Source of the DNA: a virus | Virus record (IMG/VR): IMGVR_UViG_3300045988_104412 | Direction: 5' to 3' (one strand) | Length of the DNA stretch: 64,000 bases | Part shown: one piece after another, positions 1 to 64,000 of the stretch | Layout: each line of letters opens with the position of its first letter | How positions within the stretch are numbered: position 1 is the first letter of the stretch | The notes under the pieces: generated by a model | What the model saw: the letters and a program-made list of their open reading frames with translations, nothing else | Databases searched by the model: none | Told to the model about the DNA's origin: nothing | Program-made: the position numbers and the translations under genes

Positions 1-1
1 C

Positions 2-2287
2 CGACGCTGGCAATGGCTGTATGGCTGCTCTCCCCGAAGCGTGCGCGACTATCTGCTGACGTACACCATGAATGCGGAAGAGAACTTCCAGTTCGACCAT
101 GACCTTCGCCTTCCACTCTACTCCCGATTGCGTGGAGCCAGGAACACGGAACCATTCGAGATCGAATATCTCCGTGACCCTCGAAGCGGAAAACCAAAGC
201 CACCTACCTGCAAGGTGTCGCCTACGCGATTGTGGCTCTTTATGACCGCTCACGGATATTATCGCATGATAGACCCCGAGAGCACCGACCTTGTCGGACA
301 GTATATCCACCTGAACAAATGCTTTGTGGAGTATATCGACGCAAAGAGTATCATCCAGGCAGCAAAGACAATGCTATTGGAATATATAGAACAGGCATGG
401 CGGCATAGCGACAACGAGCGACGTTTAATGTCCGACTGCGCTAATATGGTGGACAAGACCTTCACGGAGAAGTCTGCCGGAGGTTTGCAGAGCATGGTGA
501 TAAACTTTGCTGATGCCTTCAATGCCAAGACGGAGTATTTTTACTTCAACAATGTAGCATTGAAGATAACACCCGACAGCATCCGCACGGTGTCTTACGA
601 CGACATAAACTTCTTCATCCCCTCGCTTGCCAAGAAGCCGTATGACTTCACGATGCGAGTGTTCAAAACACCGTTCACCATCACCGAACGACAGGAATAC
701 CGCGACCGACTGGAAGCGATAGACAAGAAGGAGAAGATGCAGAATGAGGACGGGTCGCCAGTTTTCACCTACGACGAGATAAAGCAGATGCGTGGCGACC
801 TTATGGAATGGGCTCAGACATACCGTTGGGATGTCAACTGGCAAGGACAGCAAGAAAAAGACCTTTGGCCTATTCTGCGCATAGTGCGCGGATTCTCAAA
901 CACCCTTTGGGAGCGAGAAAGAGACGTGCAACGTAGCAAAGAGAAGCTTACTGATGACGAGCGAGCCGTAATAAACGCCCATTTCGCCAATATGCTTTCG
1001 GGCATAGGCAGGCTTTGTTATCGTTCATGGGAAGGGATGCAGAACGTCTGCCCTTATCTTCTTGAGGATAATATCGCCGACGAGAAACAAGCCTCTGGTG
1101 GTAGTGGTAAGTCGGTATTGGTAAACCTCGTGGTTGGTTCGGCTGTCAATGTGTTCTGTGTTGATATGAAAGACTTCCTTACCGTTGTCGATGCAAAGTT
1201 CTGTCTTTCCGACTTGCTCATATATCCCGGCAAATATCGGGTTGTACACTGGGAGGACAAGCAGAAGAACTTTCCGCTCAAATACTTCTACAACAAGATT
1301 ACCAAAGGTACGAAGGTTGAAAAGAAATTTGGCGACCCCGTTAGTCTGAAGATGGAAGACTCTCCGATGCACGTCATAACAAGCAATAGTCCGTTGAGCG
1401 ACGACGACCCATCTACTATAGGTCGTTTTCCTCTGGTTAGTTTCTCCGACCGCTTCGCTCGCGAGAATCCTCAAAAGCGACAGCCGGCGCGATCACCATC
1501 CGACATTATGAAGCGTTTTGATACCGACCCCGCCAAACTGACTGACACCGACCGCAACCAAGCCATCTACATCTGCGCCTTGGCAGTGCAGTTCTTGATG
1601 CGCTATCACACCTTTGCCATTGCACCGCAAGGCAATGTGCGTCGCCGTCAGATGGTGCAGAAGCTCACCGAGAGCATTGTCCGCTACTTCGAGTGGTTCT
1701 TCTCTCGCAACGAGGTTTACGGAGTGCCTATATGTACCGATGATATGTTCAACGAGTTCATGCGCGACTGGGCAGATGCCTCTGAGGGTAAGTCGAAGGA
1801 GTATAGTCGAGCCACCTTCAAGAAGAAGATATACGACTATTGCGAAAATATGTCGATAACGTGCAATCCTAAGCATCTCTTCGAGAACGAGAGTGACAAG
1901 CAGCGCAAGTGTTTCAAGCTGCAGGCTTGGGTTACGCAGGAATACTTCACTGGGCGCGAATGGGAGAACGACAATACCATCGAGCCGAAGTTTATCCGCT
2001 ATATGCAGACTTCCAAGCACGTCTTCTTCTTCTTCCGTCCTGGCAAGGATGCGATACCGAAGGACTACCGCGAGCTCAAGCGCATAGCAAAAGCCTTTGC
2101 CGAGCAGCCTGACCCTCTGCCTGACCGCGATGACGATGGTAACATCATCACGCTTACCGACGAGGAAAAAGAACGCTGGGAGAACAATAAGACACGCAAG
2201 CAGGGTAGGCGTATGGCGTCGCCTCCGGCAATTACTACCGCCGCAGCTGTTACTTCGGACGTAAAGGAGGAGGATCTGCCGTTCTGA
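2..2287 (+). CDS. P-loop helicase/primase-like replication protein (SF3 / D5-VirE-like), probably 5-prime truncated by the window edge
   Basis: The frame is open back to the window start (no stop before the listed GTG at 41). Walker A-like ASGGSGKSV is present. It sits first in the replication module. Acidic C-terminus ends in EEDLPF. Confidence 0.6.
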   Translation, partial: RRWQWLYGCSPRSVRDYLLTYTMNAEENFQFDHDLRLPLYSRLRGARNTEPFEIEYLRDPRSGKPKPPTCKVSPTRLWLFMTAHGYYRMIDPESTDLVGQYIHLNKCFVEYIDAKSIIQAAKTMLLEYIEQAWRHSDNERRLMSDCANMVDKTFTEKSAGGLQSMVINFADAFNAKTEYFYFNNVALKITPDSIRTVSYDDINFFIPSLAKKPYDFTMRVFKTPFTITERQEYRDRLEAIDKKEKMQNEDGSPVFTYDEIKQMRGDLMEWAQTYRWDVNWQGQQEKDLWPILRIVRGFSNTLWERERDVQRSKEKLTDDERAVINAHFANMLSGIGRLCYRSWEGMQNVCPYLLEDNIADEKQASGGSGKSVLVNLVVGSAVNVFCVDMKDFLTVVDAKFCLSDLLIYPGKYRVVHWEDKQKNFPLKYFYNKITKGTKVEKKFGDPVSLKMEDSPMHVITSNSPLSDDDPSTIGRFPLVSFSDRFARENPQKRQPARSPSDIMKRFDTDPAKLTDTDRNQAIYICALAVQFLMRYHTFAIAPQGNVRRRQMVQKLTESIVRYFEWFFSRNEVYGVPICTDDMFNEFMRDWADASEGKSKEYSRATFKKKIYDYCENMSITCNPKHLFENESDKQRKCFKLQAWVTQEYFTGREWENDNTIEPKFIRYMQTSKHVFFFFRPGKDAIPKDYRELKRIAKAFAEQPDPLPDRDDDGNIITLTDEEKERWENNKTRKQGRRMASPPAITTAAAVTSDVKEEDLPF

Positions 2288-2321
2288 TTGGAAAAAGTCA
2301 AACTTAAAATATTTATAGAGT

Positions 2322-2786
2322 ATGAAGTTATACCGATATATGTCCGTCGACGAATGCAGTCAGTTGGTTCGTGGCGAGACATTAACAAACACAACTGATC
2401 ACAGCTTGACTCGCGGCACGGCAAGCACGGCAAAAGGTTTCAGTTTCGGTATCGGAGATTCCGAGCAGGCAAAAAAGGACTTACGCAGGTTGCGTGGAAT
2501 TATCCGTGCTGAAAGACTTCTGGTGTTCGAGCCAAAGGACATTTCTAAGTTCACGCCATGTCAGGGTCGGTATGTTGATTACGAAAAGATAGATTCCGAA
2601 GGTAAGTGCGTTGACGACTATCCTATAGACGGAATGCCTTGCAGGATGTTCGACGAGTATTGCATTGAAAGTTATTCGTTGGACGACATTGAGTGCGTTG
2701 ATTTGGTTTCCGAATGTTCAGTCGTTCCTTGCTACCCTGAAGAGGTCTTAAGGGTGTATGCCTTTTTGAGGAGTTTTATAAGATAA
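2322..2786 (+). CDS. hypothetical protein
   Basis: 154-aa ORF co-oriented in the replication operon; no recognisable motif. Confidence 0.5.
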   Translation: MKLYRYMSVDECSQLVRGETLTNTTDHSLTRGTASTAKGFSFGIGDSEQAKKDLRRLRGIIRAERLLVFEPKDISKFTPCQGRYVDYEKIDSEGKCVDDYPIDGMPCRMFDEYCIESYSLDDIECVDLVSECSVVPCYPEEVLRVYAFLRSFIR

Positions 2787-2813
2787 TACAAATAACAAAA
2801 AACAATAAATAAT

Positions 2814-3419
2814 ATGGCAAGTTACAATGGTAATATCGACCTGCTTTCGCTCAATGGCGCGCAGGTGTTCAAGGGTATCGACTCGAAAAATCCTGAGCGT
2901 GTGTACGTCTGCATTCCGGCAGGCTTGAACGAAATTAAAGTGGAGCAGGCTCCTAAAGACCCTGCTCGTACATTGGCTAAGTTGCGTGTAAACATCTGGC
3001 CACTCAACGAGCAGTACAAGGCTAAGGTGCGCCAGGCTGCTTTGGAGCGTGGCGACAGCAACGTGACCGTACCGACACACGAAATGCAGATGTCTTTCTC
3101 GGTTGACTATATCAAGGACATTGTACGGAAGTTTCCGAAGCTCGTAGAGCAAGTGAAGGAAGCCAACAAAGAACGCGACCCCGAGATTGTAAACCAAGAC
3201 CCCACCGACGAGGAGACTCACCTCTTCAAGGCTATCCGCCAGCGAATGAATAAGCGTCTGGCCATGCTCTATCAGCCACAGCCGGCGCAGCATCCGTCAC
3301 CCTATACAACACCTAATGTGGGCGTAGCAGGTGCAGCCACTGGATATGTGGCACCAGCCGAGAGCACCGACCCACTCGCCGACTATACCGATGCCGACGT
3401 AGGTGATCTGCCGTTCTAA
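2814..3419 (+). CDS. putative ssDNA-binding protein (non-canonical, with SSB-like C-terminal tip)
   Basis: A Pro/Gln/Gly-rich linker is followed by the acidic tip DADVGDLPF, which resembles the bacterial SSB tail DDDIPF. Located between the helicase and the clamp. Confidence 0.45.
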   Translation: MASYNGNIDLLSLNGAQVFKGIDSKNPERVYVCIPAGLNEIKVEQAPKDPARTLAKLRVNIWPLNEQYKAKVRQAALERGDSNVTVPTHEMQMSFSVDYIKDIVRKFPKLVEQVKEANKERDPEIVNQDPTDEETHLFKAIRQRMNKRLAMLYQPQPAQHPSPYTTPNVGVAGAATGYVAPAESTDPLADYTDADVGDLPF

Positions 3420-3443
3420 TTCAAATTGCGCAATGCGCAACAA

Positions 3444-3471
3444 TTCAAAATTCAAAATTCAAAACTCAAAA
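3444..3471 (+). repeat. 4 x 7-bp tandem repeat (TTCAAAA x3, CTCAAAA) in the A-rich leader of the clamp gene
   Basis: Read directly: ttcaaaa ttcaaaa ttcaaaa ctcaaaa, immediately upstream of ATG 3474. Confidence 0.8.
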
Positions 3472-3473
3472 AT

Positions 3474-4664
3474 ATGAAACTTCAAGCCCAATCATCACGC
3501 GCTTTTCACGCAGCCCTTAACAAGTCGGCAAAGTGTATCGGCTCAAAAAATCCAATTGCCATTTTCGACAATGTGCTGCTGACCTGCAACGAAAGCGGTC
3601 TGTTCTTTCTTACGTCATCTACTGCAGAAGCACAGCTCACCATCCCGGCACCCCTTTCGTTGTGCGGTGGCAAGTTTGAAAAGCCGATAGTGCTGCCCAT
3701 CAAAATGCTCAGTTCGCTGTTAGGCACGCTGCCCGACTGCGTTGTTACTCTGGATGTAGAGGAGGGTGGCTCGTCGTTCACCGTAGAGTATTGCACCGGC
3801 AGTGGCGACAACGTTAAGTCGGGCAAGGCTAAAATGGCATATTTCTCGGGCGACGAATACCCCCAGATGTTGTTGCCCAAGAGTGAGGCATCGACAATCA
3901 TTTGTCTGCCTTGTCAGTTGTTTCATTCTGTTATAGATACTGCGGACAAGTTCGTTCAGATAGACGAGTATCGCCCCCAGCTTTCCAGCTTGTGCGTAGA
4001 CATTGCTGACGACCGCTCAGAGGTGGTCTTTGCGGCTACGAACGGACACACGCTTGCGAAGATAGTACACAGCAATGATCCGCAGAAGGGCGGTAGTGAT
4101 TTCTTCCGTAGTGGCGAGCCTCGCAAGACGCTTATCCTTCGCAACTACTTCCGTACGTTGTCTGCCTTTGACGGCTGCGAGGAGATCAGTATCGAGAACG
4201 ACGGAAACACCATTCGTTTTTCGTCGGGCGACATCGAACTTATCTGCAAGCACATGGAGGGCAAATACCCTAACTACAACGGCGTAATTCCGAAGTCCCA
4301 TCCTTACTTCGTCGTATTTGAAAAGAAGGAAATGATTGACATCCTGCGCCGTGTCAGTCTTTTCTCAAATAGCGCAAGCAATCTTGTCAAGGTAGAGAAG
4401 AACGGCATCTTCATCAACGTTTCTGCGAGTGATATGGATTTTGCTATGTCCGGCGAAGACCAGGTGCTCATATCTAACGCAGAGTGCCCCGACAATTTCC
4501 GTATCGGATTGAAGTCGTCGGCTTTTCAGACCTGCATCAACTCCATTCCTTCAGACACCATCCGTATGCAGTTGCACGACTCTATGCACGCCGTAGTGCT
4601 CACCGCCGACACACCTGCGCCTAAAGTGATGACGCTTGTGATGCCGATGGTGCTTGACGACTAA
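3474..4664 (+). CDS. dnaN: DNA polymerase III beta sliding clamp
   Basis: About 396 aa with three-domain length. The N-terminus has the IFDNVLL...LTSSTAEAQL pattern, and the KYPNYNGVIPK motif is typical of beta clamps. ATG 3474 is preferred over the listed TTG at 3426. Confidence 0.8.
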   Translation: MKLQAQSSRAFHAALNKSAKCIGSKNPIAIFDNVLLTCNESGLFFLTSSTAEAQLTIPAPLSLCGGKFEKPIVLPIKMLSSLLGTLPDCVVTLDVEEGGSSFTVEYCTGSGDNVKSGKAKMAYFSGDEYPQMLLPKSEASTIICLPCQLFHSVIDTADKFVQIDEYRPQLSSLCVDIADDRSEVVFAATNGHTLAKIVHSNDPQKGGSDFFRSGEPRKTLILRNYFRTLSAFDGCEEISIENDGNTIRFSSGDIELICKHMEGKYPNYNGVIPKSHPYFVVFEKKEMIDILRRVSLFSNSASNLVKVEKNGIFINVSASDMDFAMSGEDQVLISNAECPDNFRIGLKSSAFQTCINSIPSDTIRMQLHDSMHAVVLTADTPAPKVMTLVMPMVLDD

Positions 4665-4696
4665 TCGATAATTAATAACTAATAATTAATAATCAA

Positions 4697-5329
4697 ATGG
4701 ACGATACTCTACTTTTCATTCCGCCTTGCTGCGTAGACACCAAGCTGCCCAAGGCGGTCAACCAGGCGCCCCACCGTCAGCTTACGTTTTACACACATGG
4801 CGACGTGACGGTAGAGAAATTCTATAAGGCAGTGAGCCATCTCGTGATAGACTCGCACGTGATGGTGCTCACCATGCCTTGCCCCAAACTGGAGACTTTC
4901 ATGTTTCTGGCGCAGTGCTTTGAGCGGGGGTGGATTACCCACCTCGTACTCTCCACTGTTTACTCATGCGATTCTTTGTTGAATAAGCACCTGGGCGAAT
5001 ATGCAGACCGCATCATCTATGCACAGAGCGATGATGTGAGTTTTTTTAGCAGTCACATGGTGCTTTACAACAAAGACCGCGCCTTGACGCTCAGCGGACC
5101 GATGTTCGATCGTCCTCAAACCGACGCGGCTCTCGTGTCCTACTCTCTCGTGTTCTATCCCTCCCACCTGCTAAACTCCACAGCCGACTGGGGCAATTCT
5201 CTCCGCAATATCCTCTTCCCCGACGTTCTGCGTCAGCGCAAGAAGATGTTTGCAGGAGGCGTAAAACGAATTAAAGATAAGGAAATTGACCGATTTATAC
5301 ATCTTGAATTTCCGCCCATGCGGGAATAA
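4697..5329 (+). CDS. hypothetical protein
   Basis: 210-aa ORF, co-oriented; a T7 run inside stays in frame. Confidence 0.5.
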   Translation: MDDTLLFIPPCCVDTKLPKAVNQAPHRQLTFYTHGDVTVEKFYKAVSHLVIDSHVMVLTMPCPKLETFMFLAQCFERGWITHLVLSTVYSCDSLLNKHLGEYADRIIYAQSDDVSFFSSHMVLYNKDRALTLSGPMFDRPQTDAALVSYSLVFYPSHLLNSTADWGNSLRNILFPDVLRQRKKMFAGGVKRIKDKEIDRFIHLEFPPMRE

Positions 5330-5341
5330 TGAAATACCAAA

Positions 5342-5653
5342 ATGAGACCTTTAACCCAATCTTATACAGAGCTGCGTCGTTTCGTTGAAAAATGGCAATG
5401 GGACGACCCGCGTACGGGATGCCGTGTGACGGGATTCAATCCTCCGCAGACGGCGATGAATGTGCAGCGAATGCCGTTCTACATCAGGTTTCTCACCAAG
5501 ACCGGACACGTAGTTGCCGGCATGTGCATCTGCCTCGCCGTAAACACCGACCGTCATCAGCGCAAGGTGCAGTTCGTCGAGAGTGGGGAGATAAGAGTTG
5601 TGAACGACATACTCGTGCTTGAAGTGGACGGCACGAGATTTATAACGCATTAA
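5342..5653 (+). CDS. hypothetical protein
   Basis: 103-aa ORF, tightly packed after the previous gene. Confidence 0.45.
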   Translation: MRPLTQSYTELRRFVEKWQWDDPRTGCRVTGFNPPQTAMNVQRMPFYIRFLTKTGHVVAGMCICLAVNTDRHQRKVQFVESGEIRVVNDILVLEVDGTRFITH

Positions 5654-5768
5654 TAATTGTTTTTTCGTAATATCATCTTGGTTGGGGAGAGCCCCGACAT
5701 TTTTAAAGTTTGCGTAATAATTTACTCAAATTGTTGTAAAATTTAGTTTTTCAAGTCTTTTGTATTCT

Positions 5769-5840
5769 GTTCGCGAGAATAGATATAAAGTTAATTTAAT
5801 AATAATAATTGTTTTTTCCCCTTCGGTTCGCGAGAATAGA
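5769..5840 (+). promoter_or_regulatory. two perfect 15-bp direct repeats GTTCGCGAGAATAGA (5769..5783 and 5826..5840), putative operator pair
   Basis: Exact repeat with 57-bp spacing in an AT-rich intergenic region upstream of ATG 5856. Contains the palindromic core TCGCGA. Confidence 0.5.
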
Positions 5841-5855
5841 AGGTTTTTATTTGGA

Positions 5856-6440
5856 ATGTTCAATCAAAACAATATAGATATGTGGAATTTACTAAAAAAT
5901 CAGAAAAAAAAGACGGAGAAGGAGCTGCGCGATTTGTCGGCGACTTTCTCCATACTCGACACGTTTGAGAAGTGCGAGGCGTTATATTGGCAACGCAAAG
6001 GTAAGGCATTGCTGGTAAGCGAAGTATTAGGCAGACTGAAACTTGCCGAAGGCAGAGACGGATTTCTGCGCTTTCTTAATCAGGTGTCGATGTGGCAGAA
6101 TTATCGTTTGCTGGCTGAAGCCTATGAATCTCTTCGTTTGAAGGTAGAGACCGAGGCTGTACGCAAGGCGCGGGCTCAGTTCGCTATGCTCACTAAAGCC
6201 GACATGCAGCGCATTCGTCAGAATGCACGTGAGAATATGGAGATGATACCGCCAGAGCGGCTCGACTACATAAAGGAGTTCGACATCTTTATCCTTCGTG
6301 CCGGTGCTCCGTCTGCTGAGCTGGCTACAGAGGAGAACGGGCAGTTGCTCGCCATCGGCCATTTTGACGGAGAGAAGGTGGAGATGGCAATGTACGACGA
6401 CGTTAAGTACAATCTGTTTAAACCGGAAGAGAATGATTAA
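5856..6440 (+). CDS. hypothetical protein
   Basis: ATG 5856 (MFNQNN...) is chosen because the listed upstream extension covers the repeat-containing intergenic region. An A8 run inside stays in frame. Confidence 0.5.
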   Translation: MFNQNNIDMWNLLKNQKKKTEKELRDLSATFSILDTFEKCEALYWQRKGKALLVSEVLGRLKLAEGRDGFLRFLNQVSMWQNYRLLAEAYESLRLKVETEAVRKARAQFAMLTKADMQRIRQNARENMEMIPPERLDYIKEFDIFILRAGAPSAELATEENGQLLAIGHFDGEKVEMAMYDDVKYNLFKPEEND

Positions 6441-7008
6441 ACTTTCATTAGACCGCCACGATTTTCTTTATGCCCTTGAAGGTTTCGCGTACGGATCTCA
6501 TTTGAGGCAGCACGTTTGGAGGACTATGGTGTATGCGTCGATACCGCAGATGTCGGTAGAGGACATGGACTACTTTTGGTTCTTCTTGCGGCGTGATTTT
6601 TTCGGGTCGTACTTTCGAGAAAAAGAAGATTCGGTGCAAACGCGTTTTGGCTATTACGACTTTATGCACGTTCTTGCGGTGCTGCATCGCGGCAACCGAT
6701 ATAAGGTGACACTTAGGACAAAGGAGGGAGAAGAAGCGCAGCGCTGCCTATGCTACAGATTTGACGGACACTACCGCCCGCTGCATAATTATCAGCGCAG
6801 CAAGAAACGGAGACGCTTACGTTTAGAAAAGAAGGTTGCGTTGTTTGACCTCTTTATTCCTGACGAGAATATAAGCGTTGCCGTAAAAGTCAAGAGTGGG
6901 GCAAACAAGTTCGTAGAGGAAAACAAGGAAGAATGGTGGAAAGACCTTGACATTTATGATGACTTCCGTCGGAGATTCGGCCTAACGGTTGAGAAGTGCG
7001 ACTATTGA
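6433..7008 (+). CDS. hypothetical protein
   Basis: ATG 6433 overlaps the previous stop (ATGATTAA). The listed 6298 start would overlap the previous gene by 140 nt. Confidence 0.5.
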   Translation: MIKLSLDRHDFLYALEGFAYGSHLRQHVWRTMVYASIPQMSVEDMDYFWFFLRRDFFGSYFREKEDSVQTRFGYYDFMHVLAVLHRGNRYKVTLRTKEGEEAQRCLCYRFDGHYRPLHNYQRSKKRRRLRLEKKVALFDLFIPDENISVAVKVKSGANKFVEENKEEWWKDLDIYDDFRRRFGLTVEKCDY

Positions 7009-7072
7009 CAATTAAAGCAAAACGAATGATAACAAAGATATAAACAATATCCAATTACATAAAACAACAAAT

Positions 7073-7534
7073 ATGGAAACGAAAGAGATAAAAAAAGAAG
7101 TGTTAGACAAGGAGATAGCTGCATCTGTTCTTAAGACTATTGGTAGCTGCAAAAACGTTACTCCAGAAGAGGCTCAAGCGGCAGTAAAGAATGCTATTGA
7201 CATCGTGGAGAGGGCTTTCGCTGCATTTGCGCAGGGTCAGAACAAAGACGAAGCGCAGCCGCAGGAGCCAGTCGGCGAGTCTTTGGAGACTCGCATTAAT
7301 GATTTTACCCATGCGTTCGAGGCCTACAACCTCTTCACCGTGATACTTGCTAAGTACGAAGGTCGCGAGGTTACTGCCAAACACCTCACCAAAATGGCGA
7401 AGCGCTTCGTGCGTATATGTTTGAAGGGTGTGGACGGTGTAGAACTTGACGACATCCTCACTGAGGTAAAAGTTGATAAGAACGGCAGAGGTCATCTGAC
7501 CTTGTCTTTCCGCAAAATCGTAAAAGAGAAGTAG
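7073..7534 (+). CDS. hypothetical protein (ends in TAG, in frame with the next ORF)
   Basis: 153-aa ORF with stop TAG at 7532..7534. Confidence 0.5.
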   Translation: METKEIKKEVLDKEIAASVLKTIGSCKNVTPEEAQAAVKNAIDIVERAFAAFAQGQNKDEAQPQEPVGESLETRINDFTHAFEAYNLFTVILAKYEGREVTAKHLTKMAKRFVRICLKGVDGVELDDILTEVKVDKNGRGHLTLSFRKIVKEK

Positions 7535-7537
7535 TCT

Positions 7538-7909
7538 ATGCCAACGAACAACGGATGTCATACCAAACTGGAAGGTTTGGCAAACGATAAAGAGGTAAGG
7601 AAGGTTGCGGTAACAATGTTCCGCAATTCCTGCAATCGGCTTGCCGATTTGGTGAACGCAAAGCTATTTGACGGATCACGCAACTGGTATTGGATAGCTG
7701 ATGAGATAGGAGGCACGTGCGACTTCGAAGAAGCCGACTCTTTATCTCCCGACGAGATGGTGCGTATTTTGGAGGCGGATATGAGTCACGAAGATTATGT
7801 TGAGTGGCGCGAAGCGAATTTGGCTAACGACCGATACATCAATCTGAAGTCGTGGCTTTTGGGCGCACGGCACGATATGTTTAAAGAAGAAACTAAAACT
7901 TTTGAATAA
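7538..7909 (+). CDS. hypothetical protein
   Basis: 123-aa ORF. Its ATG lies one codon after the preceding TAG, in the same frame. Confidence 0.5.
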   Translation: MPTNNGCHTKLEGLANDKEVRKVAVTMFRNSCNRLADLVNAKLFDGSRNWYWIADEIGGTCDFEEADSLSPDEMVRILEADMSHEDYVEWREANLANDRYINLKSWLLGARHDMFKEETKTFE

Positions 7910-7982
7910 TTCATCGGATAAAAACAATTTGTTCGTAATTTGTTTTTTTTCTTTTCTTAGCGAAGGAAAGTTTTAAAACATT

Positions 7983-8013
7983 GGCAGTCGCTGTGAAGCG
8001 GCTGCCTTTTTTT
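7983..8013. terminator. bidirectional rho-independent terminator between convergent operons
   Basis: Hairpin GGCAGTCGC-tgtgaa-GCGGCTGCC followed by a T7 run. Lies between the + strand gene ending at 7909 and the - strand terminase gene ending at 8012. Confidence 0.65.
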
Positions 8014-10006
8014 ACCTTCCACTCGGCATCACGAACCAACCGCCGCCACTCCTGTAGTATTTGTAGCCAAGATATAGAGTGTCAAAAGCATCGGTAAAGT
8101 CGGTACGTTGCTGCAGTGGCAGCGTCTCCTCACTTTCCGGCTTCTTTTCGCCCGACTTATCCTTATGAAATCCCTTGTACGAAATCTGCACCTCGCACAT
8201 CTGCATGGCGATGATAAGGTCGGGGTTGTTTATTTGGTTAATACGGATGGCGGGGTAGGAGAGGTGAGCAAGACCGTCGTTAATGATTTGATGTTTCACC
8301 TCGTGCTTTTCTGGAGCGCCCATGTCTATTGCTGTCACGTTCCAACCTCGTTTCTCCAGTTCTGCAATCACTATCATATAGAAGCGCTCGTCGCTCGAAG
8401 CGTATGAGGCTCCCTGCTTGGCAGTGGCATCATAGAAATACGTCACGTCGCGGTTGACGGCTCGCTTTGGAGCGTAGTAGTCTGAAAAATCGGCAATTAG
8501 TTCGCGTAGTTTGCGCTCGTTCTTTACGTAAAAACTCTTTATCACATTCAGACACTCCATGCCGTCACGCGCGTAGCCTTGTCCCACAACGAGCGTATTG
8601 ATGTTAGCATTATAGTCGAGAGCTATATATAAAGGCAGGGAGTTAATGCAGTCGGAATCCATTCGACAGTCGTTGCGCTCGGCGAGTTCCTGGAAGTCGG
8701 GTTGGTAACTCTCGCTTGTAATGCGCTTGCCACCGATGATGCCTGTAGATTTTTGCGTAGAAAACTTTGCGGAGCTGAGAGGGTCTATCTCGTCGGGGAT
8801 ATAGCCATGCACATGGTCGATGTCGAGATTTGAGTAAAAGCCGTCGTTCGACTTCTGCATCTTTATATTGAGAATTGATACGGCGAAGGTATATGGTGGC
8901 AGGTCACGCTTCATCTGACGAATATAGTCTTCACCTAAAATATCCACATTGTCGAGAGATGAAGCACGACGCACACAGAAAGCCACTCGGCGCAGTTCAC
9001 GTAGATAACCGTCCGTGAACTTCTTTGAGCGCAGAAACATCTGCATTTCGAAATCCTCTTCTGGCGTAATAAGGTATTCGTAATCGTAAACCAGTTCGGC
9101 ATCCTTTAGTGGAATGAGTTTATAGTTTACCGCCATATCCACCATTGCCTTTGTGACGTGTTTGCCATGATTGGGCATGATGCGGAACTGTCCTTCATGC
9201 TTCATCATCTTCAGAGCCACGGCACGGATCATCGTACGCAGCTCCTTTGGCACCACATGAACCCCGTGATCGGTCTTCTTTGCGTTATACAGCAGGTCGT
9301 TGTAGCGTATTACCTTGTTGGCGTAGTCCTCCAACTGCTCCTGCACCCATCGGTAAGTCTTGCCCTTGAACGGCCCCGTCTCAACGGTTAAGTCCAATTT
9401 CTCCTCTTCCTTCTCCAGCCACGAACCTTTGGTTGTGAGCGAGGCATCCGAGAGGAAGCGCGTACTCTTATACATCGGGTTGTAGTCAGAGAAATTGATG
9501 TTGCCTAATGGGTGCGTCTGTCCCGAAAGCGCCGGCATCAACTCGTCCGTTACTTTCTTATACGGGAAGAATCTCGCCTCGTCGCCCACCATTGCCGAGA
9601 ACGTGTAGGAGTTGGCAGAGGCAGTCTGCGAGAGAGATATAAGAACCCATCCGGCACCATTCGCCAGCCAAATATAGTTGTCGTAGTTCTTAGGTTTAAA
9701 GATACTCTCCCGAACGTGTTTAGGTGGCCGTCCCCATCCGAAATGGACTCCTTGCGTAAAACCGAACATACGCTCCATTGCCGCCATCGTACCCGGAATG
9801 GTCTTGCCGAAGCCTTGCTGACGCGACACAGCCACCCATGCGCCGAGCATACCTGGCATTGAATTGCTTGCCGTCCAGACGTAAGGAGCCACCAGTCCGT
9901 CGGTCTTACCCACACGGCGGGCAGCAATCACTCGCTCATCCTTGGCTCCCATGTATAGCGACTGCTGCTGGAACTTAGTTAAATATATGTTATGTGCTTG
10001 TTGCAT
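8012..10006 (-). CDS. terL: terminase large subunit
   Basis: 664 aa. Walker A-like ARRVGKTDG, Walker B-like MVGDEARF, and a C-terminal nuclease-like ALDYNANINTLVVGQ segment. Confidence 0.8.
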   Translation of the reverse strand: MQQAHNIYLTKFQQQSLYMGAKDERVIAARRVGKTDGLVAPYVWTASNSMPGMLGAWVAVSRQQGFGKTIPGTMAAMERMFGFTQGVHFGWGRPPKHVRESIFKPKNYDNYIWLANGAGWVLISLSQTASANSYTFSAMVGDEARFFPYKKVTDELMPALSGQTHPLGNINFSDYNPMYKSTRFLSDASLTTKGSWLEKEEEKLDLTVETGPFKGKTYRWVQEQLEDYANKVIRYNDLLYNAKKTDHGVHVVPKELRTMIRAVALKMMKHEGQFRIMPNHGKHVTKAMVDMAVNYKLIPLKDAELVYDYEYLITPEEDFEMQMFLRSKKFTDGYLRELRRVAFCVRRASSLDNVDILGEDYIRQMKRDLPPYTFAVSILNIKMQKSNDGFYSNLDIDHVHGYIPDEIDPLSSAKFSTQKSTGIIGGKRITSESYQPDFQELAERNDCRMDSDCINSLPLYIALDYNANINTLVVGQGYARDGMECLNVIKSFYVKNERKLRELIADFSDYYAPKRAVNRDVTYFYDATAKQGASYASSDERFYMIVIAELEKRGWNVTAIDMGAPEKHEVKHQIINDGLAHLSYPAIRINQINNPDLIIAMQMCEVQISYKGFHKDKSGEKKPESEETLPLQQRTDFTDAFDTLYLGYKYYRSGGGWFVMPSGR

Positions 10007-10008
10007 TG

Positions 10009-10236
10009 TTATCCCGATGTTTTATGTCCTATATGCCATTTGTTGCAAGTCCTGCACCGATACACCGTATATCCCTGTGCCTTGATCTTCGGGTTCTCCT
10101 GCAAGAACTCCCAAGCATCATTCTCCGTTTCGTATGATTCCTTCGCCTTCCATGAGTGCTGCTTGCGAGTGTAGTGTTCGGGGTCCGGCTTGAACGGCGG
10201 AACCTTGTTGAAGTATTTGTGTCGGTTGTTACTCAT
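10009..10236 (-). CDS. small hypothetical protein with C-terminal CxxC...H zinc-ribbon-like motif
   Basis: ATG at 10236 (MSNNRHKYF...) follows a CA-rich leader. Ends in YRCRTCNKWHIGH. The listed longer start overlaps the upstream methyltransferase. Confidence 0.4.
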   Translation of the reverse strand: MSNNRHKYFNKVPPFKPDPEHYTRKQHSWKAKESYETENDAWEFLQENPKIKAQGYTVYRCRTCNKWHIGHKTSG

Positions 10237-10268
10237 GTGTTGTTTTTGTGTTGTTGTCGGTTGTGTTG

Positions 10269-11053
10269 TCAGAAAAGAGTAGGCTGCGCCAGCTCCAGTT
10301 TGATGCGCTTGCAAGCCTTGTCGTAATACTCCTTGTTGAGCTCGAAGCCGATGAAGTTGCGCTTCTCGCGGATGGCTGCAATGGCGGTGGTGCCGCTGCC
10401 CATACAGTTGTCTAAGATAGTGTCGCCTTCGTTGGAGTAGGTGCGGATGAGATACTGAATAAGAGCTACTGGCTTTTGGGTGGGATGGATCTTCTCCTTA
10501 TCCCGAATAAATTCGAGTAAATTTATAGGGAAACGAGAACCATCACTTACTGTCACCGCTCCTCCATTTTGCGCTTGACATTTTCCTCGTACCATTGCAG
10601 CGTCTTTTCGTTGAATGCCATTTTTGCAGGCATAAGGCTTGCACCCCTTAATCATTTGAGGATGATACTCCATATACATTTTTTCTTGCTTTCAGTTGTT
10701 GCAGCCATTCCGAAAACACATATATCCTCTGTAATCTTCAATGGTTGATGATGGGAATTTAAGTAATTAGTACCGCTCTCTTTTTTCCATATCCAATTAT
10801 ACTTATACATATCTATGTTCGACATGATAAGCGCAGACGTGAAAGGTTGCTGACTAAACAAGACTATAGCACCAGTATTCTTTATGATTCTCTTGTATTG
10901 CTCCCACAACTTATCAAATGGAAGCACGCTATCCCAAGCGCAAGCAGTAGTACCATACGGCAAATCGCACACGATGCAATCCACGCTCCCGTCCGGGATC
11001 CTTTTCATTCCTTCCAGACAGTCTTCATTATATATCTTATTCAGTTCTATCAT
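10269..11053 (-). CDS. beta-class amino-DNA methyltransferase (N6-adenine or N4-cytosine), interrupted by a frameshift in a 6-nt homopolymer
   Basis: The N-terminal ORF carries motif IV as DLPYG (DPPY-like). The C-terminal ORF carries HPTQKPVAL and motif I as DNCMGSGTTAIAA. The two frames meet at T6 (10679..10684; A6 on the coding strand). One extra A would give a single reading frame. Confidence 0.75.
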
Positions 11054-11075
11054 GCTTTGTTACTTTGCAAATCTA

Positions 11076-11670
11076 TCAGTTAAACCATTTCACAGTTGTC
11101 TCGCCCTTATATCCCTTCTCCCACACGAACCATGCGTAGGCGGCAGCGCTGCCCTTTATTGCATCGAAATCGCCGTTGGGTGCGCATTTCAGTCTTGATG
11201 AGCTTACCCAAACACGAATGGGGGGGGGTAGAACGGAACAGCGCGCGGCGTGCCTTGCCTTCGAGGAAAGTCAGCTTTAGGAACATCGCCACTTTCTTTC
11301 TTTCGGGAATGATGCTCAGAGCCTTCTCAACGAACTGCTGCGCATATTTGTAGGGTGGATTGGTCACGATGTTTCCGTCCCACGCCAAGTTGTCTATTGC
11401 AAGGAAGTCAGCCACCTCGCCGTAACCTCTATCCACAAGGTCGCGGCTCACCACCTCGTACCCTGCCGCCTTCAGCACCTCGCTTATGTGTCCTTCGCCA
11501 CACGCAGGTTCCAATATTCTACCGTCGAATTGTTCCAACCGGCAAAGCCACTCCGTAGCTTTTGGCTCCGTAGCGTAATAGTCCTCACGCTGTCGTTCTC
11601 CGTCAGCATGATTACTCGCTCCTAATGTCTTGAACACGGCAGCCGAGCCGCCCACCCAGTCCTTAGCCAT
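11076..11670 (-). CDS. N6-adenine DNA methyltransferase (motif I then NPPY), interrupted by a frameshift in a G9/C9 tract
   Basis: EPACGEGH (motif I) and TNPPYKY (motif IV) are present. After the C9 run (plus-strand G9 at 11220..11228) the listed frame looks like nonsense. The alternative frame reads ...NGDFDAIKGSAAAYAWFVWEKGYKGETTVKWFN, ending at 11076. C8 would restore the frame. Confidence 0.7.
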
Positions 11671-11712
11671 TGTGAACCTCCTTTCCGCATTTAATTGAAT
11701 AGTTCATGTCTT

Positions 11713-12042
11713 TTACATTTTAAATTGTCTTTTCAAGAAAGGATTGCTCTTTATGAGTTCTATCATTTCTACCTCTGAGTGTAAACCCTCCCAAAATACT
11801 TCAGTATGTGAATATCTTCTTTCGTCGTCAATGGAGAACGGCACGGCATAGTTGGTATATATAACGCCGTGATGTTTTATCAAGTGGCGACCTGGATTCT
11901 CGTAGACATTATCGATCCACGTCTCGTTGTCACATTCAGTCCATATTTTGTATTCTTCGTGGGTAAGGCCTTTGTCGATACCCATAGGGTAGTGACCAGC
12001 CTTGCCGTTTCCTTCTGTCCCGAAATAGATAATCTTTGCCAT
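11713..12042 (-). CDS. hypothetical protein
   Basis: 109-aa ORF in the minus-strand operon. Confidence 0.5.
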   Translation of the reverse strand: MAKIIYFGTEGNGKAGHYPMGIDKGLTHEEYKIWTECDNETWIDNVYENPGRHLIKHHGVIYTNYAVPFSIDDERRYSHTEVFWEGLHSEVEMIELIKSNPFLKRQFKM

Positions 12043-12064
12043 ATCGTGATTGTTTTATGTTGTT

Positions 12065-13334
12065 TTAAAATTCGCCAAAATCCAGTTTCATCTGTTGAAA
12101 TTTCTCGGCATACCATTGTCTGGATGATTTGCCAGAAATCCACCAGTCGTAGATGTTCTCCGCTATTTCGTTTTCTTGCTCCTCTGTCAAGCGGTCAGAA
12201 GAGGAGCTGTCCGAAAACCCAATGCGGCGAGTCCACACACCGGTGTTCCTTCGGACAGGTCTTCCAGTTACAGACTGTCCGCATCCACTGTTTACAAATG
12301 CGGAACGTCGGCATTGCCGCTTCTCGTATTTTACCCCCCAGTCGGATTGTTTGTAGAATCGAGCTGGATCCAATGTTCCGGGTCGGGATGCTTGATGTAG
12401 CCGCCTGCGTCCTGAGCAATTCTCTGACGTTTCTGAGAGGCATCCAGTCCTTGTGGATGTTCCACCAGATGTATTCTTTTTTGAATACCCCCCCGTTTCG
12501 GATGGCCTTAATCGCCTTAATCCAGTTTCTCTTTACATGTGGATAGCGTTCGTTTTCTATCATCTTTTGCTTATGCGAACTCATTGGACAGCCGATGCAA
12601 CCTATGCGGTGCCATCCTTCGTCGTAGAGCGAGCAATGCGGAACTTTCACAACATCATTAAGAAATTCCCATACGTCTTGCTCGGTCCAATAGATAATGG
12701 GCGAAATCAGTAGACTCTCTTTGCCGTGGATGCAGCCTAACGTCTGCTCCTCGTCGGCATTGGTGATGTTCACTCCGTCCTCTCTTGACTTTCGCCTTAT
12801 GCGTTTAGCCTTCTGCTCTTGTCTATACTCTTCAAGACCATCGAGGTCGCCGCTAAACTTTCGATTGTTTATCTCCACCTCGTTGCGCTTTGCCCGGCGC
12901 GAACTCTCTGCCTTACGTATGCCGATAAGCGTAACCTTGCCAGCACCTGCCGTTTCCTTGTATTCAGCGCAGCACCAACGCACACGCATAGTTGGCAAAA
13001 TCTGTCTTTCTACGGCACTTTGAAAGATGGATTTACCAGGCTTGTTTAGTTCCACCTCGGGATAGTTTTTCTTCACGAAGCGTATCACTTCGGGCGGGTC
13101 AACGCTCGTAAGATTCATGTGACCTTGAAACCTTACCCCCGCTAACTATGCGATATGGTAGAGAGCCTGAGAATCTTTGCCGCCGCTAAACGCCAAAAAA
13201 TAACCTTGCTCGGCATCATAGTTGAGAGCAATCTTCTCCGCCTTTTGCAACAATTCCACCGAGTGAAGCATTTTCTTTCGCAATCGTGCCGAAGCACGGT
13301 TTAAGGCTTCGGCAAGCGTAATTTTGATATTCAT
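12065..13334 (-). CDS. PP-loop ATPase / PAPS-reductase-family protein, interrupted by an in-frame TAG; the 3-prime third is ambiguous across frames at G/C tracts
   Basis: The N-terminal piece has the PP-loop AFSGGKDS. TAG at 13146..13148 is in frame with the continuation LAGVRFQGHMNLTSVDPPEV...GIRKAESSRR. C7 (12488..12494) and C6 (12334..12339) lie where alternative frames are open. Total span is about 423 codons. Confidence 0.6.
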
Positions 13335-13454
13335 TTATTTATAAATTTGTATTATTATATTTTTACTATCAAAGTCGGCATTTAGACAAATAGGAGGCGG
13401 CGTGCCATGCCAAAGAACTCACGAAAAGTCATTGTTACTCGAACGTAATCCAAT

Positions 13455-13516
13455 CGGACGGCGAACGCAATCCGAGCGGACGGCGAACGCAATCTAATTG
13501 GGCGGCGAACGCAATC
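13455..13516. repeat. three tandem 22-bp-period repeats, core GGCGAACGCAATC
   Basis: CGGACGGCGAACGCAATC occurs at 13455 and 13477, and TGGGCGGCGAACGCAATC at 13499, with a partial copy just upstream. Located between the radical-SAM stop and the PAPS-reductase start. Confidence 0.85.
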
Positions 13517-13532
13517 CGGAGAAACGAACCTT

Positions 13533-14543
13533 TTAGAAGGAAGCGTTTATTCCGTAATTCCTCAAATACTCCTCGCACCTGAAGTCCTTTCTTGGTGAGA
13601 AGTCCTTGAAATTGGTAGTACAGAAAATCATTCGCTTATTGCACCAGCGTGCCAGATCCTTTTGCCATTCCGGAACAACGTGATTAGGATTCACGGGGTC
13701 ACGGTATGGCTGAGCGTAAGCATAAACCGCCCTACCTTCGTGAGTCTTGCGAAACCGTTGTAGACGTTTCCACCAATAGTGTAGCCGATGATAGCATTCT
13801 TCAAAGTTGTTCTTGCCGCCTATCATGGTATAGAGAAAGTATTCGCCCCGGAATCCTGCCGCATTGATAAGTTGCATGGCTCGTTCACAATATGCTATCT
13901 GTGCCGTGGTGTCGCAACCAAAGCGGATGCGAGAGTCTATCCATTTCACTTTCCCTAACAGCTCGGCATATTCGGGAGTGACAAGCCGTGCATCCATCGC
14001 CTGATTGAAGTCGATATGCAGACCGAGGTCGATTATCTTCTTGAGCTGCTCCTTTGCATAGTCGCCCGCCGCAAGAATGTTGTTGTCCATCAGCACAACA
14101 TGCGTGCGCCCCTCTATGGCAATTTCTTCTATATCCATGTAAGGACGTATGCGCCCCTCCTTTTTCGGAACAACACACCAGAAGCATTTGTTAGGGCACC
14201 CCTCGGTAAGTTTGCCTACGGCTTGATTTTTCGGTAGCCAAGGGTACATCGCGTAGAGAGGTTGGAGCTTGTCTATCTCGTCGGGCAGACGCTTATAGAT
14301 GTCGTAGCCCGTGCCACCCTTCTCCAGTCGGTCGTAGGAGAACTGCCGAAAGTCGATGTCGGGCGAAAAGTTGAAAACCTTGCTGGCATACAGTATGTCG
14401 TAATGATGCCTGTCGAAAAGGTCGGTAGGCTGTGCCCATTCCACTTCATCGCCCTGCGTCGTGTGCCAACGGGCAATCTTGCCGAGATCCACGTTAGGGT
14501 ATATCGTAGCTCCCCATTTCTTTTTGCCGTGTCGCCCATCCAC
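13533..14543 (-). CDS. radical SAM domain protein
   Basis: CxxxCxxC cluster in TEGCPNKCFWCVVP; 336 aa. Confidence 0.65.
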   Translation of the reverse strand: MDGRHGKKKWGATIYPNVDLGKIARWHTTQGDEVEWAQPTDLFDRHHYDILYASKVFNFSPDIDFRQFSYDRLEKGGTGYDIYKRLPDEIDKLQPLYAMYPWLPKNQAVGKLTEGCPNKCFWCVVPKKEGRIRPYMDIEEIAIEGRTHVVLMDNNILAAGDYAKEQLKKIIDLGLHIDFNQAMDARLVTPEYAELLGKVKWIDSRIRFGCDTTAQIAYCERAMQLINAAGFRGEYFLYTMIGGKNNFEECYHRLHYWWKRLQRFRKTHEGRAVYAYAQPYRDPVNPNHVVPEWQKDLARWCNKRMIFCTTNFKDFSPRKDFRCEEYLRNYGINASF

Positions 14544-14586
14544 GTCTATGAGTCCTATTTTTATCTCTATTTCTTATATTTTCCGT

Positions 14587-15390
14587 TTATTCCGTGTCGT
14601 CCGTTGGCTCAGGATTCGTCAATTCGCTCATTTCGTTGTTTCCGCGTCCGAGCGCATCCTCTTCGTCCTTCTTTTCCATATACTCGAAGTAATCCGGCTC
14701 CTCCGGCTTTCCACTACTGAGCAGTTCATCATCCTCGATTTCCTGGAGGTCTTTTGTGGTAAGACCGTATTTTCGAGCCATGCGCTGCTTCTCCTCCTCG
14801 GTGTAGTTTACGTGGTCGCGCTTGACGATGCTTACGTCCTGCGTGATGGCAACGCGACTCATGTCCGGCATCTCGTCTGTAGCGTCCTTCTCCTCCTGAA
14901 AGTTGCCATACACGTTAGCCAGGGCCTGCATACCTTTATCTACTGCACGATCGTTATTCTGCTGCTTACCCGTGCGTATCAACCACTCGGCACTGCTCAG
15001 ATACATAGCCTTGTGTCGCGGACTCTCGTCGGTTTGGAAGAAACGTATCAGGTGGTTGCATACCAGCACATCGTTGTTGAGCTCCGTAACGGTACGCGGA
15101 CAAATATTGCCCTCGTCGTCGAGCGTAATTTTCAGCGCAAGCACATACTCTTGTGCTTCCTTGTTGCCCTGCGCCGCCTGGTTGAAGAACATCTCATAGT
15201 CACGTCGGGCGATATTGCGGCACACCGTCCGAGGGTCGATGTCGCGGTTCTGCACCCATCGCTTGTAGAATTCCGAGCATACCTGCATACGGTAGCGTTG
15301 CTCCAGCTTCGGGAAAGCCGTTTCTATGCTTGTGCCGTAGCTCAGCCATTTGTCAATGCGGGAGAGCGTGTTTTGTGTAAGTCCTGACAT
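14587..15390 (-). CDS. hypothetical protein, first gene of the terminase-containing operon (small-terminase role possible but unsupported)
   Basis: 267-aa ORF with an acidic C-terminus. The overlapping + strand ORF 14461..15387 has antisense-like L/V-rich composition. Confidence 0.5.
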   Translation of the reverse strand: MSGLTQNTLSRIDKWLSYGTSIETAFPKLEQRYRMQVCSEFYKRWVQNRDIDPRTVCRNIARRDYEMFFNQAAQGNKEAQEYVLALKITLDDEGNICPRTVTELNNDVLVCNHLIRFFQTDESPRHKAMYLSSAEWLIRTGKQQNNDRAVDKGMQALANVYGNFQEEKDATDEMPDMSRVAITQDVSIVKRDHVNYTEEEKQRMARKYGLTTKDLQEIEDDELLSSGKPEEPDYFEYMEKKDEEDALGRGNNEMSELTNPEPTDDTE

Positions 15391-15447
15391 ATCATCATTA
15401 GTTTTTTTGTGTTTCTTGCCTTAAAGTTACGATGTTATTTTTCCCCC

Positions 15448-15488
15448 ATACGGACATACTTAATCTCCCGTACCCACCATGTCCGTAT
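15448..15488. promoter_or_regulatory. perfect 10-bp inverted repeat ATACGGACAT / ATGTCCGTAT in the divergent promoter region
   Basis: Arms at 15448..15457 and 15479..15488 with a 21-nt spacer, between divergently transcribed genes (15390 - and 15561 +). Confidence 0.55.
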
Positions 15489-15506
15489 TGCGTAGCATCT
15501 TATAAG

Positions 15507-15514
15507 TAACTTTG
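15507..15514 (+). promoter_or_regulatory. Bacteroidota-type -7 box TAACTTTG
   Basis: Matches TAnnTTTG, 47 nt upstream of ATG 15561. Confidence 0.4.
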
Positions 15515-15560
15515 TGGTAGAAAGATTCAGGACAACAACACAAAAACACAACACAGAAAC

Positions 15561-16076
15561 ATGAACAATCCATTCTACTTTTCGCGAGCTATTGCCGCAG
15601 TGCTCGGCTTGCTGTGGGTTCACATAGAGCCCTCGATCAATTTTATCACCGTGTGCTTCTTCGCTCTCATTATCGACTGCTATACGGCTTGGCGGTGCAA
15701 CCGTCGCATCTACCAAAGATACCGTGAGGAGATAAAGCGCAACCCGAAGTGTAAGATGGACGGCAAGCTGCGCTCAAAGAAGATGGTGAAGATGGTGTGG
15801 ACTTTCTCGGTGCTCATCATGTGCATCTGTCTCGCCTCGTATCTCGACCGCAACATCCTGGGCTATATGAACACCCACCTTGCCAATCAACTCACCGCCA
15901 TGTACTGCCTTGTGCAGTTCGTTTCTATTCTCGAAAACGAGAGTACATGCAACGGCGCGGCATGGGCGAGAGTGCTGCAGAAGATTGTCGCAGACAAAAC
16001 CGAGCGCCACTTCAATGTGAAATTGAAAGAGCTGATGAAGGATAAGGAGGAAGCGGAGGAATCAGCGAAAGAATGA
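15561..16076 (+). CDS. holin-like membrane protein (LL-H / phage_holin_4-like)
   Basis: Several hydrophobic segments, the signature QFVSILENES, and a charged C-terminal tail. Confidence 0.5.
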   Translation: MNNPFYFSRAIAAVLGLLWVHIEPSINFITVCFFALIIDCYTAWRCNRRIYQRYREEIKRNPKCKMDGKLRSKKMVKMVWTFSVLIMCICLASYLDRNILGYMNTHLANQLTAMYCLVQFVSILENESTCNGAAWARVLQKIVADKTERHFNVKLKELMKDKEEAEESAKE

Positions 16077-16098
16077 CAAAACAAAACTAAGCAGCATT

Positions 16099-16689
16099 AT
16101 GACAATAAGCAATATCCTTGAGCATTGGGCTTCCATCTATAAGCCCCTATCTCATAACCCCGGAAGCGAACGTCTCGAAGATCAGAGTTTTTTCCGCATC
16201 CGCTACATTGACAAAGAAAACGTATTTTCTCGCAATGCCAACATCGTGCACTCGCCATGTATGCTGTATAGTATACTCGCTACTGGCGAATTGATTAACG
16301 CAAAGGAGGCTGTAATATCTCACCAGGTGTGGTTTCTCGCCAAGGTGAAGGACACGCCTCAGACTCTTGGCCGTTACGACGGCAACAAAATGGAACGTAC
16401 GGCCCAAGACCTTGCCGAATGCTGCAAAGACCTCATAGCTTGGCTTATCGAGGTAAAGCGCACCGGCACCTGCCCTGTCACTGGTCGTTCCTTTGCTGAT
16501 GATGCTGTGGTGATGGCAGAGCTTCGGAGCATAGACACAAGCAGTATATCCTTCGGCTTGGTAGGCGACATTTTTTCCGGCCAATGGTTCGTAATGGGCC
16601 TTGATTGGAAGAGCCTCCAACCCCTCTACAAATTCCATTGTGGCATGCAGGGCAAGTATATCGTGCCGAAGGACAACACGAAAGGATAG
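16099..16689 (+). CDS. hypothetical protein
   Basis: 196-aa ORF upstream of the tape measure gene. Ends in TAG; the next gene is in a different frame. Confidence 0.5.
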   Translation: MTISNILEHWASIYKPLSHNPGSERLEDQSFFRIRYIDKENVFSRNANIVHSPCMLYSILATGELINAKEAVISHQVWFLAKVKDTPQTLGRYDGNKMERTAQDLAECCKDLIAWLIEVKRTGTCPVTGRSFADDAVVMAELRSIDTSSISFGLVGDIFSGQWFVMGLDWKSLQPLYKFHCGMQGKYIVPKDNTKG

Positions 16690-16700
16690 GAGGGTAGGGT

Positions 16701-17261
16701 ATGGCACGTTTTATCTCCCCCGTACAAAAACCGTTTGCTCCGCTCTCCCGCGTCGCTCCGTTGTATCTCGACCAAGCCTTGATGGATATTGAGGCGAACA
16801 TGCAAGTGCAGCGCATTTATCCCACTGAGGTGTATCGAGGCTACGAGGAGATTAACCAATACCGCAAGGAGCATGGCATGTGGTGGTCCACTGGCGAGGG
16901 AACTAAGTCGTTTGAGGGACATATTTATCAAGCCGACGACCAGAAGGGATTGCTTACGGTGGGTATTCGCTACAACGACTATTTGCGCTATGTGGATATT
17001 GGTGTGGGTCTGACTGGTGACATTCATATTCATGCAAGCGACGTGGATCGCACACGGTCGGCAAAGAACGCCAAGAGGTATATCCGCGGAAAATGGGACC
17101 GTAAGCAGGGTAAGTCGCACCGTCCTGCCATCATGCGTACCATTCGCCGACTGCGCGACCGCTACCGCAACTATCTTGCTGATTTCTACGGCTATCAGGG
17201 TGGCATCGACATTATTCATGCCTTGGAAGGAATGGGCGAACACGCTAAGTCTGATTTCTAA
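16701..17261 (+). CDS. hypothetical protein
   Basis: 186-aa ORF immediately upstream of the tape measure gene. Confidence 0.5.
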   Translation: MARFISPVQKPFAPLSRVAPLYLDQALMDIEANMQVQRIYPTEVYRGYEEINQYRKEHGMWWSTGEGTKSFEGHIYQADDQKGLLTVGIRYNDYLRYVDIGVGLTGDIHIHASDVDRTRSAKNAKRYIRGKWDRKQGKSHRPAIMRTIRRLRDRYRNYLADFYGYQGGIDIIHALEGMGEHAKSDF

Positions 17262-17285
17262 CTTTAATTCAACACAAAAACGAAT

Positions 17286-20200
17286 ATGGCAAATCTAAAG
17301 ACAGAAGTAATCCTCTCGATGAACGGCAAGGCCGCCATTCAGGTGCTCGAAGCTCTGCGCGACAAGGCCAGGTCTGTGAGAGAGGAAATAGATCATCTCG
17401 ACAAGGACGCTCCCGACTTCAAGGAGCGTAAGGCTGGACTCGAAAGCGTTTACAAGACTTTACAGAACTACCAAACGAATATCATCAAGGACACTGAGCG
17501 TCTCGACCATGCGCTTAAAAACCTTTCTACCACCTCGCTTCAAAACTTACGCAAGGCTTTGGGCGATGGTCGTCGTCAACTGCAAAAGTTATCTGAGGAC
17601 GACTTGGCGCAAGCCGAGGAGGTACGTAAGAAGATGAAGCAGGTGGGCGATGAGATACGCCTTATAGAGGGTCAGTATGTCAAGATAGCTGAAGGATTGA
17701 AGAATGTCGCCAACCAGTCTGACCAATGGCTCGACAAGGCTATCAAGCAGCAGCGCGACCTTGTGGGTTCGCTGCAAAAATCGGATGCCGGCTATCAGCA
17801 GAACCTCGCTACATTGAAGCAGCTTGAAGCCGAGGAAGACAGACGCAAGGGCAAGATGAACGTGGCAGAGGCACGTCAAACGGTAAGTGATGACAATGCC
17901 TCTGCTTCTGATTTGCGTCGTGCTAAAGCAACACTTACGGAAGCTCGTGACAAGACAGCCATCGGCAAGACTGGAGAGATTGATTCTTACAACCGTGACC
18001 TTCAAGAGATAGAGAGGCGATTGGAGGCTGTGTCGGGCAAGACTCAGAAAGCATCAATGAGTTGGAAACAGATGAAGCGAGTGTTGGCTGAACCCAACAA
18101 GGCTTCGGGCGAAGACATCAAACGTACGATGGAGGTGATACAGCAGAAGATACAGCAACTCCCTGCCGGCAGCAAGTATGTAGCCGACCTCCGTCGCCAA
18201 TACTCCATGCTCGAACAAACTCTTAAGGGCACACGTATGTCGCAGAGTGCTCTCAACGACATCCTCTCGCGTAGCAAGCAGGGTAAGGCTTCCCTCGACG
18301 AACTGCGCCGTGCCTACAAGCAGCTTGAGGAGGAAATGAACCAAGTCAACACCACGAGCAAGGAGTTTGCCGACAAGCAGAAGTCGATGAAAGAACTGAA
18401 GAAGAATATCGACGAGGTGACGGGCGCGACCAATAAGCAGGGTGGGGCATGGCATACGGCGTTGAAGAACCTCACGGCATACGTCGGATTGTTTTCCGTA
18501 TTCAATCATATAAAAGACCTTGTGACGGGTGCCATTAAGAAGAACTTTGAATATTCGGGTTCGTTGACCGACATCCGCAAGGTTTCTGGCTTGACAATGG
18601 AACAGGTAAAACAACTCTCTACTGAGTTGGCTAAAATTGACACCAGAACTTCTGTGGATGGACTGGCACAGCTCGCGTATCAGGGCGCGAAGCTCGGCAT
18701 GGGCAAGTATGGTGTTGAAGGTATGGCCCAGTTCGTAAGAGCCGCGGATCAAATCAATGTAGCCATTGGTGAGGAGATGGGCGAGGAAGCTCTTCCGGCA
18801 CTTTCTAAGATGGTGGAAGTTATGGGACTTATTCCAAAAATGGGTATCGAGAAGGCAATGGAGGCTACAGGCTCTGCCATGTTTAAGTTGTCTTCTACGA
18901 GCACATCTACTTCCAACGACATCGTGGAATTTTCAAAGCGACTGACGGGTGTTGCTCGTACCGCGGGTATCACCACCGACCAGTTGCTTGCCCTCGGTTC
19001 GGCAAGTTCTTCGATGATGCTTATGCCGGAGGTGGCTTCTACCGCTATGGGTAAGTTTATAGTAGCTTTGCAGAAAAACCACAACCTTATTGCAAAGGAA
19101 CTTGGCATACCCGATGAGACCATTAAGAACCTCTATGCGTCGGGTCACGCTATGGATGCCATCGTGCTTGTACTTGAGAAGATGCGCGACAAGGGTAATA
19201 TGAACACCTTGGGTGGCATTTTCAAAGACCTCGGCTCCGACGGTCAGCGACTCGTTACCGCTATGGTTACGATGTCGAAGAACGTGGATATTCTGAAGGA
19301 TCATCTCTACGAGTCGGAAGAGGCGTTCCGTGAAGCCACTGCTGTAGGCAAGGAATACTCGATGCAGCAGCTGTCGGCCATCGGTATTCTCGAAAGAGCC
19401 AATAACCTTTGGGAAAAGGCGTTTGTCAATCCTGATGGTGTGGACGCTGTAAAGGGCATGGCAGAATGGTGGTATGAAATGTCGGCAACGATGACAAACA
19501 GCCCGTTGTTGAAAGGTACGTTGCAGATTGCTTTACAGATGGTACTTATAACATTGAAAGCCGTAGCGACCCTTTTGCCGGTAATCATTGGATATATGGC
19601 TTCACAGGGTCTTTATTCTGGATTGAGACTTCTGTGGCAATACTTGACAGCACTGGGTGTAGCGGTAAAGAGTATGTTTCAATATGCAAGAGCTCTCTTC
19701 ACGGCCAATGCAGCGCAAAGCACGTTGAACAAGACTACGAAACTAAACCCTTGGATAGCTTTCGCGAGTGTTATTATCGGCGTGGCAGGAGCTATATATG
19801 GATATACACAACGTGCAAGGGAAGCTGCTGAAGCTGCGAAAGAAGCTGAGAGACAGGCAAACGCATGGAAGTCCACCCTCGGTCAGGCAGCGATAGAAAC
19901 GGAAAACTTGAAGGATAAGCTCAAGAACTATAAGCGAATGTTGAGCGAGGCAAACCTTTCACAAAAGGACCGTCAAGGTCTTATCTCAAGATTTAACAGA
20001 GATTTCCGCTCGTACATCAATAATCTCGGCATTGAGATAAAGAACGTCAAGGATTTGCGCGACCATTATGCAGATTTGGCGCAGGAGGCCGAAAGAGCTA
20101 CCTATTATCGTATGCGTGAGCAAGCAAAGCAGCAGGCTTTGCCTAAGCTGGACAATGACGTAAACACTGCTTCCAATGCAGTTATGGAGAATATAACGAA

Positions 20201-23200
20201 GTTGGGATTAGACAAACTCGGTGTGAAGTTTAAGGATATATACCGGTGGGTGAAAGCAGGAATGAGTGCCAAAGACATCACTCTGAAACTGGCAAAAATG
20301 TTACCGAGGGAAAAGACAGGATTGGCTGATGGATTTAACTGGAAGATAGGCAAGCAGGGTTACATCTACCGTGATACCTATGATAAAGACCATAAAGCTA
20401 CCCCCGCTACTGATTTTCAAACTCAGACTGAACTCGCCGATATGTATCGCGACAACCTCTGGTTTGTCAATGCTTACAAAAGGAAGGGAAAGAAATTAAA
20501 GCAGATTAACAAGGCTTTTAGCAACTGGGTGGATGAAAACTATCAACCAACTCCTCCTGAGACACCAGGAACTCTTGACAACAATGCTAAGGATAAAGAC
20601 GCAATAGCAGAAGAGAAGCGAAGAGAGAACGACCAGAAGCGTGCTTGGCGTGAGGAACTGAAGCAGAAGCAGGATCAGGCGAAGGCCATCATGGATGACG
20701 TGAGCAACTACTACGACCGTCAGATTAACGCTAAGTTGGCTCAAGCCATATCTCTCAATATGGACAAGACCGAGCAGGAGCAGTTTGTTCTTCCTTTGAG
20801 GCAAAACAAAGAAATAGCTCGTTCGCAGGTGCGTCTTGCTGTTGCAGGTAAACCGAATAAGTGGGAGGATGCGAAGAAGATGATGGCTGCTGATATGGTG
20901 GAGCAAAAGGACGAGACGGGCATAAACCTTTCAAAAGATTTGCTTGACGGTATATTGAACAACAACATCGACAATCTACGCAAACTCATGGAGCAGTTGG
21001 GTAAAAATCTCGGTTTGTCCATGAACTCCATCACGGCAGAGATTTTTGCAAAAGCCACTCGTAGCGAGCAGGAAATTCTGAAAATGGAGCTCAAGCAGAT
21101 GGAGGCTCGCCGTAAGATTGTTATGGAGCATGACTACACGGGTATTGTTCAGCAGAACTCGTATGACAACTTCAACGAAATGGGTTATGCCGCGCCTACG
21201 AAGGAAGAGACTACCGTCACAAAGAAAATGGTTGACGGAAAGGAGGTTCTTGATACGTCTGCTTTTGATAAGCGCAGAAAAGCTATCAAGGATATGTACG
21301 AGACAGCTCGCAAGGAACTCGCCCAGCTATATGCCATTGATGTATCAACAACGGATGGTAAGGGAGTGTTGATGAAGATACTCTTTGGCGACGATCCCGA
21401 CGGTATGGCTGCTCGAATAAAAGCATCATTGGGCGAAAGCGAGGAAAGCTGGAAGTCGTTTTACTTGAATCTTATCCAGTACTCTGATAATTATGCGGAA
21501 GCTGAAAAGAAAAAGTACGACTCGGCAAAGAAAATCGTTGATTTCTGGTGGTCATCCAATAAGCGCAATCTTGCCCAGCAGGACAAATTGCGCAAGATGC
21601 AAAACGAGAGTAACCTTTTCGGTAAACGTACAAACCTTCTCTCTAATCTCGGTCTCGCCAACCTCACAGCCGACCCTGAGATAGAACTAATGAAGGCGCG
21701 TATGCAAGCTGCTGAAGACTATTACGCCTTTGTAGAACGTAACACGAAGAACAAGCAGCTTATTGACGAAGCCGAACGTGCTCGCCAGGAAGCAGAACTT
21801 GCCTATGCCAATCAGATGGCAACAGCTATGAAGTCGCGCCTCTCGCAGATGAAGGAACTCGTGCAGCCTATCGAGGACTTCGGCGCAGCCGTAGGACAGG
21901 CTCTTGCCGAAATGCGCTATGATGCCGAGAGTGCAAATGACGCTATAAAGTCTGCTCTCAAGTCTATGCTTGAATCCTGGGCGAAGATGGCTCTTAATGA
22001 TGTCAACACGCAGATGTGGAAAGCAATCAACGATGCAGGTGCCAAGCGAGGTAAGAAGAAAGCACAACCCGACATCGACGCAGCGCGTGCCAATGCAAAA
22101 GCGAATTATACCGATCTAAACGGCATTGATTGGCGTAACTTTGGTACGGAGTCAAATCCTTTGTGGGTGCGCTGGGCGGGCGACCATTACGAAAACAAAT
22201 CTGGCGATGCTGTTTATACAAAAGAGGATGGTACGCCTTTGCCTAATCCGAATGGCAGCGTTCCCCAATCTAACGAACCTCCATCAGCGTGGAAGAAACG
22301 CCACCCGGACGGAACTATTGACGACTACAACAAGGAAGTTAAGAGTCTTGGTGGTCAGGTGGGTACGTCGATGGTTGGGCAGACAGGCGCTTCTGTAGCT
22401 GGTGCAGTTACAGGCAGCAGTAGTTTTGGCGACGCTGCTACTGGCATTGCTATGAGTGGTGCGGATGCTCTTCTTAACGCTCAGATTAAAAAAACTTCAA
22501 AGAGTGAGAAGGAGAGGGAGAAGCAGCTCAAGAAGGAGAAGAAACATCAAAAAGACCTTACCAAGGAAACGAAAAAAGGTCTCTCTGATCGTGAAAAGGC
22601 TACCGGTAAGGGAGTCAAGAACATAACTTCTACGACGGAACAAGGTAATAAAGAGCAAAGCAAAGGTACTGTTGTAGCACAGCAGACAATCACGAACGCT
22701 ACCGAGGCGGGCCTTAACGCAACTCTTACTGCCAAGCAGAAGAACAATGACGAAACTCTAAAGTCGGATGCGAATCGCACCCAAGGCGAGGTTACGTTCT
22801 CTATTGCTGGTGCAATGGCTAAGTGCTTTGAGTTCTTAGGTCCGATTGCTGGTCCGATTGCCGCTGCCGTAGTTATGTCTACCCTTATGGGACTTCTTCA
22901 GTGGGCTTTAAATTCAGCTCTTGGTGGAGGAAAGAAGAAAAACTCAACCAAGGGTCCTAATACTAAGGTTGTATCTGGTATGCTTACCTATGACTCCGGC
23001 AACGTACAAGATCTCCGTCCGTTTGTCGGTAACGATGGTAGCCTTTACTGGGCGGCAGAGGACAGCAATCCTCACAATGGCGTATCACTCCTTACACGGC
23101 CTACGGCGACCTCTATCAACGGACATCCGTCGCTGGTGGCCGAGAAAGGTCCAGAACTTGTAATCGGACGCGAGACTACGCAAGCCATGATGATGAACAA

Positions 23201-23486
23201 TCCACAACTGCTGAAAGCTCTCGTCAATTATGACCGCAACTATTCCGGTCGCCACGCCTACGACACTGGCAATATCTCCGAGACAAGCCCCACGATCGCC
23301 GCAGAGTCTTCCATAAGCGACGAAATGGTGTCTAACCAAGCCACTACCAATATCGCCCTCCTGCAAGCCGTAAACACGCTCCTGCAACGTCTGGAGCAAC
23401 CTATCGAGGCAAAGATAGATATGTATGGCCGTGGCAAGCTCTACGACAGCATGACAAAAGCTAATCAGTTTATGAAGAACAAATAG
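17286..23486 (+). CDS. tail tape measure protein (2066 aa)
   Basis: Very long, coiled-coil-rich protein. It has a TP901-type core-like segment (GSLTDIRKVSGLTMEQVKQLS...AYQGAKLGMG) and hydrophobic segments. No internal stops. Confidence 0.7.
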   Translation: MANLKTEVILSMNGKAAIQVLEALRDKARSVREEIDHLDKDAPDFKERKAGLESVYKTLQNYQTNIIKDTERLDHALKNLSTTSLQNLRKALGDGRRQLQKLSEDDLAQAEEVRKKMKQVGDEIRLIEGQYVKIAEGLKNVANQSDQWLDKAIKQQRDLVGSLQKSDAGYQQNLATLKQLEAEEDRRKGKMNVAEARQTVSDDNASASDLRRAKATLTEARDKTAIGKTGEIDSYNRDLQEIERRLEAVSGKTQKASMSWKQMKRVLAEPNKASGEDIKRTMEVIQQKIQQLPAGSKYVADLRRQYSMLEQTLKGTRMSQSALNDILSRSKQGKASLDELRRAYKQLEEEMNQVNTTSKEFADKQKSMKELKKNIDEVTGATNKQGGAWHTALKNLTAYVGLFSVFNHIKDLVTGAIKKNFEYSGSLTDIRKVSGLTMEQVKQLSTELAKIDTRTSVDGLAQLAYQGAKLGMGKYGVEGMAQFVRAADQINVAIGEEMGEEALPALSKMVEVMGLIPKMGIEKAMEATGSAMFKLSSTSTSTSNDIVEFSKRLTGVARTAGITTDQLLALGSASSSMMLMPEVASTAMGKFIVALQKNHNLIAKELGIPDETIKNLYASGHAMDAIVLVLEKMRDKGNMNTLGGIFKDLGSDGQRLVTAMVTMSKNVDILKDHLYESEEAFREATAVGKEYSMQQLSAIGILERANNLWEKAFVNPDGVDAVKGMAEWWYEMSATMTNSPLLKGTLQIALQMVLITLKAVATLLPVIIGYMASQGLYSGLRLLWQYLTALGVAVKSMFQYARALFTANAAQSTLNKTTKLNPWIAFASVIIGVAGAIYGYTQRAREAAEAAKEAERQANAWKSTLGQAAIETENLKDKLKNYKRMLSEANLSQKDRQGLISRFNRDFRSYINNLGIEIKNVKDLRDHYADLAQEAERATYYRMREQAKQQALPKLDNDVNTASNAVMENITKLGLDKLGVKFKDIYRWVKAGMSAKDITLKLAKMLPREKTGLADGFNWKIGKQGYIYRDTYDKDHKATPATDFQTQTELADMYRDNLWFVNAYKRKGKKLKQINKAFSNWVDENYQPTPPETPGTLDNNAKDKDAIAEEKRRENDQKRAWREELKQKQDQAKAIMDDVSNYYDRQINAKLAQAISLNMDKTEQEQFVLPLRQNKEIARSQVRLAVAGKPNKWEDAKKMMAADMVEQKDETGINLSKDLLDGILNNNIDNLRKLMEQLGKNLGLSMNSITAEIFAKATRSEQEILKMELKQMEARRKIVMEHDYTGIVQQNSYDNFNEMGYAAPTKEETTVTKKMVDGKEVLDTSAFDKRRKAIKDMYETARKELAQLYAIDVSTTDGKGVLMKILFGDDPDGMAARIKASLGESEESWKSFYLNLIQYSDNYAEAEKKKYDSAKKIVDFWWSSNKRNLAQQDKLRKMQNESNLFGKRTNLLSNLGLANLTADPEIELMKARMQAAEDYYAFVERNTKNKQLIDEAERARQEAELAYANQMATAMKSRLSQMKELVQPIEDFGAAVGQALAEMRYDAESANDAIKSALKSMLESWAKMALNDVNTQMWKAINDAGAKRGKKKAQPDIDAARANAKANYTDLNGIDWRNFGTESNPLWVRWAGDHYENKSGDAVYTKEDGTPLPNPNGSVPQSNEPPSAWKKRHPDGTIDDYNKEVKSLGGQVGTSMVGQTGASVAGAVTGSSSFGDAATGIAMSGADALLNAQIKKTSKSEKEREKQLKKEKKHQKDLTKETKKGLSDREKATGKGVKNITSTTEQGNKEQSKGTVVAQQTITNATEAGLNATLTAKQKNNDETLKSDANRTQGEVTFSIAGAMAKCFEFLGPIAGPIAAAVVMSTLMGLLQWALNSALGGGKKKNSTKGPNTKVVSGMLTYDSGNVQDLRPFVGNDGSLYWAAEDSNPHNGVSLLTRPTATSINGHPSLVAEKGPELVIGRETTQAMMMNNPQLLKALVNYDRNYSGRHAYDTGNISETSPTIAAESSISDEMVSNQATTNIALLQAVNTLLQRLEQPIEAKIDMYGRGKLYDSMTKANQFMKNK

Positions 23487-23549
23487 CCTTCCGTAAGCTG
23501 CAAAGCATTTGTCTTGCGCTACTTTTCGCAATTAGTGAAGCATTTATCA

Positions 23550-23581
23550 GGTCGTCGCGCCGTTAGGCGAGGCGACCTTTT
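23550..23581 (+). terminator. rho-independent terminator after the tape measure gene
   Basis: Imperfect GC-rich hairpin GGTCGTCGCGCC-gtta-GGCGAGGCGACC followed by TTTT. Confidence 0.55.
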
Positions 23582-23645
23582 CGTTTGCGCTTCACTCGCT
23601 TTTCTTCCGTTTTCTCACTTATTCAAGAATAAAACTTCTGCCCCC

Positions 23646-24179
23646 AAAGTCCAAAACTATATACTCTTATAACTCCTTAATAATCATGGATATTACATAT
23701 AATCTACTCGTTAAAAGTCCAAAAATCTACTCAATAACGCTACTACTATATATAAATTTCGCCAATTTTCTTTCTCTCCCATTTTCAAAACTCCCCAACC
23801 TTAACAATATAGTTAGTAGCATTAACGCCTATGGCGTAAATAATTGACATTTAATAAATTATAGGAGATGGGGAAAGGCAAATAAGCGCTGAAAACGCTA
23901 TAAAAAGTCATATTTCTACTATTTTTATATATTTTTTTTGTTCTTTGCGCTCGTATAGATATATAAAAAATCCCCTATTTTTAAACTTTTAATAGATAAG
24001 TAACGGAAAATCAGAAAGTTAAATCACTTTTTGAAAAATTCATTGGGTAGTCACGAGGTGGATTCTGAGTGGACAGTGGAGGTGTTTTTCAAAATCATGG
24101 ACTTTTCATTTTTCGGCATTTCTTTGAAAAATGAACTCTAAAACTAAAAACTGGACTTTTGAAGGCTTAAAAGTCTAAA
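23646..24179. repeat. five dispersed copies of AAAAGTCCA / AAAAGTCTA (two forward, two reverse, one variant) in an AT-rich non-coding region
   Basis: Copies at 23646..23656 (+), 23713..23725 (+), 24098..24107 (-), 24152..24160 (-) and 24169..24179 (+ variant). The last two form an imperfect palindrome. Confidence 0.6.
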
Positions 24180-24235
24180 CATAACTAACATAAGAAAAAA
24201 ATAGCCGAACTATTGTTTATTTCAGTTTTAATTAT

Positions 24236-24243
24236 TAAATTTG
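24236..24243 (+). promoter_or_regulatory. Bacteroidota-type -7 box TAAATTTG
   Basis: Matches TAnnTTTG, about 40 nt upstream of ATG 24283. Confidence 0.45.
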
Positions 24244-24282
24244 CAACTGATATAGTAACCCAGTTATTTCTACTTATAAAAT

Positions 24283-25389
24283 ATGTTTGACGAGATTTGC
24301 TCAGTATATAAAGAGTCAACCGATGCCGAGGGCCGTTTTGTTGATCGTGAGACGGGCGAGTGCATCCAGCAGATGACTATCCGTGAGTTCTGTTTAACGG
24401 ATAGATGGAAGCCGTATGTGCAGCGACTGCGTGCAATGCGTCAAGAGCTGGGCAGTAAGGCAAAGAAGATGCCGGAGTACATCGAAACGAAGAAGATGCT
24501 ACCCGGTGCTACGCTTAGTGGGCTGTTTGCTCTCTACGAAGATGATAGTCTTACCCATCCTGGGCAGCGCGTCATGGTTAGCCGACGCGAAAGTCATCTC
24601 AAGCAGCATACTGGTTGGCTCGCCATTGACATTGATTTGGCAGACAACTGCCGCTTGAGCAACTTTGAAAACATCCTCATGGTATTGCGTCATCGCCCCG
24701 AAGTGGGATTGCTTATGCGTTCATGTTCGGGTAGCGGCTATTTTGGTTTGGTACGCTTGGCATACCCCGACCGCCATAAGCAGCAGTTTAGAGCATTACT
24801 GCAGGAGTATGCTGCCATCGGTATCAGTCTTGACAAAGCATGTAGCAACATCGGCCGCGTGCGTTTCGCCTCGTGGGATGATCCCGAGCATATATATATA
24901 AATGAACGCGTGGTGCCATACAAGGGCGTTGATGATTTGGTTGCCATATCACCATTGCCGAAGCGAGTGTTTGACAATCAAAAGCAATATGGAGATTCTT
25001 CTTTAGAATGCCAGCCGAGGCAATCTGGAGGATGGAAGGATGACACACCTGACATTGTGCTGCGCAAGGCGCGCGTGCTTGTCCGTAAAATAGAGGAGAG
25101 AGGAGTGAATATCTGTGGAGGGCATGGCGACTATATTGTTTGGCTCAAATGCGGAATGTCGCTTTACTGCATTGATTCTGTTGAAGGCTACGACATGTGG
25201 AAGCGTGTTTCTCGATTTCGCCCGCTCGATGTAAACCACGGACACCGAGAATCGGACTTCGTTTCGCCTTGGCGCTCGTTTGGTAGCTATAAAGGAGATA
25301 ATCCTGTAACCGCGAACTCGTTTTTCAAACTTTGCAAAGTTAATAATGTAACACTTTCGCGGGATGATATGCGAGAGATTTATGGATAA
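24283..25389 (+). CDS. hypothetical protein, weak primase-polymerase (AEP / VirE_N-like) resemblance
   Basis: WLAIDIDL (DxD-like) and CSGSGYFGLV (sGxGxh-like) segments. The assignment is tentative. Confidence 0.35.
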   Translation: MFDEICSVYKESTDAEGRFVDRETGECIQQMTIREFCLTDRWKPYVQRLRAMRQELGSKAKKMPEYIETKKMLPGATLSGLFALYEDDSLTHPGQRVMVSRRESHLKQHTGWLAIDIDLADNCRLSNFENILMVLRHRPEVGLLMRSCSGSGYFGLVRLAYPDRHKQQFRALLQEYAAIGISLDKACSNIGRVRFASWDDPEHIYINERVVPYKGVDDLVAISPLPKRVFDNQKQYGDSSLECQPRQSGGWKDDTPDIVLRKARVLVRKIEERGVNICGGHGDYIVWLKCGMSLYCIDSVEGYDMWKRVSRFRPLDVNHGHRESDFVSPWRSFGSYKGDNPVTANSFFKLCKVNNVTLSRDDMREIYG

Positions 25390-25462
25390 TTCTCTTTGCT
25401 GCGTATTTGTGAAATATTCGATTTTGTAATGTAAAATCTAAATAAAACGAAAAAGTTCTATT

Positions 25463-26431
25463 ATGATTAAAGAATTTAAAACTCGTACAGGAGCGATTTT
25501 TAGTGATACTAAGAATTGTCTTGAGTATTTGTATGTTGGCGACTATGGCAAGGAAGCCAACATCAAGGCAGACTTTCTTGGCTTGACCAAGGAGATTAAT
25601 GGTGTAACCCACAAGAAGGTTGACCTTGAGGATAAGATGGTCGTTACTATTTCTACTCAAAAAGGATGCCCAATGAAATGTAAGTTCTGCGATTGTCCTA
25701 AAGTCGGTTTCCACGGCAATGCCAATGTTAGTGACCTACGAGCAGAAGTAATGTCGGCTATCGTTCGTTCAGGGTGTCAGCATACAAAGCGCTTCAACCT
25801 TCACCTGGCTCGTATGGGTGAACCGTCTTTCAATTGGGATAACATCAAGATCTATTTGCTTTGTTATCTTAAGGATGATGTTAGTGTGTTCATGGATGCA
25901 GATGTTATTCATCCTGTATTTACGACCATGCTTCCGCGTACTTTGGGACGTAATACGCTTAAACGTATTCTCGGCGAGTTTTGTCAAGTTAAGAATTGCG
26001 AGTTTAGAGGTGAAGCCGGATTGCAGTTGTCTATAAACTCTACAGATGAAGAGCAACGTAATGATTTGTTCCGCGGGCTATCTTTGTCTTTGCAGGAAAT
26101 TTCAGAGATTTGTCAGGACTTGCCCATGCCGGTTGGCAGAAAATATACGCTAAACTTTCCCGTTACCAGGAATACGATATTGGACCCTGTTGTCTTGGAT
26201 AAACTTTTTGATAAGGAAAAATTCATTGTGAAGATAACCCCTATTCACGAGACGAAAGAGGCTATAAGCAATGGCATCCAGACAGAGGAGGGATATTACA
26301 CATACGACGTCTATAAACAGTTTGAGAAACCGCTTGTCAAAGCAGGTTGGGATGTGATCGTTTTTGTTCCTTCAGTGGAAGAAGACGAGGACAGAATAAC
26401 TTGTGGCAACGCCATTTTGAGTGAACATTAA
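25463..26431 (+). CDS. radical SAM domain protein
   Basis: CxxxCxxC in QKGCPMKCKFCDCP, followed by LARMGEPSFNWDN (SAM-binding-like). Confidence 0.7.
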   Translation: MIKEFKTRTGAIFSDTKNCLEYLYVGDYGKEANIKADFLGLTKEINGVTHKKVDLEDKMVVTISTQKGCPMKCKFCDCPKVGFHGNANVSDLRAEVMSAIVRSGCQHTKRFNLHLARMGEPSFNWDNIKIYLLCYLKDDVSVFMDADVIHPVFTTMLPRTLGRNTLKRILGEFCQVKNCEFRGEAGLQLSINSTDEEQRNDLFRGLSLSLQEISEICQDLPMPVGRKYTLNFPVTRNTILDPVVLDKLFDKEKFIVKITPIHETKEAISNGIQTEEGYYTYDVYKQFEKPLVKAGWDVIVFVPSVEEDEDRITCGNAILSEH

Positions 26432-26441
26432 GAGTAATAAT

Positions 26442-26939
26442 ATGAAACTGATAACGATTACTGGCCCGAGTGGTGCAGGAAAAGATACAGTTGCTCGGAT
26501 GCTGTCCGATTTGGGCGATTATAAAGTGATATGTTCTTATACCACACGTCCGAAGCGTGAAGGCGAGATTGACGGCGTGGAGCATCACTTTGTAGAGAAG
26601 TGCGATGTGCCGCATGACAATATGCTGGCTTATACGCAATATGGCGGTTATGAATATTGGACCACCGTAGAGCAGGTGGGCGATAAGGTTATTTATGTTA
26701 TCGACGAAGATGGACTGAAGTCGCTTTGCGAGAAGTTTCCTGATATAGAACTGTTCAAAATTTGCGTGTCGGCAAAGGAACGCACCCGGCTTCGCCGAGG
26801 TGTTACCCCTGAACGCATGGCACGCGACAAGCGGCGCAAACGTCTACCTTTGTCATTCTACGATGCTGTGATCTTTAACAACGATTCGCCTGGTGATCTG
26901 CGTGACGAAGTGTTGCGCGTAAGATACATGATTCAATAA
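26442..26939 (+). CDS. guanylate-kinase-like nucleoside monophosphate kinase
   Basis: P-loop ITITGPSGAGKDT and the Gmk-type motif TTRPKREGEIDGVEHHFV. ATG 26442 is preferred over the listed GTG 26421. Confidence 0.7.
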   Translation: MKLITITGPSGAGKDTVARMLSDLGDYKVICSYTTRPKREGEIDGVEHHFVEKCDVPHDNMLAYTQYGGYEYWTTVEQVGDKVIYVIDEDGLKSLCEKFPDIELFKICVSAKERTRLRRGVTPERMARDKRRKRLPLSFYDAVIFNNDSPGDLRDEVLRVRYMIQ

Positions 26940-26999
26940 AAACGATTGTGGCAATGAGAATGCACTATCTATTAAATAACAAATTAAGATTCGTAAGCA

Positions 27000-27896
27000 A
27001 TGAAATTGATAAGCAGTTCAGTGGAATGGTGGCAGCAGCAGAATCTGTCGCAGCACATCGCACGAGTAGGCAGGGTGTGTTACAAGTCAAAGGGTAAGCA
27101 GCCCGACGAGAATATGTCGGCAGAGGAAGCGGAAGCCTTCATTCAGAAGCGTGACGAAGAACGCTGCAAGGGCTTCTGGGAAAGCGGACACCGTTCGATG
27201 TACCGACATGGCACAAGATACTTCTTTCTGCCCAACGAGAAAGGATTTCCAAACTACGTCTGGGCATACCTAAACGCTTCTCCCTATATCGACTATGCCA
27301 CGAAGGAACACAAGGTTTGGATTAGTGCTAATCTGCAGGTCTTGCTTGAGAACGGCGATATGTTTGAGTCATTAAAGCAATACTCTGTAACCGAAGACGA
27401 GTTTATCGAGAAGGCAATGAAGTATAAATGCGAGTCGGCTTTTGCCATTTTACGTATGACATTTGCTGTCACTACGCAGATAAGCACGTCGCGTGAGCTG
27501 AATCGCAAGTCGCCCAACAGCATTGCTGAGCAGAGCACGCGCTATTGTAACCTTGAAAAGAAAGGTGGCGTACAGATAGCGCGTCCACATTGGTATCTTT
27601 ACGGCACACGTCTGCAGTGCATGGTATATAGCTTTGTATGCCGAGTTTGTGAGTGGGGATATAACCGACTTCTAAAGCTGGGCTTAAAGCCGGAAGATGC
27701 ACGTGGTGTATTGCCTCTTGATACCTACACGGTGGCGGTGTATACATACACCATCGCCGAGTGGAAAGAGATTATAGACCTTCGCTATCATGGCAAAACC
27801 GGCAAGCCACATCCTAATGCGCATTTTGTAGCGGAGCGCATACGCAACATTATCCTGCGGCGTATGCGTGAGTATTTACCTGAGTTTGAGATTTAA
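27000..27896 (+). CDS. thyX: flavin-dependent thymidylate synthase (ThyX)-like protein, divergent signature
   Basis: LNRKSPNSIAEQSTRY aligns with the ThyX signature (L)xRHRxxSxxxQSxRY, but the second Arg is replaced by Ser. The downstream DARGVLPLDTYT...EWKEIIDLR segment is ThyX-like. Confidence 0.6.
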   Translation: MKLISSSVEWWQQQNLSQHIARVGRVCYKSKGKQPDENMSAEEAEAFIQKRDEERCKGFWESGHRSMYRHGTRYFFLPNEKGFPNYVWAYLNASPYIDYATKEHKVWISANLQVLLENGDMFESLKQYSVTEDEFIEKAMKYKCESAFAILRMTFAVTTQISTSRELNRKSPNSIAEQSTRYCNLEKKGGVQIARPHWYLYGTRLQCMVYSFVCRVCEWGYNRLLKLGLKPEDARGVLPLDTYTVAVYTYTIAEWKEIIDLRYHGKTGKPHPNAHFVAERIRNIILRRMREYLPEFEI

Positions 27897-27983
27897 ACAA
27901 AATACTACATTATGACAAATGAGCGTTAGACTTTACGTGTTTGTTTATATCAATAACCGACCTTATGATAAATAGCATGAATT

Positions 27984-28940
27984 ATGGCTAAATCCAACCC
28001 TATCAAAGCAAGAGAGCAGTTTGTGCGCAATCAGCCCACAATCTACTCTTTCGATTTCAAAGATGTACCTTCGGGCAAGTATGCTGAAACATTGGATGTT
28101 CTCTTTCATAACCCCGACTATAGTGAAGCTGTTGAGAAGCGCAACCGTCTTGTGAAGTCTGCAGAACGGTTGCGTCCAGGTTCAAGCGAGATGATTAACC
28201 TCGTGAGAACTATTCAGCAGCACGATCGCAAATTGGCAGACATCATGTATTCTTCAATCGTTCAGACCAACCTGCACTCTGATGTCGGCTACGATTTTCT
28301 TTCGTTTAGCACTCTGCTGAAGTATTATGTTGACTACAAGAAAGACGGTATGCGTGAACGTGCCAACCGCATGGCTGCCAATCTCGACAAGGTTACGTTT
28401 CTCGCCGATATGCTCGAAAGCATCGTTACCGATGTGAAAGCTGATATGCGTGAGGTGTTCGACGGCAGCATTGAGTTCAATCAGTTTGACGCCGTATTGA
28501 AGGTTCTTACCCAATTGAGAGGATTCTTCAAGTCGGCTCGCCGTGGTGATGCCGACTCACTTGAAGCGAAGCTCTATTTTGATTACTCTGATTCCATAAA
28601 CGAGTATATAGAGAAACGACTGAAGACGTACACCGCAAAGTATCGCAAGATACACCCTGCTGAAAAGACCTATACTGAAGCAGACCTCATTGAAGGCCTT
28701 AACCAGTTCTTTGGTTGTCATGCTAAGTTCGACTTGAGTTTTATTGCTCACACCGAGTCGGGAGGTTGCTATATTGACATTGCGAAGCTCTGCCAGAATC
28801 TCAATCGCAACGAAATGGAGATATTTGAGAAAGTCTCCGGCAAAATGAAGTCGAACAACGTAACCAACGACGCTCTGCGCAATTGTTTCAACGCCACTGA
28901 TTTAATAATGAGCCGCTATAAGCGACCGAAACTAAAGTAA
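27984..28940 (+). CDS. hypothetical protein
   Basis: 318-aa ORF, no motif recognised. Confidence 0.5.
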   Translation: MAKSNPIKAREQFVRNQPTIYSFDFKDVPSGKYAETLDVLFHNPDYSEAVEKRNRLVKSAERLRPGSSEMINLVRTIQQHDRKLADIMYSSIVQTNLHSDVGYDFLSFSTLLKYYVDYKKDGMRERANRMAANLDKVTFLADMLESIVTDVKADMREVFDGSIEFNQFDAVLKVLTQLRGFFKSARRGDADSLEAKLYFDYSDSINEYIEKRLKTYTAKYRKIHPAEKTYTEADLIEGLNQFFGCHAKFDLSFIAHTESGGCYIDIAKLCQNLNRNEMEIFEKVSGKMKSNNVTNDALRNCFNATDLIMSRYKRPKLK

Positions 28941-28946
28941 TAAGCC

Positions 28947-29681
28947 ATGCCTAATATCTACCTTCGTCTACCCTCCAGTCGTTGCCAGTTCTTTCGCAAC
29001 CGCGACCCGAAGCACGTACTTGCAAAGGACGAGCCGTTGGTGTTCAGCCCGTATATGCCTCACCACTTTGTCTTGCGCAAGCATATAACCAATATTCCTG
29101 CCGTTACGCAAAAAGTGAATCCGCAATGTTTCTCACACCAGCAGTGGCGCAACATGATGCAGGGCAAACATCCCAATGGTGGCGAAGTTGTTACAAAGCG
29201 CGATCCGCATGAATACTTGTCTTTTGGCGAGGTTCAGCGGCTTAGTGGAAGGCAAGATTACGCTAAGAGTGACAATGAAGACTATCTGTGCATAAAGTTG
29301 CCTTCGGAGGTAGAGGTGGTTGACGTGGTTCGCCAGGTTACGCCGGCATGGAATTTGAGCACACGCGGCATCCGTCAGTTGCTTATCATGCTAAATGATG
29401 ATTTTAAGCGTAGCGTTGTGGAATGGGCTTTAGCTACATTCGATTATTGCACATCAAACAAGCGTATCATTTGCCGACGTCAAACAGCCATGCTTGAGCG
29501 TTTCTTGATGCGCTACGGCATAGATCAGAACGAGAACGAAAAAGACACCCTGCGTCGTATCATCAACCGATGGTTGACCTCAGACCATAGCAATTTTAAA
29601 GCTTACTCGTGTGCTGATATGCAGTATATAGACGACAGCGAGAAGGTTTACTTCGTAGATGATGTATTGTTTGACGATTAA
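28947..29681 (+). CDS. hypothetical protein
   Basis: 244-aa ORF, no motif recognised. Confidence 0.5.
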   Translation: MPNIYLRLPSSRCQFFRNRDPKHVLAKDEPLVFSPYMPHHFVLRKHITNIPAVTQKVNPQCFSHQQWRNMMQGKHPNGGEVVTKRDPHEYLSFGEVQRLSGRQDYAKSDNEDYLCIKLPSEVEVVDVVRQVTPAWNLSTRGIRQLLIMLNDDFKRSVVEWALATFDYCTSNKRIICRRQTAMLERFLMRYGIDQNENEKDTLRRIINRWLTSDHSNFKAYSCADMQYIDDSEKVYFVDDVLFDD

Positions 29682-29750
29682 AGTTGTGTAAACAAGAGTT
29701 AATTTAAAGTTTAAAACAAGTTAAAAAACAACCCTTTTAAGTGTACAAAA

Positions 29751-30242
29751 ATGCGGACTACCAATAAATGTAGAGAATTGTTCCTTGACGGCATCACTGA
29801 TGTGATGTTTTACCCAAAGGACTCTTGCGTTTTCCCCATACCATTCAGCATGGCGCAAGTTTTATATATTAACGATTGCAAATTGCCCGACGAGCCCACC
29901 TTGCGACTGGCTACGAGTGGCGAGGACTTCGTTGTTGTTGAGAATCTCAGCGTAAAGGTGACGTTTCCCAAGCAGGGTAATGACACCATATACACCTATG
30001 ATATTAGTACAAATGTGGTAGATGGAGGCGAAAATGTGCGTGAAGCTTACCGAAGTATGCGCGGAAAAGACTATTATGTTGTATTGCGAAAGGAAGATGG
30101 CTCACTGCAGTTGTGCTACTCTTTGCCTCACACCTTTGGTATGGGTGGCACTCTGACCAACAGCCAGACGGAGTTGGCACGAACCTTCACCGCCACTACG
30201 CAAGCCCTTTCGGAGCCAATACCTATCACACTTCGAGAATAA
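29751..30242 (+). CDS. hypothetical protein
   Basis: 163-aa ORF followed by a terminator. Confidence 0.5.
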   Translation: MRTTNKCRELFLDGITDVMFYPKDSCVFPIPFSMAQVLYINDCKLPDEPTLRLATSGEDFVVVENLSVKVTFPKQGNDTIYTYDISTNVVDGGENVREAYRSMRGKDYYVVLRKEDGSLQLCYSLPHTFGMGGTLTNSQTELARTFTATTQALSEPIPITLRE

Positions 30243-30285
30243 CAAGAGAATGGTTCATTTTTTAAACCTTATAGTATTACGTTAG

Positions 30286-30316
30286 AGCCGCTGTTCGTGA
30301 GAATGGCGGCTTTTTT
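30286..30316 (+). terminator. rho-independent terminator
   Basis: Stem AGCCGC...GCGGCT followed by a T6 run. Confidence 0.55.
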
Positions 30317-30342
30317 GTCCTTACACTAAAAACTTCGGTCTT

Positions 30343-30350
30343 TAATTTTG
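30343..30350 (+). promoter_or_regulatory. Bacteroidota-type -7 box TAATTTTG upstream of the tRNA
   Basis: Matches TAnnTTTG, 18 nt before the tRNA 5-prime end. Confidence 0.45.
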
Positions 30351-30367
30351 CATACGGATAACAACAC

Positions 30368-30441
30368 AGCGGAGTGGTAGCAGCTGGCAGCTCACTTGGC
30401 TCATAACCAAGAGGTCGATGGTTCGAGTCCATCCTCCGCAA
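30368..30441 (+). tRNA. tRNA with anticodon CAT (Met, or Ile2 if lysidine-modified)
   Basis: Acceptor GCGGAG/CTCCGC. Anticodon stem CTTGG/CCAAG with loop CTCATAA (CAT at 30402..30404). T-arm GATGG-TTCGAGT-CCATC. The D-arm is atypical and position 1:72 would be A:A. Confidence 0.75.
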
Positions 30442-30505
30442 CTTTTAACAACCAGGTAAAAAGGTTGTATTCAGGATAACACAACACAAAACACAGATTT
30501 TACTA

Positions 30506-32164
30506 ATGAAAGGCTTATTTGAAATACTTACCGAAAAGAAGTGGATGGTTAGTCCCGACTTTGTGCATGGTATTCGCAAGTCGCTTGAGCACAATCTAAA
30601 CACTCATGCGGTCTTCATCAAGCCGGAGAAGAACTGCGGATATGTCACAGCAAATGATGCCGAGGGCAAGACCTACTATCCAGAGGAATATCAGATTTCA
30701 GAGGATGGTAAGCAGGTGAGAGGCAACTGGTGTCTGGACCTTCCTGCTGATGACGAGTATGCGCAGACGTTTCCTTTCGTTTCGGTTCTTACTGTTGACG
30801 GCCCTATCACTCGCAACGGCGGCTATTGTTCGTATGGTTCTATAGACCATCGCGACATGATGATGCGAGCAGCCGATCATCCTCTTTGTCGCGGTCACGT
30901 TTTCATCATCAACACTCCTGGCGGTTCTGCTTGGGCAAAGAACGATTATGCTCTTGCCATAGACTATGCCCACTCAAAGGGTCAGAAAGTTATAGCCTTG
31001 GTTGATGGTCTTTGCGCTTCGGCTGGAATGTACCTCGCTTCGCTTTGCGACGAGCGCTATTACATGAACCCGAAAGACCAGATTGGTTGTATCGGTGTAA
31101 TGGCAGCGTTCTATACTTTGCCGGATGGCGCAAAAGCCAAGTATAGCGATGAGACCTATCACGAAATCTACGATCCTAAGTCATTTGACAAGAACAAGGC
31201 TTACCGCGACATCGCTAATAAGGATGATGACAAGGAACTTATCAAGGAACTTGCCGATCTTGGCGTTGAGTTCCGTGCCGATGTTAAGAAGGCTTGCCCT
31301 AATGCTACCGACGAGAACCTGCATGGTAAGGTGTTCAATGCCGAGGACGTGAAGGGCATTTTGATGGATGGTCAGTCATCATTTATGGGAGTGGTGCAAC
31401 ACGCCTTTGAGCTTTATGATGGCAGAGCTGAACTTATCAATCGTGAGCAGACGATTGAGCCACAAGATGAGCCGGAGAATGAGCCAGAATCAGAGAAGCC
31501 GGAGGAAGCAACCAACACAAACACAAATATAAATATGGAGAATTACCCATTGATTTGTTCTGCTTGCGGATTGCAGGCTGGCGAGATAGCCGTTACGGAA
31601 GAGGGCGCGTACATGAACGCCTCGCTTCTTGACTCTCTCGAAGCCCACATGAAGGAAGCTGAGCAGAAGGTGACTGACGCAGAGCAGAAAGTCACTACAG
31701 CGGAGAACGCTCTCGCGGAATTGCAGGGCAAGTTCGATGAACTCTCCGCCCAGGTAAACGCAGCCAACGAAGCAAAGGCAGTCGCGGAGAACGCACTTGT
31801 CCAGGCTAAGGAGGCTCACAGTAAAGAACTAAACGACCTTAACGCGCAGCACACTGAAGCCATTGCCAAGAAGGACGACGAGTTGAAAGCTCTCACCGAG
31901 GCAAAGGAGAAGGCCGAAATCGAATTTCAGGGCGCTAAGGACGCACTCGCCACAGCCGAGCAGACCATTGCTGACAAGCAGGCTCAGCTTGCTGCCCTCA
32001 CCAATGAGGCCGGCGAAGAGATGAACAGCGGCGAGGCTCCTGAGAACAATGGCGAGGGAGTAAAGGTCAAATCCTTGCGTACCTTTGATGGTAGCAAGTA
32101 CAAGACCAACGTTGAGCGAAAGGCTGCTTTCCAGCGCTTCCTGCATGGCGAGGAAGAGAAGTAA
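30506..32164 (+). CDS. prohead protease (S49 / SppA-ClpP-like) fused to a coiled-coil scaffold-like C-terminal half
   Basis: IINTPGGSAW and VDGLCASAGMYLAS (Ser nucleophile context). The C-terminal 200 aa are Ala/Glu/Lys-rich coiled coil. Lies directly upstream of the capsid gene. Confidence 0.75.
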   Translation: MKGLFEILTEKKWMVSPDFVHGIRKSLEHNLNTHAVFIKPEKNCGYVTANDAEGKTYYPEEYQISEDGKQVRGNWCLDLPADDEYAQTFPFVSVLTVDGPITRNGGYCSYGSIDHRDMMMRAADHPLCRGHVFIINTPGGSAWAKNDYALAIDYAHSKGQKVIALVDGLCASAGMYLASLCDERYYMNPKDQIGCIGVMAAFYTLPDGAKAKYSDETYHEIYDPKSFDKNKAYRDIANKDDDKELIKELADLGVEFRADVKKACPNATDENLHGKVFNAEDVKGILMDGQSSFMGVVQHAFELYDGRAELINREQTIEPQDEPENEPESEKPEEATNTNTNINMENYPLICSACGLQAGEIAVTEEGAYMNASLLDSLEAHMKEAEQKVTDAEQKVTTAENALAELQGKFDELSAQVNAANEAKAVAENALVQAKEAHSKELNDLNAQHTEAIAKKDDELKALTEAKEKAEIEFQGAKDALATAEQTIADKQAQLAALTNEAGEEMNSGEAPENNGEGVKVKSLRTFDGSKYKTNVERKAAFQRFLHGEEEK

Positions 32165-32223
32165 AAACTCTCAACCAACACAAACAACAAAAACATTAAC
32201 AAAGACACAAAAACACAACAATT

Positions 32224-33516
32224 ATGGCAAATTTACCTAAAGATTTTATCGGCCTTGACGCGCTTCAGCACGTAGCCGAGGAGGTTTCTAAGGAAATTGT
32301 AATGGGTCCGGGTTATTCGGATGCAGAAGAGATGGACCGCCTTGGTATTGACATTGTCACTGGTGTTCAGTTCAAGCGCACTTTCCACTTGTTCATTCGC
32401 AAGGGTGGCACCACACGTCGTAAGGACGTTCACCGCGAGATTAACAGCGAGGCTGGTTTCTTGAAAGAGCGCACCCTTGTTGCCAAGCTCTCTTGGGATA
32501 AGTTTCCTGGCAACATCGACGACTTCTGTGAGACAGTATTCGGAACAGACGCTCAGGGTCAGTTCCCTCTCTCCTCGCAGGCAGTAGAGGCAATCCTAAA
32601 GGACTACGCCGACAACCTCGCAGCTAACCTTTGGTTTGGCGACATTTCGCTCGACAATGGCGACGACAGTGTTCCTGCCCATGATCAGGCAATGGCGCTC
32701 TACGACGGTTTCCACACCTGCATCAAGCACGACATCGAGGATGGCCTTATTTCAGAGGCTAACGGCAACCTCGTTCCTTGTGAGGCTATCTCCGCTCCAG
32801 CTAACAACGACGACTCTTCGCCTTACGACAACTTCTTGGCTTGGCACATGAAGTGGGATGAGCGTCTGCGCAAGGTTCCTACACGTGTCTACATGAACGA
32901 GACCACAGCTATGAACATCGCTGCCGGTTATGCCAATAAGTTCCACGGCAACTTCCGGGTAGACTACAATCAGGGCGACAACTTCAAGTTGCCTGGACTC
33001 TCAAAGGTTACTATCTGTCCTATCTCTGGCTTCGGCGAGGGCGACCGTATGTACGCTACCATCGACAAGAACTTTGTTTATGGCGTTGACACCTTGAGTA
33101 ACCAGCAGTATGTAAGTGTTCGCCTCGGTTCTGACCGAGACCACAGAGACCTGTCTTTCCAGATTCAGAGTATTCAGGGTTGCGGTACGAGATCTTTCTT
33201 GCGTAGCGCTCTATGCGTCAGCGACGGTTCGCTCGTTGCTCCTGAGTATGTAGCAGGCGACTACGACAACACTAAGCTCGTTGTCACACTCGCAGGCACC
33301 GACGGCCAGAAGCCAGACGGCACTGTTAAGGTGAACGGTTCTGCTTACACCAAGCCTCTCGACACCACACCTAACCAGATTCTCACTCTTGAGGCAACCG
33401 ACGGCACCAACTATAAGTTTGATAGCTGGAGCAACGGCAAGAAGGACAAGAAAATCCAGCTCACTGCCACTGGCATGAACATGGGCTTGACAGCCTTCTT
33501 CAAGAAAGGCAGCTAA
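32224..33516 (+). CDS. major capsid protein with a C-terminal Listeria-Bacteroides-repeat-like (Ig-like) domain
   Basis: 430-aa ORF right after the protease/scaffold gene, with a CA-rich leader. The C-terminal segment LTLEATDGTNYKFDSWSNG...LTAFF resembles the GY.F.GW repeat domain. Confidence 0.55.
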   Translation: MANLPKDFIGLDALQHVAEEVSKEIVMGPGYSDAEEMDRLGIDIVTGVQFKRTFHLFIRKGGTTRRKDVHREINSEAGFLKERTLVAKLSWDKFPGNIDDFCETVFGTDAQGQFPLSSQAVEAILKDYADNLAANLWFGDISLDNGDDSVPAHDQAMALYDGFHTCIKHDIEDGLISEANGNLVPCEAISAPANNDDSSPYDNFLAWHMKWDERLRKVPTRVYMNETTAMNIAAGYANKFHGNFRVDYNQGDNFKLPGLSKVTICPISGFGEGDRMYATIDKNFVYGVDTLSNQQYVSVRLGSDRDHRDLSFQIQSIQGCGTRSFLRSALCVSDGSLVAPEYVAGDYDNTKLVVTLAGTDGQKPDGTVKVNGSAYTKPLDTTPNQILTLEATDGTNYKFDSWSNGKKDKKIQLTATGMNMGLTAFFKKGS

Positions 33517-33643
33517 CTTCACGAGGCGGTTTTCTAATGTCTCTATAAATCCCGGCGGCGGTCGCTTGACCTGACGGAATATAGCGTACCGTCGCCATTC
33601 TTTTTGAAAACACAACACAACAACACAAAAACTTATAAGAATA

Positions 33644-34206
33644 TGGCAGTACAAGCAACATGTCCTGAACTCAAGGACATCCTCGCAGCTAATGAATGCT
33701 TGGAGAACTTTGGCGGTCTTGGTATCAATGTCTATGCTTTCAACAAGGCCGACCTTAAGGCTCCGTTGAAGGCAGAAAAGAACATCTACCCTGCCCTGAC
33801 CTCTGAATCGTTCAACACAGGCAAGGGTCTCTACAAATTCGAGTGCAAGGAAAGTAGTCAGGGACACACTTTCGAGAGCCTTGGCCGCAGAAAAGGTTTC
33901 AAGCAGCAGCTCGACTACGTGCTTGAGAGCGTAGACGCAGAATCGGCAGTAGTAGCTCGCGCCATGAACAACCTCGACCTTGGTTACATCATTCAGGATG
34001 GCGCGAAGAGCATCATCGTGTACGACTCTCAGCACAAGTTTGAGTATGCTTCGGGTGGCATTAAGGGTGACACGGGCAAGAAGCCCGACGACGACCGTCA
34101 GGTGGAACTGAGCGGAACCCTGCAGCCCACAATGTACGGACGCTACGAGATTACAGAGCCTGAGACCGGCGGCTGGGACTCGCTTCTTGCGTCAAAAAAC
34201 GCGTAA
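33644..34206 (+). CDS. hypothetical virion-module protein
   Basis: ATG 33644 follows a CA-rich leader. 187 aa, followed by a terminator. Confidence 0.5.
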
Positions 34207-34366
34207 GCGATATTGAAACTCAGAGCGAAAGCAATATCGCTACACAGGCTCTTGATGACGCCGATTCTTCTTTCTTCAGCGTAAACGATGGAGAAGATGA
34301 AACTTCGGCAAATAAGAGTAAGAAGTAATCGCTCATACAAGATATACTACTCTTGTCATACGATAA

Positions 34367-34412
34367 TCTCCGTATCAATCCTTTATATAAAAGGAAAGAT
34401 ACGGGGATTTTT
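34367..34412 (+). terminator. rho-independent terminator closing the capsid operon
   Basis: 9-bp stem CTCCGTATC / GATACGGGG (one G:U pair) followed by a T6 run. Confidence 0.5.
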
Positions 34413-34498
34413 TATTCTATAAACATTAGTGTTCTTATGTGTTTATCTTATAATTAGTGTTTTTAATACCAAACTGAAACAAATAGAACAAATATGCT

Positions 34499-34506
34499 TA
34501 AATTTG
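34499..34506 (+). promoter_or_regulatory. Bacteroidota-type -7 box TAAATTTG upstream of the LysR gene
   Basis: Matches TAnnTTTG, about 65 nt upstream of ATG 34572. Confidence 0.45.
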
Positions 34507-34571
34507 CAATTAGAAACTCTTTTTTTGTTTGCATTGTTACAAACATCGAATAACTAAAAATTATAGGATTT

Positions 34572-35501
34572 ATGGAACTAAGACATTTACGTTCATTTGT
34601 ATTCGTTGCCGAAACGAAGTCGTTTAGCACGGCTGCAACACGCTGCTGTGTAACCCAGTCGGCGGTAAGTCAGCATATACGTGCCCTGGAGGACGAATTA
34701 GGTTGCAAGCTGCTTATTCGAACCTCTCACGATATTATGCTCACGGAAAGCGGGACGACGCTATTGCCTCGCGCCAAAGAAATATTGAAGCAGACCGAGG
34801 ACTGTAAAGAACAAATCAACGCCCTCAACAACTGTATGACGGGCGAATTGCGTATCGGTGTTGGCTCGTTTATCGCGCCGTATATCCGTATGGCGGCTTT
34901 GATTTTCATGGATCGATACCCTAATGTGCGCATCAACGCCGACTTTACCAAAGCGCACCTTCTCAACCAATCGTTAAGGGCACACATGTTAGACCTTGCA
35001 TTCACTATGAATATGGCTTATAGTCACGAAGGGATAGAGTCGAGACCTTGTATACCCTTCAACGTCTACGCCATCATGCGTGACACCCATCCACTTGCCG
35101 CTCTCCCGAAAGTTTCGTACGAAGACCTTAAGAAGCATCCCATCATCATGCCCGACGTTGGCGAGCGTGTATTTGAAACCTGCCAGCAGTACATTCAGCG
35201 CGATTTGCATAAGCTCAATATCAAATGTATTATCAGTGATCCCGACGAAGCTCTTGCCTCGGTTGAAGAGACCAAATACGTGACATTTATGCCCAAACTC
35301 TACTTGCGCAACCACCCCACCCTTGTAGCACGCCCCATTGTTGGACTTGAGCAGCAGTTGATGAGCAACGCGCATTGGATGCAAGATGTGCCCAAGAAGC
35401 GAGCCGCCCAACTCTTTCTGGATATAATCAGAGATGAAGTTGTGCCATATATTGCTGTAGCGGAAGATTCGCGAGGGCAGTTCGTACCTCCACCTCGATA
35501 A
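34572..35501 (+). CDS. LysR-family transcriptional regulator
   Basis: N-terminal wHTH MELRHLRSFVFVAETKSFSTAA...TQSAVSQHIRALEDELGCKLL, followed by a substrate-binding-domain-length C-terminus (309 aa). Confidence 0.85.
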   Translation: MELRHLRSFVFVAETKSFSTAATRCCVTQSAVSQHIRALEDELGCKLLIRTSHDIMLTESGTTLLPRAKEILKQTEDCKEQINALNNCMTGELRIGVGSFIAPYIRMAALIFMDRYPNVRINADFTKAHLLNQSLRAHMLDLAFTMNMAYSHEGIESRPCIPFNVYAIMRDTHPLAALPKVSYEDLKKHPIIMPDVGERVFETCQQYIQRDLHKLNIKCIISDPDEALASVEETKYVTFMPKLYLRNHPTLVARPIVGLEQQLMSNAHWMQDVPKKRAAQLFLDIIRDEVVPYIAVAEDSRGQFVPPPR

Positions 35502-35528
35502 ACATTAGAATCTCTTATAAAAAGCTAA

Positions 35529-35557
35529 GCCTCACGTTAGCAGCGTGGGGCTTTTTT
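35529..35557 (+). terminator. rho-independent terminator after the LysR gene
   Basis: Stem GCCTCACG-ttagcag-CGTGGGGC followed by a T6 run. Confidence 0.7.
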
Positions 35558-35640
35558 ATGCTGTCATTAGCCGAAATTATACCTTATTTCACAGCAAAAA
35601 CACTTAATGAGAAACACTTCACGTTCTCTACTTTCTACCC

Positions 35641-35648
35641 TACCTTTG
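35641..35648 (+). promoter_or_regulatory. Bacteroidota-type -7 box TACCTTTG
   Basis: Matches TAnnTTTG, 15 nt upstream of ATG 35663. Confidence 0.4.
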
Positions 35649-35662
35649 CATCAAGTTCAATA

Positions 35663-36208
35663 ATGAACGAAACAACCAAAACACAAAACACTATGCAGAT
35701 TAAAACTAATGACGGCAACTATGATGTTGCCAGCAAGGGACTTGGCAACACAGCCCTGGGTCTCGGCATCGCAGGCTTGGCAACGAGTCTGCTGGGAGGC
35801 AGCGCCTCGCTTTTGGGCATCGGAAGAAACAACGGTATGACCGCCAACCCTGCCGACCCCGACGCACGTTTCGTAACCAAGAGTGAGACTAACCTTATTC
35901 AGGAGAACAGCACTCTGAAGACCGAACTCGCCATTCAGAAGAGTGAAAACTACACCGACAAGAAACTTGTGGAAGTGACACAGTATCTCGACACGAAGCT
36001 GCGCCGCGTGGAAGACAAGGTAGACGCAAACAAGGATGCACAGCAGGCTGTCAACGCACAGCAGATGGCATACAATGCGGCAGCCAACGCCAGCATCGAC
36101 GTGCTCAAGTCGCAGGTAGCATCTTTGTCGAGTGTAACCAAACTGTTCATTCCTTCTTCGAACGTATGCCAGACCGGCTGCGGTTGCGGTTGCGGATGCA
36201 ATCAGTAA
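35663..36208 (+). CDS. membrane-anchored coiled-coil protein with C-terminal C-x3-(CG)4 tail
   Basis: Gly/Ala/Leu-rich TM segment LGNTALGLGIAGLATSLLGG, a long helical region, and the ending CQTGCGCGCGCNQ. Confidence 0.5.
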   Translation: MNETTKTQNTMQIKTNDGNYDVASKGLGNTALGLGIAGLATSLLGGSASLLGIGRNNGMTANPADPDARFVTKSETNLIQENSTLKTELAIQKSENYTDKKLVEVTQYLDTKLRRVEDKVDANKDAQQAVNAQQMAYNAAANASIDVLKSQVASLSSVTKLFIPSSNVCQTGCGCGCGCNQ

Positions 36209-36238
36209 GTGAATGAGGTAATCCAGTTAAATATAAAT

Positions 36239-36661
36239 ATGGAATACAAGAACTCACAAATCTTGGCGGCGGTTGTGTCCGAGTGGGCACGCCCCGCCAT
36301 TTCGCAGATTGCTGCGGGCAACCTTATGCGCCTGCCTATGCTTCAGTCGTTACAAGCCACCATTGGCTCGTTAGGCATCGTCAGCGGCAACTATGCCCTA
36401 CAGAAAGACATCGAACCGCTCATTCTGCCCATCGTCAACTCGCTCATCACTCCGATGCTTGCCCGATATTTCGGTCAGATACCCGAAGAGAGCATACCGC
36501 AGATGGCGCATGATATTGTGGAGAAGATGCGCGACAACGGGTCGATGTCGGTGCTCGAAGGCATGGTGACGTTTGAGGAAGAAGACCTTGCGGAACTTGC
36601 CGACCTTCTCGACAAGAACCTTCCCGTAGGGCAGACACAAGACTATCAGGTGAAACATTAA
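36239..36661 (+). CDS. hypothetical protein
   Basis: ATG 36239 is in frame with the listed GTG 36209; 140 aa. Confidence 0.45.
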   Translation: MEYKNSQILAAVVSEWARPAISQIAAGNLMRLPMLQSLQATIGSLGIVSGNYALQKDIEPLILPIVNSLITPMLARYFGQIPEESIPQMAHDIVEKMRDNGSMSVLEGMVTFEEEDLAELADLLDKNLPVGQTQDYQVKH

Positions 36662-36721
36662 ACAGAGTAACAAACCCAGCGGCGGCAAGCATCGTCGCTA
36701 TAATAAAACAGAAAAAAGATT

Positions 36722-37150
36722 ATGAACAAACGTACTATTCCGGCTATAATCGTAGCCACTCTTGCGGCAGGTGCTACCGCCGCCGCACCTTATTATGATG
36801 TCAATATCACACAGCAGCTCTGCACGCCGGCTTGCGTAGACGAGACACCCGTGTTCGCTCCGAAGTTCTCCGTCAAGAGCATTGCCAACGTAGGCACATC
36901 GCAGTATATCATCGTCATTCACGTCGAAGGTGTAATAAGCTACATCCCTTGCAACTGCGGCTCGTGCTGCACACGCTCACAAGTGGTGTCGCAAGACTTC
37001 ACCATCCCCGTGTTCAGCGCTACCGCCATCAACTCAGCAAACATAGCAGTTGGAACCGTACAGAACGGCATCGCACGCGTTTCGTGCTGTAGTTGCTCCA
37101 AGACCTTCGTCTCCGACTGCCCCGTAACACTTACCCTTGCAACAACATAA
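36722..37150 (+). CDS. secreted Cys-rich protein
   Basis: Signal-peptide-like N-terminus MNKRTIPAIIVATLAAGATAAAP. Cys clusters CNCGSCC and SCCSCS. Confidence 0.5.
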   Translation: MNKRTIPAIIVATLAAGATAAAPYYDVNITQQLCTPACVDETPVFAPKFSVKSIANVGTSQYIIVIHVEGVISYIPCNCGSCCTRSQVVSQDFTIPVFSATAINSANIAVGTVQNGIARVSCCSCSKTFVSDCPVTLTLATT

Positions 37151-37154
37151 AACC

Positions 37155-37454
37155 ATGATAGTTCTGATAGCTATAGCCACTATGATAGCCGCCACGCTTG
37201 CCCAGCATCTCGGACTTGCCGAAGCCATGGCCCGTGTTGTAGACAAGGTCGCATCGTGTCCTCAGTGTTTCACTTTCTGGACTACAATGACGACATTGCT
37301 CTACCTCGGCTATGATGTCTATGTATCTGCTTTGGCGGCTATTGTAGCGGCATATCTGTCGAACTGGTTCGTATTGCTGTTGCTCATCGTTCAACGAAAA
37401 TTTACGCAGCTGTATGAAAAAGAAAGACACACCACCGACCGCCTCGACTACTGA
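37155..37454 (+). CDS. small integral membrane protein (about 3 TM segments)
   Basis: MIVLIAIATMIAATLA..., FWTTMTTLLYLGY... and AAYLSNWFVLLLLIV hydrophobic segments. Confidence 0.5.
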   Translation: MIVLIAIATMIAATLAQHLGLAEAMARVVDKVASCPQCFTFWTTMTTLLYLGYDVYVSALAAIVAAYLSNWFVLLLLIVQRKFTQLYEKERHTTDRLDY

Positions 37455-37586
37455 GGCAAAGGTTGAAACCAAGCCCGAAGTGAAGACATTCTTCCCTATA
37501 TTGCACGTTTCTGTGCAAAAACAGCTACTTGTCCCACATTTTCGTGGCATTTGTCCCACATGTTAAACTTTAAAAACTCAAACAAC

Positions 37587-38090
37587 ATGAATTACAAACA
37601 AATGATTGAACAGGCTCGTGCCAATGGCATGGCTACCGAGAAGAAGATGTGGGCAGCTGTAGAAACTCTTTCCACCGACCTTCTTGCGCTTGAGCAGACC
37701 AATCCTAAGCTCTACTGGCACATATTGCGTCGTCAGCACGCTGTGCTCTACGGACGCCACTACTCAGAGAAAATGGCAAACCACGACGTGAATGCTCTCG
37801 TCTATAGCGGCATGTACGACGAAGAAGGTACGCCCACCGACGGAGGCGCACATTGGACTCGCATCAAGGTAGACGAGCTGACCAAAGGCATGAAGTTTCA
37901 TGCAAACGTCAACGCGTGGGACAAATACGTAGCCTTCAACTCCATGTACGCCGACCTTTGCTCTTGTATGGGCGAAGAGGATATAATCAAGGCCGCCTAC
38001 GCCTTCTACTTCTGTGATGACGACTGGCAACCCTGCGAAGACGACTGTACGAAGATATGGGACTACAACGCCTTGCACGCTACCTTGTAA
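37587..38090 (+). CDS. hypothetical protein
   Basis: ATG 37587 follows an A-rich leader, in frame with the listed 37551 start. Confidence 0.5.
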   Translation: MNYKQMIEQARANGMATEKKMWAAVETLSTDLLALEQTNPKLYWHILRRQHAVLYGRHYSEKMANHDVNALVYSGMYDEEGTPTDGGAHWTRIKVDELTKGMKFHANVNAWDKYVAFNSMYADLCSCMGEEDIIKAAYAFYFCDDDWQPCEDDCTKIWDYNALHATL

Positions 38091-38118
38091 GATTTGATAT
38101 TTACATTTGTTTTACCTC

Positions 38119-38160
38119 AAGCCACTTTGCACCGATCGGAGGTTCTGCAGAGTGGCTTTT
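38119..38160 (+). terminator. rho-independent terminator
   Basis: 12-bp imperfect stem AAGCCACTTTGC / GCAGAGTGGCTT followed by TTTT. Confidence 0.5.
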
Positions 38161-38208
38161 CCGTATTGCCCGTCCTCGCAATGTCCGTATCACGAAAATA
38201 ACTTTCTC

Positions 38209-38216
38209 TATCTTTG
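38209..38216 (+). promoter_or_regulatory. Bacteroidota-type -7 box TATCTTTG
   Basis: Matches TAnnTTTG, 32 nt upstream of ATG 38248. Confidence 0.4.
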
Positions 38217-38247
38217 CTCATGGAAAGTTTAATAAAATCATAGTTTT

Positions 38248-39336
38248 ATGTTTAGCACACAAAACACCCGCAGCATCGACCTGCGTCTGCCACGTTCATG
38301 GGACGAGTGTACGACCGAGCAGCTTGAGCTGATTTCTCGCGTAATGCTTGAACAGATAGAGCGAGTTGACCGCTACCACCCGTTTGATATGCGCAATGTC
38401 AAGTTAGCGTGCTTCTTCTTGTTTGCCGGTGTGGAGATAGTGAACACCCCCGACCCATTGCTTCCAATCGAACGCCAATGCTATATGTGTCGAATGGCGT
38501 CCGACCGACCTCGTCGTATGCGACTGACACGCAAGAGTGACAGCGAAAAAGTTTTCCCTATTTACCTCTGGCAGCTCGAATATTGGCTCTCGCCCAAGGC
38601 AAACACAAAAGATCGTCAGTCGGCGGAGCACATCGCCGCCGGAGCGGGCATCCTCGGCTGGATGGACGGTGAAAAAGCCAGCGTACTTACGCGCTTCCCA
38701 TACCCCCGGCTGCGCCTGCGCAATCCGCAACACTGGCTACGCAAGCGCACTGAGTTTGAAGGACCGGCGCAAGACATGGACGGATTTTCATGGCAGCAGT
38801 ATCGTTTTGCCTCCAACTTCATGGACCAATATACTCAGCTCTCCAACAATCTGATAAAGATGAAGCAGATGGGCACGTTCAAGCCGGAACAGATAGCGCA
38901 GCAAGCAGACAGCGTAAACCAGGCACGAGCCATGTTTCTCGCTACTATCTTCAATCGGCGCATCCCTTACATCGACTCTAACACCTCGTTGCGCACCGTC
39001 GATTTTCATTACGACACGCGTCAGTTCAACGACAACGCTGCCTACTTTCGCCGCTTTCCCGACTACTGCTGGCAGCCCATCCTCTTCTGGTGGACCGGTA
39101 TGATGCAAACCCTAAGCTGTCGATTTCCGCATGTGTTCAAGGTTCAGAAGCTCGCCCCCCGCAAAACTCCTTCTACACCATTGGAGGTGTACACCGCAAC
39201 CATCGCCACCATGCAGAAATACGCCTCGCTCACTGAAGACCAGGTAAACAACCAGTCGTACTCGCTTGTGCTGGAGCATCTGGAACGACTCTCGAAGGAG
39301 AATGAGGACATGGAGAAGATTGGAAAGAGTAAGTAA
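38248..39336 (+). CDS. hypothetical protein
   Basis: 362-aa ORF; an internal C6 run stays in frame. Confidence 0.55.
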   Translation: MFSTQNTRSIDLRLPRSWDECTTEQLELISRVMLEQIERVDRYHPFDMRNVKLACFFLFAGVEIVNTPDPLLPIERQCYMCRMASDRPRRMRLTRKSDSEKVFPIYLWQLEYWLSPKANTKDRQSAEHIAAGAGILGWMDGEKASVLTRFPYPRLRLRNPQHWLRKRTEFEGPAQDMDGFSWQQYRFASNFMDQYTQLSNNLIKMKQMGTFKPEQIAQQADSVNQARAMFLATIFNRRIPYIDSNTSLRTVDFHYDTRQFNDNAAYFRRFPDYCWQPILFWWTGMMQTLSCRFPHVFKVQKLAPRKTPSTPLEVYTATIATMQKYASLTEDQVNNQSYSLVLEHLERLSKENEDMEKIGKSK

Positions 39337-39340
39337 TGAT

Positions 39341-39360
39341 GTATTAACGAAAATATAGAG
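39341..39360 (+). promoter_or_regulatory. conserved 20-nt gene-leader motif GTATTAACGAAAATATAGAG (copy 1)
   Basis: Identical 20-mer at 40551..40570 and a one-mismatch copy at 39758..39777. Each ends 1-4 nt before an ATG. Confidence 0.6.
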
Positions 39361-39363
39361 AAT

Positions 39364-39753
39364 ATGGGAAGATATGCTACACGCAAGACATTAAAAGGGT
39401 ATTGCGCCCAGGCTGGCGTTAATCTTTATAAACATAGACTCGACGGAGCCTCCTATCAGTATTGCGCCGGAGGCTATATCGTAAATGGATATTTGGGACG
39501 ATCAATGCTTTTGTCAAGCTTGCAGTATAAAATGCAGCAGACGCTTATATTCCTTCTGAAGTATGGCTCTGCCGATTTATCCTTTTACAGAGACGGCACA
39601 TCTATTGTGTGGCAAAAAGAACCGCACGCCATTTCTCCATTGGCTGAGCCTCTATGTGACCACAACGGCATGAAGGTACGAACTCTTGGAACACCCGAAG
39701 ATGATAATGACTTGCAAGAGTTTTATGATCTGCAAAAATCATTAAACAAGTAA
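39364..39753 (+). CDS. hypothetical protein
   Basis: 129-aa ORF preceded by the conserved leader motif. Confidence 0.5.
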   Translation: MGRYATRKTLKGYCAQAGVNLYKHRLDGASYQYCAGGYIVNGYLGRSMLLSSLQYKMQQTLIFLLKYGSADLSFYRDGTSIVWQKEPHAISPLAEPLCDHNGMKVRTLGTPEDDNDLQEFYDLQKSLNK

Positions 39754-39757
39754 TAAT

Positions 39758-39777
39758 GTCTTAACGAAAATATAGAG
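39758..39777 (+). promoter_or_regulatory. conserved leader motif GTCTTAACGAAAATATAGAG (copy 2)
   Basis: 19/20 identity to copies 1 and 3; ends 1 nt before ATG 39779. Confidence 0.6.
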
Positions 39778-39778
39778 C

Positions 39779-40366
39779 ATGAAGAAGATTATGTTCAATG
39801 ACAAGTACGGTCTCACACAGGCCGTACTCGAAGGCAGAAAAACTCAGACAAGAAGAATAGCCGATACCGCGGGGAGATTGAGGGATATTACAGTTAGGCA
39901 GGCTTTAGAAGAAGTAAACAAAGGCAGAGCATGTCTGTTTGACGAGGGAAGACCTCTCGCTCTATCCGCTTACAAACTCGGCGAAACTATAGCCATTGCG
40001 CAGAAGTACGCAGATCTGGCGTATGACGGTGAATTTTTCCGTCTTTTAGGAAAGGTCATATTCGAGAAAGGATGCTACAACAAGATGTTTGTGAAGGCAG
40101 ACTTTATGCCGCACCGCATCCGCATTACTCACATTCGTGTCGAGCGTCTGCAAGACATCAGCGAGGAAGATTGCATAGCGGAAGGCGTTTGGCGTGACGA
40201 CAACGTAGAACTTGAAGGTACGACGTATTGGTACCACGGTCTTGCCAATTCCTCGTTCCGCACTCCGCAGCAAGCCTACGCCTCCCTTATCGACCGCATC
40301 TCCGGCAAAGGCACTTGGGAGAGTAACCCTTATGTGTTCGTTTATGATTTTGAACTAATAGATTAG
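39779..40366 (+). CDS. ASCH domain protein
   Basis: N-terminal MFNDKYGLTQAVLEGRKTQTRRI is the typical ASCH opening (GxKTxTxR). Ends in TAG. Confidence 0.55.
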   Translation: MKKIMFNDKYGLTQAVLEGRKTQTRRIADTAGRLRDITVRQALEEVNKGRACLFDEGRPLALSAYKLGETIAIAQKYADLAYDGEFFRLLGKVIFEKGCYNKMFVKADFMPHRIRITHIRVERLQDISEEDCIAEGVWRDDNVELEGTTYWYHGLANSSFRTPQQAYASLIDRISGKGTWESNPYVFVYDFELID

Positions 40367-40369
40367 CTT

Positions 40370-40549
40370 ATGTATATCAAGGTAATACATCGCAACCGTC
40401 CCGGCTGCGAAAAAGTAACAAACAATAACGTCACAATAACCGACCCTTCGGATCTTTTTTCGACTATAGAAGATGCGTTGAAATATTGGAAAGAACTTGA
40501 CCGTAATGCCGTAAGGTTGAATTTGGAGGATTTAAGCGGAACAAAGTAA
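40370..40549 (+). CDS. small hypothetical protein (59 aa), in frame with the preceding TAG-terminated gene
   Basis: ATG lies one codon after TAG 40364..40366. Below the ORF-track cutoff; translated by hand as MYIKVIHRNRPGCEKV...EDLSGTK. Confidence 0.35.
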   Translation: MYIKVIHRNRPGCEKVTNNNVTITDPSDLFSTIEDALKYWKELDRNAVRLNLEDLSGTK

Positions 40550-40550
40550 A

Positions 40551-40570
40551 GTATTAACGAAAATATAGAG
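40551..40570 (+). promoter_or_regulatory. conserved leader motif GTATTAACGAAAATATAGAG (copy 3)
   Basis: Identical to copy 1; ends 4 nt before ATG 40575. Confidence 0.6.
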
Positions 40571-40574
40571 GACA

Positions 40575-41012
40575 ATGAAAAAAGAGAAAATAAAGCAGTT
40601 GATGGATGTAATGCAGGCGTATGTAAATGGCAAAACTATCCAATATTACAAAGTTGACCTTAGCTTTAAGATTGAACATCCAGGAGAGCCTAATTTCAAC
40701 GATAAATGGGTAGATGTGGATGAAGAACATCTTTTTAGACCTGATTTGTACGACTACCGCATCAAGCCCGAGCCCAAGTACCGCTCGTTTAAGAAAGCAG
40801 AAGAATGTTGGCAAGAGATGCTGAAACACCAACCGTTCGGTTGGATTAAGAGTAAGACAGATGGCCATTATTCTATGGTCACGGTGGTAGATGCTGCTGA
40901 AGACATGAAGAGTATTGCGATAAGCGGCGATCATATTTTGTCTTTCGCTGAAATAATGAGAGGCTACACCTTCGCCGACGGAACACCTTTCGGTATAAAG
41001 GAGGAACATTAA
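40575..41012 (+). CDS. hypothetical protein
   Basis: 145-aa ORF preceded by the leader motif. Confidence 0.5.
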   Translation: MKKEKIKQLMDVMQAYVNGKTIQYYKVDLSFKIEHPGEPNFNDKWVDVDEEHLFRPDLYDYRIKPEPKYRSFKKAEECWQEMLKHQPFGWIKSKTDGHYSMVTVVDAAEDMKSIAISGDHILSFAEIMRGYTFADGTPFGIKEEH

Positions 41013-41181
41013 AGGTTTTAACGTTTGTAAACGCGGATATGAAAACAGACATCACGCAAGACATCTTCAAATATTTAGAGGTCGTTTGGTCTGAACCGGA
41101 AAAAGAATAGCCTAAAAAGTTGAACCGGAAGTACCGTGTCTGAGCGAATACAATAACAACATAAAAGAATTTATAGAGATT

Positions 41182-41643
41182 ATGAGAACAATCAAGTTTA
41201 AGGCAAAGTGCGTTAAGGACGGTTCATGGACTGTTGGCGATTTGAATCATGTAATGAATTATATGTGCATCAAGCCCTGGTCTGAGACTTTTCACCGTGC
41301 GCTCGTTGATCCGAGGACCGTCTGTCAGTTCACCGGCTTCACGGACAAGAACGGCAAGGAGATTTATGAAGGCGACGTGTTGCAGTCCGACACCTATCCG
41401 TTCAGTTGCACCGAAGACAATGCGTATAACAATTATTACGGCACGATAGGATGGAGCGAGGAAGATGCATCATTCTATATCGTGGCTATCAAGAACCCTA
41501 AGTCTTCCGTCAGAGGCATTTCCGAAGGCATCTGCGATTTCATTTCGCAAAAGACGGTGCAAGACTTCGAGGTTGTTGGTAGCGTTCACGATAAGGAATG
41601 GCAGGAGAAGCTGAACTATAATCCCTACGAAGAGGAGGAATAG
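41182..41643 (+). CDS. YopX family protein
   Basis: IKFKAK at the N-terminus and QFTGFTDKNGKEIYEGDVL, typical of YopX. Confidence 0.75.
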   Translation: MRTIKFKAKCVKDGSWTVGDLNHVMNYMCIKPWSETFHRALVDPRTVCQFTGFTDKNGKEIYEGDVLQSDTYPFSCTEDNAYNNYYGTIGWSEEDASFYIVAIKNPKSSVRGISEGICDFISQKTVQDFEVVGSVHDKEWQEKLNYNPYEEEE

Positions 41644-41646
41644 AGT

Positions 41647-42216
41647 ATGAAGATAAAAAACAAGGAATTGTTAAGAAAATATTCCCTTTACGAGAGTGGC
41701 GTTTGGACGAAACCTCGCAATTTCCCTCTACTGTGGGATGCAGCAAAGCGTCGCATAGGATGGAGGTGTGACGTGCTCCGCTGTTGCGCTAACTACAACA
41801 AAATTGCTTTATTGGATAACAAAGTGCTTCTTGACTTTTGCGACCCGAAGAAGTTTCACTTTCCCCAAAAGCAGCGCATTGACCCTCGTGTTTTTGACCC
41901 GAGATGGGATTTGTCCCATGAATATTATGTCGTAAGGAAGAAAAACAATCGGTATAAGGTTGTTCTGAATAAGTTCAAAAGGCCTTCCGTCGGAAGAACC
42001 TTGGTGGTAGATACAAAGAGAGGTTATATCCGTAGGATTGGCGACAAGGTATGGTATCATCCAGATTATATGGATTTCGGCTGTGAAACCTGTGCTGACT
42101 TCGGAACCTGCCGGTCTGGTCATTACGACAAGAGTTTTTGTGCGGTGGCTGCAAAGTGCGGACTCGGTCACGGTAATACCTGGCAGGAAGTAAGAGAAAA
42201 CAATGACCAACATTAA
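41647..42216 (+). CDS. hypothetical Cys-rich protein
   Basis: 189-aa ORF; C-terminal part contains CETCADFGTCRSGH. Confidence 0.5.
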   Translation: MKIKNKELLRKYSLYESGVWTKPRNFPLLWDAAKRRIGWRCDVLRCCANYNKIALLDNKVLLDFCDPKKFHFPQKQRIDPRVFDPRWDLSHEYYVVRKKNNRYKVVLNKFKRPSVGRTLVVDTKRGYIRRIGDKVWYHPDYMDFGCETCADFGTCRSGHYDKSFCAVAAKCGLGHGNTWQEVRENNDQH

Positions 42217-42337
42217 GATTTCGGTACATCCCGTTAGTCATCGGCTCGAATGGCGAGGATGGGGGGGTAGTTTCTCGCCCGCCCTTCGAGCCACCGACTA
42301 CAAATGCCCACACTGCATAATGATTGAATATGACTGA
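42203..42337 (+). CDS. C5-MTase TRD-like mini-ORF M1 (44 aa)
   Basis: Hand translation MTNIKISVHPVSHRLEWRGWGGSFSPALRATDYKCPHCIMIEYD. SPALRATDYK resembles the TRD core (sPTLtA.dyK). Contains a G7 tract (42261..42267) that is in frame. Its ATG overlaps the upstream gene end. Confidence 0.45.
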   Translation: MTNIKISVHPVSHRLEWRGWGGSFSPALRATDYKCPHCIMIEYD

Positions 42338-42646
42338 CCCTCACTACAAGCGCGGCACTATCCGCAAGGATGGCAAGCTGTATGGCCGCTATCCCGACGG
42401 CTCGCTCTATCGCATCTACTCCACCACCGACCGACCGTTTCTTCAGTTGGTGGACCGAGAGGGCGAGACGTTCCTTCGCATACGCCAAGCCACCGAGCTG
42501 GGCTATACCGACTGTCCCTGCCCAGGAGCTGCCGACCTAAGTTATCCGTCCTCGGCTCTGAGGCGCAGTCGGACGGTTGGGGGGTTAAGTTGGTAAACGC
42601 TCTGACCGCAGTAAGTAGCGGAATCTGCGTGTTTGTTGAATTATAA
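42330..42646 (+). CDS. C5-MTase TRD-like mini-ORF M2 (about 105 aa), out of frame at a G6 tract
   Basis: ...RIRQATELGYTDCPCPGAADLSYPSSALRRSRTVGG, then after G6 (42579..42584) the alternative frame reads VKLVNALTAVSSGICVFVEL. This is the classical pattern atkkGY...sRRgRVg..a.aLTa. G7 would join the frames. Confidence 0.5.
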
Positions 42647-42660
42647 AAAGAATAAGATTT

Positions 42661-43035
42661 ATGAAAAACAAAAACCGACTACCTAACGTGATATTCATGT
42701 CACCGAAGATTTCTGAGTTACTGGGAACATTGATAACAGAAGATGGTGCCTATATTGAATCAGACAGCAAAGGAATAGATATTGGAAATTTGTCTTCATT
42801 TGATGACGATATTGACAAAAAATCCGAATATCGCAACATTTTTCAACTGTGGCATCCTGCCAGAGAACAACCGCATTGCACAGGATCGCTTCTCTGCTGG
42901 CGACTCGGTGGCACATTCTTCGTGCATGAACATTATGATCATAATGAACAGAATTGGCGAATGTTTATCAGCGAATACGAAGTGCGGCGTTATTGTTATA
43001 TTGGCAACTTGGAACCAACCTGTTCTTTTGTTTGA
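42661..43035 (+). CDS. hypothetical protein inserted in the TRD array
   Basis: 124-aa AT-rich ORF. Its 3-prime end overlaps another frame that ends in a TRD-tail-like ...ECLSANTKCGVIVILATWNQPVLLFEEYD (stop 43046..43048). Confidence 0.4.
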   Translation: MKNKNRLPNVIFMSPKISELLGTLITEDGAYIESDSKGIDIGNLSSFDDDIDKKSEYRNIFQLWHPAREQPHCTGSLLCWRLGGTFFVHEHYDHNEQNWRMFISEYEVRRYCYIGNLEPTCSFV

Positions 43036-43040
43036 AGAAT

Positions 43041-43172
43041 ATGACTAATCTTGACTTCTACCAATATCCCCGTGGCTTCAACGACGGAGGCAGATTAAAC
43101 ACAGCTATTTGTCCGACCGTGTCAACTTACTCGTGGCCGCAAAATGTATTTCTGATTGAAGAATATGAATAA
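43041..43172 (+). CDS. C5-MTase TRD-like mini-ORF M3 (43 aa)
   Basis: MTNLDFYQYPRGFNDGGRLNTAICPTVSTYSWPQNVFLIEEYE, with the CPTVST core and LIEEYE tail. Confidence 0.45.
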   Translation: MTNLDFYQYPRGFNDGGRLNTAICPTVSTYSWPQNVFLIEEYE

Positions 43173-43318
43173 CATCACTATAGACTACCGCATCCCGAAA
43201 GTCGGGGGGGGTATTTACGCAAGCAACCGCCGAGTTCAATAAAGGAAGCCTAAGCGGACTAAGCCGCTGTCTGAAGGCTAATGTGAACGATGCAGGAGTA
43301 ATGATTGAATACGAATAA
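43165..43318 (+). CDS. C5-MTase TRD-like mini-ORF M4 (about 50 aa), out of frame at a G8 tract
   Basis: MNNITIDYRIPKVGG, then after G8 (43204..43211) the other frame reads VFTQATAEFNKGSLSGLSRCLKANVNDAGVMIEYE. G7 would join the frames. Confidence 0.5.
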
Positions 43319-43331
43319 AAGTAAGACAACA

Positions 43332-44651
43332 ATGATCACAAAACTCAACTTCACCGACCGCACCATCAAGAGCTATGCCATCCGCAAGCTCACGCCCAAG
43401 GAGTGTTTTCGTCTGATGGGCGTTCGCGACAATGTAATCAGTACGATGCAGAGCAGCAATGCCCAGGCAGCCGAGCGAGTACCCGATTGGAAGGGCAAGG
43501 GCAAACCCGAAGACATGGCTATATCAGCGTCACAGCAGTACAAATTAGCCGGCAACTCAATTGTAGTGGATGTGTTGGCCCATATCTACGAGCAGTTGTT
43601 CTATCCGAAGCCGAATCAGCGCAAATTCAGGCAACTCTCGCTCTTCACCGACATCGGCGACTATCTGCCCGACATGCCGAAGAACTTAGCCAACTCTGGT
43701 AAGGAAAAGATTTTCCTTACCACGTTCTCCGGCTACGACTCGCAGCTCATGGCAGCCGACTTGCTAAAGTCTTGGCGCCCCGATTTTCATTGGACGTGCG
43801 TCGGATGGAGCGACATCGACAAATATGCTTGTCAGATGCACGACCTCGTATTTCCTCAGTTTGCCGACTGCGCCTTGGGCGACATCACCAAGATTGACTG
43901 GCACGAAGTAAAATGCTCACTCGAAAGTCGCGAAGTGGATCTTTTCACCTATTCGTCGCCATGCCAGGACATATCGCAAGCCGGCAAGCAGATGGGACTC
44001 AAAGAAGGCAGCGATACCCGAAGCGCTTTGCTCTGGCATGTAGCCAAAGCCGTGGAGGTGTTGCGTCCCAAATATCTCTTGCAGGAGAACGTAGCGGCGC
44101 TGGTTAGCCAGAAGTTCATGCCCGACTTCCAGAAGTGGCTTGACAAGCTCTCGTCGCTCGGCTACGTTAGCAAGTGGAGTCGGCTGAATGCTAAGAATTA
44201 CGGTGTGCCGCAAAATCGCGATAGAGTGTTTTGTCTTTCAATGCGCAAAGACGTAGCCTTCGACTATCAGTTTCCCGAACCATTTTTGCTGAAAACCCGA
44301 CTGGAGGACGTGCTGGAAGAAGAAGTGTCCGACCGCTATTTCCTCAAGGACGATGCCGTGAGCAAGTTCCTCAAGGCAAATGACTCTGACAACGCCCTAT
44401 TTCTTCAGTTTGACCTGCCACCGACACACGAGGCTGCAATGTTCTTGAAAACGTGGCTTACGTTGTGGATGCAAGCAGCCGATGGTTGGAAAATGACATC
44501 TACAAGTCTCCAGCTCGCCCTTTATTCGGCAAAGCAGAAAATGGAGCAGTCTTATTCCGTGTTCATGGATAAGGGTGTGGCTGCGTTAGGCGATGAGTTT
44601 CAACGGTTGTTCAAGGAGAATATGGAGAGGAAGAAGGATGGAGACAAATAA
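43332..44651 (+). CDS. DNA (cytosine-5)-methyltransferase catalytic core, circularly permuted (motifs IX-X precede I-VIII), no internal TRD recognised
   Basis: In order: IRKLTPKECFRLMG (IX), AGNSIVVDV (X), the linker with QLSLF, TFSGYDS (I), SSPCQDIS (IV), LQENV (VI), PQNRDRVF (VIII), then an atypical helical tail of about 115 aa. Confidence 0.8.
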   Translation: MITKLNFTDRTIKSYAIRKLTPKECFRLMGVRDNVISTMQSSNAQAAERVPDWKGKGKPEDMAISASQQYKLAGNSIVVDVLAHIYEQLFYPKPNQRKFRQLSLFTDIGDYLPDMPKNLANSGKEKIFLTTFSGYDSQLMAADLLKSWRPDFHWTCVGWSDIDKYACQMHDLVFPQFADCALGDITKIDWHEVKCSLESREVDLFTYSSPCQDISQAGKQMGLKEGSDTRSALLWHVAKAVEVLRPKYLLQENVAALVSQKFMPDFQKWLDKLSSLGYVSKWSRLNAKNYGVPQNRDRVFCLSMRKDVAFDYQFPEPFLLKTRLEDVLEEEVSDRYFLKDDAVSKFLKANDSDNALFLQFDLPPTHEAAMFLKTWLTLWMQAADGWKMTSTSLQLALYSAKQKMEQSYSVFMDKGVAALGDEFQRLFKENMERKKDGDK

Positions 44652-44659
44652 CCCACTTC

Positions 44660-44786
44660 ATGCTATACAAAATGGGGGGGTACGATTGCACCTGCTATCA
44701 CCTCCCACTATTTCAAAGCGAGCGTGCGAGACTTTCTTTTTGCACTTGCCATACCTCACTGCTGTTTAATAATAGAGTATGATTGA
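44660..44786 (+). CDS. C5-MTase TRD-like mini-ORF M5 (about 41 aa), out of frame at a G7 tract; its TRD frame continues the core ORF frame after TAA
   Basis: MLYKMGG, then after G7 (44674..44680) the other frame reads TIAPAITSHYFKASVRDFLFALAIPHCCLIIEYD. G6 would join the frames. The same frame is contiguous with the core across TAA 44649..44651. Confidence 0.45.
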
Positions 44787-44916
44787 CAAGATTGGCAATA
44801 TTTATTACGACAAGTGGAAGTCGGGCTTCGATGGTAATATCTGCGGCACGAAAGGTATATGCCCTCCCCTAACCTTGTCAACACAAACGGGGAGGGTAAT
44901 GATTGAATATGCTTAG
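44779..44916 (+). CDS. C5-MTase TRD-like mini-ORF M6 (45 aa)
   Basis: MIDKIGNIYYDKWKSGFDGNICGTKGICPPLTLSTQTGRVMIEYA; its ATG overlaps the M5 stop (ATGATTGA). Confidence 0.5.
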   Translation: MIDKIGNIYYDKWKSGFDGNICGTKGICPPLTLSTQTGRVMIEYA

Positions 44917-45061
44917 GAACCCTCGCCCTATCGTTCTCGGCTCCTACAGCCCCTCGCAGAACGGCATCATAGTGTCGCCTCATGGCATAGCGCTGTGTAT
45001 AACTGGAGGAGGTAAGGGGCACGATGTGGATAAACCCAAAATTCTCATAGAGTATGATTGA
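44909..45061 (+). CDS. C5-MTase TRD-like mini-ORF M7 (50 aa)
   Basis: MLRNPRPIVLGSYSPSQNGIIVSPHGIALCITGGGKGHDVDKPKILIEYD. Confidence 0.5.
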   Translation: MLRNPRPIVLGSYSPSQNGIIVSPHGIALCITGGGKGHDVDKPKILIEYD

Positions 45062-45236
45062 CTGTTCAATTCTCGTCCACTACCGCACCGAGGAAGCAAA
45101 AGCCTTCCGCCGTGAGCATGGTGATCGTGGAGGATGCAAATACGGCGATAAGTATCACCGCCCCAGTCCGTATCCGTGGTGCAATTCGATAACAACAGTA
45201 ACAAAAGACAACCTATTATGCTACGTTTTCGCATAG
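45054..45236 (+). CDS. C5-MTase TRD-like mini-ORF M8 (60 aa)
   Basis: Listed ORF; ...CNSITTVTKDNLL matches the sNTiTTvqKDNl TRD signature. Confidence 0.5.
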   Translation: MIDCSILVHYRTEEAKAFRREHGDRGGCKYGDKYHRPSPYPWCNSITTVTKDNLLCYVFA

Positions 45237-45382
45237 CAGCCTTCCGAGGCCGTGACCCCGATAATCCGTCCGACCGCAAGCATCCCTCCAACGGACGCTT
45301 CTGTCAGAGAATGGAGATAAACGGGGAGGGTACAACAAACACCCTCACCTCAGTAGGCAAAGACAATATGTTATATATATAG
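45218..45382 (+). CDS. C5-MTase TRD-like mini-ORF M9 (54 aa)
   Basis: MLRFRIAAFRGRDPDNPSDRKHPSNGRFCQRMEINGEGTTNTLTSVGKDNMLYI, the classical RiaasRGR..npsdR...QRlE.n..g.sNTLTsV.KDN pattern. Confidence 0.55.
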   Translation: MLRFRIAAFRGRDPDNPSDRKHPSNGRFCQRMEINGEGTTNTLTSVGKDNMLYI

Positions 45383-45383
45383 T

Positions 45384-45533
45384 ATGAATAGAAAAATACC
45401 ATTTGTACAACGTCTTGCGCTGTTTTGCCCACGTCGGGGGTACTCCACCGCACTGTCCGCACGCTACGACGGATGGGCAGGACTCTACGACGAGCACGGA
45501 CAGCACACCATTGTATTGATAGAATATGATTAG
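45384..45533 (+). CDS. C5-MTase TRD-like mini-ORF M10 (49 aa)
   Basis: MNRKIPFVQRLALFCPRRGYSTALSARYDGWAGLYDEHGQHTIVLIEYD. Confidence 0.45.
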   Translation: MNRKIPFVQRLALFCPRRGYSTALSARYDGWAGLYDEHGQHTIVLIEYD

Positions 45534-45672
45534 ATTGCAAATCTTAAAATCTCTTTTCCTCACAATATGCGCCACCATTCTTGCGCATTACCACAAGGAG
45601 GGAGCAGGCAATATCATACAAGGCTCAAGTTCGCTCGTCAAAGCACCAGCAGTATTGATAGAATATGATTGA
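45526..45672 (+). CDS. C5-MTase TRD-like mini-ORF M11 (48 aa)
   Basis: MIRLQILKSLFLTICATILAHYHKEGAGNIIQGSSSLVKAPAVLIEYD (the cPTi.A.yhKgg pattern). Confidence 0.5.
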   Translation: MIRLQILKSLFLTICATILAHYHKEGAGNIIQGSSSLVKAPAVLIEYD

Positions 45673-45835
45673 CAAATATTACATCGGATGGGTACGCAGC
45701 GGCAAGGGTCTCGTAAAGAGCCGACCGCGCAAGCGGATAGCCAATGCCGTGACGACAATGGTCGGGAGAGGTATTGCCGACCATCGCGACGGACTGGGCA
45801 ACACCACACCGCATATAGTATATAAATTTGAGTAA
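45665..45835 (+). CDS. C5-MTase TRD-like mini-ORF M12 (56 aa)
   Basis: MIDKYYIGWVRSGKGLVKSRPRKRIANAVTTMVGRGIADHRDGLGNTTPHIVYKFE. Confidence 0.45.
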   Translation: MIDKYYIGWVRSGKGLVKSRPRKRIANAVTTMVGRGIADHRDGLGNTTPHIVYKFE

Positions 45836-45859
45836 GATTTGAAACTAAGAATTGTTCCA

Positions 45860-46006
45860 ATGGAGGCCTATGACGGTTGCATACCCGTAACCGTCTATAT
45901 GGTTCAGAAATATGTCGACCACTTCCCATTCGGCAAATGGGTAAACATAAAAGGGTTTTCCGACAAGAAAAAGGCTGTGGCATTAATGTCGCTATTGTAT
46001 CATTAA
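45860..46006 (+). CDS. small hypothetical protein (48 aa)
   Basis: Hand-translated MEAYDGCIPVTVYMVQKYVDHFPFGKWVNIKGFSDKKKAVALMSLLYH; below the ORF-track cutoff. Confidence 0.3.
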   Translation: MEAYDGCIPVTVYMVQKYVDHFPFGKWVNIKGFSDKKKAVALMSLLYH

Positions 46007-46028
46007 ACAAACATAAAATTGAGCAACT

Positions 46029-46730
46029 ATGAAGAAAGAAGAAATTAAGCCCGGAGACGTTCTTTACGACAAAGAGCGGAATCTGTTAGTAAAGGTAGCG
46101 AGAGTAGATGAAGATGGAGTGGTGAAGTATTCGGCTTACAGCGACATGCAAAGAATATTTAAGACCTGTCCTCCACCTTATTGCATAGGCATACGTACAG
46201 CCGAGGCTTACGTTCCGGCAACCGCCGTGCAGCGCAAGTATATGGAAAGAAATCTGACAGTGTGCGAGTATGTAAATCTGCCTAAGAACAATCGTATGGA
46301 GACACTTGCTTACATCATCTCCGACTTGAAGGCAGAGAACGTGGAGCTGGAGCAGCGTGTGCATCAGCTTATGGATGAATACAACGACGTGGTCCATCAG
46401 CTGCACGGAGCAGAAACGCGCAAGGAAGAAGACCCTACGAGACAAACGCTCAGTGAGATGCGCCAGATGCGCGACCATTGCGACAAGTTGGAGGTCGAAA
46501 ACAAAGATTTAAATAAGTGCTTAATCGCAGTTAGTTCGTTTCTGAAAAACCACAAACTGTATATGGCTTACGGAGCATCATGCTCTTATCGGTCTGGTCA
46601 CCCTGCCGTGAGTTCTCCGTCTTGTCGGGAGTGTTGTTCATACAAAAGTGACTTGCTGGACTGCGGCGTGGTCTGCGAAAGGAGACTTTCAGATGCAAAT
46701 GTTAGTTTCACTCGCGCCGAAGATTCTTGA
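46029..46730 (+). CDS. hypothetical protein (central coiled coil, Cys-rich C-terminus)
   Basis: 233-aa ORF. Confidence 0.5.
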   Translation: MKKEEIKPGDVLYDKERNLLVKVARVDEDGVVKYSAYSDMQRIFKTCPPPYCIGIRTAEAYVPATAVQRKYMERNLTVCEYVNLPKNNRMETLAYIISDLKAENVELEQRVHQLMDEYNDVVHQLHGAETRKEEDPTRQTLSEMRQMRDHCDKLEVENKDLNKCLIAVSSFLKNHKLYMAYGASCSYRSGHPAVSSPSCRECCSYKSDLLDCGVVCERRLSDANVSFTRAEDS

Positions 46731-46856
46731 TGGAGCACTTTTTGACGTCACCCTTTCTCCATTTCTTTCCAATATTGCAAAGATTGGAAAGAATGGAGTT
46801 CTCACTTCGAAACCGCGTATTCTGAGTATTCTGTGGTCAAAAACAATATTTCATTT

Positions 46857-47210
46857 ATGATACAACATCAGCATTGGGAAGATTCTATTCGCATATTCGT
46901 CACCGACGAGCTGCATCATGGCAGCGTGCAGGCGTTCATCCCGAACCTCATTGAAGACAAGCCTTTGGATGGTGAGGCAGACGCTCTCATCTATTCGCTG
47001 TGGGTTGAAGAAGCGTACCGTGGTCGCGAGGTGGCAAAGCACTTGATGGAGGCAGTCGAAAGGGAACTGAAATCCTATGGCGTAAAAACTTTAGCAATAT
47101 CGTGGGACGGACGCGACTCTCCCCAGTGGGTGTTGCAATGGTATGAAAGATTAGGCTACGAAAAAAAAGCGTGCGACTATCGCTGCTGTACGCTTCTCAA
47201 ACGGCTGTGA
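46857..47210 (+). CDS. GNAT family N-acetyltransferase
   Basis: LWVEEAYRGREVAKHLMEAVERELKSYGVKTLAISW (GNAT motif A, R-x-x-G-x-A-like). An A8 run stays in frame. Confidence 0.65.
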   Translation: MIQHQHWEDSIRIFVTDELHHGSVQAFIPNLIEDKPLDGEADALIYSLWVEEAYRGREVAKHLMEAVERELKSYGVKTLAISWDGRDSPQWVLQWYERLGYEKKACDYRCCTLLKRL

Positions 47211-47277
47211 TATTTGTCATCAGATGAAACAGATCTACTACACATTTCTTTTTTATTAACGGATTTATAGAACAAAA

Positions 47278-48453
47278 ATGAGTGACTTAAAAATTTTTGC
47301 TAAGACCATCGAGCCTGAAGCCAAGGAGCAAGTAAGGCAGATGGCAGAGAGCGCAGCCTACCGCGACTGCAAGATTCGCATTATGCCCGACTGTCATGCG
47401 GGTAAGGGATGCACAATAGGTACGGTAATTCAGACTGCCGGCAAGGTTGTACCTAATACCGTAGGCGTGGATATAGGCTGTGGTATGTTGGTATTCAAGT
47501 TCGCAGAGAAGGATATAAACCTTTCGCTTCTCGACCGAATCATCAATGAGTCGGTGCCGAGCGGATTTGACGTTCACGAAAAGTCCAAGCTAAAAGATTG
47601 GAGTCCACTTACGTCATATCTTTTGCTCGATTTGCACGAAAGGACACAAGGTTGCTTCGACCCCGACTATATCGGACGCTCGCTTGGCACCCTCGGTGGC
47701 GGCAATCACTTCATCGAGCTTGACGAGGACGAGCAGGGTTATAAGTATCTTGTGATACATTCGGGCAGTCGCAATCTCGGAGTTAAGGTGTGCAACTTTT
47801 TCGAACACTTAGCCAAGAAGAATGTGAATCGAAACGAGGAGCGCCAGCGCATCATCGAAGACTTTAAGAAGTACGGCTTAGAGAGGGAGATTAACAATAC
47901 GTTGCGTCGTTTTGGCACCGTGTCTCCCGATCTCGCCTATCTTGAGGGAGAAGACCTCAATGCCTATAATTTCGCAGCGAACGTCTGTCAGAATTTTGCC
48001 GACGACAACAGATGGAATATAGCAATACCTATAATCCATGGGCTTCAATTATCGTTCGTGGATTTCTTTACCACCAGGCATAACTATTTCGACATACACT
48101 CAGGCATCATCAGAAAAGGAGCTGTGAGTGCCGAAAATGGCGAACAGCTTATCATTCCTCTGAACATGCGCGACGGTTCGTTGATATGTCGCGGCAAGGG
48201 CAACGAAGACTGGCTTCAGTCGGCTCCGCACGGTGCAGGCAGACTGATGTCGCGCTCGGCTGCCAAGAAGCAGCTCAGCATGGAGGAATACCGCCAGCAG
48301 ATGCACGACATTTACTCCACATCGGTATGCGAGTCCACCATCGACGAATCACCAATGGCGTATAAGTCGGCAGTGGAGATTGAAGATCTGATAGGCGACA
48401 CCGTGACCGTGGTAAAGCGCATCAAGCCGATATACAACTTTAAGGCGAAGTAA
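47278..48453 (+). CDS. rtcB: RNA ligase RtcB
   Basis: IMPDCHAGKGCTIG, VGVDIGCGM, GGGNHFIELD and SAPHGAGR, the full set of RtcB metal- and GMP-binding motifs. Confidence 0.9.
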   Translation: MSDLKIFAKTIEPEAKEQVRQMAESAAYRDCKIRIMPDCHAGKGCTIGTVIQTAGKVVPNTVGVDIGCGMLVFKFAEKDINLSLLDRIINESVPSGFDVHEKSKLKDWSPLTSYLLLDLHERTQGCFDPDYIGRSLGTLGGGNHFIELDEDEQGYKYLVIHSGSRNLGVKVCNFFEHLAKKNVNRNEERQRIIEDFKKYGLEREINNTLRRFGTVSPDLAYLEGEDLNAYNFAANVCQNFADDNRWNIAIPIIHGLQLSFVDFFTTRHNYFDIHSGIIRKGAVSAENGEQLIIPLNMRDGSLICRGKGNEDWLQSAPHGAGRLMSRSAAKKQLSMEEYRQQMHDIYSTSVCESTIDESPMAYKSAVEIEDLIGDTVTVVKRIKPIYNFKAK

Positions 48454-48477
48454 GACAAATAAAATTTTTATAGAACA

Positions 48478-49098
48478 ATGGAAACAAGCTTATTGAAAAA
48501 ATTCTTGTGCATGTTGTGCGTGATAGAAGTAGTAAACCTTATCGCTTGCCTTATTTGCCTGTTGCGTGAGTTCTTTCGTACCAGGAGAGAAAGAAAGGCA
48601 AAGCAAAAGGAGGAATGCCAACAGCAGGAAAAACCTACATGGCAGCTGATACCGCCTGTGCTCCTCACTCCAAAAGAGCGTCGCGAATACATGCTCAACC
48701 ATATCGAGGACGGACAGTTTTATGCAATCTTCTCGCTCCGCAACTCCGACACCACCATTGTATGCGCAAAGCGATACGAAGCTGAAGAAAAAAGGCTCTA
48801 TTGTTATGCTTACCTTTGGATAAGCGGAAATGGCGTTTATAACTTGCATGTCAGCGACCCTCACGGTATAATCAAATTACGTGATTTTCTCGGCGACAAG
48901 CCCCTACGTATCGACTACAATCTCAACCCTGCCCTCGTTGTCTTTGAAGAGGAAAATATCTCGCCCTACCTCACGGAGAGAGATTTCAACGACTTCGTGC
49001 TCAGTATACAGAAGGCTGGGCTTGAATGTAATATCGAGAAGGGCGAAGATAATGGGCTGGGCTCTTACAAATATCGCTTGAAAGAAAGAGAAAAGTGA
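48478..49098 (+). CDS. hypothetical protein with N-terminal TM segment
   Basis: 206-aa ORF with a hydrophobic N-terminus. Confidence 0.5.
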   Translation: METSLLKKFLCMLCVIEVVNLIACLICLLREFFRTRRERKAKQKEECQQQEKPTWQLIPPVLLTPKERREYMLNHIEDGQFYAIFSLRNSDTTIVCAKRYEAEEKRLYCYAYLWISGNGVYNLHVSDPHGIIKLRDFLGDKPLRIDYNLNPALVVFEEENISPYLTERDFNDFVLSIQKAGLECNIEKGEDNGLGSYKYRLKEREK

Positions 49099-49141
49099 GA
49101 ACAAACATTATATTAAACAATTTAAAAACAAAACGACAATT

Positions 49142-49513
49142 ATGGAAACAGTAATTTCAGTACTTATCATCGTTTTAGTAATCATGCTCATTTGTTTCTT
49201 TTCGTCTTTGATCGACCATTTCTTAGGAAAGCGCAAGGAACAGACCTTTGAGAAGTCTTTTCGCCGCGTAGAGCAGCATGTGGGCGTTTGGACTGACATG
49301 CACAAGGTCGGTCCGTGGTATCTGGTGGTGTTCACGACTAATTCACCCTACCCTATCTTGATCTCTAACAACAATATCCGCTCTGTACATCTCGATCCGA
49401 AAGATTGCCGACTGATAGTAAAGCAGTTTAATGGCGAGGATATGGTGATAGACGACGTGGAGAACTACGGCTTGAAGTCGGCAAGCGGAATATCCGAATT
49501 TGACTTTCAGTAG
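49142..49513 (+). CDS. hypothetical protein with N-terminal TM segment
   Basis: 123-aa ORF starting METVISVLIIVLVIMLICFFSSLI. Confidence 0.5.
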   Translation: METVISVLIIVLVIMLICFFSSLIDHFLGKRKEQTFEKSFRRVEQHVGVWTDMHKVGPWYLVVFTTNSPYPILISNNNIRSVHLDPKDCRLIVKQFNGEDMVIDDVENYGLKSASGISEFDFQ

Positions 49514-49557
49514 TTCTACGGCGTAAGACGACAAAAGACATTCTCTTCATTGTTTTT

Positions 49558-49654
49558 AGACTGCGTGGCTCGCAAGTATTCCCGACTGCCCACACCTCGA
49601 ACTTTCCATTTTTGGTTGTGGCAGGGAAGACGGCGAAGCCCGCAGTCTTTTTTA
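49558..49654 (+). terminator. long (about 90 nt) imperfect hairpin followed by T6: strong terminator or structured RNA
   Basis: The outer 8-bp stem AGACTGCG / CGCAGTCT is perfect. Inner stems are GGCT-CGC / GCG-A-AGCC and CTGCC-ACACC / GGTTGTGGCAG, followed by TTTTTT. Confidence 0.5.
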
Positions 49655-49763
49655 TGTCCGCCCCACCAAATCAAAATCCGCTATCTTTGCCTTGTAAACA
49701 ATTCGAGGTTTCTCGCGGCATCTCGCAGCCCTCAACCAACAACACTAACAACACAACGAAAGA

Positions 49764-51515
49764 ATGACAACAGTATCTTCTATCAGCGAGCTCCAACAGC
49801 GTAGTGAGGAACTCAAAGCACTGGGCTACGAGGCTGTGCGCCCGGCGGCTTACACCAGACCAAACATGGATGGTAGTCGCACGTTCTCCTGGGGCGATTA
49901 TGCCCACTCTATGCTCACATCTACAACTTCAGCAGACTCGGGCGCAGCCCGACGTGAGATTAGCACCGTGTTCGGTTCAAGCGGTGGAGAAAACAAAGCC
50001 GTACCGCAGAACGTAGGCACGCCCGGGTTAGGTTTTATGGAGTGGGGCTTGGGCAACCGACTGCCCAACCTCGTGTACTTGCTTTCTAAAATGTCGCCCT
50101 TCCCTGCTGCCGGCATCGACTTTGTGAAGAAGATACTCGTAGGTCGCGGTCCTGTCGCCAAGTACCACTATACACAGTACGTTGGCGGCAATATCACCGA
50201 GAAAAACATCCCCTTTGCTTCTGCTGGCACTCTGCTACGAGGTCAGATAGCGGACCTTAAGGCTAAGGAAAAGCAACTCTCAGAATCGGAGAACGAAAAA
50301 TCTCGTTCGGAGGCTCAGTTCGCACCGTCGGCGCCCTCGCTCTCCGAACCGAACAGCAGCGAAGACAGCGAGGAAATGAAGTCGCTAAAAGAGGATCTTG
50401 CCGAATGGAAACGCACGAACAAAGAATTTCAGGAGTTTATTGACAACAACGACCTGCATCGCACCTATCTCGATATGGCTGGCGATATGGCGCTTATGTC
50501 ACAATGTTTCTGCGAGATTCAGCTTAATCAGCGTCAACTTGACAAGGACGGACACCCCGTACCTACATCGCAGTGGACCCCGAAGGTTGTCGGACTGAAG
50601 CATCGCAGTGTTTTCACAACCCGACTGGAGCGCATGGACGATCAGTATCGCATCAACTACGCATACACATCTAACCAGTGGCTCGATTCGTCGCAGGTGC
50701 AGACCTCGCTCAAGCCCGAGGATATGCGCATAGCCGCCGTGCCCTATCTTGCAGCCGACACCGCCGTAAAAGACCTCGACCGCCGTGTGCGCGAGGCCCG
50801 CCAGCAGCGAGTGAGCCGCAAGAACCGCCCCACGCGCTTCATTATGTCGCCGCGCGACTTCGGAGGTCCTTACTATGCCGACGCTCTCTGGCACAGCATC
50901 TTTGCCGGAAGCATCTTCGAATACGCCTTCACCATCGTTGACGACCGACTGACGCGTAAGCGCAACTCTAACATCATCGGTCGCGTGATCTACATTCACC
51001 AGGAATATCTCAAGAGTCTCTACACCCAGCAGGGCGAAAACAAAAGTAAGACGATGGCGCAGATTCAGCAGGAGGTGTTCAGCGACATCAACACTTGGCT
51101 CTCCAACCCCGACAACGCAGGTCAGGCTCTCATCTCGGCTGTGTTCACCGGTTTGGACGGTAAGGAGCACAAGGCATGGGAAATTGTCGAAATTGAAAGC
51201 AAGGCTAATTCTCAGGCTCAAGCCGAGAAGACCGAGCTTCAGGAGATTTCCTCTATCATCTTCTTCGCTATGGGACTCGACTCGAAGCTTATCGGCAACA
51301 CCCCAGGTGACGCTACATCATCGGGAGGCACCGACCTGCGCGAGCGCTTCCTCGTAAAGCAGATTCAGTTTGCCCCACTACAGCAGCTCATGCTTCGACC
51401 GTTGGAGGTAATTACAAGAGTGAACAAATGGGACTCGCACCTCGTCTGGCAGATAGACCGCGAAGTACTCACGACGCTGGATAACTCGAAGACGGGAGTG
51501 GCGAAGCAGGAATAA
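49764..51515 (+). CDS. virion structural protein, possibly portal
   Basis: 583-aa first gene of the long late operon, with a CA-rich leader. Size fits a portal, but no motif was verified. Confidence 0.3.
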   Translation: MTTVSSISELQQRSEELKALGYEAVRPAAYTRPNMDGSRTFSWGDYAHSMLTSTTSADSGAARREISTVFGSSGGENKAVPQNVGTPGLGFMEWGLGNRLPNLVYLLSKMSPFPAAGIDFVKKILVGRGPVAKYHYTQYVGGNITEKNIPFASAGTLLRGQIADLKAKEKQLSESENEKSRSEAQFAPSAPSLSEPNSSEDSEEMKSLKEDLAEWKRTNKEFQEFIDNNDLHRTYLDMAGDMALMSQCFCEIQLNQRQLDKDGHPVPTSQWTPKVVGLKHRSVFTTRLERMDDQYRINYAYTSNQWLDSSQVQTSLKPEDMRIAAVPYLAADTAVKDLDRRVREARQQRVSRKNRPTRFIMSPRDFGGPYYADALWHSIFAGSIFEYAFTIVDDRLTRKRNSNIIGRVIYIHQEYLKSLYTQQGENKSKTMAQIQQEVFSDINTWLSNPDNAGQALISAVFTGLDGKEHKAWEIVEIESKANSQAQAEKTELQEISSIIFFAMGLDSKLIGNTPGDATSSGGTDLRERFLVKQIQFAPLQQLMLRPLEVITRVNKWDSHLVWQIDREVLTTLDNSKTGVAKQE

Positions 51516-51559
51516 GAACTTCGGATGTAAAACATAAAAATTCAAAACTCGTATAGCGT

Positions 51560-52615
51560 ATGATTATTTCGACAACCAAGGAACTTCGGCTCCACATCCC
51601 CAGTAATGCCATTGATGATATAAGTTCTCTTCAGGGCATTCTTGACAATAGCGAGAAAGATTTTCTGCGCGACAAGTTGGGCGACTCGCTTTACAACCGG
51701 TTGTGCGAGTACTACCAGACCGTTTCGCCCGATGACTTCTACTTGTCCGTCTGCAATGGCGAACACATACACCAGCCATGGCAGCAGCTTTTGCTTATGG
51801 CGCAGCGCGTGGTGGCTTATGATGCAATGGCACGTTTCGCTTATCCGCAAGCCCTATCAATCAACGGTACAGGCATCAATGTGGCTTCGAGTGAAGACTA
51901 CGGCGCTGCATCCAAGGACCTTATCGACAAAGGCGTGCAGGGCTACAAGCGCGAGGCGATGGTGTCGCTCAACCAAATGCTCGTGATGCTTGAAGGTTGG
52001 GCAAAGGATTGTGTTAAGAAACAGGCTTCTGACGTACAGGAAACAGCCGAAAGCGTACCGAATACCGACAATAGTGTACCGAAAACGGGCGAAAGTGTAC
52101 AAACGACCGAGATTAAGGAAATCACGAATTTCTGGAAAGAGAGCACCTACTACTACCTTCACCACGACCTCCTCATTGCCACATGCGCCGAACTTCAGCA
52201 CTACCTCGACATCTACGAGAGCCGTGAGAAGTTCATCCGGCTTCTGCCCGATCTCCATTTCATTCAAGACGAATACATCAGCGAGGCTATAGGCGAACCG
52301 ATGGTGCAGCAACTTCTCATCTCTACTGATCCCGAAGACAAGCCTCTCCTTCGCAAGGTGCGTCGCCTGATGGTGGCTCATCTGGAAGAGCGCACTACAA
52401 TTCTCACTATTGACAAGGCGCGCCGATCTGCGGCTCATAATGAAGCCGTCGCTCTGCGTTCTTCGGTTTTGAGACTTATAGAAATGCGCAAGGCAGTTGG
52501 CAAGGCCAATGCTGAAGTTAATTCTGCCGATTCTGAAAATCATTCCGACAACCAGAAAGGCTACGAAAACAATCAACCCGGTAGTAAGATTTTCGTCTCA
52601 CCATTGTTGTATTAA
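51560..52615 (+). CDS. hypothetical virion-module protein
   Basis: 351-aa ORF in the late operon. Confidence 0.5.
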   Translation: MIISTTKELRLHIPSNAIDDISSLQGILDNSEKDFLRDKLGDSLYNRLCEYYQTVSPDDFYLSVCNGEHIHQPWQQLLLMAQRVVAYDAMARFAYPQALSINGTGINVASSEDYGAASKDLIDKGVQGYKREAMVSLNQMLVMLEGWAKDCVKKQASDVQETAESVPNTDNSVPKTGESVQTTEIKEITNFWKESTYYYLHHDLLIATCAELQHYLDIYESREKFIRLLPDLHFIQDEYISEAIGEPMVQQLLISTDPEDKPLLRKVRRLMVAHLEERTTILTIDKARRSAAHNEAVALRSSVLRLIEMRKAVGKANAEVNSADSENHSDNQKGYENNQPGSKIFVSPLLY

Positions 52616-52628
52616 AACCCAATGATAT

Positions 52629-53690
52629 ATGGAAGATATAATCCACATACTTACACCTGCCCTATCCGCCCGCATCCTCACGTCCGACCAGCGTGAGGCT
52701 TTCGAGCGCGGCCTGACACTCCTCGAAGGCACGCCAGGCGCCGCCGCATTTGTTCGCGACAGCCGGCGTTTCCGCGACTACCACCGCCGTGTGCGTCAGC
52801 TTCTGACCTACCTTCAGACGATGCAAACATCACGTTCGGAAATAAAACGGCACGTGGGACGCCCCACTCGCGAGGAGCAGGCAGCCTATGCTCAAGCGCA
52901 AAAAGAGAAAGCTCTTGAGGAAGCGCGCCGCTCGCTTTTCCCCGACCTGCAGCCCGACCTCACCTTGCAGCCTCTCACCTACGGCGGCATCGTGGCCAAC
53001 CCTAACGGCGAGACCATTGCGTCCACCATGCCCAACCTTATGCAACTTCGCCCGTTCCTCTCTGAGCGTTTGCAGGAGCAAGTCAACTCCGTGCGCTCAC
53101 TGCGTAACGAGATGGCTGCAAAGTCGGAGCAAGCCAAGACGATGGTGGAAGCCAATGAGAAGGCTGGCAAACCTATCTACACCGAAGAAGAGATTGCCCT
53201 TCTCGCGACCCGCGCCGTGAAGATAGAGAGCGACATCCTGCCACGTATCTACGTCAGCGTAGACCGCGAAATTGGCGAGGCATACCTTCGCCTATCACCG
53301 CGCACCGGCGACCCCGAATACATCGCCCGAATAGAGAAAGCGTGTAAAGTTCCACCGCAGAACCTTCGCGCCCAGTTCCGTCCGTTCTACGACAAGGCAC
53401 TCGCCCGCGACCCACTTTTCGCCCAGACCGTCGCCGACCGCATTGCCGCCGACCGTCCTGAAGTAAAAGCCGAGCGCGACCGCCAAGCCAAGCACAAGGC
53501 GGAAGCCGACGCTCTCATCAAATATATCATGCGCAAGGACAAGCCATCGACCAAAGCCCGCGTAAAGGGCCTTACCGACCGCATCGCCCAACTTCGCAAA
53601 GACTACGCCGACATTGTGACCGAAGACGAACTGAAAGGTTACGAGGCTATATTGGAGAAAACTAAAAGCGAAGTTTCACCAAAGGCTTAG
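52629..53690 (+). CDS. hypothetical virion-module protein (Arg/Glu-rich helical)
   Basis: 353-aa ORF in the late operon. Confidence 0.5.
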   Translation: MEDIIHILTPALSARILTSDQREAFERGLTLLEGTPGAAAFVRDSRRFRDYHRRVRQLLTYLQTMQTSRSEIKRHVGRPTREEQAAYAQAQKEKALEEARRSLFPDLQPDLTLQPLTYGGIVANPNGETIASTMPNLMQLRPFLSERLQEQVNSVRSLRNEMAAKSEQAKTMVEANEKAGKPIYTEEEIALLATRAVKIESDILPRIYVSVDREIGEAYLRLSPRTGDPEYIARIEKACKVPPQNLRAQFRPFYDKALARDPLFAQTVADRIAADRPEVKAERDRQAKHKAEADALIKYIMRKDKPSTKARVKGLTDRIAQLRKDYADIVTEDELKGYEAILEKTKSEVSPKA

Positions 53691-53737
53691 AAAGGCATAA
53701 AAAGACCCGATAAGGCTTTTCTTATATCCCAACATTT

Positions 53738-54379
53738 ATGACTTCTTTTGAACAACTAAAAAATCTCTGTACCGCTGCTTGTCACTCTCGCCACGCTTGT
53801 GCCGAGGGTTTTCGCGCCATGCTTGCCGCAGAGAATGTCAGTCAGCTCATGGCTGTGTGGCGTAATAACTGGGAAGACCTCGTAGAGAGCAAGTATGCCG
53901 ACATCATCAACGAGCAGCTCCCTGCCATCTATCCTTCATTGAAGGAAGAAATGAACGCCGCCGGTATCTATGTCAACGAATGTCCGAAGACCGCGCCCGA
54001 GTACGTTCTTGTGATAGTGACCGATTGCGACCTCCTCGTTGACGTGTACGACTACGCCAAATGCTATCTTTTAGGTTCGGCCTCCGTTCAAGCGTGGGGA
54101 CACAGTCAGGTGTATAGTGAAAAGAAAGACAAGACTTTCGTTTCTCTAAACGATTACGCCTATGGGCACATCAGTAAAGGTTTTGTGTGGGCATCCGACC
54201 ATTCCCGGTTATGGACTTCTGCCGAAGCCCTGCTTTATGGCAGCGTGAAATGCGAGGCTCACGGTGGCAAGATAAGCGCACAAAGTTATCTGAAGATTGA
54301 CGCCTACGGCGACACCAAGGTGTTCAGCAATACCGACCGCAACATCACGCTATATGGCAATGCAAAAATAATAGTATAA
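53738..54379 (+). CDS. hypothetical virion-module protein
   Basis: 213-aa ORF in the late operon. Confidence 0.5.
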   Translation: MTSFEQLKNLCTAACHSRHACAEGFRAMLAAENVSQLMAVWRNNWEDLVESKYADIINEQLPAIYPSLKEEMNAAGIYVNECPKTAPEYVLVIVTDCDLLVDVYDYAKCYLLGSASVQAWGHSQVYSEKKDKTFVSLNDYAYGHISKGFVWASDHSRLWTSAEALLYGSVKCEAHGGKISAQSYLKIDAYGDTKVFSNTDRNITLYGNAKIIV

Positions 54380-54429
54380 CACTTAAAGCCCAGTAAGGCT
54401 TAGAAAGGCTCAGTAAAAAACAACCCAAC

Positions 54430-57270
54430 ATGAACAGCAAACTTACAATCCTCGCCGACGGCAAGCCTCTCGCCCTAAAAGAAGACGCATCCATAAGTAT
54501 TGAGTTGAGCAACCCATTGTTCAACGACGTTGAGATGTTCTCCTATCCCGTAGAACTGCCCATCGAAGGTAACCGGCATTTTCTCAAAAACGTGGATGAT
54601 GTCAGCAGCGACATTCGTCCCGTGAGCTATGAGCACACGCCGATGCAGATTGTCGCCGACGGCGTGCCCTTTGCGTCGGGCACAGCTATCATCCAGGAAG
54701 ACGAGCGAGTGAAAGATTCTCTCTCGTTAAACATCAACGCATCTACGCAATCATTCTCTGACCTCATTAGCGACCTCAAGTGCAACGAAGTGCCTATCCC
54801 CACGAAATACCGCGACCAGCTCCTTATAGGCGAGAAGATTGACGAGGTGAGCGTGAGTGTCAACTACAAGACTGAGGTAGAGATCAAATACGAAGGCAAA
54901 AAAGGCGATAAGAGATACGCTTCGGTGGGCGACGACAATACTACGGAGTCCACCTTTTCCCCTCAAGCCCTTGGTTTCTCTTATCCTGCCCAATGTGTCG
55001 AAACTGGCAACTTACACGAAGCTGAAGTATTGAGAGTAGATGCTTACCCCAACGGTAACAACGTAAAAGTGCCGAAGGTGCAGACGTCCTACATCAACGT
55101 GAATGATGCCTACCCCCATAAGCCCTTCTGCAATGCCCGTGTGTGCTATGCCCACCATGACTTGAATGACGATGGCACTACGTCCGACAGTCTTGTGCAG
55201 GAAGTAAACTCCCGCAAGGACGAAGACCCGAACAACAAAAATCACGAGAAAGAAATGTACGAAGACCGTGGGCCGATATGGGTGTTGGATGCCAACCGTC
55301 CGCAATCGGGCATTTGTTTCTACATACTCTTTTTCCTTGACTGCCTCTTTGAGCACCTTGGTGTCCAGTTCGACAATTCGGCTCTTACAGCCATCGGCGA
55401 CATAAACCGTCTCTGTTTCTTCACCACAAAATGCTCCTACGACATAAAACCGCTTTACGCTCGGTCGTATTACACGAAGAACGACGAAGCCGTGAAAGCT
55501 GGACTGAAGCACGAAGGTGACGTGAAGGAGGGTTTCTTTCAGAAGCAAGTCAATGGCGAGAAGAACGTAAAGGACCTTTTTGAAGACGTAAACAAATGGC
55601 TCGACTCTCGCGGTTGTGGCGGCAAACTGAAACTCGAAAATCCGAAAGACAAGAGTGTGCAGGAGGTTACTTATCGTGCGGTTACATATAAGATAGTAGA
55701 TAAGAAGTATAACGGCAGTTTTTACAACCAAGGAGCTTTTAAGGATACTGAAGTGGTGACAGTGAAAGGCGACTGGGTTACTGTGCGTGTAGGCGAAGAC
55801 AAGATTGCAAGCATCACCTGCAAGAACTCCATCAATTCGGCTCAGATGAGTGCAAGCATTTTCCGTATGTATGCCAATGAGAAGAATTTTCCCAATGAAT
55901 CGGTGTCGGACGTGATCGATTCGCTTGAACAGCAGTTCGGCATTAAGTTTCATTACGACTACGAGCAACGCAAGGTGACGGCTTATCTTATCCGTGACGT
56001 ATTCCGCAAGCAGAACCCCGACCCTCGCACATTCCATGCCGAAGTGCTCTTTATGGTGCCCATGACGGAGAAGATAACCGGTGTACGCGCCGGATATGCA
56101 GCCGAAAGCGAAGCTAAGGAGCAGCGCGACAACGTGAAGAACAAGGTGAAGGACTTCAACACCGACTACGACTATATCGAATACCCTAAGAACTCTACCG
56201 TAACGAGCCTTACCTACAAGGACATTATTCACGAGGTTTACAACGGACAGATGAACGTGTTTGTTGACCTTCAGACAGGCAATAAATATCGTGTGAAGAT
56301 CGACAAAGAGTTTACTGACGCAAACAATATGAGACCTCGCTTGTTTGAGGTGGCTGCTATGAAGGGTGTGGAGATAGGCGATTGTTCTACTCTTAACGAA
56401 GACTTCATTCAGGAGTTTAAGTCGAGCTTTGTCCCTGTGGGTATGGTGGATGCCAATTACCGTATAGCCTTATCGTCAAGCACGGGTAGTACTTGCGCTT
56501 CCGATAATCCTAAACAGCCCAACGAAGTGGGCAAGCAATATGATGGCGTAGAGATTCAAAAGCTAAACGGCTCTTACGCCAAAACTCAGATGGCGGCTCT
56601 CGTTGATGAGGATATGGAGCATGAGTTTGTGAAGCAGTACGTCAAGAATACAATGTCGTCGATGATTGCTGATTTCTACGTCACCGAAGAGCTCTCGCTA
56701 CGTGAGAGTTACGATCCGTCTTCCACCGATGACGGCAACTCTCCTCTTCAGTCATACGACTGGGGTTTGTCTATCGCTATTATGCGTGGTGGCGGTATCG
56801 ACGCGACACATGAAACCTACGGCTACAACTATGACGGCTTCGGCAACTCGAAGTGGCGCACAAAGGCTGGCGACTATGCCCTGACAACCGACTCTATCGA
56901 CCCCTACGGCAACGAGTACGACTACAACGGCGTTGAGCCGGGCATCGGTAACGAGGAACGCTTCTCACTGAAGCCCCGTGCTTGGGTGCAGCCCGAATGG
57001 GCAGACGCTCCACTCGTAGTAAACACTCCATCGGTAAAGAACCGCGGCTACGTAGACGTATTCCTCGTCGATTACATCTATTTTCTCCTTCATCGCAAGA
57101 AGTATTACGTCAAGTGCCTCGCCTCCGTAGCGCAGGTAGCCGACATTCAGAATCACTGGAAAGAGTGGTGGAATATCGACGGCAAGAAATGCCTTATCAA
57201 CAAGGTTAATGCCGAGATTACTGCACGTGACGGATTGGGCGAAGTGGAATTGGAAGTGTTTGCAATATAA
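54430..57270 (+). CDS. large tail/baseplate-type structural protein
   Basis: 946-aa ORF upstream of the fibre genes. The antisense ORF 55012..56232 has shadow-like composition. Confidence 0.45.
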   Translation: MNSKLTILADGKPLALKEDASISIELSNPLFNDVEMFSYPVELPIEGNRHFLKNVDDVSSDIRPVSYEHTPMQIVADGVPFASGTAIIQEDERVKDSLSLNINASTQSFSDLISDLKCNEVPIPTKYRDQLLIGEKIDEVSVSVNYKTEVEIKYEGKKGDKRYASVGDDNTTESTFSPQALGFSYPAQCVETGNLHEAEVLRVDAYPNGNNVKVPKVQTSYINVNDAYPHKPFCNARVCYAHHDLNDDGTTSDSLVQEVNSRKDEDPNNKNHEKEMYEDRGPIWVLDANRPQSGICFYILFFLDCLFEHLGVQFDNSALTAIGDINRLCFFTTKCSYDIKPLYARSYYTKNDEAVKAGLKHEGDVKEGFFQKQVNGEKNVKDLFEDVNKWLDSRGCGGKLKLENPKDKSVQEVTYRAVTYKIVDKKYNGSFYNQGAFKDTEVVTVKGDWVTVRVGEDKIASITCKNSINSAQMSASIFRMYANEKNFPNESVSDVIDSLEQQFGIKFHYDYEQRKVTAYLIRDVFRKQNPDPRTFHAEVLFMVPMTEKITGVRAGYAAESEAKEQRDNVKNKVKDFNTDYDYIEYPKNSTVTSLTYKDIIHEVYNGQMNVFVDLQTGNKYRVKIDKEFTDANNMRPRLFEVAAMKGVEIGDCSTLNEDFIQEFKSSFVPVGMVDANYRIALSSSTGSTCASDNPKQPNEVGKQYDGVEIQKLNGSYAKTQMAALVDEDMEHEFVKQYVKNTMSSMIADFYVTEELSLRESYDPSSTDDGNSPLQSYDWGLSIAIMRGGGIDATHETYGYNYDGFGNSKWRTKAGDYALTTDSIDPYGNEYDYNGVEPGIGNEERFSLKPRAWVQPEWADAPLVVNTPSVKNRGYVDVFLVDYIYFLLHRKKYYVKCLASVAQVADIQNHWKEWWNIDGKKCLINKVNAEITARDGLGEVELEVFAI

Positions 57271-57357
57271 CGCCTTTTATATATACACACATCGCCACAT
57301 CAAAAAGTAATAACCAACAATTAATAATTACTAATTACTAATTAATAATTAAAGCAC

Positions 57358-58392
57358 ATGGCAGCATATTTGAAATTAGTTGATGGATCTATATTCAACG
57401 GCAACCCTATCACGTTCGCCGTCACTCCGCTCACGCTTAGTGGTTCGCCTTCATTTCACCGAATGGTGTTTGAGGTGAAGTGTGGCGTGAGTGGCGGCAA
57501 CTACGAAACCATGCGTATGACCGAACCCGTCTTGACTGAAAACGGCAAAGCAGTACAAGTAGATGTTTCGTCTGCCCTGCGTTCGTTCCGCGACTCCTAC
57601 GAGTATTCGCCTGAGCCCGGTGTTATGCCAGCCGTAAAATTTAACGTGTCGGCATACGACGAGTATATGGCTGATGGCGAAGTGAAAAAGTCGGAACCGG
57701 TGTCTTATCTCGCCGGCGAGGACGTGAAGCAAACTATCTTCGGTGGTTTTTCCGACTACGACCGCTTGATGGGCGAGCAGGATATGAAGGTGGGCAGACT
57801 GACACGCAAACCTAACACCACACCTCAGTTGGTTTGCGTAGGCGAACAGCTCGTCTATGCCGATGCGTACAGTCCGGCTGTAAGTCTGACAACTGCCACA
57901 TGGGATGCACCCGAGGTTAAAGTCTACAACATAACGGCAGAAGGCGCACAGACAGTAGGCGGACAGCAGCTCTTTGCCCTACCTGCTTCCGAGGCAGTAC
58001 ACCGCACGGAGTTTCGCTTCATCAATTCGTTCGGTGTGCTTGAGAGCATCAGCATACCCAAGAGTTATGCGCAGGAGGTAGACATCAAAACCACCAACTA
58101 TACCGTAACACGCAAAGAAACCTTGCACTCCTTCTCTCGGTCTGCAGTACGCAAGCAGGGCAACAAAGAAGGTTGGAACTACAAGACCGATCCTTTGGAT
58201 GAAACATGGCTCGCTTGGTATCTTCACGAATTGCTTATGTCGGAGCACGTTTGGCTGAAGATTAACGGTAAGTTCCTGCCATGTACCATCGAGTCGGAAG
58301 ATACCATAAAATATGCCGACGATACCAAGACCGATATGTACAGCGTATCGTTCACGGCACGACTCGGTTTCTGCGGCAGTACGAAGATATAA
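57358..58392 (+). CDS. hypothetical tail-module protein
   Basis: 344-aa ORF in the late operon. Confidence 0.5.
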   Translation: MAAYLKLVDGSIFNGNPITFAVTPLTLSGSPSFHRMVFEVKCGVSGGNYETMRMTEPVLTENGKAVQVDVSSALRSFRDSYEYSPEPGVMPAVKFNVSAYDEYMADGEVKKSEPVSYLAGEDVKQTIFGGFSDYDRLMGEQDMKVGRLTRKPNTTPQLVCVGEQLVYADAYSPAVSLTTATWDAPEVKVYNITAEGAQTVGGQQLFALPASEAVHRTEFRFINSFGVLESISIPKSYAQEVDIKTTNYTVTRKETLHSFSRSAVRKQGNKEGWNYKTDPLDETWLAWYLHELLMSEHVWLKINGKFLPCTIESEDTIKYADDTKTDMYSVSFTARLGFCGSTKI

Positions 58393-58525
58393 GTCTCTCA
58401 GTTCTCATCTCTACATTTCTTGCGACCTCAAGAGTCACCATACTCTTGCGGTCGTTTGCGTTTAGGTATGTCCGTATCATACTAACGCTTTTTTCTAAAT
58501 TCGTAACAGAAAATCAATATAATAT

Positions 58526-61513
58526 ATGACACAAGCGAGAACAAAAGACTATTGGATTTCGCCTTCGGCATTGCATATCGAGCTGAATGCCCTTGGCAAT
58601 CCTGACTATATCCAGGCATCGTGTATGAGCGGTGCTCAGATACTTGTGTACGTCAAGGACATTATCGGCTTCGATGCTGGACACAACTACCGACGCTGGC
58701 CCTTGCAGGCAGCCCCAACGGTATTCAATACCCACACTGAAAAATACGTCTATGCCGCCATCCCTCGCGACATGACGCTCGCTGCTTCGGCATGGATAGT
58801 ATTCCCGTCTGAAAAAATAGACATCTACGGCAAGAACGAAAAAGAAGAGCAGATAGGCGACGAGAAGTACTATTACGTCTTTCTGCAAGGCATCATCACC
58901 TCGTCGGGCGATAACGGCACAGTGCAGCGCGATTGGAAAGAAGGCGGCAGAATCGTATATGGCTATTTGTCCTCGGACGAAGCAATCAGTGCCATTCCCT
59001 ACGAAAGCGAGTGGTATAATTATTCTTCGGCAGACAATATCGTGACCTTCCTCAAGGACATTACGATGAAGGCTGGCACTAAATTCCGCCAACTTTTCGC
59101 GAAGACTCTCACTATTGTGTCCGGAGGGAAAATAGCCTTTGAGGACCAAGGCGAGGTGAATGGAGTAGCCACAACGGACACGCAGCTTGAGTCTACCGAC
59201 AAGATAGTAACTCCGAAGTTTCTCGACGATAATGCGCTGTCAAAAGTAAAGCAGGATGCTGCGCAAGAGATCATTCGTTTCATAAAAGGATTGACTTTGG
59301 GCGAGAATACTGGAGGTAATAACTTCGGCATCTCCTCTGACGGCATCGCCACCCTCAAAGAGGTTGTGTCGGCGGCGTTCCGTTCGGGTGCGCTCGGTTC
59401 GGGCTTCAAGCTCGGCAATTATTCCGACAGCGAGGATAGCTACTTAGAGGTAGACCACCTCCTTGTGCGCAAGGCAGCGGAGTTCGTGAAGCTCGTAATT
59501 AGAGAGCTGCAAAGCGTAGGTGGTGAGGTAGTCCTGTCACCTGCGTCGATGAAGATCAGTAAGGTGGACTTCCTGAGAAAGGGCACGCTGCTGCCCGAAT
59601 ATGGCACAACCCCTCTGCGATTCGACGTCTATCGTTGTTCGTTCTTAACGAAGCGAGGTGACGAGGAGATAACGAACCCGTTTGTCGTCAACGACCTTGT
59701 GCGCTGCCAGACGTTCAATATCAAGGAGGGCACGACGGCGAACGCAAAGAACAAATACTACTGGCGCAGAGTGACGGCGGTCGGCACGGACTACATCGAC
59801 ATCCTTGCCTTGTCGGGAGGTAACTACGGCGACTCGCAGCCCGAAGTAGGCGACGAGCTTGTTCAGATGGGCAATACAACCGATGTGGCGCGCCAGTCGG
59901 TGCTATACCTCTCGGCTTACGGCGCAGACTCGCCGTCAATCAAGCTGTACAAGGGCGTGAACGACTATACACTCGACGGCAAGGAGATATTCGTGGTGTC
60001 ACGCGGCGAGATTTATGCGCTTGCGTCAATGTTCAAACTCAAAGTGAAGGATGGCGACACAACAAAGGAAATGACACTTGCAGAGATTGTGGCAAACGTT
60101 GACGGACTGACTTCCACGGTAGCGGCAAACAAGCAGGAGACGGACGGACAGATAGGCAAGATAAACACTACTCTAACGCAGAACGCAGAGAGCATATCTT
60201 CGCTTGCACAGAAGCAGACGGACACGGAGAACAAGATGACAAAGATGGAGCAAACGACCGACAAAATCTCCCTACAGGTCGAAACGACCACGAATCTAAA
60301 GAATAGCATCGTAGGCTCTGCGCTGCGTCCGTGGGATGAAATCACAAAGATAGCGGCGGCTCACTCGCAAAAGGTAGAGATAACAAGCGGTGGCGGCGTC
60401 GGCGGCTCAAACTACGCAACGTTCAGTGCGTCGGGCGCTACAGCGAACACATACACAGGTCTGTACTTTAAGGATGTGCGTGTATCGGCTGGCAAGACGT
60501 ACGTATTCAGCGTATGGGCGAAGTTAGTCAGCCTGTTTGATAATGGCGCTTACTACTCTATCAAGCGCTTTGACGGCGGTACGGAAGGTGCTGTTGTCAA
60601 GTCGGGCAATATCTATCTGAGTATAGGTGGCTGGAAGCTCTTTACTGCGACGTTTACCGTGCCCGACGGCTGCACAAAGCTGTTGCTTGAACTTGCCGTG
60701 CGCAGAAATGGTGCTATCGACGTGTGCCGTCCGATGATAATGGAGGGAACGGAGTACGGCGGCTGGAGTTTATCGCCCTACGACAAGACGGAAGCTGGCA
60801 AACTGGAGTCGGGACTGAAAAGAGCAGGCATCGACCTCGAAGACGATACCATCACGGCGACGGCTAACAAGTTCATGGTCAAGAACAACAGCGGCGAAGT
60901 GACGGCGAGCGTGAACGAGGACGGCTTGCTGGAGGTGGGCGCAGGTCTCTTCTCTGGACTGATACGTAAGAAGAAGACTATCATTACCCCCGACAAGTTG
61001 GAAGGCTACACAGAAGAAAACTCGATTAATGGATATATCCGACTAAACTTTGTAAAGACGGGTAGCTTTGTTGAGCTTTCGGGCGACATCGGCAAAAAGA
61101 CAGGAGGTAACTACCCGACAATAATTCTGCCATTTCACAATCCGAACGCAAGCAATGCCAGCCTTGGTGTGACAAGCGAAGAAGCGGCGACGTGTCTCGG
61201 GCAGACATTCATTGTAAGAAACAATACAAGTCCGGCGATAACAATCAATATCATTGGTTACACGTCGCTCGTCGGAGGCAGCGACGCAAATCATCCCTAC
61301 TGGCTTGGAAGCGGATGGATGGCAGTCCTTACCTGCGAATTTGTATATGTCTCAAACGCCAATACGTATGCTATTGTATGGAATGGATATAACGTACCAT
61401 TTTCAGCTCCAATAGCGCACAGCGACGAAGGAGAAGAAGCGGTTGCGGACGAAGGAGGAGAATCTACAGCCGACGGCCCGACAACAACAGAAGAAGAACA
61501 ACCAAAAGAATAA
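58526..61513 (+). CDS. tail fibre / receptor-binding protein with CBM-like domain
   Basis: 995 aa. It has a coiled segment and a carbohydrate-binding-module-like stretch (YTGLYFKDVRVSAGKTYVFSVWAK...MIMEGTEYGGWSLSPYD). The C-terminal tail is acidic. Confidence 0.5.
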   Translation: MTQARTKDYWISPSALHIELNALGNPDYIQASCMSGAQILVYVKDIIGFDAGHNYRRWPLQAAPTVFNTHTEKYVYAAIPRDMTLAASAWIVFPSEKIDIYGKNEKEEQIGDEKYYYVFLQGIITSSGDNGTVQRDWKEGGRIVYGYLSSDEAISAIPYESEWYNYSSADNIVTFLKDITMKAGTKFRQLFAKTLTIVSGGKIAFEDQGEVNGVATTDTQLESTDKIVTPKFLDDNALSKVKQDAAQEIIRFIKGLTLGENTGGNNFGISSDGIATLKEVVSAAFRSGALGSGFKLGNYSDSEDSYLEVDHLLVRKAAEFVKLVIRELQSVGGEVVLSPASMKISKVDFLRKGTLLPEYGTTPLRFDVYRCSFLTKRGDEEITNPFVVNDLVRCQTFNIKEGTTANAKNKYYWRRVTAVGTDYIDILALSGGNYGDSQPEVGDELVQMGNTTDVARQSVLYLSAYGADSPSIKLYKGVNDYTLDGKEIFVVSRGEIYALASMFKLKVKDGDTTKEMTLAEIVANVDGLTSTVAANKQETDGQIGKINTTLTQNAESISSLAQKQTDTENKMTKMEQTTDKISLQVETTTNLKNSIVGSALRPWDEITKIAAAHSQKVEITSGGGVGGSNYATFSASGATANTYTGLYFKDVRVSAGKTYVFSVWAKLVSLFDNGAYYSIKRFDGGTEGAVVKSGNIYLSIGGWKLFTATFTVPDGCTKLLLELAVRRNGAIDVCRPMIMEGTEYGGWSLSPYDKTEAGKLESGLKRAGIDLEDDTITATANKFMVKNNSGEVTASVNEDGLLEVGAGLFSGLIRKKKTIITPDKLEGYTEENSINGYIRLNFVKTGSFVELSGDIGKKTGGNYPTIILPFHNPNASNASLGVTSEEAATCLGQTFIVRNNTSPAITINIIGYTSLVGGSDANHPYWLGSGWMAVLTCEFVYVSNANTYAIVWNGYNVPFSAPIAHSDEGEEAVADEGGESTADGPTTTEEEQPKE

Positions 61514-61516
61514 GAT

Positions 61517-61966
61517 ATGAAGAAAATAGTTAGAGGTAACGACTTTACCCTGCGCATACCAGTATGCAAGATAGTGAATGGCGAGCAGGTGGCTTTTCCG
61601 CTGCCTGCCTGCACGGACATCGTTGTAAACATCGTGAACCAGTATCGGCGTGTGAACCTCGCCTACAGCATCGACACAGCGGAGGACAACATCATCAATG
61701 CGCGTGTCGAGGGCGACGCGGTATCAGTGGGCATATACGCCCTCGAAGTGCGCGGTAAGATTTTCGGCAACGACTGGCGCAGCAAGGAATACGAGCAGTT
61801 CGCCATCGTGGACAACAACGCCTCGGGCGACACGGCGTTTGACGGCGAACTTATCGAGGGCGAGGACTCCGTGGAGATGGACACGGCACTCGTATTTCTG
61901 CCCCCGACGGCTGAGCTGACGCAGCTAATCAACGACGCTAATACGGCTGTAGAAACGGCAAAGTAG
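61517..61966 (+). CDS. tail fibre N-terminal (anchor) module, terminated by TAG that is in frame with the following 2-kb open frame
   Basis: 149-aa ORF with stop TAG at 61964..61966. Confidence 0.6.
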   Translation: MKKIVRGNDFTLRIPVCKIVNGEQVAFPLPACTDIVVNIVNQYRRVNLAYSIDTAEDNIINARVEGDAVSVGIYALEVRGKIFGNDWRSKEYEQFAIVDNNASGDTAFDGELIEGEDSVEMDTALVFLPPTAELTQLINDANTAVETAK

Positions 61967-64000
61967 ACAGACGCAACGCTCAAAGCCAACGAGGGCGAGC
62001 GCGTTTCTGCGGAACAGCAACGAGTGTCGGCAGAAACCTCACGTGTATCAGAGGAAATCAAGCGCAGCGAGAACGAGGAGACTCGTCAGGCAGCAGAGGC
62101 GGAACGTGTGAGCAACGAAGACGCCCGAAAAGCGGCGGAAGCGCAGCGCATCAACGCTGAGAGCGAGCGTGCAGAAGCTGAAAAGACACGCACGGCAAAC
62201 GAAGCCGCACGCGTCGCAGCAGAGAAGCAGAGAACAGCTACCTTCACTGAGCTTTCTGCGAACGTAGACGCAGCTGTCAGCAAGGCGAACACCGCGGCAG
62301 GAGCGGCAAATACGATAACCGAAAAGGCGAACGCAGCAGAGGACAAGCGTGCAGAGGCGTTCACGGTTCTCAACGGTAACATGAATACGGCAATATCGGA
62401 GCTAAACAAGGCAGTGGCAAAAGCCGAAGACACAATAGAGCAGACTACCACTGCGCTCAATGCCGCGAAGAACGTAGACATAGACATAGCCGACACAACG
62501 CTTGCCGTCACACGTCCTTCGGGTGAGCGAAAGGAGTTTGACCTCATGCAGCTGAAAGGCGACAAGGGCGACGCATTCACCTACGCCGACTTTACGCCCG
62601 AGGAGATAAAGGAGCTGCAAAAGCCTGCTACGGAGGCTGCCACAAACGCCGACAAAAAGGCTGAGGAGGCAAGCCGTGTGAACGCCGTGCTGACTGGCGA
62701 GAACGTGCTTGAGGTGACAAACCGCGAGGGTGTGAAGACGGCACTGCAACTGGCAAGCTACGCCGAGGTGGGAGATGTAGTGAGCGAGGTGAAGCACCTG
62801 TCGGAAACAATGGGTGCATACACGGGCAGAGCGGACATCATACTGAAGGCGGTAGAGACGAACAAGGCTATATCTTCAGCCGGCGCAAAGATAAACAAGA
62901 GCGGCTGGGCTATAGCGGAGTTTACTGCGGAGAAAGGCAACGTATATCTGTTTAAGCCTAACGTAATAGACGATAGCGTGTGCATCTTTGCCGAGTACAT
63001 ACAGAGCGTAGAGACACGCGGAATAGATTACACATATACATACAACACCGACGGCACAACGGCAACAGCAACGGCAACGTATCTGGGTGCGACACACACA
63101 TATACATACACCTATGCCGAAGACAAGAGCTGCGTCATTACCGATGAGAAAGGAGCTGCTGTGGACGCCCTGCCGATGGTGTATGAAACAAAGGTCGGAA
63201 CATACTCGCCGCTCGTTAGTCTTAACGCAGATGCAGAGCTGCCGAAGGACGGCTACTGTCGATACATGAGTCACTTTAAGGGCAACTCCGCCATTAAGGT
63301 AGTAGTCAGCTACAAAGTGGGCGTGGCTGACTTGACAATGAAGGTGACGAGAGACGGTGTTTTGGCGAGCGTTTCCACGCAGCTGGGCAACCTGTCGCAG
63401 AAAGAGGATGAGACACGCAGGAAGATAGACGAACTGCATGGTAATTACATAGAATTAAAGTGGAATGCAGATAGTTTTTGCTATGTGGATTGGAAATATA
63501 TAGAGGTGAAGGCTTTTAAGAAATATCGCTTCAAGCCAATATATGCACTTGAAACCTGTCGTCAATTTGACAGCAGCCACTACCCCAATGGCAACCACTT
63601 GGTCTATGCTGACGTATCGCACTTTGACGCAACGACGTTTGCTGTCAGCACCTACCCAATCGAGCATAAAAAGCGTATAGATTCCGTATTCTTTGGTGCA
63701 AAGATAGAAAAGCTGGACTGTCGCGGCATGAATGTCAGTGGTTTGACGGACATAAATCAGGTGTTCAAAAACTGCGCGGAACTTACGGAATTGGATATTA
63801 GCGGATGGGACACTTCGGAATGCCGAACGTTTACTGATTTTAACAAGAATTCCTATACGAGAGGTTTATTCGGCGGCTGCTCGAAGTTGCGTAAGATATA
63901 TGGTTTGTCAGGACTTGACACACGCAACGTGACGGATATGGGCTCCTTGTTCAGAGGCTGTTCCGCTCTAACGAGCATAGACGTAAGCAAGTGGGACACA
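61967..64000 (+). CDS. tail fibre shaft and BspA-type leucine-rich-repeat head. It continues the 61517 frame after TAG and runs past the window end.
   Basis: 678 codons checked by hand with no stop. No ATG until codon 139. Coiled-coil repeats (ERVSAEQQRVSAETSRVSEE...) are followed by LRR units (F.NCAELTELDISGWDTS..., LFRGCSALTSIDVSKWDT). Absent from the ORF track, presumably because no stop lies in the window. Confidence 0.7.

Follow-up and report, generated by a model that had tools for sequence, protein, structure and literature searches.

In the window, as we call the whole 64,000-nucleotide stretch of viral DNA analyzed here, a chain of small ORFs surrounds one cytosine-5 methyltransferase (C5-MTase) gene at 42203-45835 on the + strand. 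Four mini-genes resembling target recognition domains (TRDs) lie upstream of the catalytic core (43332-44651) and eight downstream. Our preferred reading, which we regard as probable, is that the array encodes a multispecific, phase-variable phage C5-MTase made of one core and separately translated, individually switchable TRD subunits. The array genome is that of a gut phage, whose host is possibly Prevotella, and a literature search found no description of a layout of core plus separate mini-TRD genes. The original prediction of a modular, trans-assembled methyltransferase has stood up to the computational tests that it named, although it missed poly-G switching, and that free TRD peptides join the core in trans is something that we infer.

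The core (439 aa; 43332..44651, +) matches PF00145 with an E value of 1e-50, and its motifs run in the order IX-X-I...VIII; a helical extension of ~85 aa forms the C-terminal end. Alignment places its residues 15-47 on residues 333-365 of M.MpeI (motif IX), residues 64-91 on 363-390 (motif X) and residues 199-346 on 123-273 (motifs IV-VIII), confirming the permutation proposed earlier; judged from this alignment, the core is circularly permuted. It has all catalytic motifs but no TRD of its own. Relatives of the core occur on at least 142 IMG/VR contigs, from which 80 loci were fetched for layout comparison, and the core is intact in most of these. A sister family of 479-491 aa combines the whole core with an M12-like TRD ending IIIEYD. 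An AF2 model of a fused sister protein, confident in its core and helical extension, has M.MpeI, M.HhaI and M.HaeIII as the best Foldseek matches; the TRD in this model has a pLDDT of 33-50, so the docking geometry is unsupported. Among more distant permuted relatives, P0201, P0255 and P0294 carry the TRD(s) fused N-terminally. L176 has one fused TRD plus four separate upstream modules. L175, which belongs to a phage of another kind, has a TRD-less core (46% identity) that is also followed by mini-TRD ORFs.

That the flanking modules are TRDs is most evident for those that match TRDs held in cis elsewhere. With tblastn, the modules matched only annotated C5-MTases among 50,697 phage records. 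M9 (54 aa; 45218..45382, +; RGRDPDNPSDR...QRME...TNTLTSVGKDN) has 60% identity with TRDs held in cis by the Javan179 (E 7e-16) and Dulem virus 39 (7e-14) enzymes, and M3 (43 aa; 43041..43172, +; end FLIEEYE-stop) shares 46% identity (E 2e-8) with the final TRD of the Streptococcus prophage Javan117 enzyme, in which ...FLVHEY continues directly into RIRKLTP. The last module, M12 (56 aa; 45665..45835, +), aligns along its full 56 residues with residues 430-485 of P0122 (70% identity, E 2e-28), a protein in which an M12-like TRD is fused in cis at the core C terminus. Weaker matches link M2 (~105 aa if in frame; 42330..42646, +) to the ATxxGY...RRGRV TRD of Javan117_39, M7 (50 aa; 44909..45061, +; end ILIEYD-stop) to the TRD region of the Dulem virus 39 enzyme, and both M6 (45 aa; 44779..44916, +; end VMIEYA-stop) and M8 (60 aa; 45054..45236, +; KDN type, ...TTVTKDNLL...) to cis TRDs of ordinary methyltransferases. 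With hhalign, M6 grouped with the M7, F9 and F30 families, M8 with F14 (95% probability), M11 with F22 (84%), F25 (55%) and F13 (74%), and an M4-like family with the M11 group (74%). Of the 12 modules taken for TRDs, M2, M3, M6-M9 and M12 have cis counterparts of this kind; for M1, M4, M5, M10 and M11, no significant TRD counterpart was found beyond the array's phage group. These 5 of 12 families, and the fact that TRD function is predicted from sequence, leave room for mini-proteins with another role, for example inhibitors or decoys of host methyltransferases or restriction enzymes. We think this very unlikely: a TRD-less core would be useless alone, yet it is kept intact in most fetched loci, M12 is the TRD of a fused enzyme, and the modules are found solely beside such cores.

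The way in which the modules are joined bears on whether they are made separately. Eight of them, the number given earlier (M1, M3, M4, M5, M6, M7, M10 and M11), end in (V/I/L/F)(L/M/I)IE(E)Y(D/E/A)-stop, a short hydrophobic strand and a Glu-Tyr pair of the kind found directly before motif IX in ordinary enzymes. Most modules are joined by TAT-GAn-TRR, which closes one ORF and contains the ATG of the next, so that two reading frames are stopped and an ATG is set in the third. The consensus WTWGARTAYGANTRR has 6 exact matches in the window against 0.03 expected, all 6 inside the array; nine junctions had been said to share it, and the other three deviate from it at one or two positions. At 8-9 junctions, against seven counted earlier, the next ORF has its ATG within the closing codons of the one before. 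The junction motif was found 436 times in the 80 fetched loci and the window taken together, all on the + strand and none on the - strand (median 5 per locus). Its Tyr codon is TAT, which forms the ATG in TAT-Gnn, at 386/386 junctions with an overlapping next ORF, and TAC at 48/50 junctions without one, nearly all of the TAC junctions standing just before the core, whose own ATG comes ~13 nt later. Accordingly, M4 (50 aa if in frame; 43165..43318, +; end VMIEYE-stop) ends without an overlapping ATG because its Tyr codon is TAC. Tyr codons within modules number 182 TAT versus 329 TAC, and those in the long ORFs of the window 112 TAT versus 125 TAC. Such start-codon selection, read from the sequences, supports separate initiation at the junctions.

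The junctions could otherwise be sites of recoding, where a +1 shift or readthrough would yield a long multi-TRD polyprotein like that of SPR or phi3T; the next ORF is indeed always in the +1 frame, and canonical multispecific enzymes hold their TRDs in a single chain. We consider this highly improbable, since a slippery site is absent from the junctions (GAT, GAC, GAA or GCT occupies the P site), all three stop codons are used (TAA 257, TGA 130, TAG 49), and the conserved ATG is missing precisely at those junctions that no module follows. Modules close with D, E, A or V, whose codons are all G-initial. No suppressor tRNA was found in the window, nor was an Rfam element found.

Separate modules are also what the relatives display. 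The layout of core and mini-genes is kept in nearly all 80 fetched loci, stops included, which is at odds with one decayed multi-TRD ORF, as had been argued. The module families have a pN/pS of 0.15-0.6 at a pS of ~0.5 (M1 0.46; M2 0.18; M7 0.18 in 65 loci; M8 0.25; M10 0.42 in 59 loci), whereas ORFs in overlapping wrong frames give 1.1-2.6; the modules are conserved, evolving as coding sequence and under purifying selection. The neighboring ORFs are likewise conserved. Upstream, a Cys-rich gene (41647..42216, +) that is conserved in relatives overlaps the M1 ATG with its last codons and has no match in Pfam or PHROG. Directly 3' of the array lies a small ORF of 48 aa (45860..46006, +; 28 loci, pN/pS 0.28), inside which is the sole + strand terminator-like site in 40400-47400, at 45977-45992 (a consensus match only). 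The earlier inventory of the array skipped a 124-aa ORF (42661..43035, +) that is not TRD-like; it occurs in 21 loci with a pN/pS of 0.43 and has no Pfam or PHROG match. Its end falls 13 nt upstream of a relic junction, a ninth end of sequence LLFEEYD-stop (stop at 43046-43048), and in other loci its slot is occupied by a different ORF of 97 aa.

Although the chain of mini-ORFs around one C5-MTase gene is as originally described, not all of its members are intact: M2, M4 and M5 are frameshifted at poly-G tracts, and the hallmarks NALTAV, RCLKAN and APAITS once assigned to them lie in a frame different from that of the module ATG. The window holds five + strand tracts of G6 or longer, four of them inside the array. 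In M1 (44 aa; 42203..42337, +; end IMIEYD-stop) the G7 at 42261-42267 is in frame (ON). In M2 the G6 at 42579-42584 breaks the frame (OFF), the NALTAV...VFVEL-stop part following in the next frame, and the L001 ortholog has G8 and an intact ORF of 105 aa. M4 is OFF with G8 at 43204-43211, and G7 would restore its frame. M5 (44638..44786, +; end LIIEYD-stop) is OFF with G7 at 44674-44680; G8 would join it to the ATG at 44638, which overlaps the core end, and G6 to the ATG at 44660. M6 and M9 would be locked ON because their tracts are interrupted (GGGGAGGG at 44889-44896 and 45323-45330, respectively); the M9 counterpart in L001 has a pure G7 tract and a broken ORF. The predicted states are thus ON for M1, M3 and M6-M12 and OFF for M2, M4 and M5. 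That 3 of 12 modules are off in the array genome alters how the system is to be understood.

A reading of these frameshifts as decay of a multispecific methyltransferase, or as homopolymer sequencing errors, would account for three broken modules in the window but is contradicted by the punctuation retained in nearly all fetched loci, from at least 80 independent assemblies, by pN/pS below 1 and by a G-tract excess found in arrays only; we find it scarcely credible. Array zones hold 156 tracts of G7 or longer, and a similar amount of sequence outside them holds 9; no such excess inside arrays is seen for runs of A, C or T, and control tracts, such as a G7 within the core ORF (6 loci), are invariant. 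Orthologous tracts range from G6 to G11 in consensus assemblies, so that some of the differences could be assembly error: the M1 tract is G6 in 3, G7 in 7, G8 in 13 and G10 in 1 of 24 loci, that of M4 is G6 in 7, G7 in 2 and G8 in 3 loci, and those of M5 run from G7 to G9. Two loci identical across 13,314 bp (L009 and L010) yet differ at 3/5 tracts. Modules were ON in 24/83 cases where one length in three is productive and in 33/55 where two in three are. About two-thirds of gated modules being OFF in consensus sequences could also mean a relaxed need for them.

Tract changes next to the core could in principle do something else, namely fuse a TRD to it as the sole way for a TRD to work; free peptides would then be inert. 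The sister family with its cis-fused TRD fits such a scheme, as does a three-state tract 3' of the core in L092 and L094. The last upstream module of L035 and of L047 likewise has a tract, 22 nt short of its end, at which G8 would bring that module into the core frame. Fusion is possible, however, solely for a core-adjacent module, while start codons and purifying selection are maintained in the other 8-10 modules as well, and in the window stops in all relevant frames part the core from both neighbors. We judge this decidedly unlikely.

The mini-ORFs might instead be mainly a DNA store of TRDs, moved by recombination between junction repeats into a core-adjacent or fused slot where alone a TRD would work, with translation of the others incidental. 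The junctions are in fact direct repeats of 19-23 nt that are 74-100% identical, and homology breakpoints among relatives coincide with module borders, for example around M11 (48 aa; 45526..45672, +; end VLIEYD-stop), which is missing from several close relatives, and which M10 precedes (49 aa; 45384..45533, +; end VLIEYD-stop). These breakpoints suggest that modules are exchangeable. Lineages with a cis-fused TRD exist, and in L092 and L094 the core has no stop and reads into a poly-G tract, with core-TRD fusion predicted at one length (G9 or G6) that is absent among the loci. Silent cassettes, however, require neither an ATG at each junction, as TAT-G provides at every overlapping one, nor frame switches of their own, and poly-G tracts also occur in modules distant from the core. 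Neither a recombinase nor inverted repeats were found near the array, and module positions, upstream or downstream, are largely fixed among loci. On balance, we regard a pure store as unlikely.

For the multispecific, switchable enzyme that we favor, the array would be transcribed as one message on which ribosomes terminate and reinitiate at each junction to give free peptides of 40-105 aa. A peptide would dock between the C-terminal helical extension of the core and its N-terminal hairpin plus motif IX, complete the small domain and steer 5mC to its own sequence motif. To our knowledge, free TRD peptides of 40-60 aa have no experimental precedent as subunits, and in the split enzymes that we know of the TRD stays attached to motifs IX-X or I-VIII. 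Two-polypeptide C5-MTases and fragment complementation do provide precedents (PMC3404938, PMC5944983), and the subunits of heteromeric complexes are often the products of overlapping gene pairs (PMC10666635). Slippage of the polymerase at G tracts would turn single specificities on and off, leaving a phage population with mixed methylation patterns; if so, this would be a hedge between protection from methylation-blocked restriction enzymes and exposure to enzymes that cut methylated DNA.

The C5-MTases of the Bacillus phages SPR, phi3T, rho11s and H2, reportedly treated as multispecific by Trautner and colleagues in 1996, carry on one framework tandem TRDs of ~40-50 aa, each thought to confer its own target, and act against host restriction. 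The array shares with these phage enzymes one catalytic framework with several short TRDs; their TRDs, however, are continuous in one polypeptide between motifs VIII and IX in canonical order, whereas in the array each TRD has its own ORF with start and stop, some are poly-G gated, and the core is permuted and TRD-less. We know of no switching in the Bacillus phage enzymes. Tandem-TRD relatives, single-chain or two-ORF, occur in Dulem virus 39 and Streptococcus Javan prophages.

M.AquI and M.EcoHK31I become active enzymes when two polypeptides, each translated on its own, come together, and C5-MTases tolerate being split within or close to the variable region (PMC3404938, PMC5944983). The array resembles them if its pieces do assemble in trans, but they consist of two fixed subunits with one specificity and a TRD joined to conserved motifs, whereas the proposed subunit here is a TRD alone, up to a dozen of which would compete for one core. 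Natural permuted C5-MTases of type H (M.BssHII, M.Alw26I, M2.Eco31I, M.Esp3I and M2.BsaI; PMC5944983) likewise have motifs IX-X before I-VIII, and P0201, P0255 and P0294 share their exact layout, with an N-terminal cis TRD. The type H N terminus lies before the TRD, whereas that of the array core falls after the TRD position, leaving the core without one. The C-terminal TRD of the sister family is a topology not among the natural enzymes listed in PMC5944983.

Type I HsdS subunits and phase-variable shufflons (PMC4948785, PMC7394358) also pair a specificity protein separate from the catalytic subunit with alternative TRDs and mixed methylation in a population. They serve an adenine methyltransferase, with a large S subunit of two TRDs and site-specific inversion; the array differs in cytosine-5 chemistry, one TRD per peptide, and homopolymer slippage without inverted repeats. 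Contingency loci, finally, include Type III mod repeats, poly-G in the receptor-binding genes of Campylobacter Fletchervirus, T2/T4 loci and a Bordetella phage methylase gene that contains poly-G (PMC12707154, PMC12633550). As in the array, coding homopolymers often change length and switch the frame, but there a whole methyltransferase or tail-fiber gene is switched, whereas here several tracts would act on one specificity module apiece, all serving a shared enzyme.

The coding capacity of the region 42203-45835 lies entirely on the + strand, where four small ORFs upstream (M1 to M4) and eight downstream (M5 to M12) flank a 439-residue ORF (43332-44651, +) that matches the C5-methyltransferase profile PF00145 with 173 bits (cut-off 22, E 1e-50). 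The array of mini-genes around a single C5-methyltransferase gene is thus as the original prediction had it, and the permuted, TRD-less character that it ascribed to this core, where TRD denotes the target-recognition domain, is also borne out. The motifs can be read directly in the translation as FSGYDS (I), SPCQD (IV), QENV (VI), QNRDRVF (VIII), RKLTPKEC (IX) and GNSIVV (X), and alignment to M.MpeI places motifs IX and X ahead of I to VIII, with core residues 15-47 and 64-91 corresponding to the C-terminal motifs IX and X of M.MpeI and residues 199-346 to motifs IV to VIII. Downstream of motif VIII come the usual FPEP...L.DVLE...YFL stretch and a further ∼85 helical residues. Neither the translation nor the M.MpeI alignment contains a TRD in the core, which begins only 14 residues before motif IX. 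The gene structure is split in or beside the variable region, and each module has its own start and its own stop.

An AlphaFold2 model of the core from a shallow alignment reached a pLDDT of only 35, whereas a diverse alignment for P0122, a homologous protein carrying a fused TRD, gave a mean pLDDT of 83. This model comprises an N-terminal hairpin (residues 2-15), motifs IX and X, the catalytic domain and a C-terminal extension of three confidently predicted helices, with the TRD alone at a pLDDT of 33-50. Its top Foldseek matches are M.MpeI, M.HhaI and M.HaeIII (E down to 1e-15), so that the model confirms the enzyme class and carries no information on how a TRD might dock.

The proposal that the modules resemble TRDs holds for seven of the twelve, which have homology to TRDs present in cis in other enzymes, while M1, M4, M5, M10 and M11 are assigned by context and a shared C-terminal motif only. 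Pfam, applied to ten single modules with E up to 10, returned no methyltransferase match, because the profile has no signal in the variable region; a phmmer search of the joined modules against PDB sequences gave chance matches only, and tblastn of M1, M4, M5, M6, M10, M11 and M12 against plasmids gave none. When the joined modules were compared with all phage records by tblastn, six records matched, always within an annotated cytosine methyltransferase. In pairwise comparison M9 shares 60% identity with the TRDs directly ahead of motif IX in the enzymes of Streptococcus prophage Javan179 and Dulem virus 39 (E 7e-16 and 7e-14), and M3 matches the last TRD of Javan117 (46%, E 2e-8). M2, M6, M7 and M8 match TRDs of the Javan and Dulem enzymes weakly, at E ∼1e-3 against a database of only six proteins, and M12 shares 70% identity, from end to end, with the final 56 residues of P0122. 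Profile comparison grouped the module families F22 and F25 with M11 and an M4-like family at 55-97%, paired M8 with family F14 at 95%, and grouped F9, F30, M7 and M6 at 75-91%; the non-TRD control ORFs linked to nothing.

Eight modules end in a hydrophobic strand followed by E-Y-(D/E/A) and a stop, in agreement with the shared IEY-type ending that had been described. The last TRD in the Javan and Dulem enzymes reads ...FLVHEY-RIRKLTP, and the IEY ending of the modules is therefore homologous to the residues immediately ahead of motif IX. The core retains its own copy of this strand (TIKSY-AIRKLTP). Two further ORFs accompany the modules. One, of 124 residues without TRD features, lies between M2 and M3 (42661-43035), was missed in the original prediction, and is conserved in 21 loci with a pN/pS of 0.43; in other relatives, such as L092, an unrelated 97-residue ORF takes its place, so that small accessory genes seem to land at this position. 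The other, of 48 residues, lies directly 3′ of the last module (45860-46006) and is conserved in 28 loci (pN/pS 0.28).

The modules are joined by a TAT-GAn-TRR punctuation that ends one ORF and contains the ATG of the next. The nucleotide consensus first proposed for these junctions has six exact matches in the window, against 0.03 expected, all of them within the array. In the window and 80 fetched related loci taken together there are 436 copies of the junction motif, all on the + strand and none on the −, with a median of five per locus; they cluster around the core in nearly every locus. In 386 of the 436 the form is TAT-Gnn-stop, which creates an ATG starting one base into the Tyr codon. 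The remaining 50 have TAC in 48 cases, nearly all of them the junction directly before the core, whose ATG sits ∼13 nt downstream. Elsewhere both Tyr codons are used (182 TAT against 329 TAC within modules, 112 against 125 in the long ORFs of the window). Modules end in D, E, A or V, residues whose codons all begin with G, and at 350 of the 386 junctions TATGA adds a TGA in the third frame, closing two frames and opening one; we infer that it resets the frame after an out-of-frame module. The junctions accordingly look like sites selected for stopping and starting, and overlapping stop-start pairs are known to couple translation and often to encode subunits of one complex (PMC6728339, PMC10666635).

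One might suppose instead that the stops are not read as such. All three stop codons are in use at the junctions, the window lacks a suppressor tRNA and the search for known recoding RNAs gave none, so read-through or reassignment is unlikely, the more so as the next ORF lies in another frame. The only tRNA gene in the window is a tRNA-Met (CAT) at 30368-30442, and a link between it and the many proposed reinitiation events of the array would be speculation. Rfam found no match in the array, and a scan for sigma-70 promoters and terminators gave counts close to the shuffled expectation, and the host may not use promoters of this type.

Small-ORF clustering among the relatives yielded at least 25 TRD-like families, most of them confined to one side of the core, upstream or downstream. 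Their pN/pS is 0.15-0.6 (pS ∼0.5), compared with 1.1-2.6 for overlapping ORFs in the wrong frame. That the array might be the decayed copy of one long multi-TRD gene had been named as one outcome that would overturn the idea; nearly all of the 80 related loci keep the stops and starts of their modules, and on this retention of junctions and the pN/pS values we reject pseudogene decay. Homology breakpoints among close relatives coincide with module borders, so that whole modules are the units of gain, loss and replacement.

Not every module is intact in the window. M2, M4 and M5 had been read as continuous ORFs, which proved incorrect: in none of them does the start codon share a frame with the TRD-like part, and the two frames meet at a G run (G6 at 42579, G8 at 43204 and G7 at 44674, respectively), a break that had gone unnoticed, whereas the G7 of M1 leaves the module in frame. 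These four tracts make up four of the five + strand runs of six or more G in the whole 64-kb window, and M6 and M9 carry an interrupted tract, GGGGAGGG. Among the relatives, runs of at least seven G number 156 in array zones against 9 outside in similar amounts of sequence, a bias not seen for A (86 against 96), C (12 against 11) or T (10 against 34). Orthologous tracts span lengths from 6 to 11; that of M1 is G6 in three loci, G7 in seven, G8 in thirteen and G10 in one, while a control G7 within the core ORF does not vary among the six loci in which it occurs. For M2, the G8 of L001 gives an intact ORF, and the G6 of the window and the G9 of L010 break it. The related loci L009 and L010 show no mismatch over 13,314 aligned bp, yet three of their five tracts differ in length, as do all three tracts between L045 and L048. 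Where one length of three is productive, 24 of 83 tracts are in frame, and where two are productive 33 of 55 are, calls that rest on the end motif since ORF length is ambiguous, wrong frames often staying open to the junction; these fractions are close to the expectation for free-running switches. As coding homopolymers that set the frame and vary in length between near-identical genomes, the tracts behave as contingency loci. The junction repeats of the array are all direct, its three inverted pairs being only 14-19 nt long and 79-86% complementary, and without flanking inverted repeats an inverting shufflon was rejected.

Homopolymer tracts also interrupt two other methyltransferase genes of the window. 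A second gene (NPPY type, phrog_799; 11076-11670, −) has its frame broken by a coding-strand C9, read on the + strand as G9 (11220-11228), and C8 would restore it; in the 80 relatives the tract runs from C5 to C9 in 48 loci and is interrupted (CCCCACCC) in 32, and the long ORF occurs in 14 of 21 C8 loci and never at C7 or C9. A third, of the beta class (DLPYG, then NCMGSGTT; 10269-11053, −), consists of two overlapping ORFs split at a coding-strand A6 (T6 at 10679-10684 on the + strand), and in all five relatives where the site was found an A7 joins the halves. Both adjoin PAPS-reductase-like and radical-SAM genes (12195-14543, −), the former containing runs of G on its coding strand (G6 at 12334, G7 at 12488), and together these genes may form a further DNA-modification module.

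Relatives of the core show the same parts in other arrangements. In L058 the core ORF has no stop and continues into an M12-like TRD ending in IIIEYD, and at least 30 clusters of 479-491 residues form a fused sister family; one cis-fused member, P0133 (843 residues), contains an intein with the Pfam domains Hint_2, Intein_splicing and LAGLIDADG_3. A search of 1.84 billion representatives found permuted relatives whose N terminus is fused to one or two TRDs (P0201, P0255, P0294; layout as in M.BssHII), TRD-less permuted cores at 46% identity (P0278) and many canonical enzymes. The P0278 locus belongs to a different kind of phage (44% GC) and has two mini-TRD ORFs after the core, and the P0255 locus (55% GC) has four separate upstream modules and one fused. 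In L092 and L094 the core lacks a stop and reads into a poly-G tract. With G7 (L094) the TRD forms an ORF of its own, start codon included, and with G8 (L092) it lacks a start; G9 or G6 at this position is predicted to fuse the TRD to the core, a state absent among the loci. A TRD can therefore attach at either end of the core or be detached, and the upstream and downstream arrays correspond to these two attachment points. In L035 (at 5960) and L047 (at 5085) a G7 in the last upstream module lies 22 nt before its ILIEYK stop; G8 would join most of the TRD to the core N terminus through an open alternative frame, and this tract is a possible switch between free and fused TRD. Relatives of canonical order (L091, 5875-7061; L081 and L083, the Streptococcus phages Javan179 and Javan117) are split within the variable region, with motifs I to VIII in the first ORF and TRDs with IX-X in the second, and in L091 the first ORF has a G7 ∼50 nt from its end. 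C5 enzymes split at the TRD may be commoner among phages than their annotation implies.

The window derives from a phage and encodes a terminase-like protein, head protease, tape-measure protein (17286-23486), sliding-clamp-like protein, YopX and RtcB. A blastn search of the locus against 50,697 phage records found no match. Its nearest relatives are IMG/VR contigs of 45-110 kb, among those listed mostly from one large dataset and a few from other metagenome datasets. At least 142 IMG/VR contigs carry a relative of the core, the 120 nearest protein clusters all being at least 86% identical to it. Among genome collections, metagenome bins alone contain the core, and the two closest (81-84%) are labeled Prevotella; because bin labels are inconsistent, Prevotella is a tentative host.

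At the level of sequence, the comparisons establish that the mini-genes are separate, conserved and coding, that their stop-start punctuation is selected, that the tracts setting their frame are hypervariable, that the core has no TRD and that cis-fused relatives exist. We propose that co-transcription and reinitiation would yield free TRD peptides, each of which would complete the small domain of the core and direct 5mC to its own motif, and that tract slippage would switch single specificities on and off. In this model the (I/L)IEY strand that ends the peptide is predicted to pair with the N-terminal hairpin of the core (residues 2-15), beside motif IX. Such switching could hedge between methylation-blocked and methylation-dependent restriction, a logic described in general form (PMC12707154). 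Reinitiated free peptides, assembly with the core and slippage-switched specificities, taken as one chain, seem to us reasonably probable. That free single-TRD peptides of 40-105 residues are interchangeable specificity subunits of a TRD-less C5 methyltransferase, each encoded by a poly-G-switched gene, we put a little above an even chance.

If so, a small separate peptide can supply DNA recognition to a cytosine methyltransferase, and a lineage with n gated modules could show up to 2^n methylation patterns, a new phage route to rapid pattern change against both methylation-blocked and methylation-dependent restriction. As far as we know, every TRD found so far is joined to catalytic motifs, and its separate supply would be unexpected by specialists; arrays of stand-alone TRD genes were not described in the literature searched. 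The arrangement would be the first C5 enzyme with catalytic and specificity subunits apart, and the first phase variation of single specificities instead of the whole enzyme. Given the number of contigs, it is common in public gut metagenomes, so that it may influence phage-host range within a major group of the human gut, and a common core served by short swappable TRD peptides would make an attractive starting point for programmable 5mC writers. Standard annotation overlooks the system: the mini-ORFs are skipped or broken by gene callers, and Pfam leaves them blank.

Several TRDs per catalytic core, here twelve modules, are a feature shared with the multispecific methyltransferases of Bacillus phages (SPR/phi3T type), in which the TRDs are contiguous in one chain between motifs VIII and IX rather than separated by stops and starts. 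The permutation of IX-X ahead of I-VIII is that of type H (the M.BssHII group, PMC5944983), which keeps an N-terminal TRD in cis, present in P0201, P0255 and P0294 and absent from the core of the window. M.AquI and M.EcoHK31I are likewise made of more than one polypeptide, but there the TRD is never alone (PMC3404938). The Type I hsdS inverting shufflon uses flanking inverted repeats and a recombinase, whereas such repeats were not found here. Phasevarions and phage contingency loci switch in a similar manner (PMC12633550), and Type I systems hold specificity apart from catalysis (PMC7394358), as we propose for the array.

Follow-up and report, generated by a model that had tools for sequence, protein, structure and literature searches.

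Candidate poly-G switches in an array of TRD mini-ORFs flanking a permuted phage C5 methylase core

The window, a 64,000-nt stretch of viral DNA, contains a locus that we read, with a probability of roughly 0.7, as a slippage-gated multispecific C5 methylase system built from parts: a permuted core and about 12 TRD ORFs. One permuted core without a TRD of its own would be served by small, overlapping ORFs on its flanks, each supplying a single TRD. In many of these ORFs the Gly-Gly loop that precedes the recognition motif appears as GGG GGG (G), creating a homopolymer of G6 to G11. Slipped-strand mispairing during phage replication would add or drop bases of such a tract, and each slip would change whether the recognition half of the TRD is read in frame. 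A single methylation specificity would then be toggled, leaving the core and the remaining TRDs untouched. In the state captured here, M1 would be on and M2, M4 and M5 off, and the NPPY and N6_N4 methylases would also be off, through homopolymer shifts. Switching may be fast and reversible inside a population, with the mini-ORFs translated by termination-reinitiation and acting in trans with the core; the benefit would be a methylation repertoire matched to host Type II and Type IV restriction. A more specific proposal, which we hold at somewhat under even odds, is that the specificity of the methylase comes from a set of subunits of 45-105 aa, each translated on its own, gated by poly-G and playing an HsdS-like role, with up to 2^n repertoires.

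The permuted methylase core

43332..44651, plus strand: C5 cytosine methylase core, circularly permuted (Pfam PF00145, E=3.6e-51)

The core carries all of the conserved motifs of PF00145 (I, IV, VI, VIII, IX, and X), arranged in an order other than the canonical I to X with a TRD between VIII and IX. Motifs IX-X (aa 18-77) come first, followed by motifs I-VIII (aa 132-298) and a helical tail of about 100 aa; in the alignment, residues 15-111 match canonical positions 284-356 and residues 132-341 match positions 10-202. The motif residues are FSGYD at aa 132, PCQ at aa 210, ENV at aa 252, QNRDR at aa 294, RKLTPKECFRLMG at aa 18, and GNSI at aa 74. The core ORF has no TRD of its own; TRDs are instead found in the neighbouring ORFs, and 12 TRD-like modules adjoin the one core.

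Relatives of the core number in the thousands in public metagenomes. Among the members of its clusters is a core-TRD fusion allele, P0174 (472 aa), and one module was seen in all three phases, with protein lengths of 459, 462, and 472 aa. When the core tail together with a TRD was used in a word-indexed protein search, the matches were all fragments, uninformative on fusions in frame, and an AlphaFold2 prediction of the core from 34 close homologs reached a pLDDT of 35, yielding no usable model. For the L002-type module, fusion to the core was rejected as the on state; the conserved leader, METKDKPPLQAIRGG, shows the overlapping ORF to be in frame at G7.

The TRD mini-ORFs

42203..42337, plus strand: M1 TRD mini-ORF, 44 aa, C-terminus IMIEYD and stop; G7 at 42261-42267, in frame (on)
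42330..42646, plus strand: M2 TRD mini-ORF, 105 aa once repaired; G6 at 42579-42584, out of frame
42661..43035, plus strand: conserved 124-aa ORF, not TRD-like, within the upstream array
43041..43172, plus strand: M3 TRD mini-ORF, 43 aa, in frame; Gly-Gly encoded without a homopolymer
43165..43318, plus strand: M4 TRD mini-ORF, 50 aa once repaired; G8 at 43204-43211, out of frame
44638..44786, plus strand: M5 TRD mini-ORF, 49 aa once repaired; G7 at 44674-44680, out of frame
44779..45835, plus strand: M6 to M12, seven more TRD mini-ORFs, all in frame
44779-44916, plus strand: M6, interrupted tract GGGGAGGG then TA at 44889-44896
44909-45061, plus strand: M7, TRD mini-ORF
45054-45236, plus strand: M8, TRD mini-ORF
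45218-45382, plus strand: M9, interrupted tract GGGGAGGG then TA at 45323-45330
45384-45533, plus strand: M10, G5 then TA at 45436-45440
45526-45672, plus strand: M11, TRD mini-ORF
45665-45835, plus strand: M12, TRD mini-ORF

Judged by sequence, these modules are true TRDs, homologous to the tandem TRDs of multispecific C5 methylases. In the methylase of Dulem virus 40, there are TRDs that match M3 (42% identical across 33 aa) and M9 (51% across 45 aa). A HMMER search with M9 gave 447 matches, and PF00145 proteins made up 9 of the 10 large ones tested. The tblastn matches of M2, although weak, lie nearly all within C5 methylase genes of phages; of the 51 records, 50 are from Streptococcus phages, and all but one of the Streptococcus matches listed are annotated as methylase. 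M7 had no tblastn match among phages, and a megablast of the locus against GenBank phages found none. A Pfam search with ten modules also came back empty, since Pfam has no model of the TRD region. The seven modules M6 to M12 have a pN/pS of 0.16-0.47, the range given across all modules. The 124-aa ORF, which is present at 13 loci with a pN/pS of 0.41, matched nothing in a family search.

Tandem TRDs of multispecific methylases lie in a single polypeptide; here the modules are separate, overlapping ORFs. The start ATG of M2 overlaps the stop of M1, and this design is repeated throughout the 81 loci compared, in which the modules are separated by stops and a nearby start is present at 799 of 818 module ends. 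At 454 of these ends an ATG lies at -5 of the stop (TATGAnTRR), and another 67 have a different ATG/stop overlap, TTATGA. Such junctions might alternatively promote programmed +1 frameshifting at ...GAA TAT GAn TGA, fusing the mini-ORFs into a multi-TRD polyprotein, or the frames might be rescued by transcriptional slippage at the G tracts, leaving the DNA frame to tune dosage only. Most modules do lie in the +1 frame of the module before them, and the junction contains a stop; the fusion allele P0174 joins a core to a TRD, and the same TRDs occupy one chain in Dulem virus 40, the nearest relative of known layout. However, the junction, as read from its sequence, offers no slippery codon in the P site that could re-pair in +1 (GAY to AYU), and the overlapping ATG is kept while the stop varies among TGA, TAA, and TAG. 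Furthermore, the TTATGA junctions preserve the ATG/stop overlap alone, which is the signature of termination-reinitiation. This alternative is, on this evidence, improbable. Slippage by RNA polymerase or the ribosome at a tract could make the DNA frame less decisive than assumed here.

Positions and frames of the poly-G tracts

G/C runs of at least 6 nt number only eight in the window, all at the positions reported by the first-pass annotation, including the four poly-G tracts that it described in M1, M2, M4, and M5. Its frame calls held for M1 (in frame), M2 (one base short), and M4 (one base too long, needing G7). M5, which had been thought to need G6, instead needs G8 (or G5 or G11). The start of M5 is the ATG at 44638 that overlaps the core stop codon, as shown by the orthologs (MKKINPCHAIQNGGGTIAP...) in L067, L066, and L014. 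For M2, adding one base restores ...RTVGGVKLVNALTAVSSGICVFVEL and a stop. As in contingency loci, homopolymers (here G6-G8) lie within the reading frames of the four modules.

G/C runs are no more numerous in the window than expected by chance, and the argument is built on 80 contigs of related phages. G6 words occur 16 times versus 10.2 +/- 3.6 in dinucleotide shuffles, and 10 of 100 shuffles contain at least 16. The non-random feature is their placement: four tracts fall inside 2.4 kb, every one on the coding strand, and in each of the four modules the tract lies 2-4 codons upstream of the TRD hallmark x-[LI]-[TRS]-[AS]. At least 10 TRD families have their tract at this structural position. 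Of all glycine codons, GGG is used least (4.4%), and among the 64 Gly-Gly pairs of ordinary ORFs only 1 is GGG-GGG. An immediate stop (TAG/TAA) after the tract was considered as the cause of the TA flank and rejected; it fits M1, M2, and NPPY and fails for M4, M5, and PAPS.

Tract variation among related phages

The 80 related contigs and the window yielded 190 tracts across 81 independent assemblies. Loci whose flanks are 92-100% identical have tracts of anything between G4 and G11, and one tract is G22. By a heuristic call (the longest spanning frame), which is wrong for at least the three L002-type loci, 66 of the 190 tracts (35%) are in frame, near the random one third, compared with 78% of G5 runs. 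The four modules of the window illustrate this variation. In 38 orthologs of M1 with flanks 92-100% identical, the tract is G4-G11 or interrupted, with 19 in frame and 19 out. The M2 ortholog of L006, whose flanks are 100% identical, has an in-frame G8 in place of the G6+T of the window. Among M4 orthologs, G7 (L050) and GGGGGCG are in frame and G6 and G8 are out; among those of M5, G8 or an interrupted tract is in frame and G7 and G9 are out. Interrupted alleles that would be locked include GGGCGGG, GGGGAGG, GGGGGTGG, and CCCCACCC.

The off alleles are otherwise intact. Their bodies are stop-free, with a pN/pS of 0.05-0.26 at a pS of about 0.3-0.6, equal to that of on alleles: 0.11 for M1 in either state, 0.05 (off) and 0.06 (on) for M5, and 0.21 and 0.26 for the off bodies of M2 and M4, respectively, neither of which has internal stops. 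In 111 of 124 off tracts (90%), a change of +/-1 regains the canonical module. Thus, length toggles the frame of modules that remain intact when off, and between near-identical genomes the repeat is more length-polymorphic than other sequence. The first-pass annotation had argued that lengths invariant and out of frame in all relatives would speak against switching; orthologous tracts in fact vary and are found both in and out of frame. Its reading of the tracts as phase-variable switches gains support from these comparative data, that is, from variable tracts and constrained off bodies among related contigs. The poly-G tracts bear the comparative hallmarks of contingency loci rather than those of assembly error or decay.

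Under neutral erosion, the tracts would be sites prone to mutation in TRD genes that the phage can spare, out-of-frame copies would be dead rather than switched off, and there would be no adaptive switching. The roughly 65% of tracts that are out of frame is what neutral mutation pressure on dispensable genes would also give, and some lineages (L053, L054, L068, and L078) have no tracts at all. Decay is nevertheless unlikely because the bodies of off alleles are free of stops and as constrained by purifying selection as those of on alleles. In addition, most off tracts are just one step short of a complete module, and GGG GGG, strongly disfavoured elsewhere, is found repeatedly at a single structural position across many TRD families. 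The existence of stable interrupted alleles also means that harmful tracts could easily be lost.

Module content and order differ between relatives. This would be expected if only the core-adjacent TRD were used and the others formed a silent reservoir, moved by recombination at the junction repeats or G tracts. One clear case of shuffling of module halves at a tract fits such a scheme: the TRD body IIYTIQAGVSS... is found behind two different leaders, joined at the tract. However, the other candidates proved to be register artefacts, making the evidence for shuffling at tracts thin, and the junctions are direct repeats, at which recombination would delete modules irreversibly. Distal modules also retain the overlapping ATG and the poly-G switches, which would be pointless in silent genes. 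Silent cassettes are therefore distinctly improbable.

The least probable alternative, that the breaks are homopolymer sequencing or assembly errors in genes that are truly intact, draws on the facts that every frame break sits in a homopolymer and that metagenome assemblies choose one consensus length, but it is very unlikely given that L006 and L007 have no substitutions in 13,341 bp and differ solely in the lengths of four G/C tracts; that G6 runs deviate from the modal length in 47% of orthologs and A/T runs of 6 in 2-7%; that only 35% of tracts are in frame across independent assemblies, with lengths spread from G4 to G11 and once to G22; and that the structural genes bearing long A/T runs are intact. 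In the window, A/T runs of at least 7 nt within long ORFs (at 5041, 5904, 7090, 22488, and 47161) are in frame, as had been claimed for such runs in ordinary genes. Frequent G7-G9 miscalls at the observed rate are not expected in short-read consensus sequence.

Comparison with known systems

In the multispecific C5 methylases of the temperate Bacillus phages SPR, phi3T, rho11s, and H2, the TRDs are always expressed as part of one polypeptide, in which they sit between motifs VIII and IX. The likeness to the present locus would lie in one core that is combined with several short, independent TRDs (about 40-50 aa in the Bacillus phages), each for one target, guarding phage DNA against several restriction systems (PMC12707154, citing Trautner 1996). 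Here, in contrast, overlapping mini-ORFs on either side of a permuted core each hold one TRD, and many appear to be gated by poly-G.

The closest annotated sequence relative found is the protein pair XCD03592/XCD03591 of Dulem virus 40 (PP511379), with a core that is 40-51% identical. Its second protein contains about six tandem TRDs homologous to M2/M3, M4, M5/M11, M6/M7, and M9. Unlike the present locus, its motifs are in canonical order and split as I-VIII and TRDs-IX-X, and its TRDs run in frame in one chain without stop/start junctions. Dulem virus 40 thus fits the layout of the naturally split M.AquI, which is not seen in the window: the M.AquI beta subunit holds the TRD together with IX-X, whereas here IX-X is fused to I-VIII and the TRDs alone are detached. 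Permuted enzymes are known; M.BssHII and M.Alw26I, among others, have motifs IX-X before I-VIII, and fragments split beside the TRD can reassemble non-covalently (PMC5944983). Known natural permutants, however, start in the variable region and have the TRD attached at the N-terminus, while the TRD is detached here.

A second likeness is to the phasevarion genes of bacteria, in which a repeat in a methylase or specificity gene toggles the frame. In the phasevarions of Haemophilus, Neisseria, Helicobacter, and Campylobacter, a simple repeat in mod or hsdS slips, toggles the frame, and alters the methylome. These systems are bacterial, mostly N6-adenine Type I/III, and what they switch is an entire enzyme or a single S subunit; the present system is viral, with up to seven candidate switches per locus, each of which would act on one C5 TRD. 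Among phages, hypermutable poly-G tracts of Campylobacter Fletchervirus and contingency loci of T-even phages, with G7-G11 or short homopolymers inside genes, give rise to subpopulations (Sorensen 2021, cited by PMC12633550 and PMC12823448), and a Bordetella phage methylase gene with a poly-G tract is noted in a preprint (PMC12633550/PMC12823448). As presented in these sources, the Fletchervirus and T-even tracts lie in receptor-binding, baseplate, or assorted genes, and none is described as an array of DNA-methylase specificity modules.

Host and implications

A scan of bacterial genomes gave matches in metagenome bins only; two were labelled Prevotella and the others were inconsistent, so that the host of this phage is possibly Prevotella. 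Phase-variable methylases are a classic form of bacterial bet-hedging and multispecific methylases a classic form of phage anti-restriction. Both devices appear to be joined in this locus, which belongs to an abundant family of phages of the human gut. Were the switches to act as proposed, a phage population would constantly sample different 5mC repertoires, with a bearing on how gut phages cope with diverse Type II and methylation-dependent restriction. If the TRDs are truly free subunits, they would represent a new C5 methylase architecture and a natural toolkit of swappable specificity modules. Annotation pipelines will call such genes tiny hypothetical ORFs and frameshifted pseudogenes.

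Homopolymers in other modification genes

10269..11059, minus strand: N6_N4 (beta-class) DNA methylase, frame interrupted by an A6 run (plus strand 10679-10684); needs A7
11076..11670, minus strand: NPPY-type DNA methylase, broken at G9 (C9 on the coding strand) at 11220-11228; needs 8
12195..13118, minus strand: PAPS-reductase-like gene, coding-strand G7 at 12488-12494 and G6 at 12334-12339; ORF open through both

On comparative grounds, the NPPY and N6_N4 methylases appear to be homopolymer-switched as well. In the unrelated NPPY methylase, the repaired protein matches phrog_799 at 1e-68. Among the 80 relatives, its tract is in frame as C8 (21 cases) or as CCCCACCC/CCCCTCCC (22 cases) and out of frame as C7 (11) or C9 (8). 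The PAPS-reductase-like gene is probably switched too; its first tract ranges from G5 to G10 in 15 relatives. The repaired N6_N4 protein matches PF01555 over residues 1-219 of 221, and relatives carry A7 at the run. The A6 run that breaks this third methylase had been missed in the first-pass annotation.

A permuted C5 methylase core flanked by small TRD modules

The ORF at 43332-44651 encodes a cytosine-C5 methylase (PF00145, E=3.6e-51) whose motif order is circularly permuted: residues 15-111 correspond to canonical motifs IX-X and residues 132-341 to canonical motifs I-VIII, with a helical tail of ~100 aa C-terminal to the motifs. This core ORF has no TRD (target-recognition domain). It is flanked by small ORFs (M1-M12), four upstream and eight downstream, most of which terminate in phi-phi-E-Y-[DE] or V-E-L, and which sequence comparison identifies as genuine TRDs. 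Among annotated relatives, Dulem virus 40 is the closest; it splits the enzyme over two successive proteins, the first with motifs I-VIII and the second with ~six tandem TRDs together with IX-X. Its TRDs are aligned by M9, M3, M11, M2, M4, M5, and M6 (identity of 51% over 45 aa for M9, 42% over 33 aa for M3, and 48% over 31 aa for M11). A search of 1.84 billion representatives with M9 alone (54 aa) gives 447 protein matches (E<=1e-3), including stand-alone proteins of 51-76 aa and proteins of 200-500 aa. Nine of the 10 large matches tested are PF00145 proteins, and in the large PF00145 matches with mapped motifs, the M9 match falls in the variable region. Weak tblastn matches to M2 lie almost all in phage C5 methylase genes.

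Dulem virus 40, a lemur-gut phage (PP511379, 45859-47799), has a two-gene C5 methylase with its TRDs in frame. Tandem duplication of such a I-VIII / TRD-IX-X pair, followed by fusion, would yield the window layout, TRDs-IX-X-I-VIII-TRDs. A conserved 124-aa ORF (42661-43035) lies inside the upstream TRD array; a frame overlapping it closes with a TRD-like ...LLFEEYD and a stop just 5' of the M3 start, as though insertion of this ORF had interrupted an older TRD.

G tracts within the modules

The four poly-G tracts that the first-pass annotation proposed as phase-variable switches are present at 42261-42267 (G7, M1), 42579-42584 (G6, M2), 43204-43211 (G8, M4), and 44674-44680 (G7, M5), and the G/C runs of at least 6 in the window are exactly the eight that had been listed. 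Three of the four tracts (M2, M4, and M5) are indeed out of frame.

Frame of modules M1, M2, and M4 in the window
M1, 42203-42337: in frame
M2, 42330-42646: frame broken at the tract; one added base restores ...RTVGGVKLVNALTAVSSGICVFVEL and the stop
M4, 43165-43318: G7 required for frame

In one relative (L006), the M2 tract is G8 versus G6+T in the window, with flanks 100% identical. The G6 tract previously suggested as the repair for M5 is wrong, since ortholog frames show that G8 is needed. M5 orthologs read M-K-K-I-N-P-C-H-A-I-Q-N-G-G-G-T-I-A-P... in a single frame at G8 (L067, L066), as do those with an interrupted tract (L014, L017, L043), whereas a G7 or G9 tract puts the module out of frame. 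Together with alignment of the M5 leader with the TRD start in a related enzyme, these frames indicate that M5 starts at the ATG at 44638, overlapping the core gene stop.

The number of tracts is by itself unremarkable: counting overlaps on both strands, there are 16 copies of GGGGGG, versus 10.2 +/- 3.6 in dinucleotide shuffles, 16 being reached in 10 of 100 shuffles. Their placement and coding, however, are non-random. All four lie within 2.4 kb and read G on the coding strand, and each specifies a Gly-Gly(-Gly) loop 2-4 residues ahead of the TRD hallmark x-[LI]-[TRS]-[AS] (WGG-SFSPALRA, GG-VKLVNALTA, GG-VFTQATA, and GGG-TIAPAITS are examples). Of the Gly codons in 48 ordinary ORFs of this genome, GGG is used least (4.4%), and GGG-GGG encodes only 1 of 64 Gly-Gly pairs.

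Window-wide, TA comes directly after almost every G run of at least 5 (at 3858, 11224, 12332, 12486, 13134, 20399, 38701, 42263, 43207, 44676, 45436, 55111, and 60985). GGGGGTA occurs 13 times versus 2.5 expected, a count reached in 0 of 100 shuffles. In related arrays, the share of TA grows with run length, from 12% after G3 to 20% after G4, 31% after G5, and 66% after G6 or more. Because TA follows G runs whatever their codon phase and whether or not they lie on the coding strand, the flank looks like a DNA-level preference.

Tract variation among relatives

The window was compared with 80 IMG/VR relatives whose cores are 66-95% identical (81 loci), and orthologous tracts were identified by flanks 92-100% identical. 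Arrays in 73 of the 81 loci contain 1-7 tracts of G6 or longer, which are hypervariable by every comparative test run. The M1 tract, followed in 38 loci, is G4, G5, G6, G7, G8, G10, G11, or interrupted, and is in frame in 19 and out of frame in 19. M2 orthologs are in frame at G8 or G11 and out at G6 or G9; M4 orthologs are in frame at G7 and out at G6 or G8. By a heuristic frame call that misjudges at least the three L002-type loci, 66 of 190 tracts (35%) are in frame, near a random third, versus 78% of G5 runs.

A C7/C8 tract with TA on its 5' side (L006:11198, L007:11200; ~11640 in L010, L011, L015, and L016) is located 3' of the array, where the sequence appears not to code for protein, and differs between otherwise identical contigs; it may be a promoter-type switch. 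Within its upstream array, L060 has a G22 tract at position 66, far longer than every other tract seen.

Decay, sequencing error, or reversible switching

Neutral erosion of the out-of-frame (OFF) modules is unlikely, because 111 of 124 OFF alleles become a complete canonical module by a single +/-1 change, the coding sequence 3' of out-of-frame tracts has no internal stops, and OFF alleles are constrained like in-frame (ON) ones (pN/pS OFF/ON of 0.11/0.11 for M1, 0.21/0.14 for M2, and 0.05/0.06 for M5; 0.26 for M4, OFF only). To judge from this constraint, such sequence must have been in frame over much of its evolution, which in comparative data is the mark of reversible switching. Alleles with an interrupted, "locked" tract (GGGCGGG, GGGGAGG, GGGGGTGG) also occur, showing that stable forms of the tract exist and that some lineages use them.

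Generic homopolymer sequencing error is a very unlikely source of the frame breaks. Contigs L006 and L007 are identical across 13,341 bp save four indels, every one in a G/C tract, and L063 and L064 likewise differ solely at G/C tracts. Off-modal lengths among orthologs reach 47% for G6 and 48% for G7+, whereas A/T runs of 6 show 2-7% and longer ones 18-27%, and long ORFs with A7-A8 runs are intact.

Module junctions

A nearby ATG opens the next ORF at 799 of the 818 module ends found in the 81 loci; the ATG lies five bases ahead of the stop (TATGAnTRR) at 454, and an ATGA-type overlap, TTATGA, is present at 67. The stop codon differs from junction to junction while the ATG overlapping it is retained, and this stop/start overlap is shared by two unrelated junction types. 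Purifying selection acts on every module (pN/pS 0.16-0.47 at pS 0.25-0.5), and the mini-ORF layout persists in the most distant relatives. We infer that the junctions provide translational coupling of separate mini-proteins; joining of the mini-ORFs into a polyprotein by frameshift fusion is improbable, and it is harder still to credit that only the TRD next to the core is used, the others being silent cassettes.

In L002, L004, and L065 (~7353-7374), the core frame stays open as far as the first downstream tract. In loci of this type (proteins P0001, P0022, and P0174), the product depends on tract length: a 459-aa core, a 462-aa core whose overlapping TRD ORF is in frame, or a fusion of core and TRD (472 aa). 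Predicted proteins of 459/460, 462/463, and 472 aa represent one module in each of its three phases.

Proposed mechanism and known systems

Slipped-strand mispairing during replication is the most likely cause of the length changes. Each change would switch one TRD and, since the modules all have starts of their own, leave the core and the other TRDs untouched. The core, lacking a TRD, would have to act together with the small TRD proteins in trans. Reassembly is known for C5 methylases, natural and artificial, that are split next to the TRD (PMC5944983), but to our knowledge there is no precedent for a free TRD. Switching within a population is assumed to be fast, and its pay-off could be methylation matched to host Type II systems while Type IV systems are avoided.

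In bacterial phasevarions, the unit that switches is a complete mod or hsdS gene. In the multispecific Bacillus phage methylases (PMC12707154), the TRD array lies in one polypeptide, whereas the TRDs of the window occupy separate mini-ORFs. Poly-G tracts are described in Campylobacter phage receptor-binding genes (PMC12633550, PMC12823448), one has been noted in a Bordetella phage methylase, and contingency loci of T-even phages are the subject of a 2025 preprint. No description of an individually switched TRD mini-gene array around a permuted C5 core was found in the literature searched.

Other DNA-modification genes

The earlier observation that long G/C runs cluster in DNA-modification genes holds, and frame breaks extend to a third methylase (N6_N4) absent from the first-pass list.

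Other DNA-modification genes of the window
10269-11059, minus strand: beta-class N6_N4 methylase; frameshift at an A6 run (plus strand 10679-10684), A7 in relatives
11076-11670, minus strand: NPPY methylase; frame broken at a G9 tract, 11220-11228 (C9 on the coding strand)
13533-14543, minus strand: radical-SAM protein (phrog_9298, E=6e-82); adjoins the PAPS-reductase-like gene and two methylases

When repaired, the N6_N4 methylase matches PF01555 over residues 1-219 of 221, and the NPPY methylase matches phrog_799 end to end. The NPPY tract is in frame in relatives (80 compared) as C8 (n=21) or interrupted CCCCACCC/CCCCTCCC (n=22); with the window included, it is out of frame as C7 (n=11) or C9 (n=8, one being the window). 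By its lengths across the 80 relatives, this tract has the comparative marks of a contingency locus, with CCCCACCC locked in frame. In the PAPS-reductase-like gene, the first tract varies among relatives between G5 and G10. The radical-SAM gene, beside the PAPS-reductase-like gene and two methylases, points to a more extensive DNA-modification cluster at 10-15 kb.

Follow-up and report, generated by a model that had tools for sequence, protein, structure and literature searches.

An in-frame amber codon in the tail-fibre gene of a gut phage is probably a loss-of-function allele in a standard-code genome

Results

The interrupted fibre gene and its surroundings

The DNA analyzed here, hereafter the window, is the whole 64,000-nucleotide stretch from IMG/VR record IMGVR_UViG_3300045988_104412, which probably belongs to a tailed phage of roughly 90 kb with a Bacteroidota host. 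Its features relevant to this work are collected in Table 1. Translation of positions 61517–64000 gave a 149-residue ORF ending in ...INDANTAVETAK, an amber codon and, in the same frame, TDATLKANEGER..., with no stop from there onward. A first, sequence-only reading had described this frame as open for 678 codons up to the window end, which translation bore out; at the stop-codon frequency of the window, such a frame would arise by chance with p of about 6e-12. The starts that it had pointed out past the TAG were also found, the only in-frame ones being GTG at 62024 (+19 codons), GTG at 62108 (+47) and ATG at 62381 (+138). In a near-identical ENA contig the frame extends 447 nt beyond the window and reaches a TAA at codon 977, so that the gene amounts to 976 codons, 826 of which are open after the TAG.

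Table 1. Coordinates of the features discussed in the text (positions in the window).
Feature	Position	Strand	Remarks
PAPS-reductase-like gene (PF01507)	12195..13334	-	contains the second in-frame TAG of the window; Pfam match (residues 46-250) spans the stop
G7 homopolymer in the PAPS-reductase gene	12487..12493	-	G8 in the near-identical ENA contig k119_64029
Second amber codon	13146..13148	-	8 codons past the SGGKDS PP-loop motif
Stop codon (TAG) of the tape-measure gene	23484..23486	+	equivalent codon in relatives: TAG 54, TAA 3, TGA 2
tRNA-Met (anticodon CAT)	30368..30442	+	sole tRNA in the window; not a suppressor
Fibre gene, 5' part, truncated	61517..61966	+	conserved 149-aa N-terminal domain; ends at the amber codon
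In-frame TAG (amber)	61964..61966	+	the intact allele and the closest fused relative both have CAG (Gln) here
Rest of the fibre frame	61967..64000	+	coiled-coil shaft, middle domain, DUF285/BspA-like repeats

The 149-residue part appears to consist of a beta-rich domain followed by the first helix of the shaft; an AlphaFold2 (AF2) model placed strands at residues 10–82 and a helix at 132–148, at low confidence (pLDDT 54). The BspA-like repeats that had been noticed from the sequence alone downstream of the TAG correspond to a real DUF285 match (PF03382, E=5.5e-10). The gene is called a tail fibre here on the strength of its position and architecture: it lies after the tape-measure gene and adjoins the genes for a CBM-containing protein of 995 amino acids and for a DUF4376/phrog_1807 tail-fibre protein. 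The PHROGs matches to the fibre itself were weak and restricted to 'virion structural protein'. Megablast of positions 60500–64000 against GenBank phages returned no match, and tblastn of the fibre region against the same phages returned remote matches only, to the DUF285 repeats in Listeria and Butyrivibrio phages and to the coiled coil in Clostridium phages.

Homologues and the ancestral codon

The proposal that the two pieces are one gene was upheld by the homologues, which are single ORFs of approximately 650–1209 codons with the 149-residue domain always at the N-terminus. In 232 representative proteins, with lengths of up to 1330 amino acids, this domain was located at the N-terminus, and about 60 fibres from IMG/VR have an ORF without interruption. 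An ordinary gene boundary at the TAG position was found in no homologue, and a stop codon at this site was absent from every homologue compared. The residue aligned with the TAG is Gln in 115 of 119 homologues, as had been guessed from the sequence, which led us to drop a reading of the TAG as pyrrolysine; to our knowledge, pyl genes are not expected in Bacteroidota. An intact 976-residue allele of the same fibre (P0124, the same as L284) carries CAG at codon 150, and so does the closest fused relative (L018). The TAG thus derives from an ancestral CAG by a single base change.

The identical TAG was present in 14 contigs from several metagenome runs, generated with different assemblers (MEGAHIT k119 and k127, SPAdes NODE contigs, scaffolds), and the JGI collection also contains the split product (P0121). 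A sequencing or assembly error, with CAG as the real codon, had been raised as an alternative, and the TAG does differ from the relatives by a single base; the chance of such an error is practically negligible, because 14 contigs from several runs carry the TAG, and the split product is found in the JGI collection as well. The intact version of exactly this fibre occurred once in the databases, the amber allele being the commoner of the two.

A second amber codon in an unrelated gene

Intragenic stops in the window were searched for by tblastn with the coding ORFs of relatives. Because conserved non-coding 'shadow' frames dominated a first screen, the search was rerun with a codon-usage filter on the queries. 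Only two intragenic stops were found in the window, the one in the fibre gene and one in a PAPS-reductase-like gene located outside the tail module. No in-frame TAG was present in the tape-measure gene (2066 aa) or in the genes for tail proteins of 946 and 995 residues. Seven other stop junctions (TAG at 7532, 16695, 40364, 41641 and 49511; TAA at 3417 and 36206) were rejected as intragenic stops and taken as ordinary boundaries, because a start lies within one or two codons or the extension is non-coding-like, and no coding ORF of a relative spans them.

At the site of the second amber codon, IMG/VR loci, mostly 85–100% identical over the PAPS-reductase protein, carry CAG (34 loci) or CAA (13 loci). 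The TAG allele of this gene was found in 12 contigs from several runs, and the strain carrying both amber codons, with its 14 fibre contigs, was represented in at least eight PRJNA217052 runs and in other assemblies; runs with the strain include SRR2191466, SRR2188750, SRR2191136, SRR2191152, SRR2249355, SRR2189030 and SRR2188770. In contig k119_64029, an additional G in a homopolymer of the PAPS-reductase gene puts the C-terminal part out of frame and yields a product of 262 residues.

Two observations on this strain speak against plain truncation. Both nonsense codons are amber and both lie at Gln positions, which is what a Gln-inserting amber suppressor would tolerate. Moreover, the double-amber strain is not rare, and such success is not obviously expected of a lineage with a crippled fibre.

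Genetic code and proposed decoding of TAG

The sequence-only reading had suggested that the TAG is decoded, through suppression, reassignment or programmed readthrough, and had listed several ways of checking this. With TAG counted as a sense codon there was no rise in coding density (89.5% under code 11 versus 88.9% under code 15). No tRNA with anticodon CUA was found in the window, in the parts read of the near-identical contig, or in 374 fetched loci (5.0 Mb, mostly relatives); likewise, none was present in L001, L002 or the relatives spanning the remainder of the genome. Positions 76908–90805 of the near-identical contig record (about 13.9 kb) were covered via relatives only, of which L099 is 95–99% identical to L002 where they overlap. 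Release-factor Pfam domains were absent from the lists of called genes, which cover positions 1 to about 42,200 and 52,000 onward of the window together with flanks on the near-identical contig of 7.7 kb upstream and 5.2 kb downstream. TAG terminates the tape-measure gene and at least six others, and TAG, TAA and TGA alternate at the same positions in relatives. Combined, the negative outcomes for tRNA, release factor and coding density and the conserved use of TAG as a late-gene terminator leave the decoding claim unsupported.

Production of a short and a long isoform by programmed readthrough, one of the forms in which decoding had been proposed, is unlikely because the stop is not conserved in homologues and no stable structure follows it: folding of positions 61955–62080 revealed no stimulatory RNA structure 3' of the TAG (z=0.10 versus shuffles). 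Programmed stop-codon readthrough is known from the A1 protein of Qβ and from retroviral gag-pol, and the fibre gene resembles these systems in having a stop between a short N-terminal product and a long in-frame extension. It differs from them in that no homologue has the stop, no stimulatory structure is found, and the upstream product is a fragment of an otherwise contiguous architecture. A reassignment of TAG to Gln throughout the genome (code 15) and evolved readthrough giving two isoforms are together regarded as extremely unlikely. The alignment of TAG with Gln agrees with either, but the other defining sequence features of recoded phages all fail for reassignment, and evolved readthrough is opposed by the stop missing from all homologues and by the absence of downstream RNA structure.

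Possible separate translation of the downstream part

Bacteria are known to re-initiate translation after nonsense codons, and gene callers annotate a 149-residue and an 807-residue product at this locus, the latter starting at GTG 62024. The fibre could accordingly be thought of as two functional proteins, with translation resuming after the TAG, for instance at that GTG. However, in-frame starts are few (two GTG codons, at +19 and +47, and an ATG at +138), and G+C-rich coding sequence precedes 62024, unlike the gene starts of this phage, which have A/T-rich leaders and no Shine-Dalgarno motifs. Furthermore, the product would be devoid of the N-terminal domain that homologues always have fused to the fibre, and no homologue has a gene boundary at the TAG position. 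Functional re-initiation is therefore judged very improbable.

Nonsense alleles and probable gene decay in the phage family

By a read-off count, about 24 well-supported nonsense alleles were found in 4.3 Mb of relatives (TAG 11, TAA 9, TGA 4), a rate of about one allele for every 180 kb assembled; C→T at a Gln codon or G→A at a Trp codon accounts for most of them. Against this family background, in which about 7 of 24 events are of the Gln→TAG type, the chance that both nonsense codons of one genome are Gln→TAG is about 0.07–0.1. The fibre itself is frameshifted in L324, L330, P0126–P0128 and P0132, lesions that amber suppression could not rescue.

Comparison of the amber allele with the intact one (P0124) gave 18 silent and 5 replacement changes in the 149 codons upstream of the TAG, and 0 silent and 5 replacement changes downstream of it. 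The downstream changes are few, and statistically their pattern cannot be told apart from positive selection acting on a receptor-binding head. The lineage could be assigned for just one of the five, D437G in the amber lineage, at a position where Asp is conserved in 12 of 12 homologues. The replacement-only divergence downstream of the TAG has the appearance of decay, as far as can be judged from the sequences, and so has the G7→G8 frameshift of the PAPS-reductase gene.

Discussion

At a probability of roughly 0.68, the TAG is a loss-of-function allele (CAG→TAG, Gln→amber) of a dispensable fibre in a standard-code phage. Under this explanation, a single-base change in a 976-codon gene for a receptor-binding fibre would end translation at codon 150, so that the 149-residue N-terminal stub stays and the shaft and DUF285 head are lost. 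The loss would be tolerated and the allele would circulate, as would the second CAG→TAG change, in the PAPS-reductase-like accessory gene. The fibre appears dispensable and its amber allele tolerated because further large distal-tail proteins (946 and 995 residues) are encoded by the phage; from the results above we infer that there is no readthrough of the stop and that fibre loss is tolerated.

Comparable lesions are familiar. The laboratory strain lambda PaPa reportedly carries a frameshift in stf relative to Ur-lambda, a natural loss of accessory tail fibres, and amber mutants of phage late genes are classical. As in these cases, a distal fibre gene is truncated by one lesion in an otherwise intact virion module, close relatives have the intact allele, and the N-terminal attachment part is kept; the CAG→TAG transition in a fibre is likewise of the type seen in classical amber mutants. 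By contrast to stf, the allele described here does not come from a laboratory stock but from wild gut metagenomes and many samples, tolerance of the fibre loss is deduced, and the same genome has a second amber codon, in a gene unrelated to the fibre.

A sub-case of true termination, which differs in the reason for persistence, is that the amber genome is defective and is kept either by co-infecting wild types that supply fibre and PAPS reductase in trans, the genome being a 'cheater', or by passive carriage in pseudolysogeny or a carrier state. Relatives with an intact fibre do occur in the same cohort: L018 comes from another BRIT16-1 sample, and L284 from ERZ27229701, an accession near that of the source of the amber contig (ERZ27229691). 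Nonsense alleles are also common in the family, at the rate of about one per 180 kb. On the other hand, the short contigs with the amber allele have about 2x coverage, according to the contig names, and frequent co-infection seems unlikely; the fibre heads of the co-occurring relatives differ, so that borrowing them would change specificity; and the gene lists described above contain no integrase or other lysogeny module that would speak for carriage. Maintenance by complementation or carriage is accordingly considered quite improbable.

Recoded Bacteroidota phages that read TAG as Gln have been documented in human guts, and a change of code between close relatives has been reported among gut phages (bioRxiv 10.1101/2021.08.26.457843; PMC9523058). 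The phage studied here shares with code 15 gut phages (crAss-like, Lak and others) a probable Bacteroidota host, in-frame TAGs at Gln positions and a late structural gene among those affected. Unlike them, it has only two in-frame TAGs in 64 kb, an undiminished coding density under code 11 and no suppressor tRNA. Furthermore, the gene lists described above contain no release factor, TAG is conserved as a late-gene terminator, and relatives have CAG at both sites.

In a rival arrangement, a suppressor tRNA provided in trans would read the TAG partly or fully as Gln, with continued production of the full-length fibre. The tRNA could come from the host, as a supE-like tRNA-Gln(CUA), or from a co-resident TAG-recoded phage, e.g. 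a crAss-like one. Both intragenic stops are TAG in place of CAG, the double-amber strain is widespread over runs and commoner in databases than the intact allele, the 826 downstream codons remain fully open, and recoded Bacteroidota gut phages and code changes between close relatives are on record, all of which fits such an arrangement. Nevertheless, we hold it to be unlikely. The suppressor tRNA is nowhere in the phage family (374 loci, 5.0 Mb), and TAG ends the tape-measure and other late genes, where readthrough would add 16–190 codons or fuse the next gene. In addition, TAA and TGA nonsense alleles, and frameshifts in the same genes, occur in the family, so that no suppressor is needed to account for disrupted genes, and the replacement-only divergence downstream of the TAG and the additional PAPS-reductase frameshift resemble decay. 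If suppression in trans did take place, both CAG→TAG changes would be effectively silent, or merely lower expression, and could be a first step towards TAG recoding.

A narrower form of this idea, to which we give somewhat less credence, is that the strain depends on, or is moving towards, decoding of TAG as Gln with no suppressor of its own, the tRNA-Gln(CUA) being provided by the host or a co-resident element. Tolerance of CAG→TAG gene by gene would then capture the very onset of stop-codon recoding within a family of phages that use the standard code. The order of events would be opposite to the one put forward in the literature, in which the phage gains the suppressor tRNA first. Were suppression in trans true, the strain would give natural and tractable access to a genetic-code change at its earliest stage.

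Under the favored explanation of an ordinary nonsense allele, the case carries a caution, namely that a lone in-frame TAG aligned with Gln is insufficient to call recoding in a gut phage of Bacteroidota type, about one nonsense allele per 180 kb being the normal background in this phage family. It also suggests that a modular fibre, built of a conserved 149-residue N-terminal adaptor and swappable heads, is dispensable and has repeatedly been knocked out in the wild. Such dispensability would matter for the variation of host range and receptor use in natural populations of phages.

An in-frame TAG in a modular tail-fibre-like gene

Translation of 61517–64000 yielded a 149-aa ORF (MKKIVRGNDF...AVETAK), a TAG and 678 stop-free codons, an open run with a chance of about 6e-12 at the window's own stop-codon frequency. 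The single in-frame TAG described in the sequence-only reading was thereby borne out, and a codon scan agreed with the starts it had listed behind the TAG, GTG at 19 codons (62024) and ATG at 138 codons (62381); a further GTG lies at 62108 (+47). On the near-identical ENA contig k119_64029 (90,805 bp) the frame reaches a TAA, for a total of 976 codons.

Used as a protein query, the fused sequence gave more than 3,000 matches, the best being single proteins of 786–887 aa that span the TAG. The junction reads ...ETAKQTDATLKANE... in every sequence inspected, and the TAG column is Gln, the residue suggested earlier, in 115 of 119 aligned homologues. Searched against 1.84 billion cluster representatives, the 149-aa part had 232 relatives; the proteins that contain it reach 1330 aa, and in all of them it occupies the extreme N-terminus. 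In IMG/VR, about 60 relatives have the gene as an unbroken ORF of 650–1209 codons. Judged by these comparisons, the 149-aa ORF and the downstream frame are one gene. The distal head varies from one relative to another (DUF285, CarboxypepD_reg-like and others), indicating that the fibre is modular, its adaptor being conserved and its distal parts swappable. The AF2 model of the 149-aa domain, of low confidence (pLDDT 54), shows beta strands and then a helix at 132–148, so that the TAG falls where the coiled-coil shaft begins. A few distant homologues of the adaptor domain (proteins P0259, P0265 and P0277; 30–36% identity) have lengths of just 152–164 aa, and stand-alone versions of the domain may occur in other phages.

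Amber and intact alleles of the fibre gene

The exact 149-aa product was called on 14 contigs, and the TAG was confirmed in 10 of the 10 that were read, with 0–1 base differences from the window over 495–2484 bases from the gene start. TAG contigs came from different runs (SRR2191466, SRR2188750 and SRR2191136 of PRJNA217052; BRIT16-1_SAMN02333985; ERZ26607xx and ERZ26610xx) and from MEGAHIT (k119, k127), SPAdes and scaffolded assemblies. Its recurrence across contigs, assemblers and runs rules out assembly error as the origin of the TAG.

The closest fused relative, L018, has GCGAAGCAGACAGAC at the site of the window's GCAAAGTAGACAGAC, which gives CAG as the ancestral codon. Clustered at 90% identity with the downstream product is a 976-aa protein, P0124, whose gene (locus L284, 10001–12931; ENA ERZ27229701) aligns collinearly with the window's frame and carries CAG as codon 150. 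This intact allele is carried by a phage backbone unlike that of the window, pointing to exchange of the fibre cassette between phages. A comparison of the two alleles gives 18 silent and 5 replacement changes in codons 1–149, all 18 silent differences (window 61517–61966 versus L284 10001–10450) lying within codons 11–124, whereas the 826 codons 151–976 differ by no silent and 5 replacement changes. The confinement of silent differences to codons 11–124 implies that a recombination breakpoint lies close to where adaptor and shaft meet. Two different phage backbones bear this same shaft-and-head cassette. One downstream replacement, D437G in the amber lineage, removes an Asp that all 12 of the 12 alignable homologues share. 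The replacement-only pattern downstream fits relaxed constraint; the changes are few, and positive selection on the receptor-binding head is possible.

Tests of TAG reassignment

Decoding of TAG by reassignment had been proposed, and the features that define recoded phages (bioRxiv 10.1101/2021.08.26.457843) were tested; the sole one seen was alignment of TAG with Gln. Coding density was 89.5% under code 11 versus 88.9% with TAG as sense, so that code 15 brought no gain. In tblastn searches of relatives' coding-like ORFs against the window, two intragenic stops only were found, in the fibre and PAPS-reductase-like genes, remaining low-count matches being gene starts or non-coding frames. Another TAG, two codons before the ATG of the gene at 16701–17261, is conserved among 14 or more diverged relatives, with CAG instead in a few; it was taken to mark a gene boundary within a conserved leader and was rejected as an intragenic stop.

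The sole tRNA in the window is tRNA-Met(CAT). On the near-identical contig, no tRNA was found in the flanking 5.2 kb on the downstream side (L001) or 7.7 kb on the upstream side (L002), nor was one found in relatives spanning the rest of the circle, and tRNA(CUA) was absent from 374 loci (5.0 Mb in total). No release-factor domain appeared in the Pfam lists of called genes, which cover the window up to about 42.2 kb and from about 52 kb onward, together with the same 7.7 kb and 5.2 kb flanks. The tape-measure gene ends in TAG, and relatives have TAG (54), TAA (3) or TGA (2) at the same position; the two genes whose last bases are 40366 and 49513 show a similar pattern. Reading TAG as sense would lengthen or fuse these late genes by 16–190 codons. 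Density, intragenic stops, tRNAs, release factors and TAG terminators all argue against reassignment, which is not supported by the sequence of this phage.

A second TAG and the background of disrupted genes

The second TAG interrupts a PAPS-reductase-like gene, and the PF01507 match (E=1.2e-18) extends across it. IMG/VR relatives have CAG (34 loci) or CAA (13) at this site, and more distant ones Lys or Arg; the TAG allele was present on 12 contigs from several runs. A G-run in this gene is G7 in the window and in locus L286 and G8 in k119_64029, where it frameshifts the C-terminal part to give a 262-aa product, the sole difference found between window and contig within the stretches compared. 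The gene is also frameshifted in L052, L053, L061 and L062 (at about position 3190 in each locus), in a G-run just past the Gln codon (…AQLAGGKVSRSHESYER*), which may reflect homopolymer slippage.

Coordinates of features in the window, the last five rows being accessory genes
Feature	Position	Strand	Remark
Fibre frame	61517-64000	+	
Fibre TAG	61964-61966	+	
PAPS-reductase-like gene (PF01507)	13334..12195	-	interrupted by in-frame TAG
Second in-frame TAG	13148..13146	-	8 codons past SGGKDS PP-loop
G-run	12487-12493		
Leader TAG	16695-16697		
DNA polymerase III beta clamp	3426-4664		
Guanylate-kinase-like protein	26421-26939		
ThyX (Thy1)	27000-27896		
LysR-type regulator	34572-35501		unusual for a phage
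RtcB RNA ligase	47278-48453		

When coding ORFs and related loci (L019–L281; 4.3 Mb) were compared all-against-all by tblastn, reading through the output gave a count of about 24 well-supported intragenic nonsense alleles (TAG 11, TAA 9, TGA 4), or about 1 per 180 kb, some of them possibly consensus errors. Their spectrum is ordinary and transition-dominated: Gln to TAG (6–7), Gln to TAA (5), Trp to TAG (3), Trp to TGA (3), Tyr to stop (3), Glu to TAA (2) and Gly to TGA (1). Two or three such alleles occur together in some genomes (L264/L265; L223, where two are GAA to TAA transversions). In L003 (ARTA20-1_SAMN17006445 scaffold_67), CAA to TAA at 6790–6792 affects codon 165 of a 1222-aa gene, and the near-identical contig keeps Gln there; this gene straddles the window's left edge and is seen in the window as a 748-aa ORF (41..2287). 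The fibre gene is frameshifted in L324, L330, P0126–P0128 and P0132. Together with those in the PAPS-reductase-like gene, these frameshifts indicate that disrupted copies of both genes arise repeatedly, and such lesions are beyond rescue by any suppressor tRNA.

Fate of the amber allele

Programmed readthrough giving short and long isoforms, the other form of decoding envisaged, found no support: the stop is absent at this site in all homologues, which makes evolved readthrough unlikely, and no stable RNA structure was detected 3' of the TAG (z=0.10). Shine-Dalgarno motifs precede 5 of 45 genes of this phage, whose leaders are rich in A/T and often read ...TATAGAG.. or ...AAAACA...; leaders of this kind that lack a Shine-Dalgarno motif are typical of Bacteroidota hosts. 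Cultured relatives of the head protease are solely in Flavobacterium and Cellulophaga phages. A host in Bacteroidota is suggested. Re-initiation at GTG 62024 could give a separate downstream product; however, the G+C-rich coding sequence ahead of it is unlike the phage's leaders, and that product would be without the adaptor domain.

A Gln-inserting amber suppressor, supplied in trans by the host or a co-resident recoded phage, would account for both stops being amber and both replacing Gln (a chance of about 0.07–0.1 given the background spectrum), and for the frequency of the double-amber strain, which is present in many runs and outnumbers the intact allele of the same fibre in databases; we consider such suppression rather improbable. 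The sequence evidence favours a real, circulating CAG to TAG amber allele of a modular fibre gene in a standard-code phage, an allele that most probably truncates a dispensable fibre.
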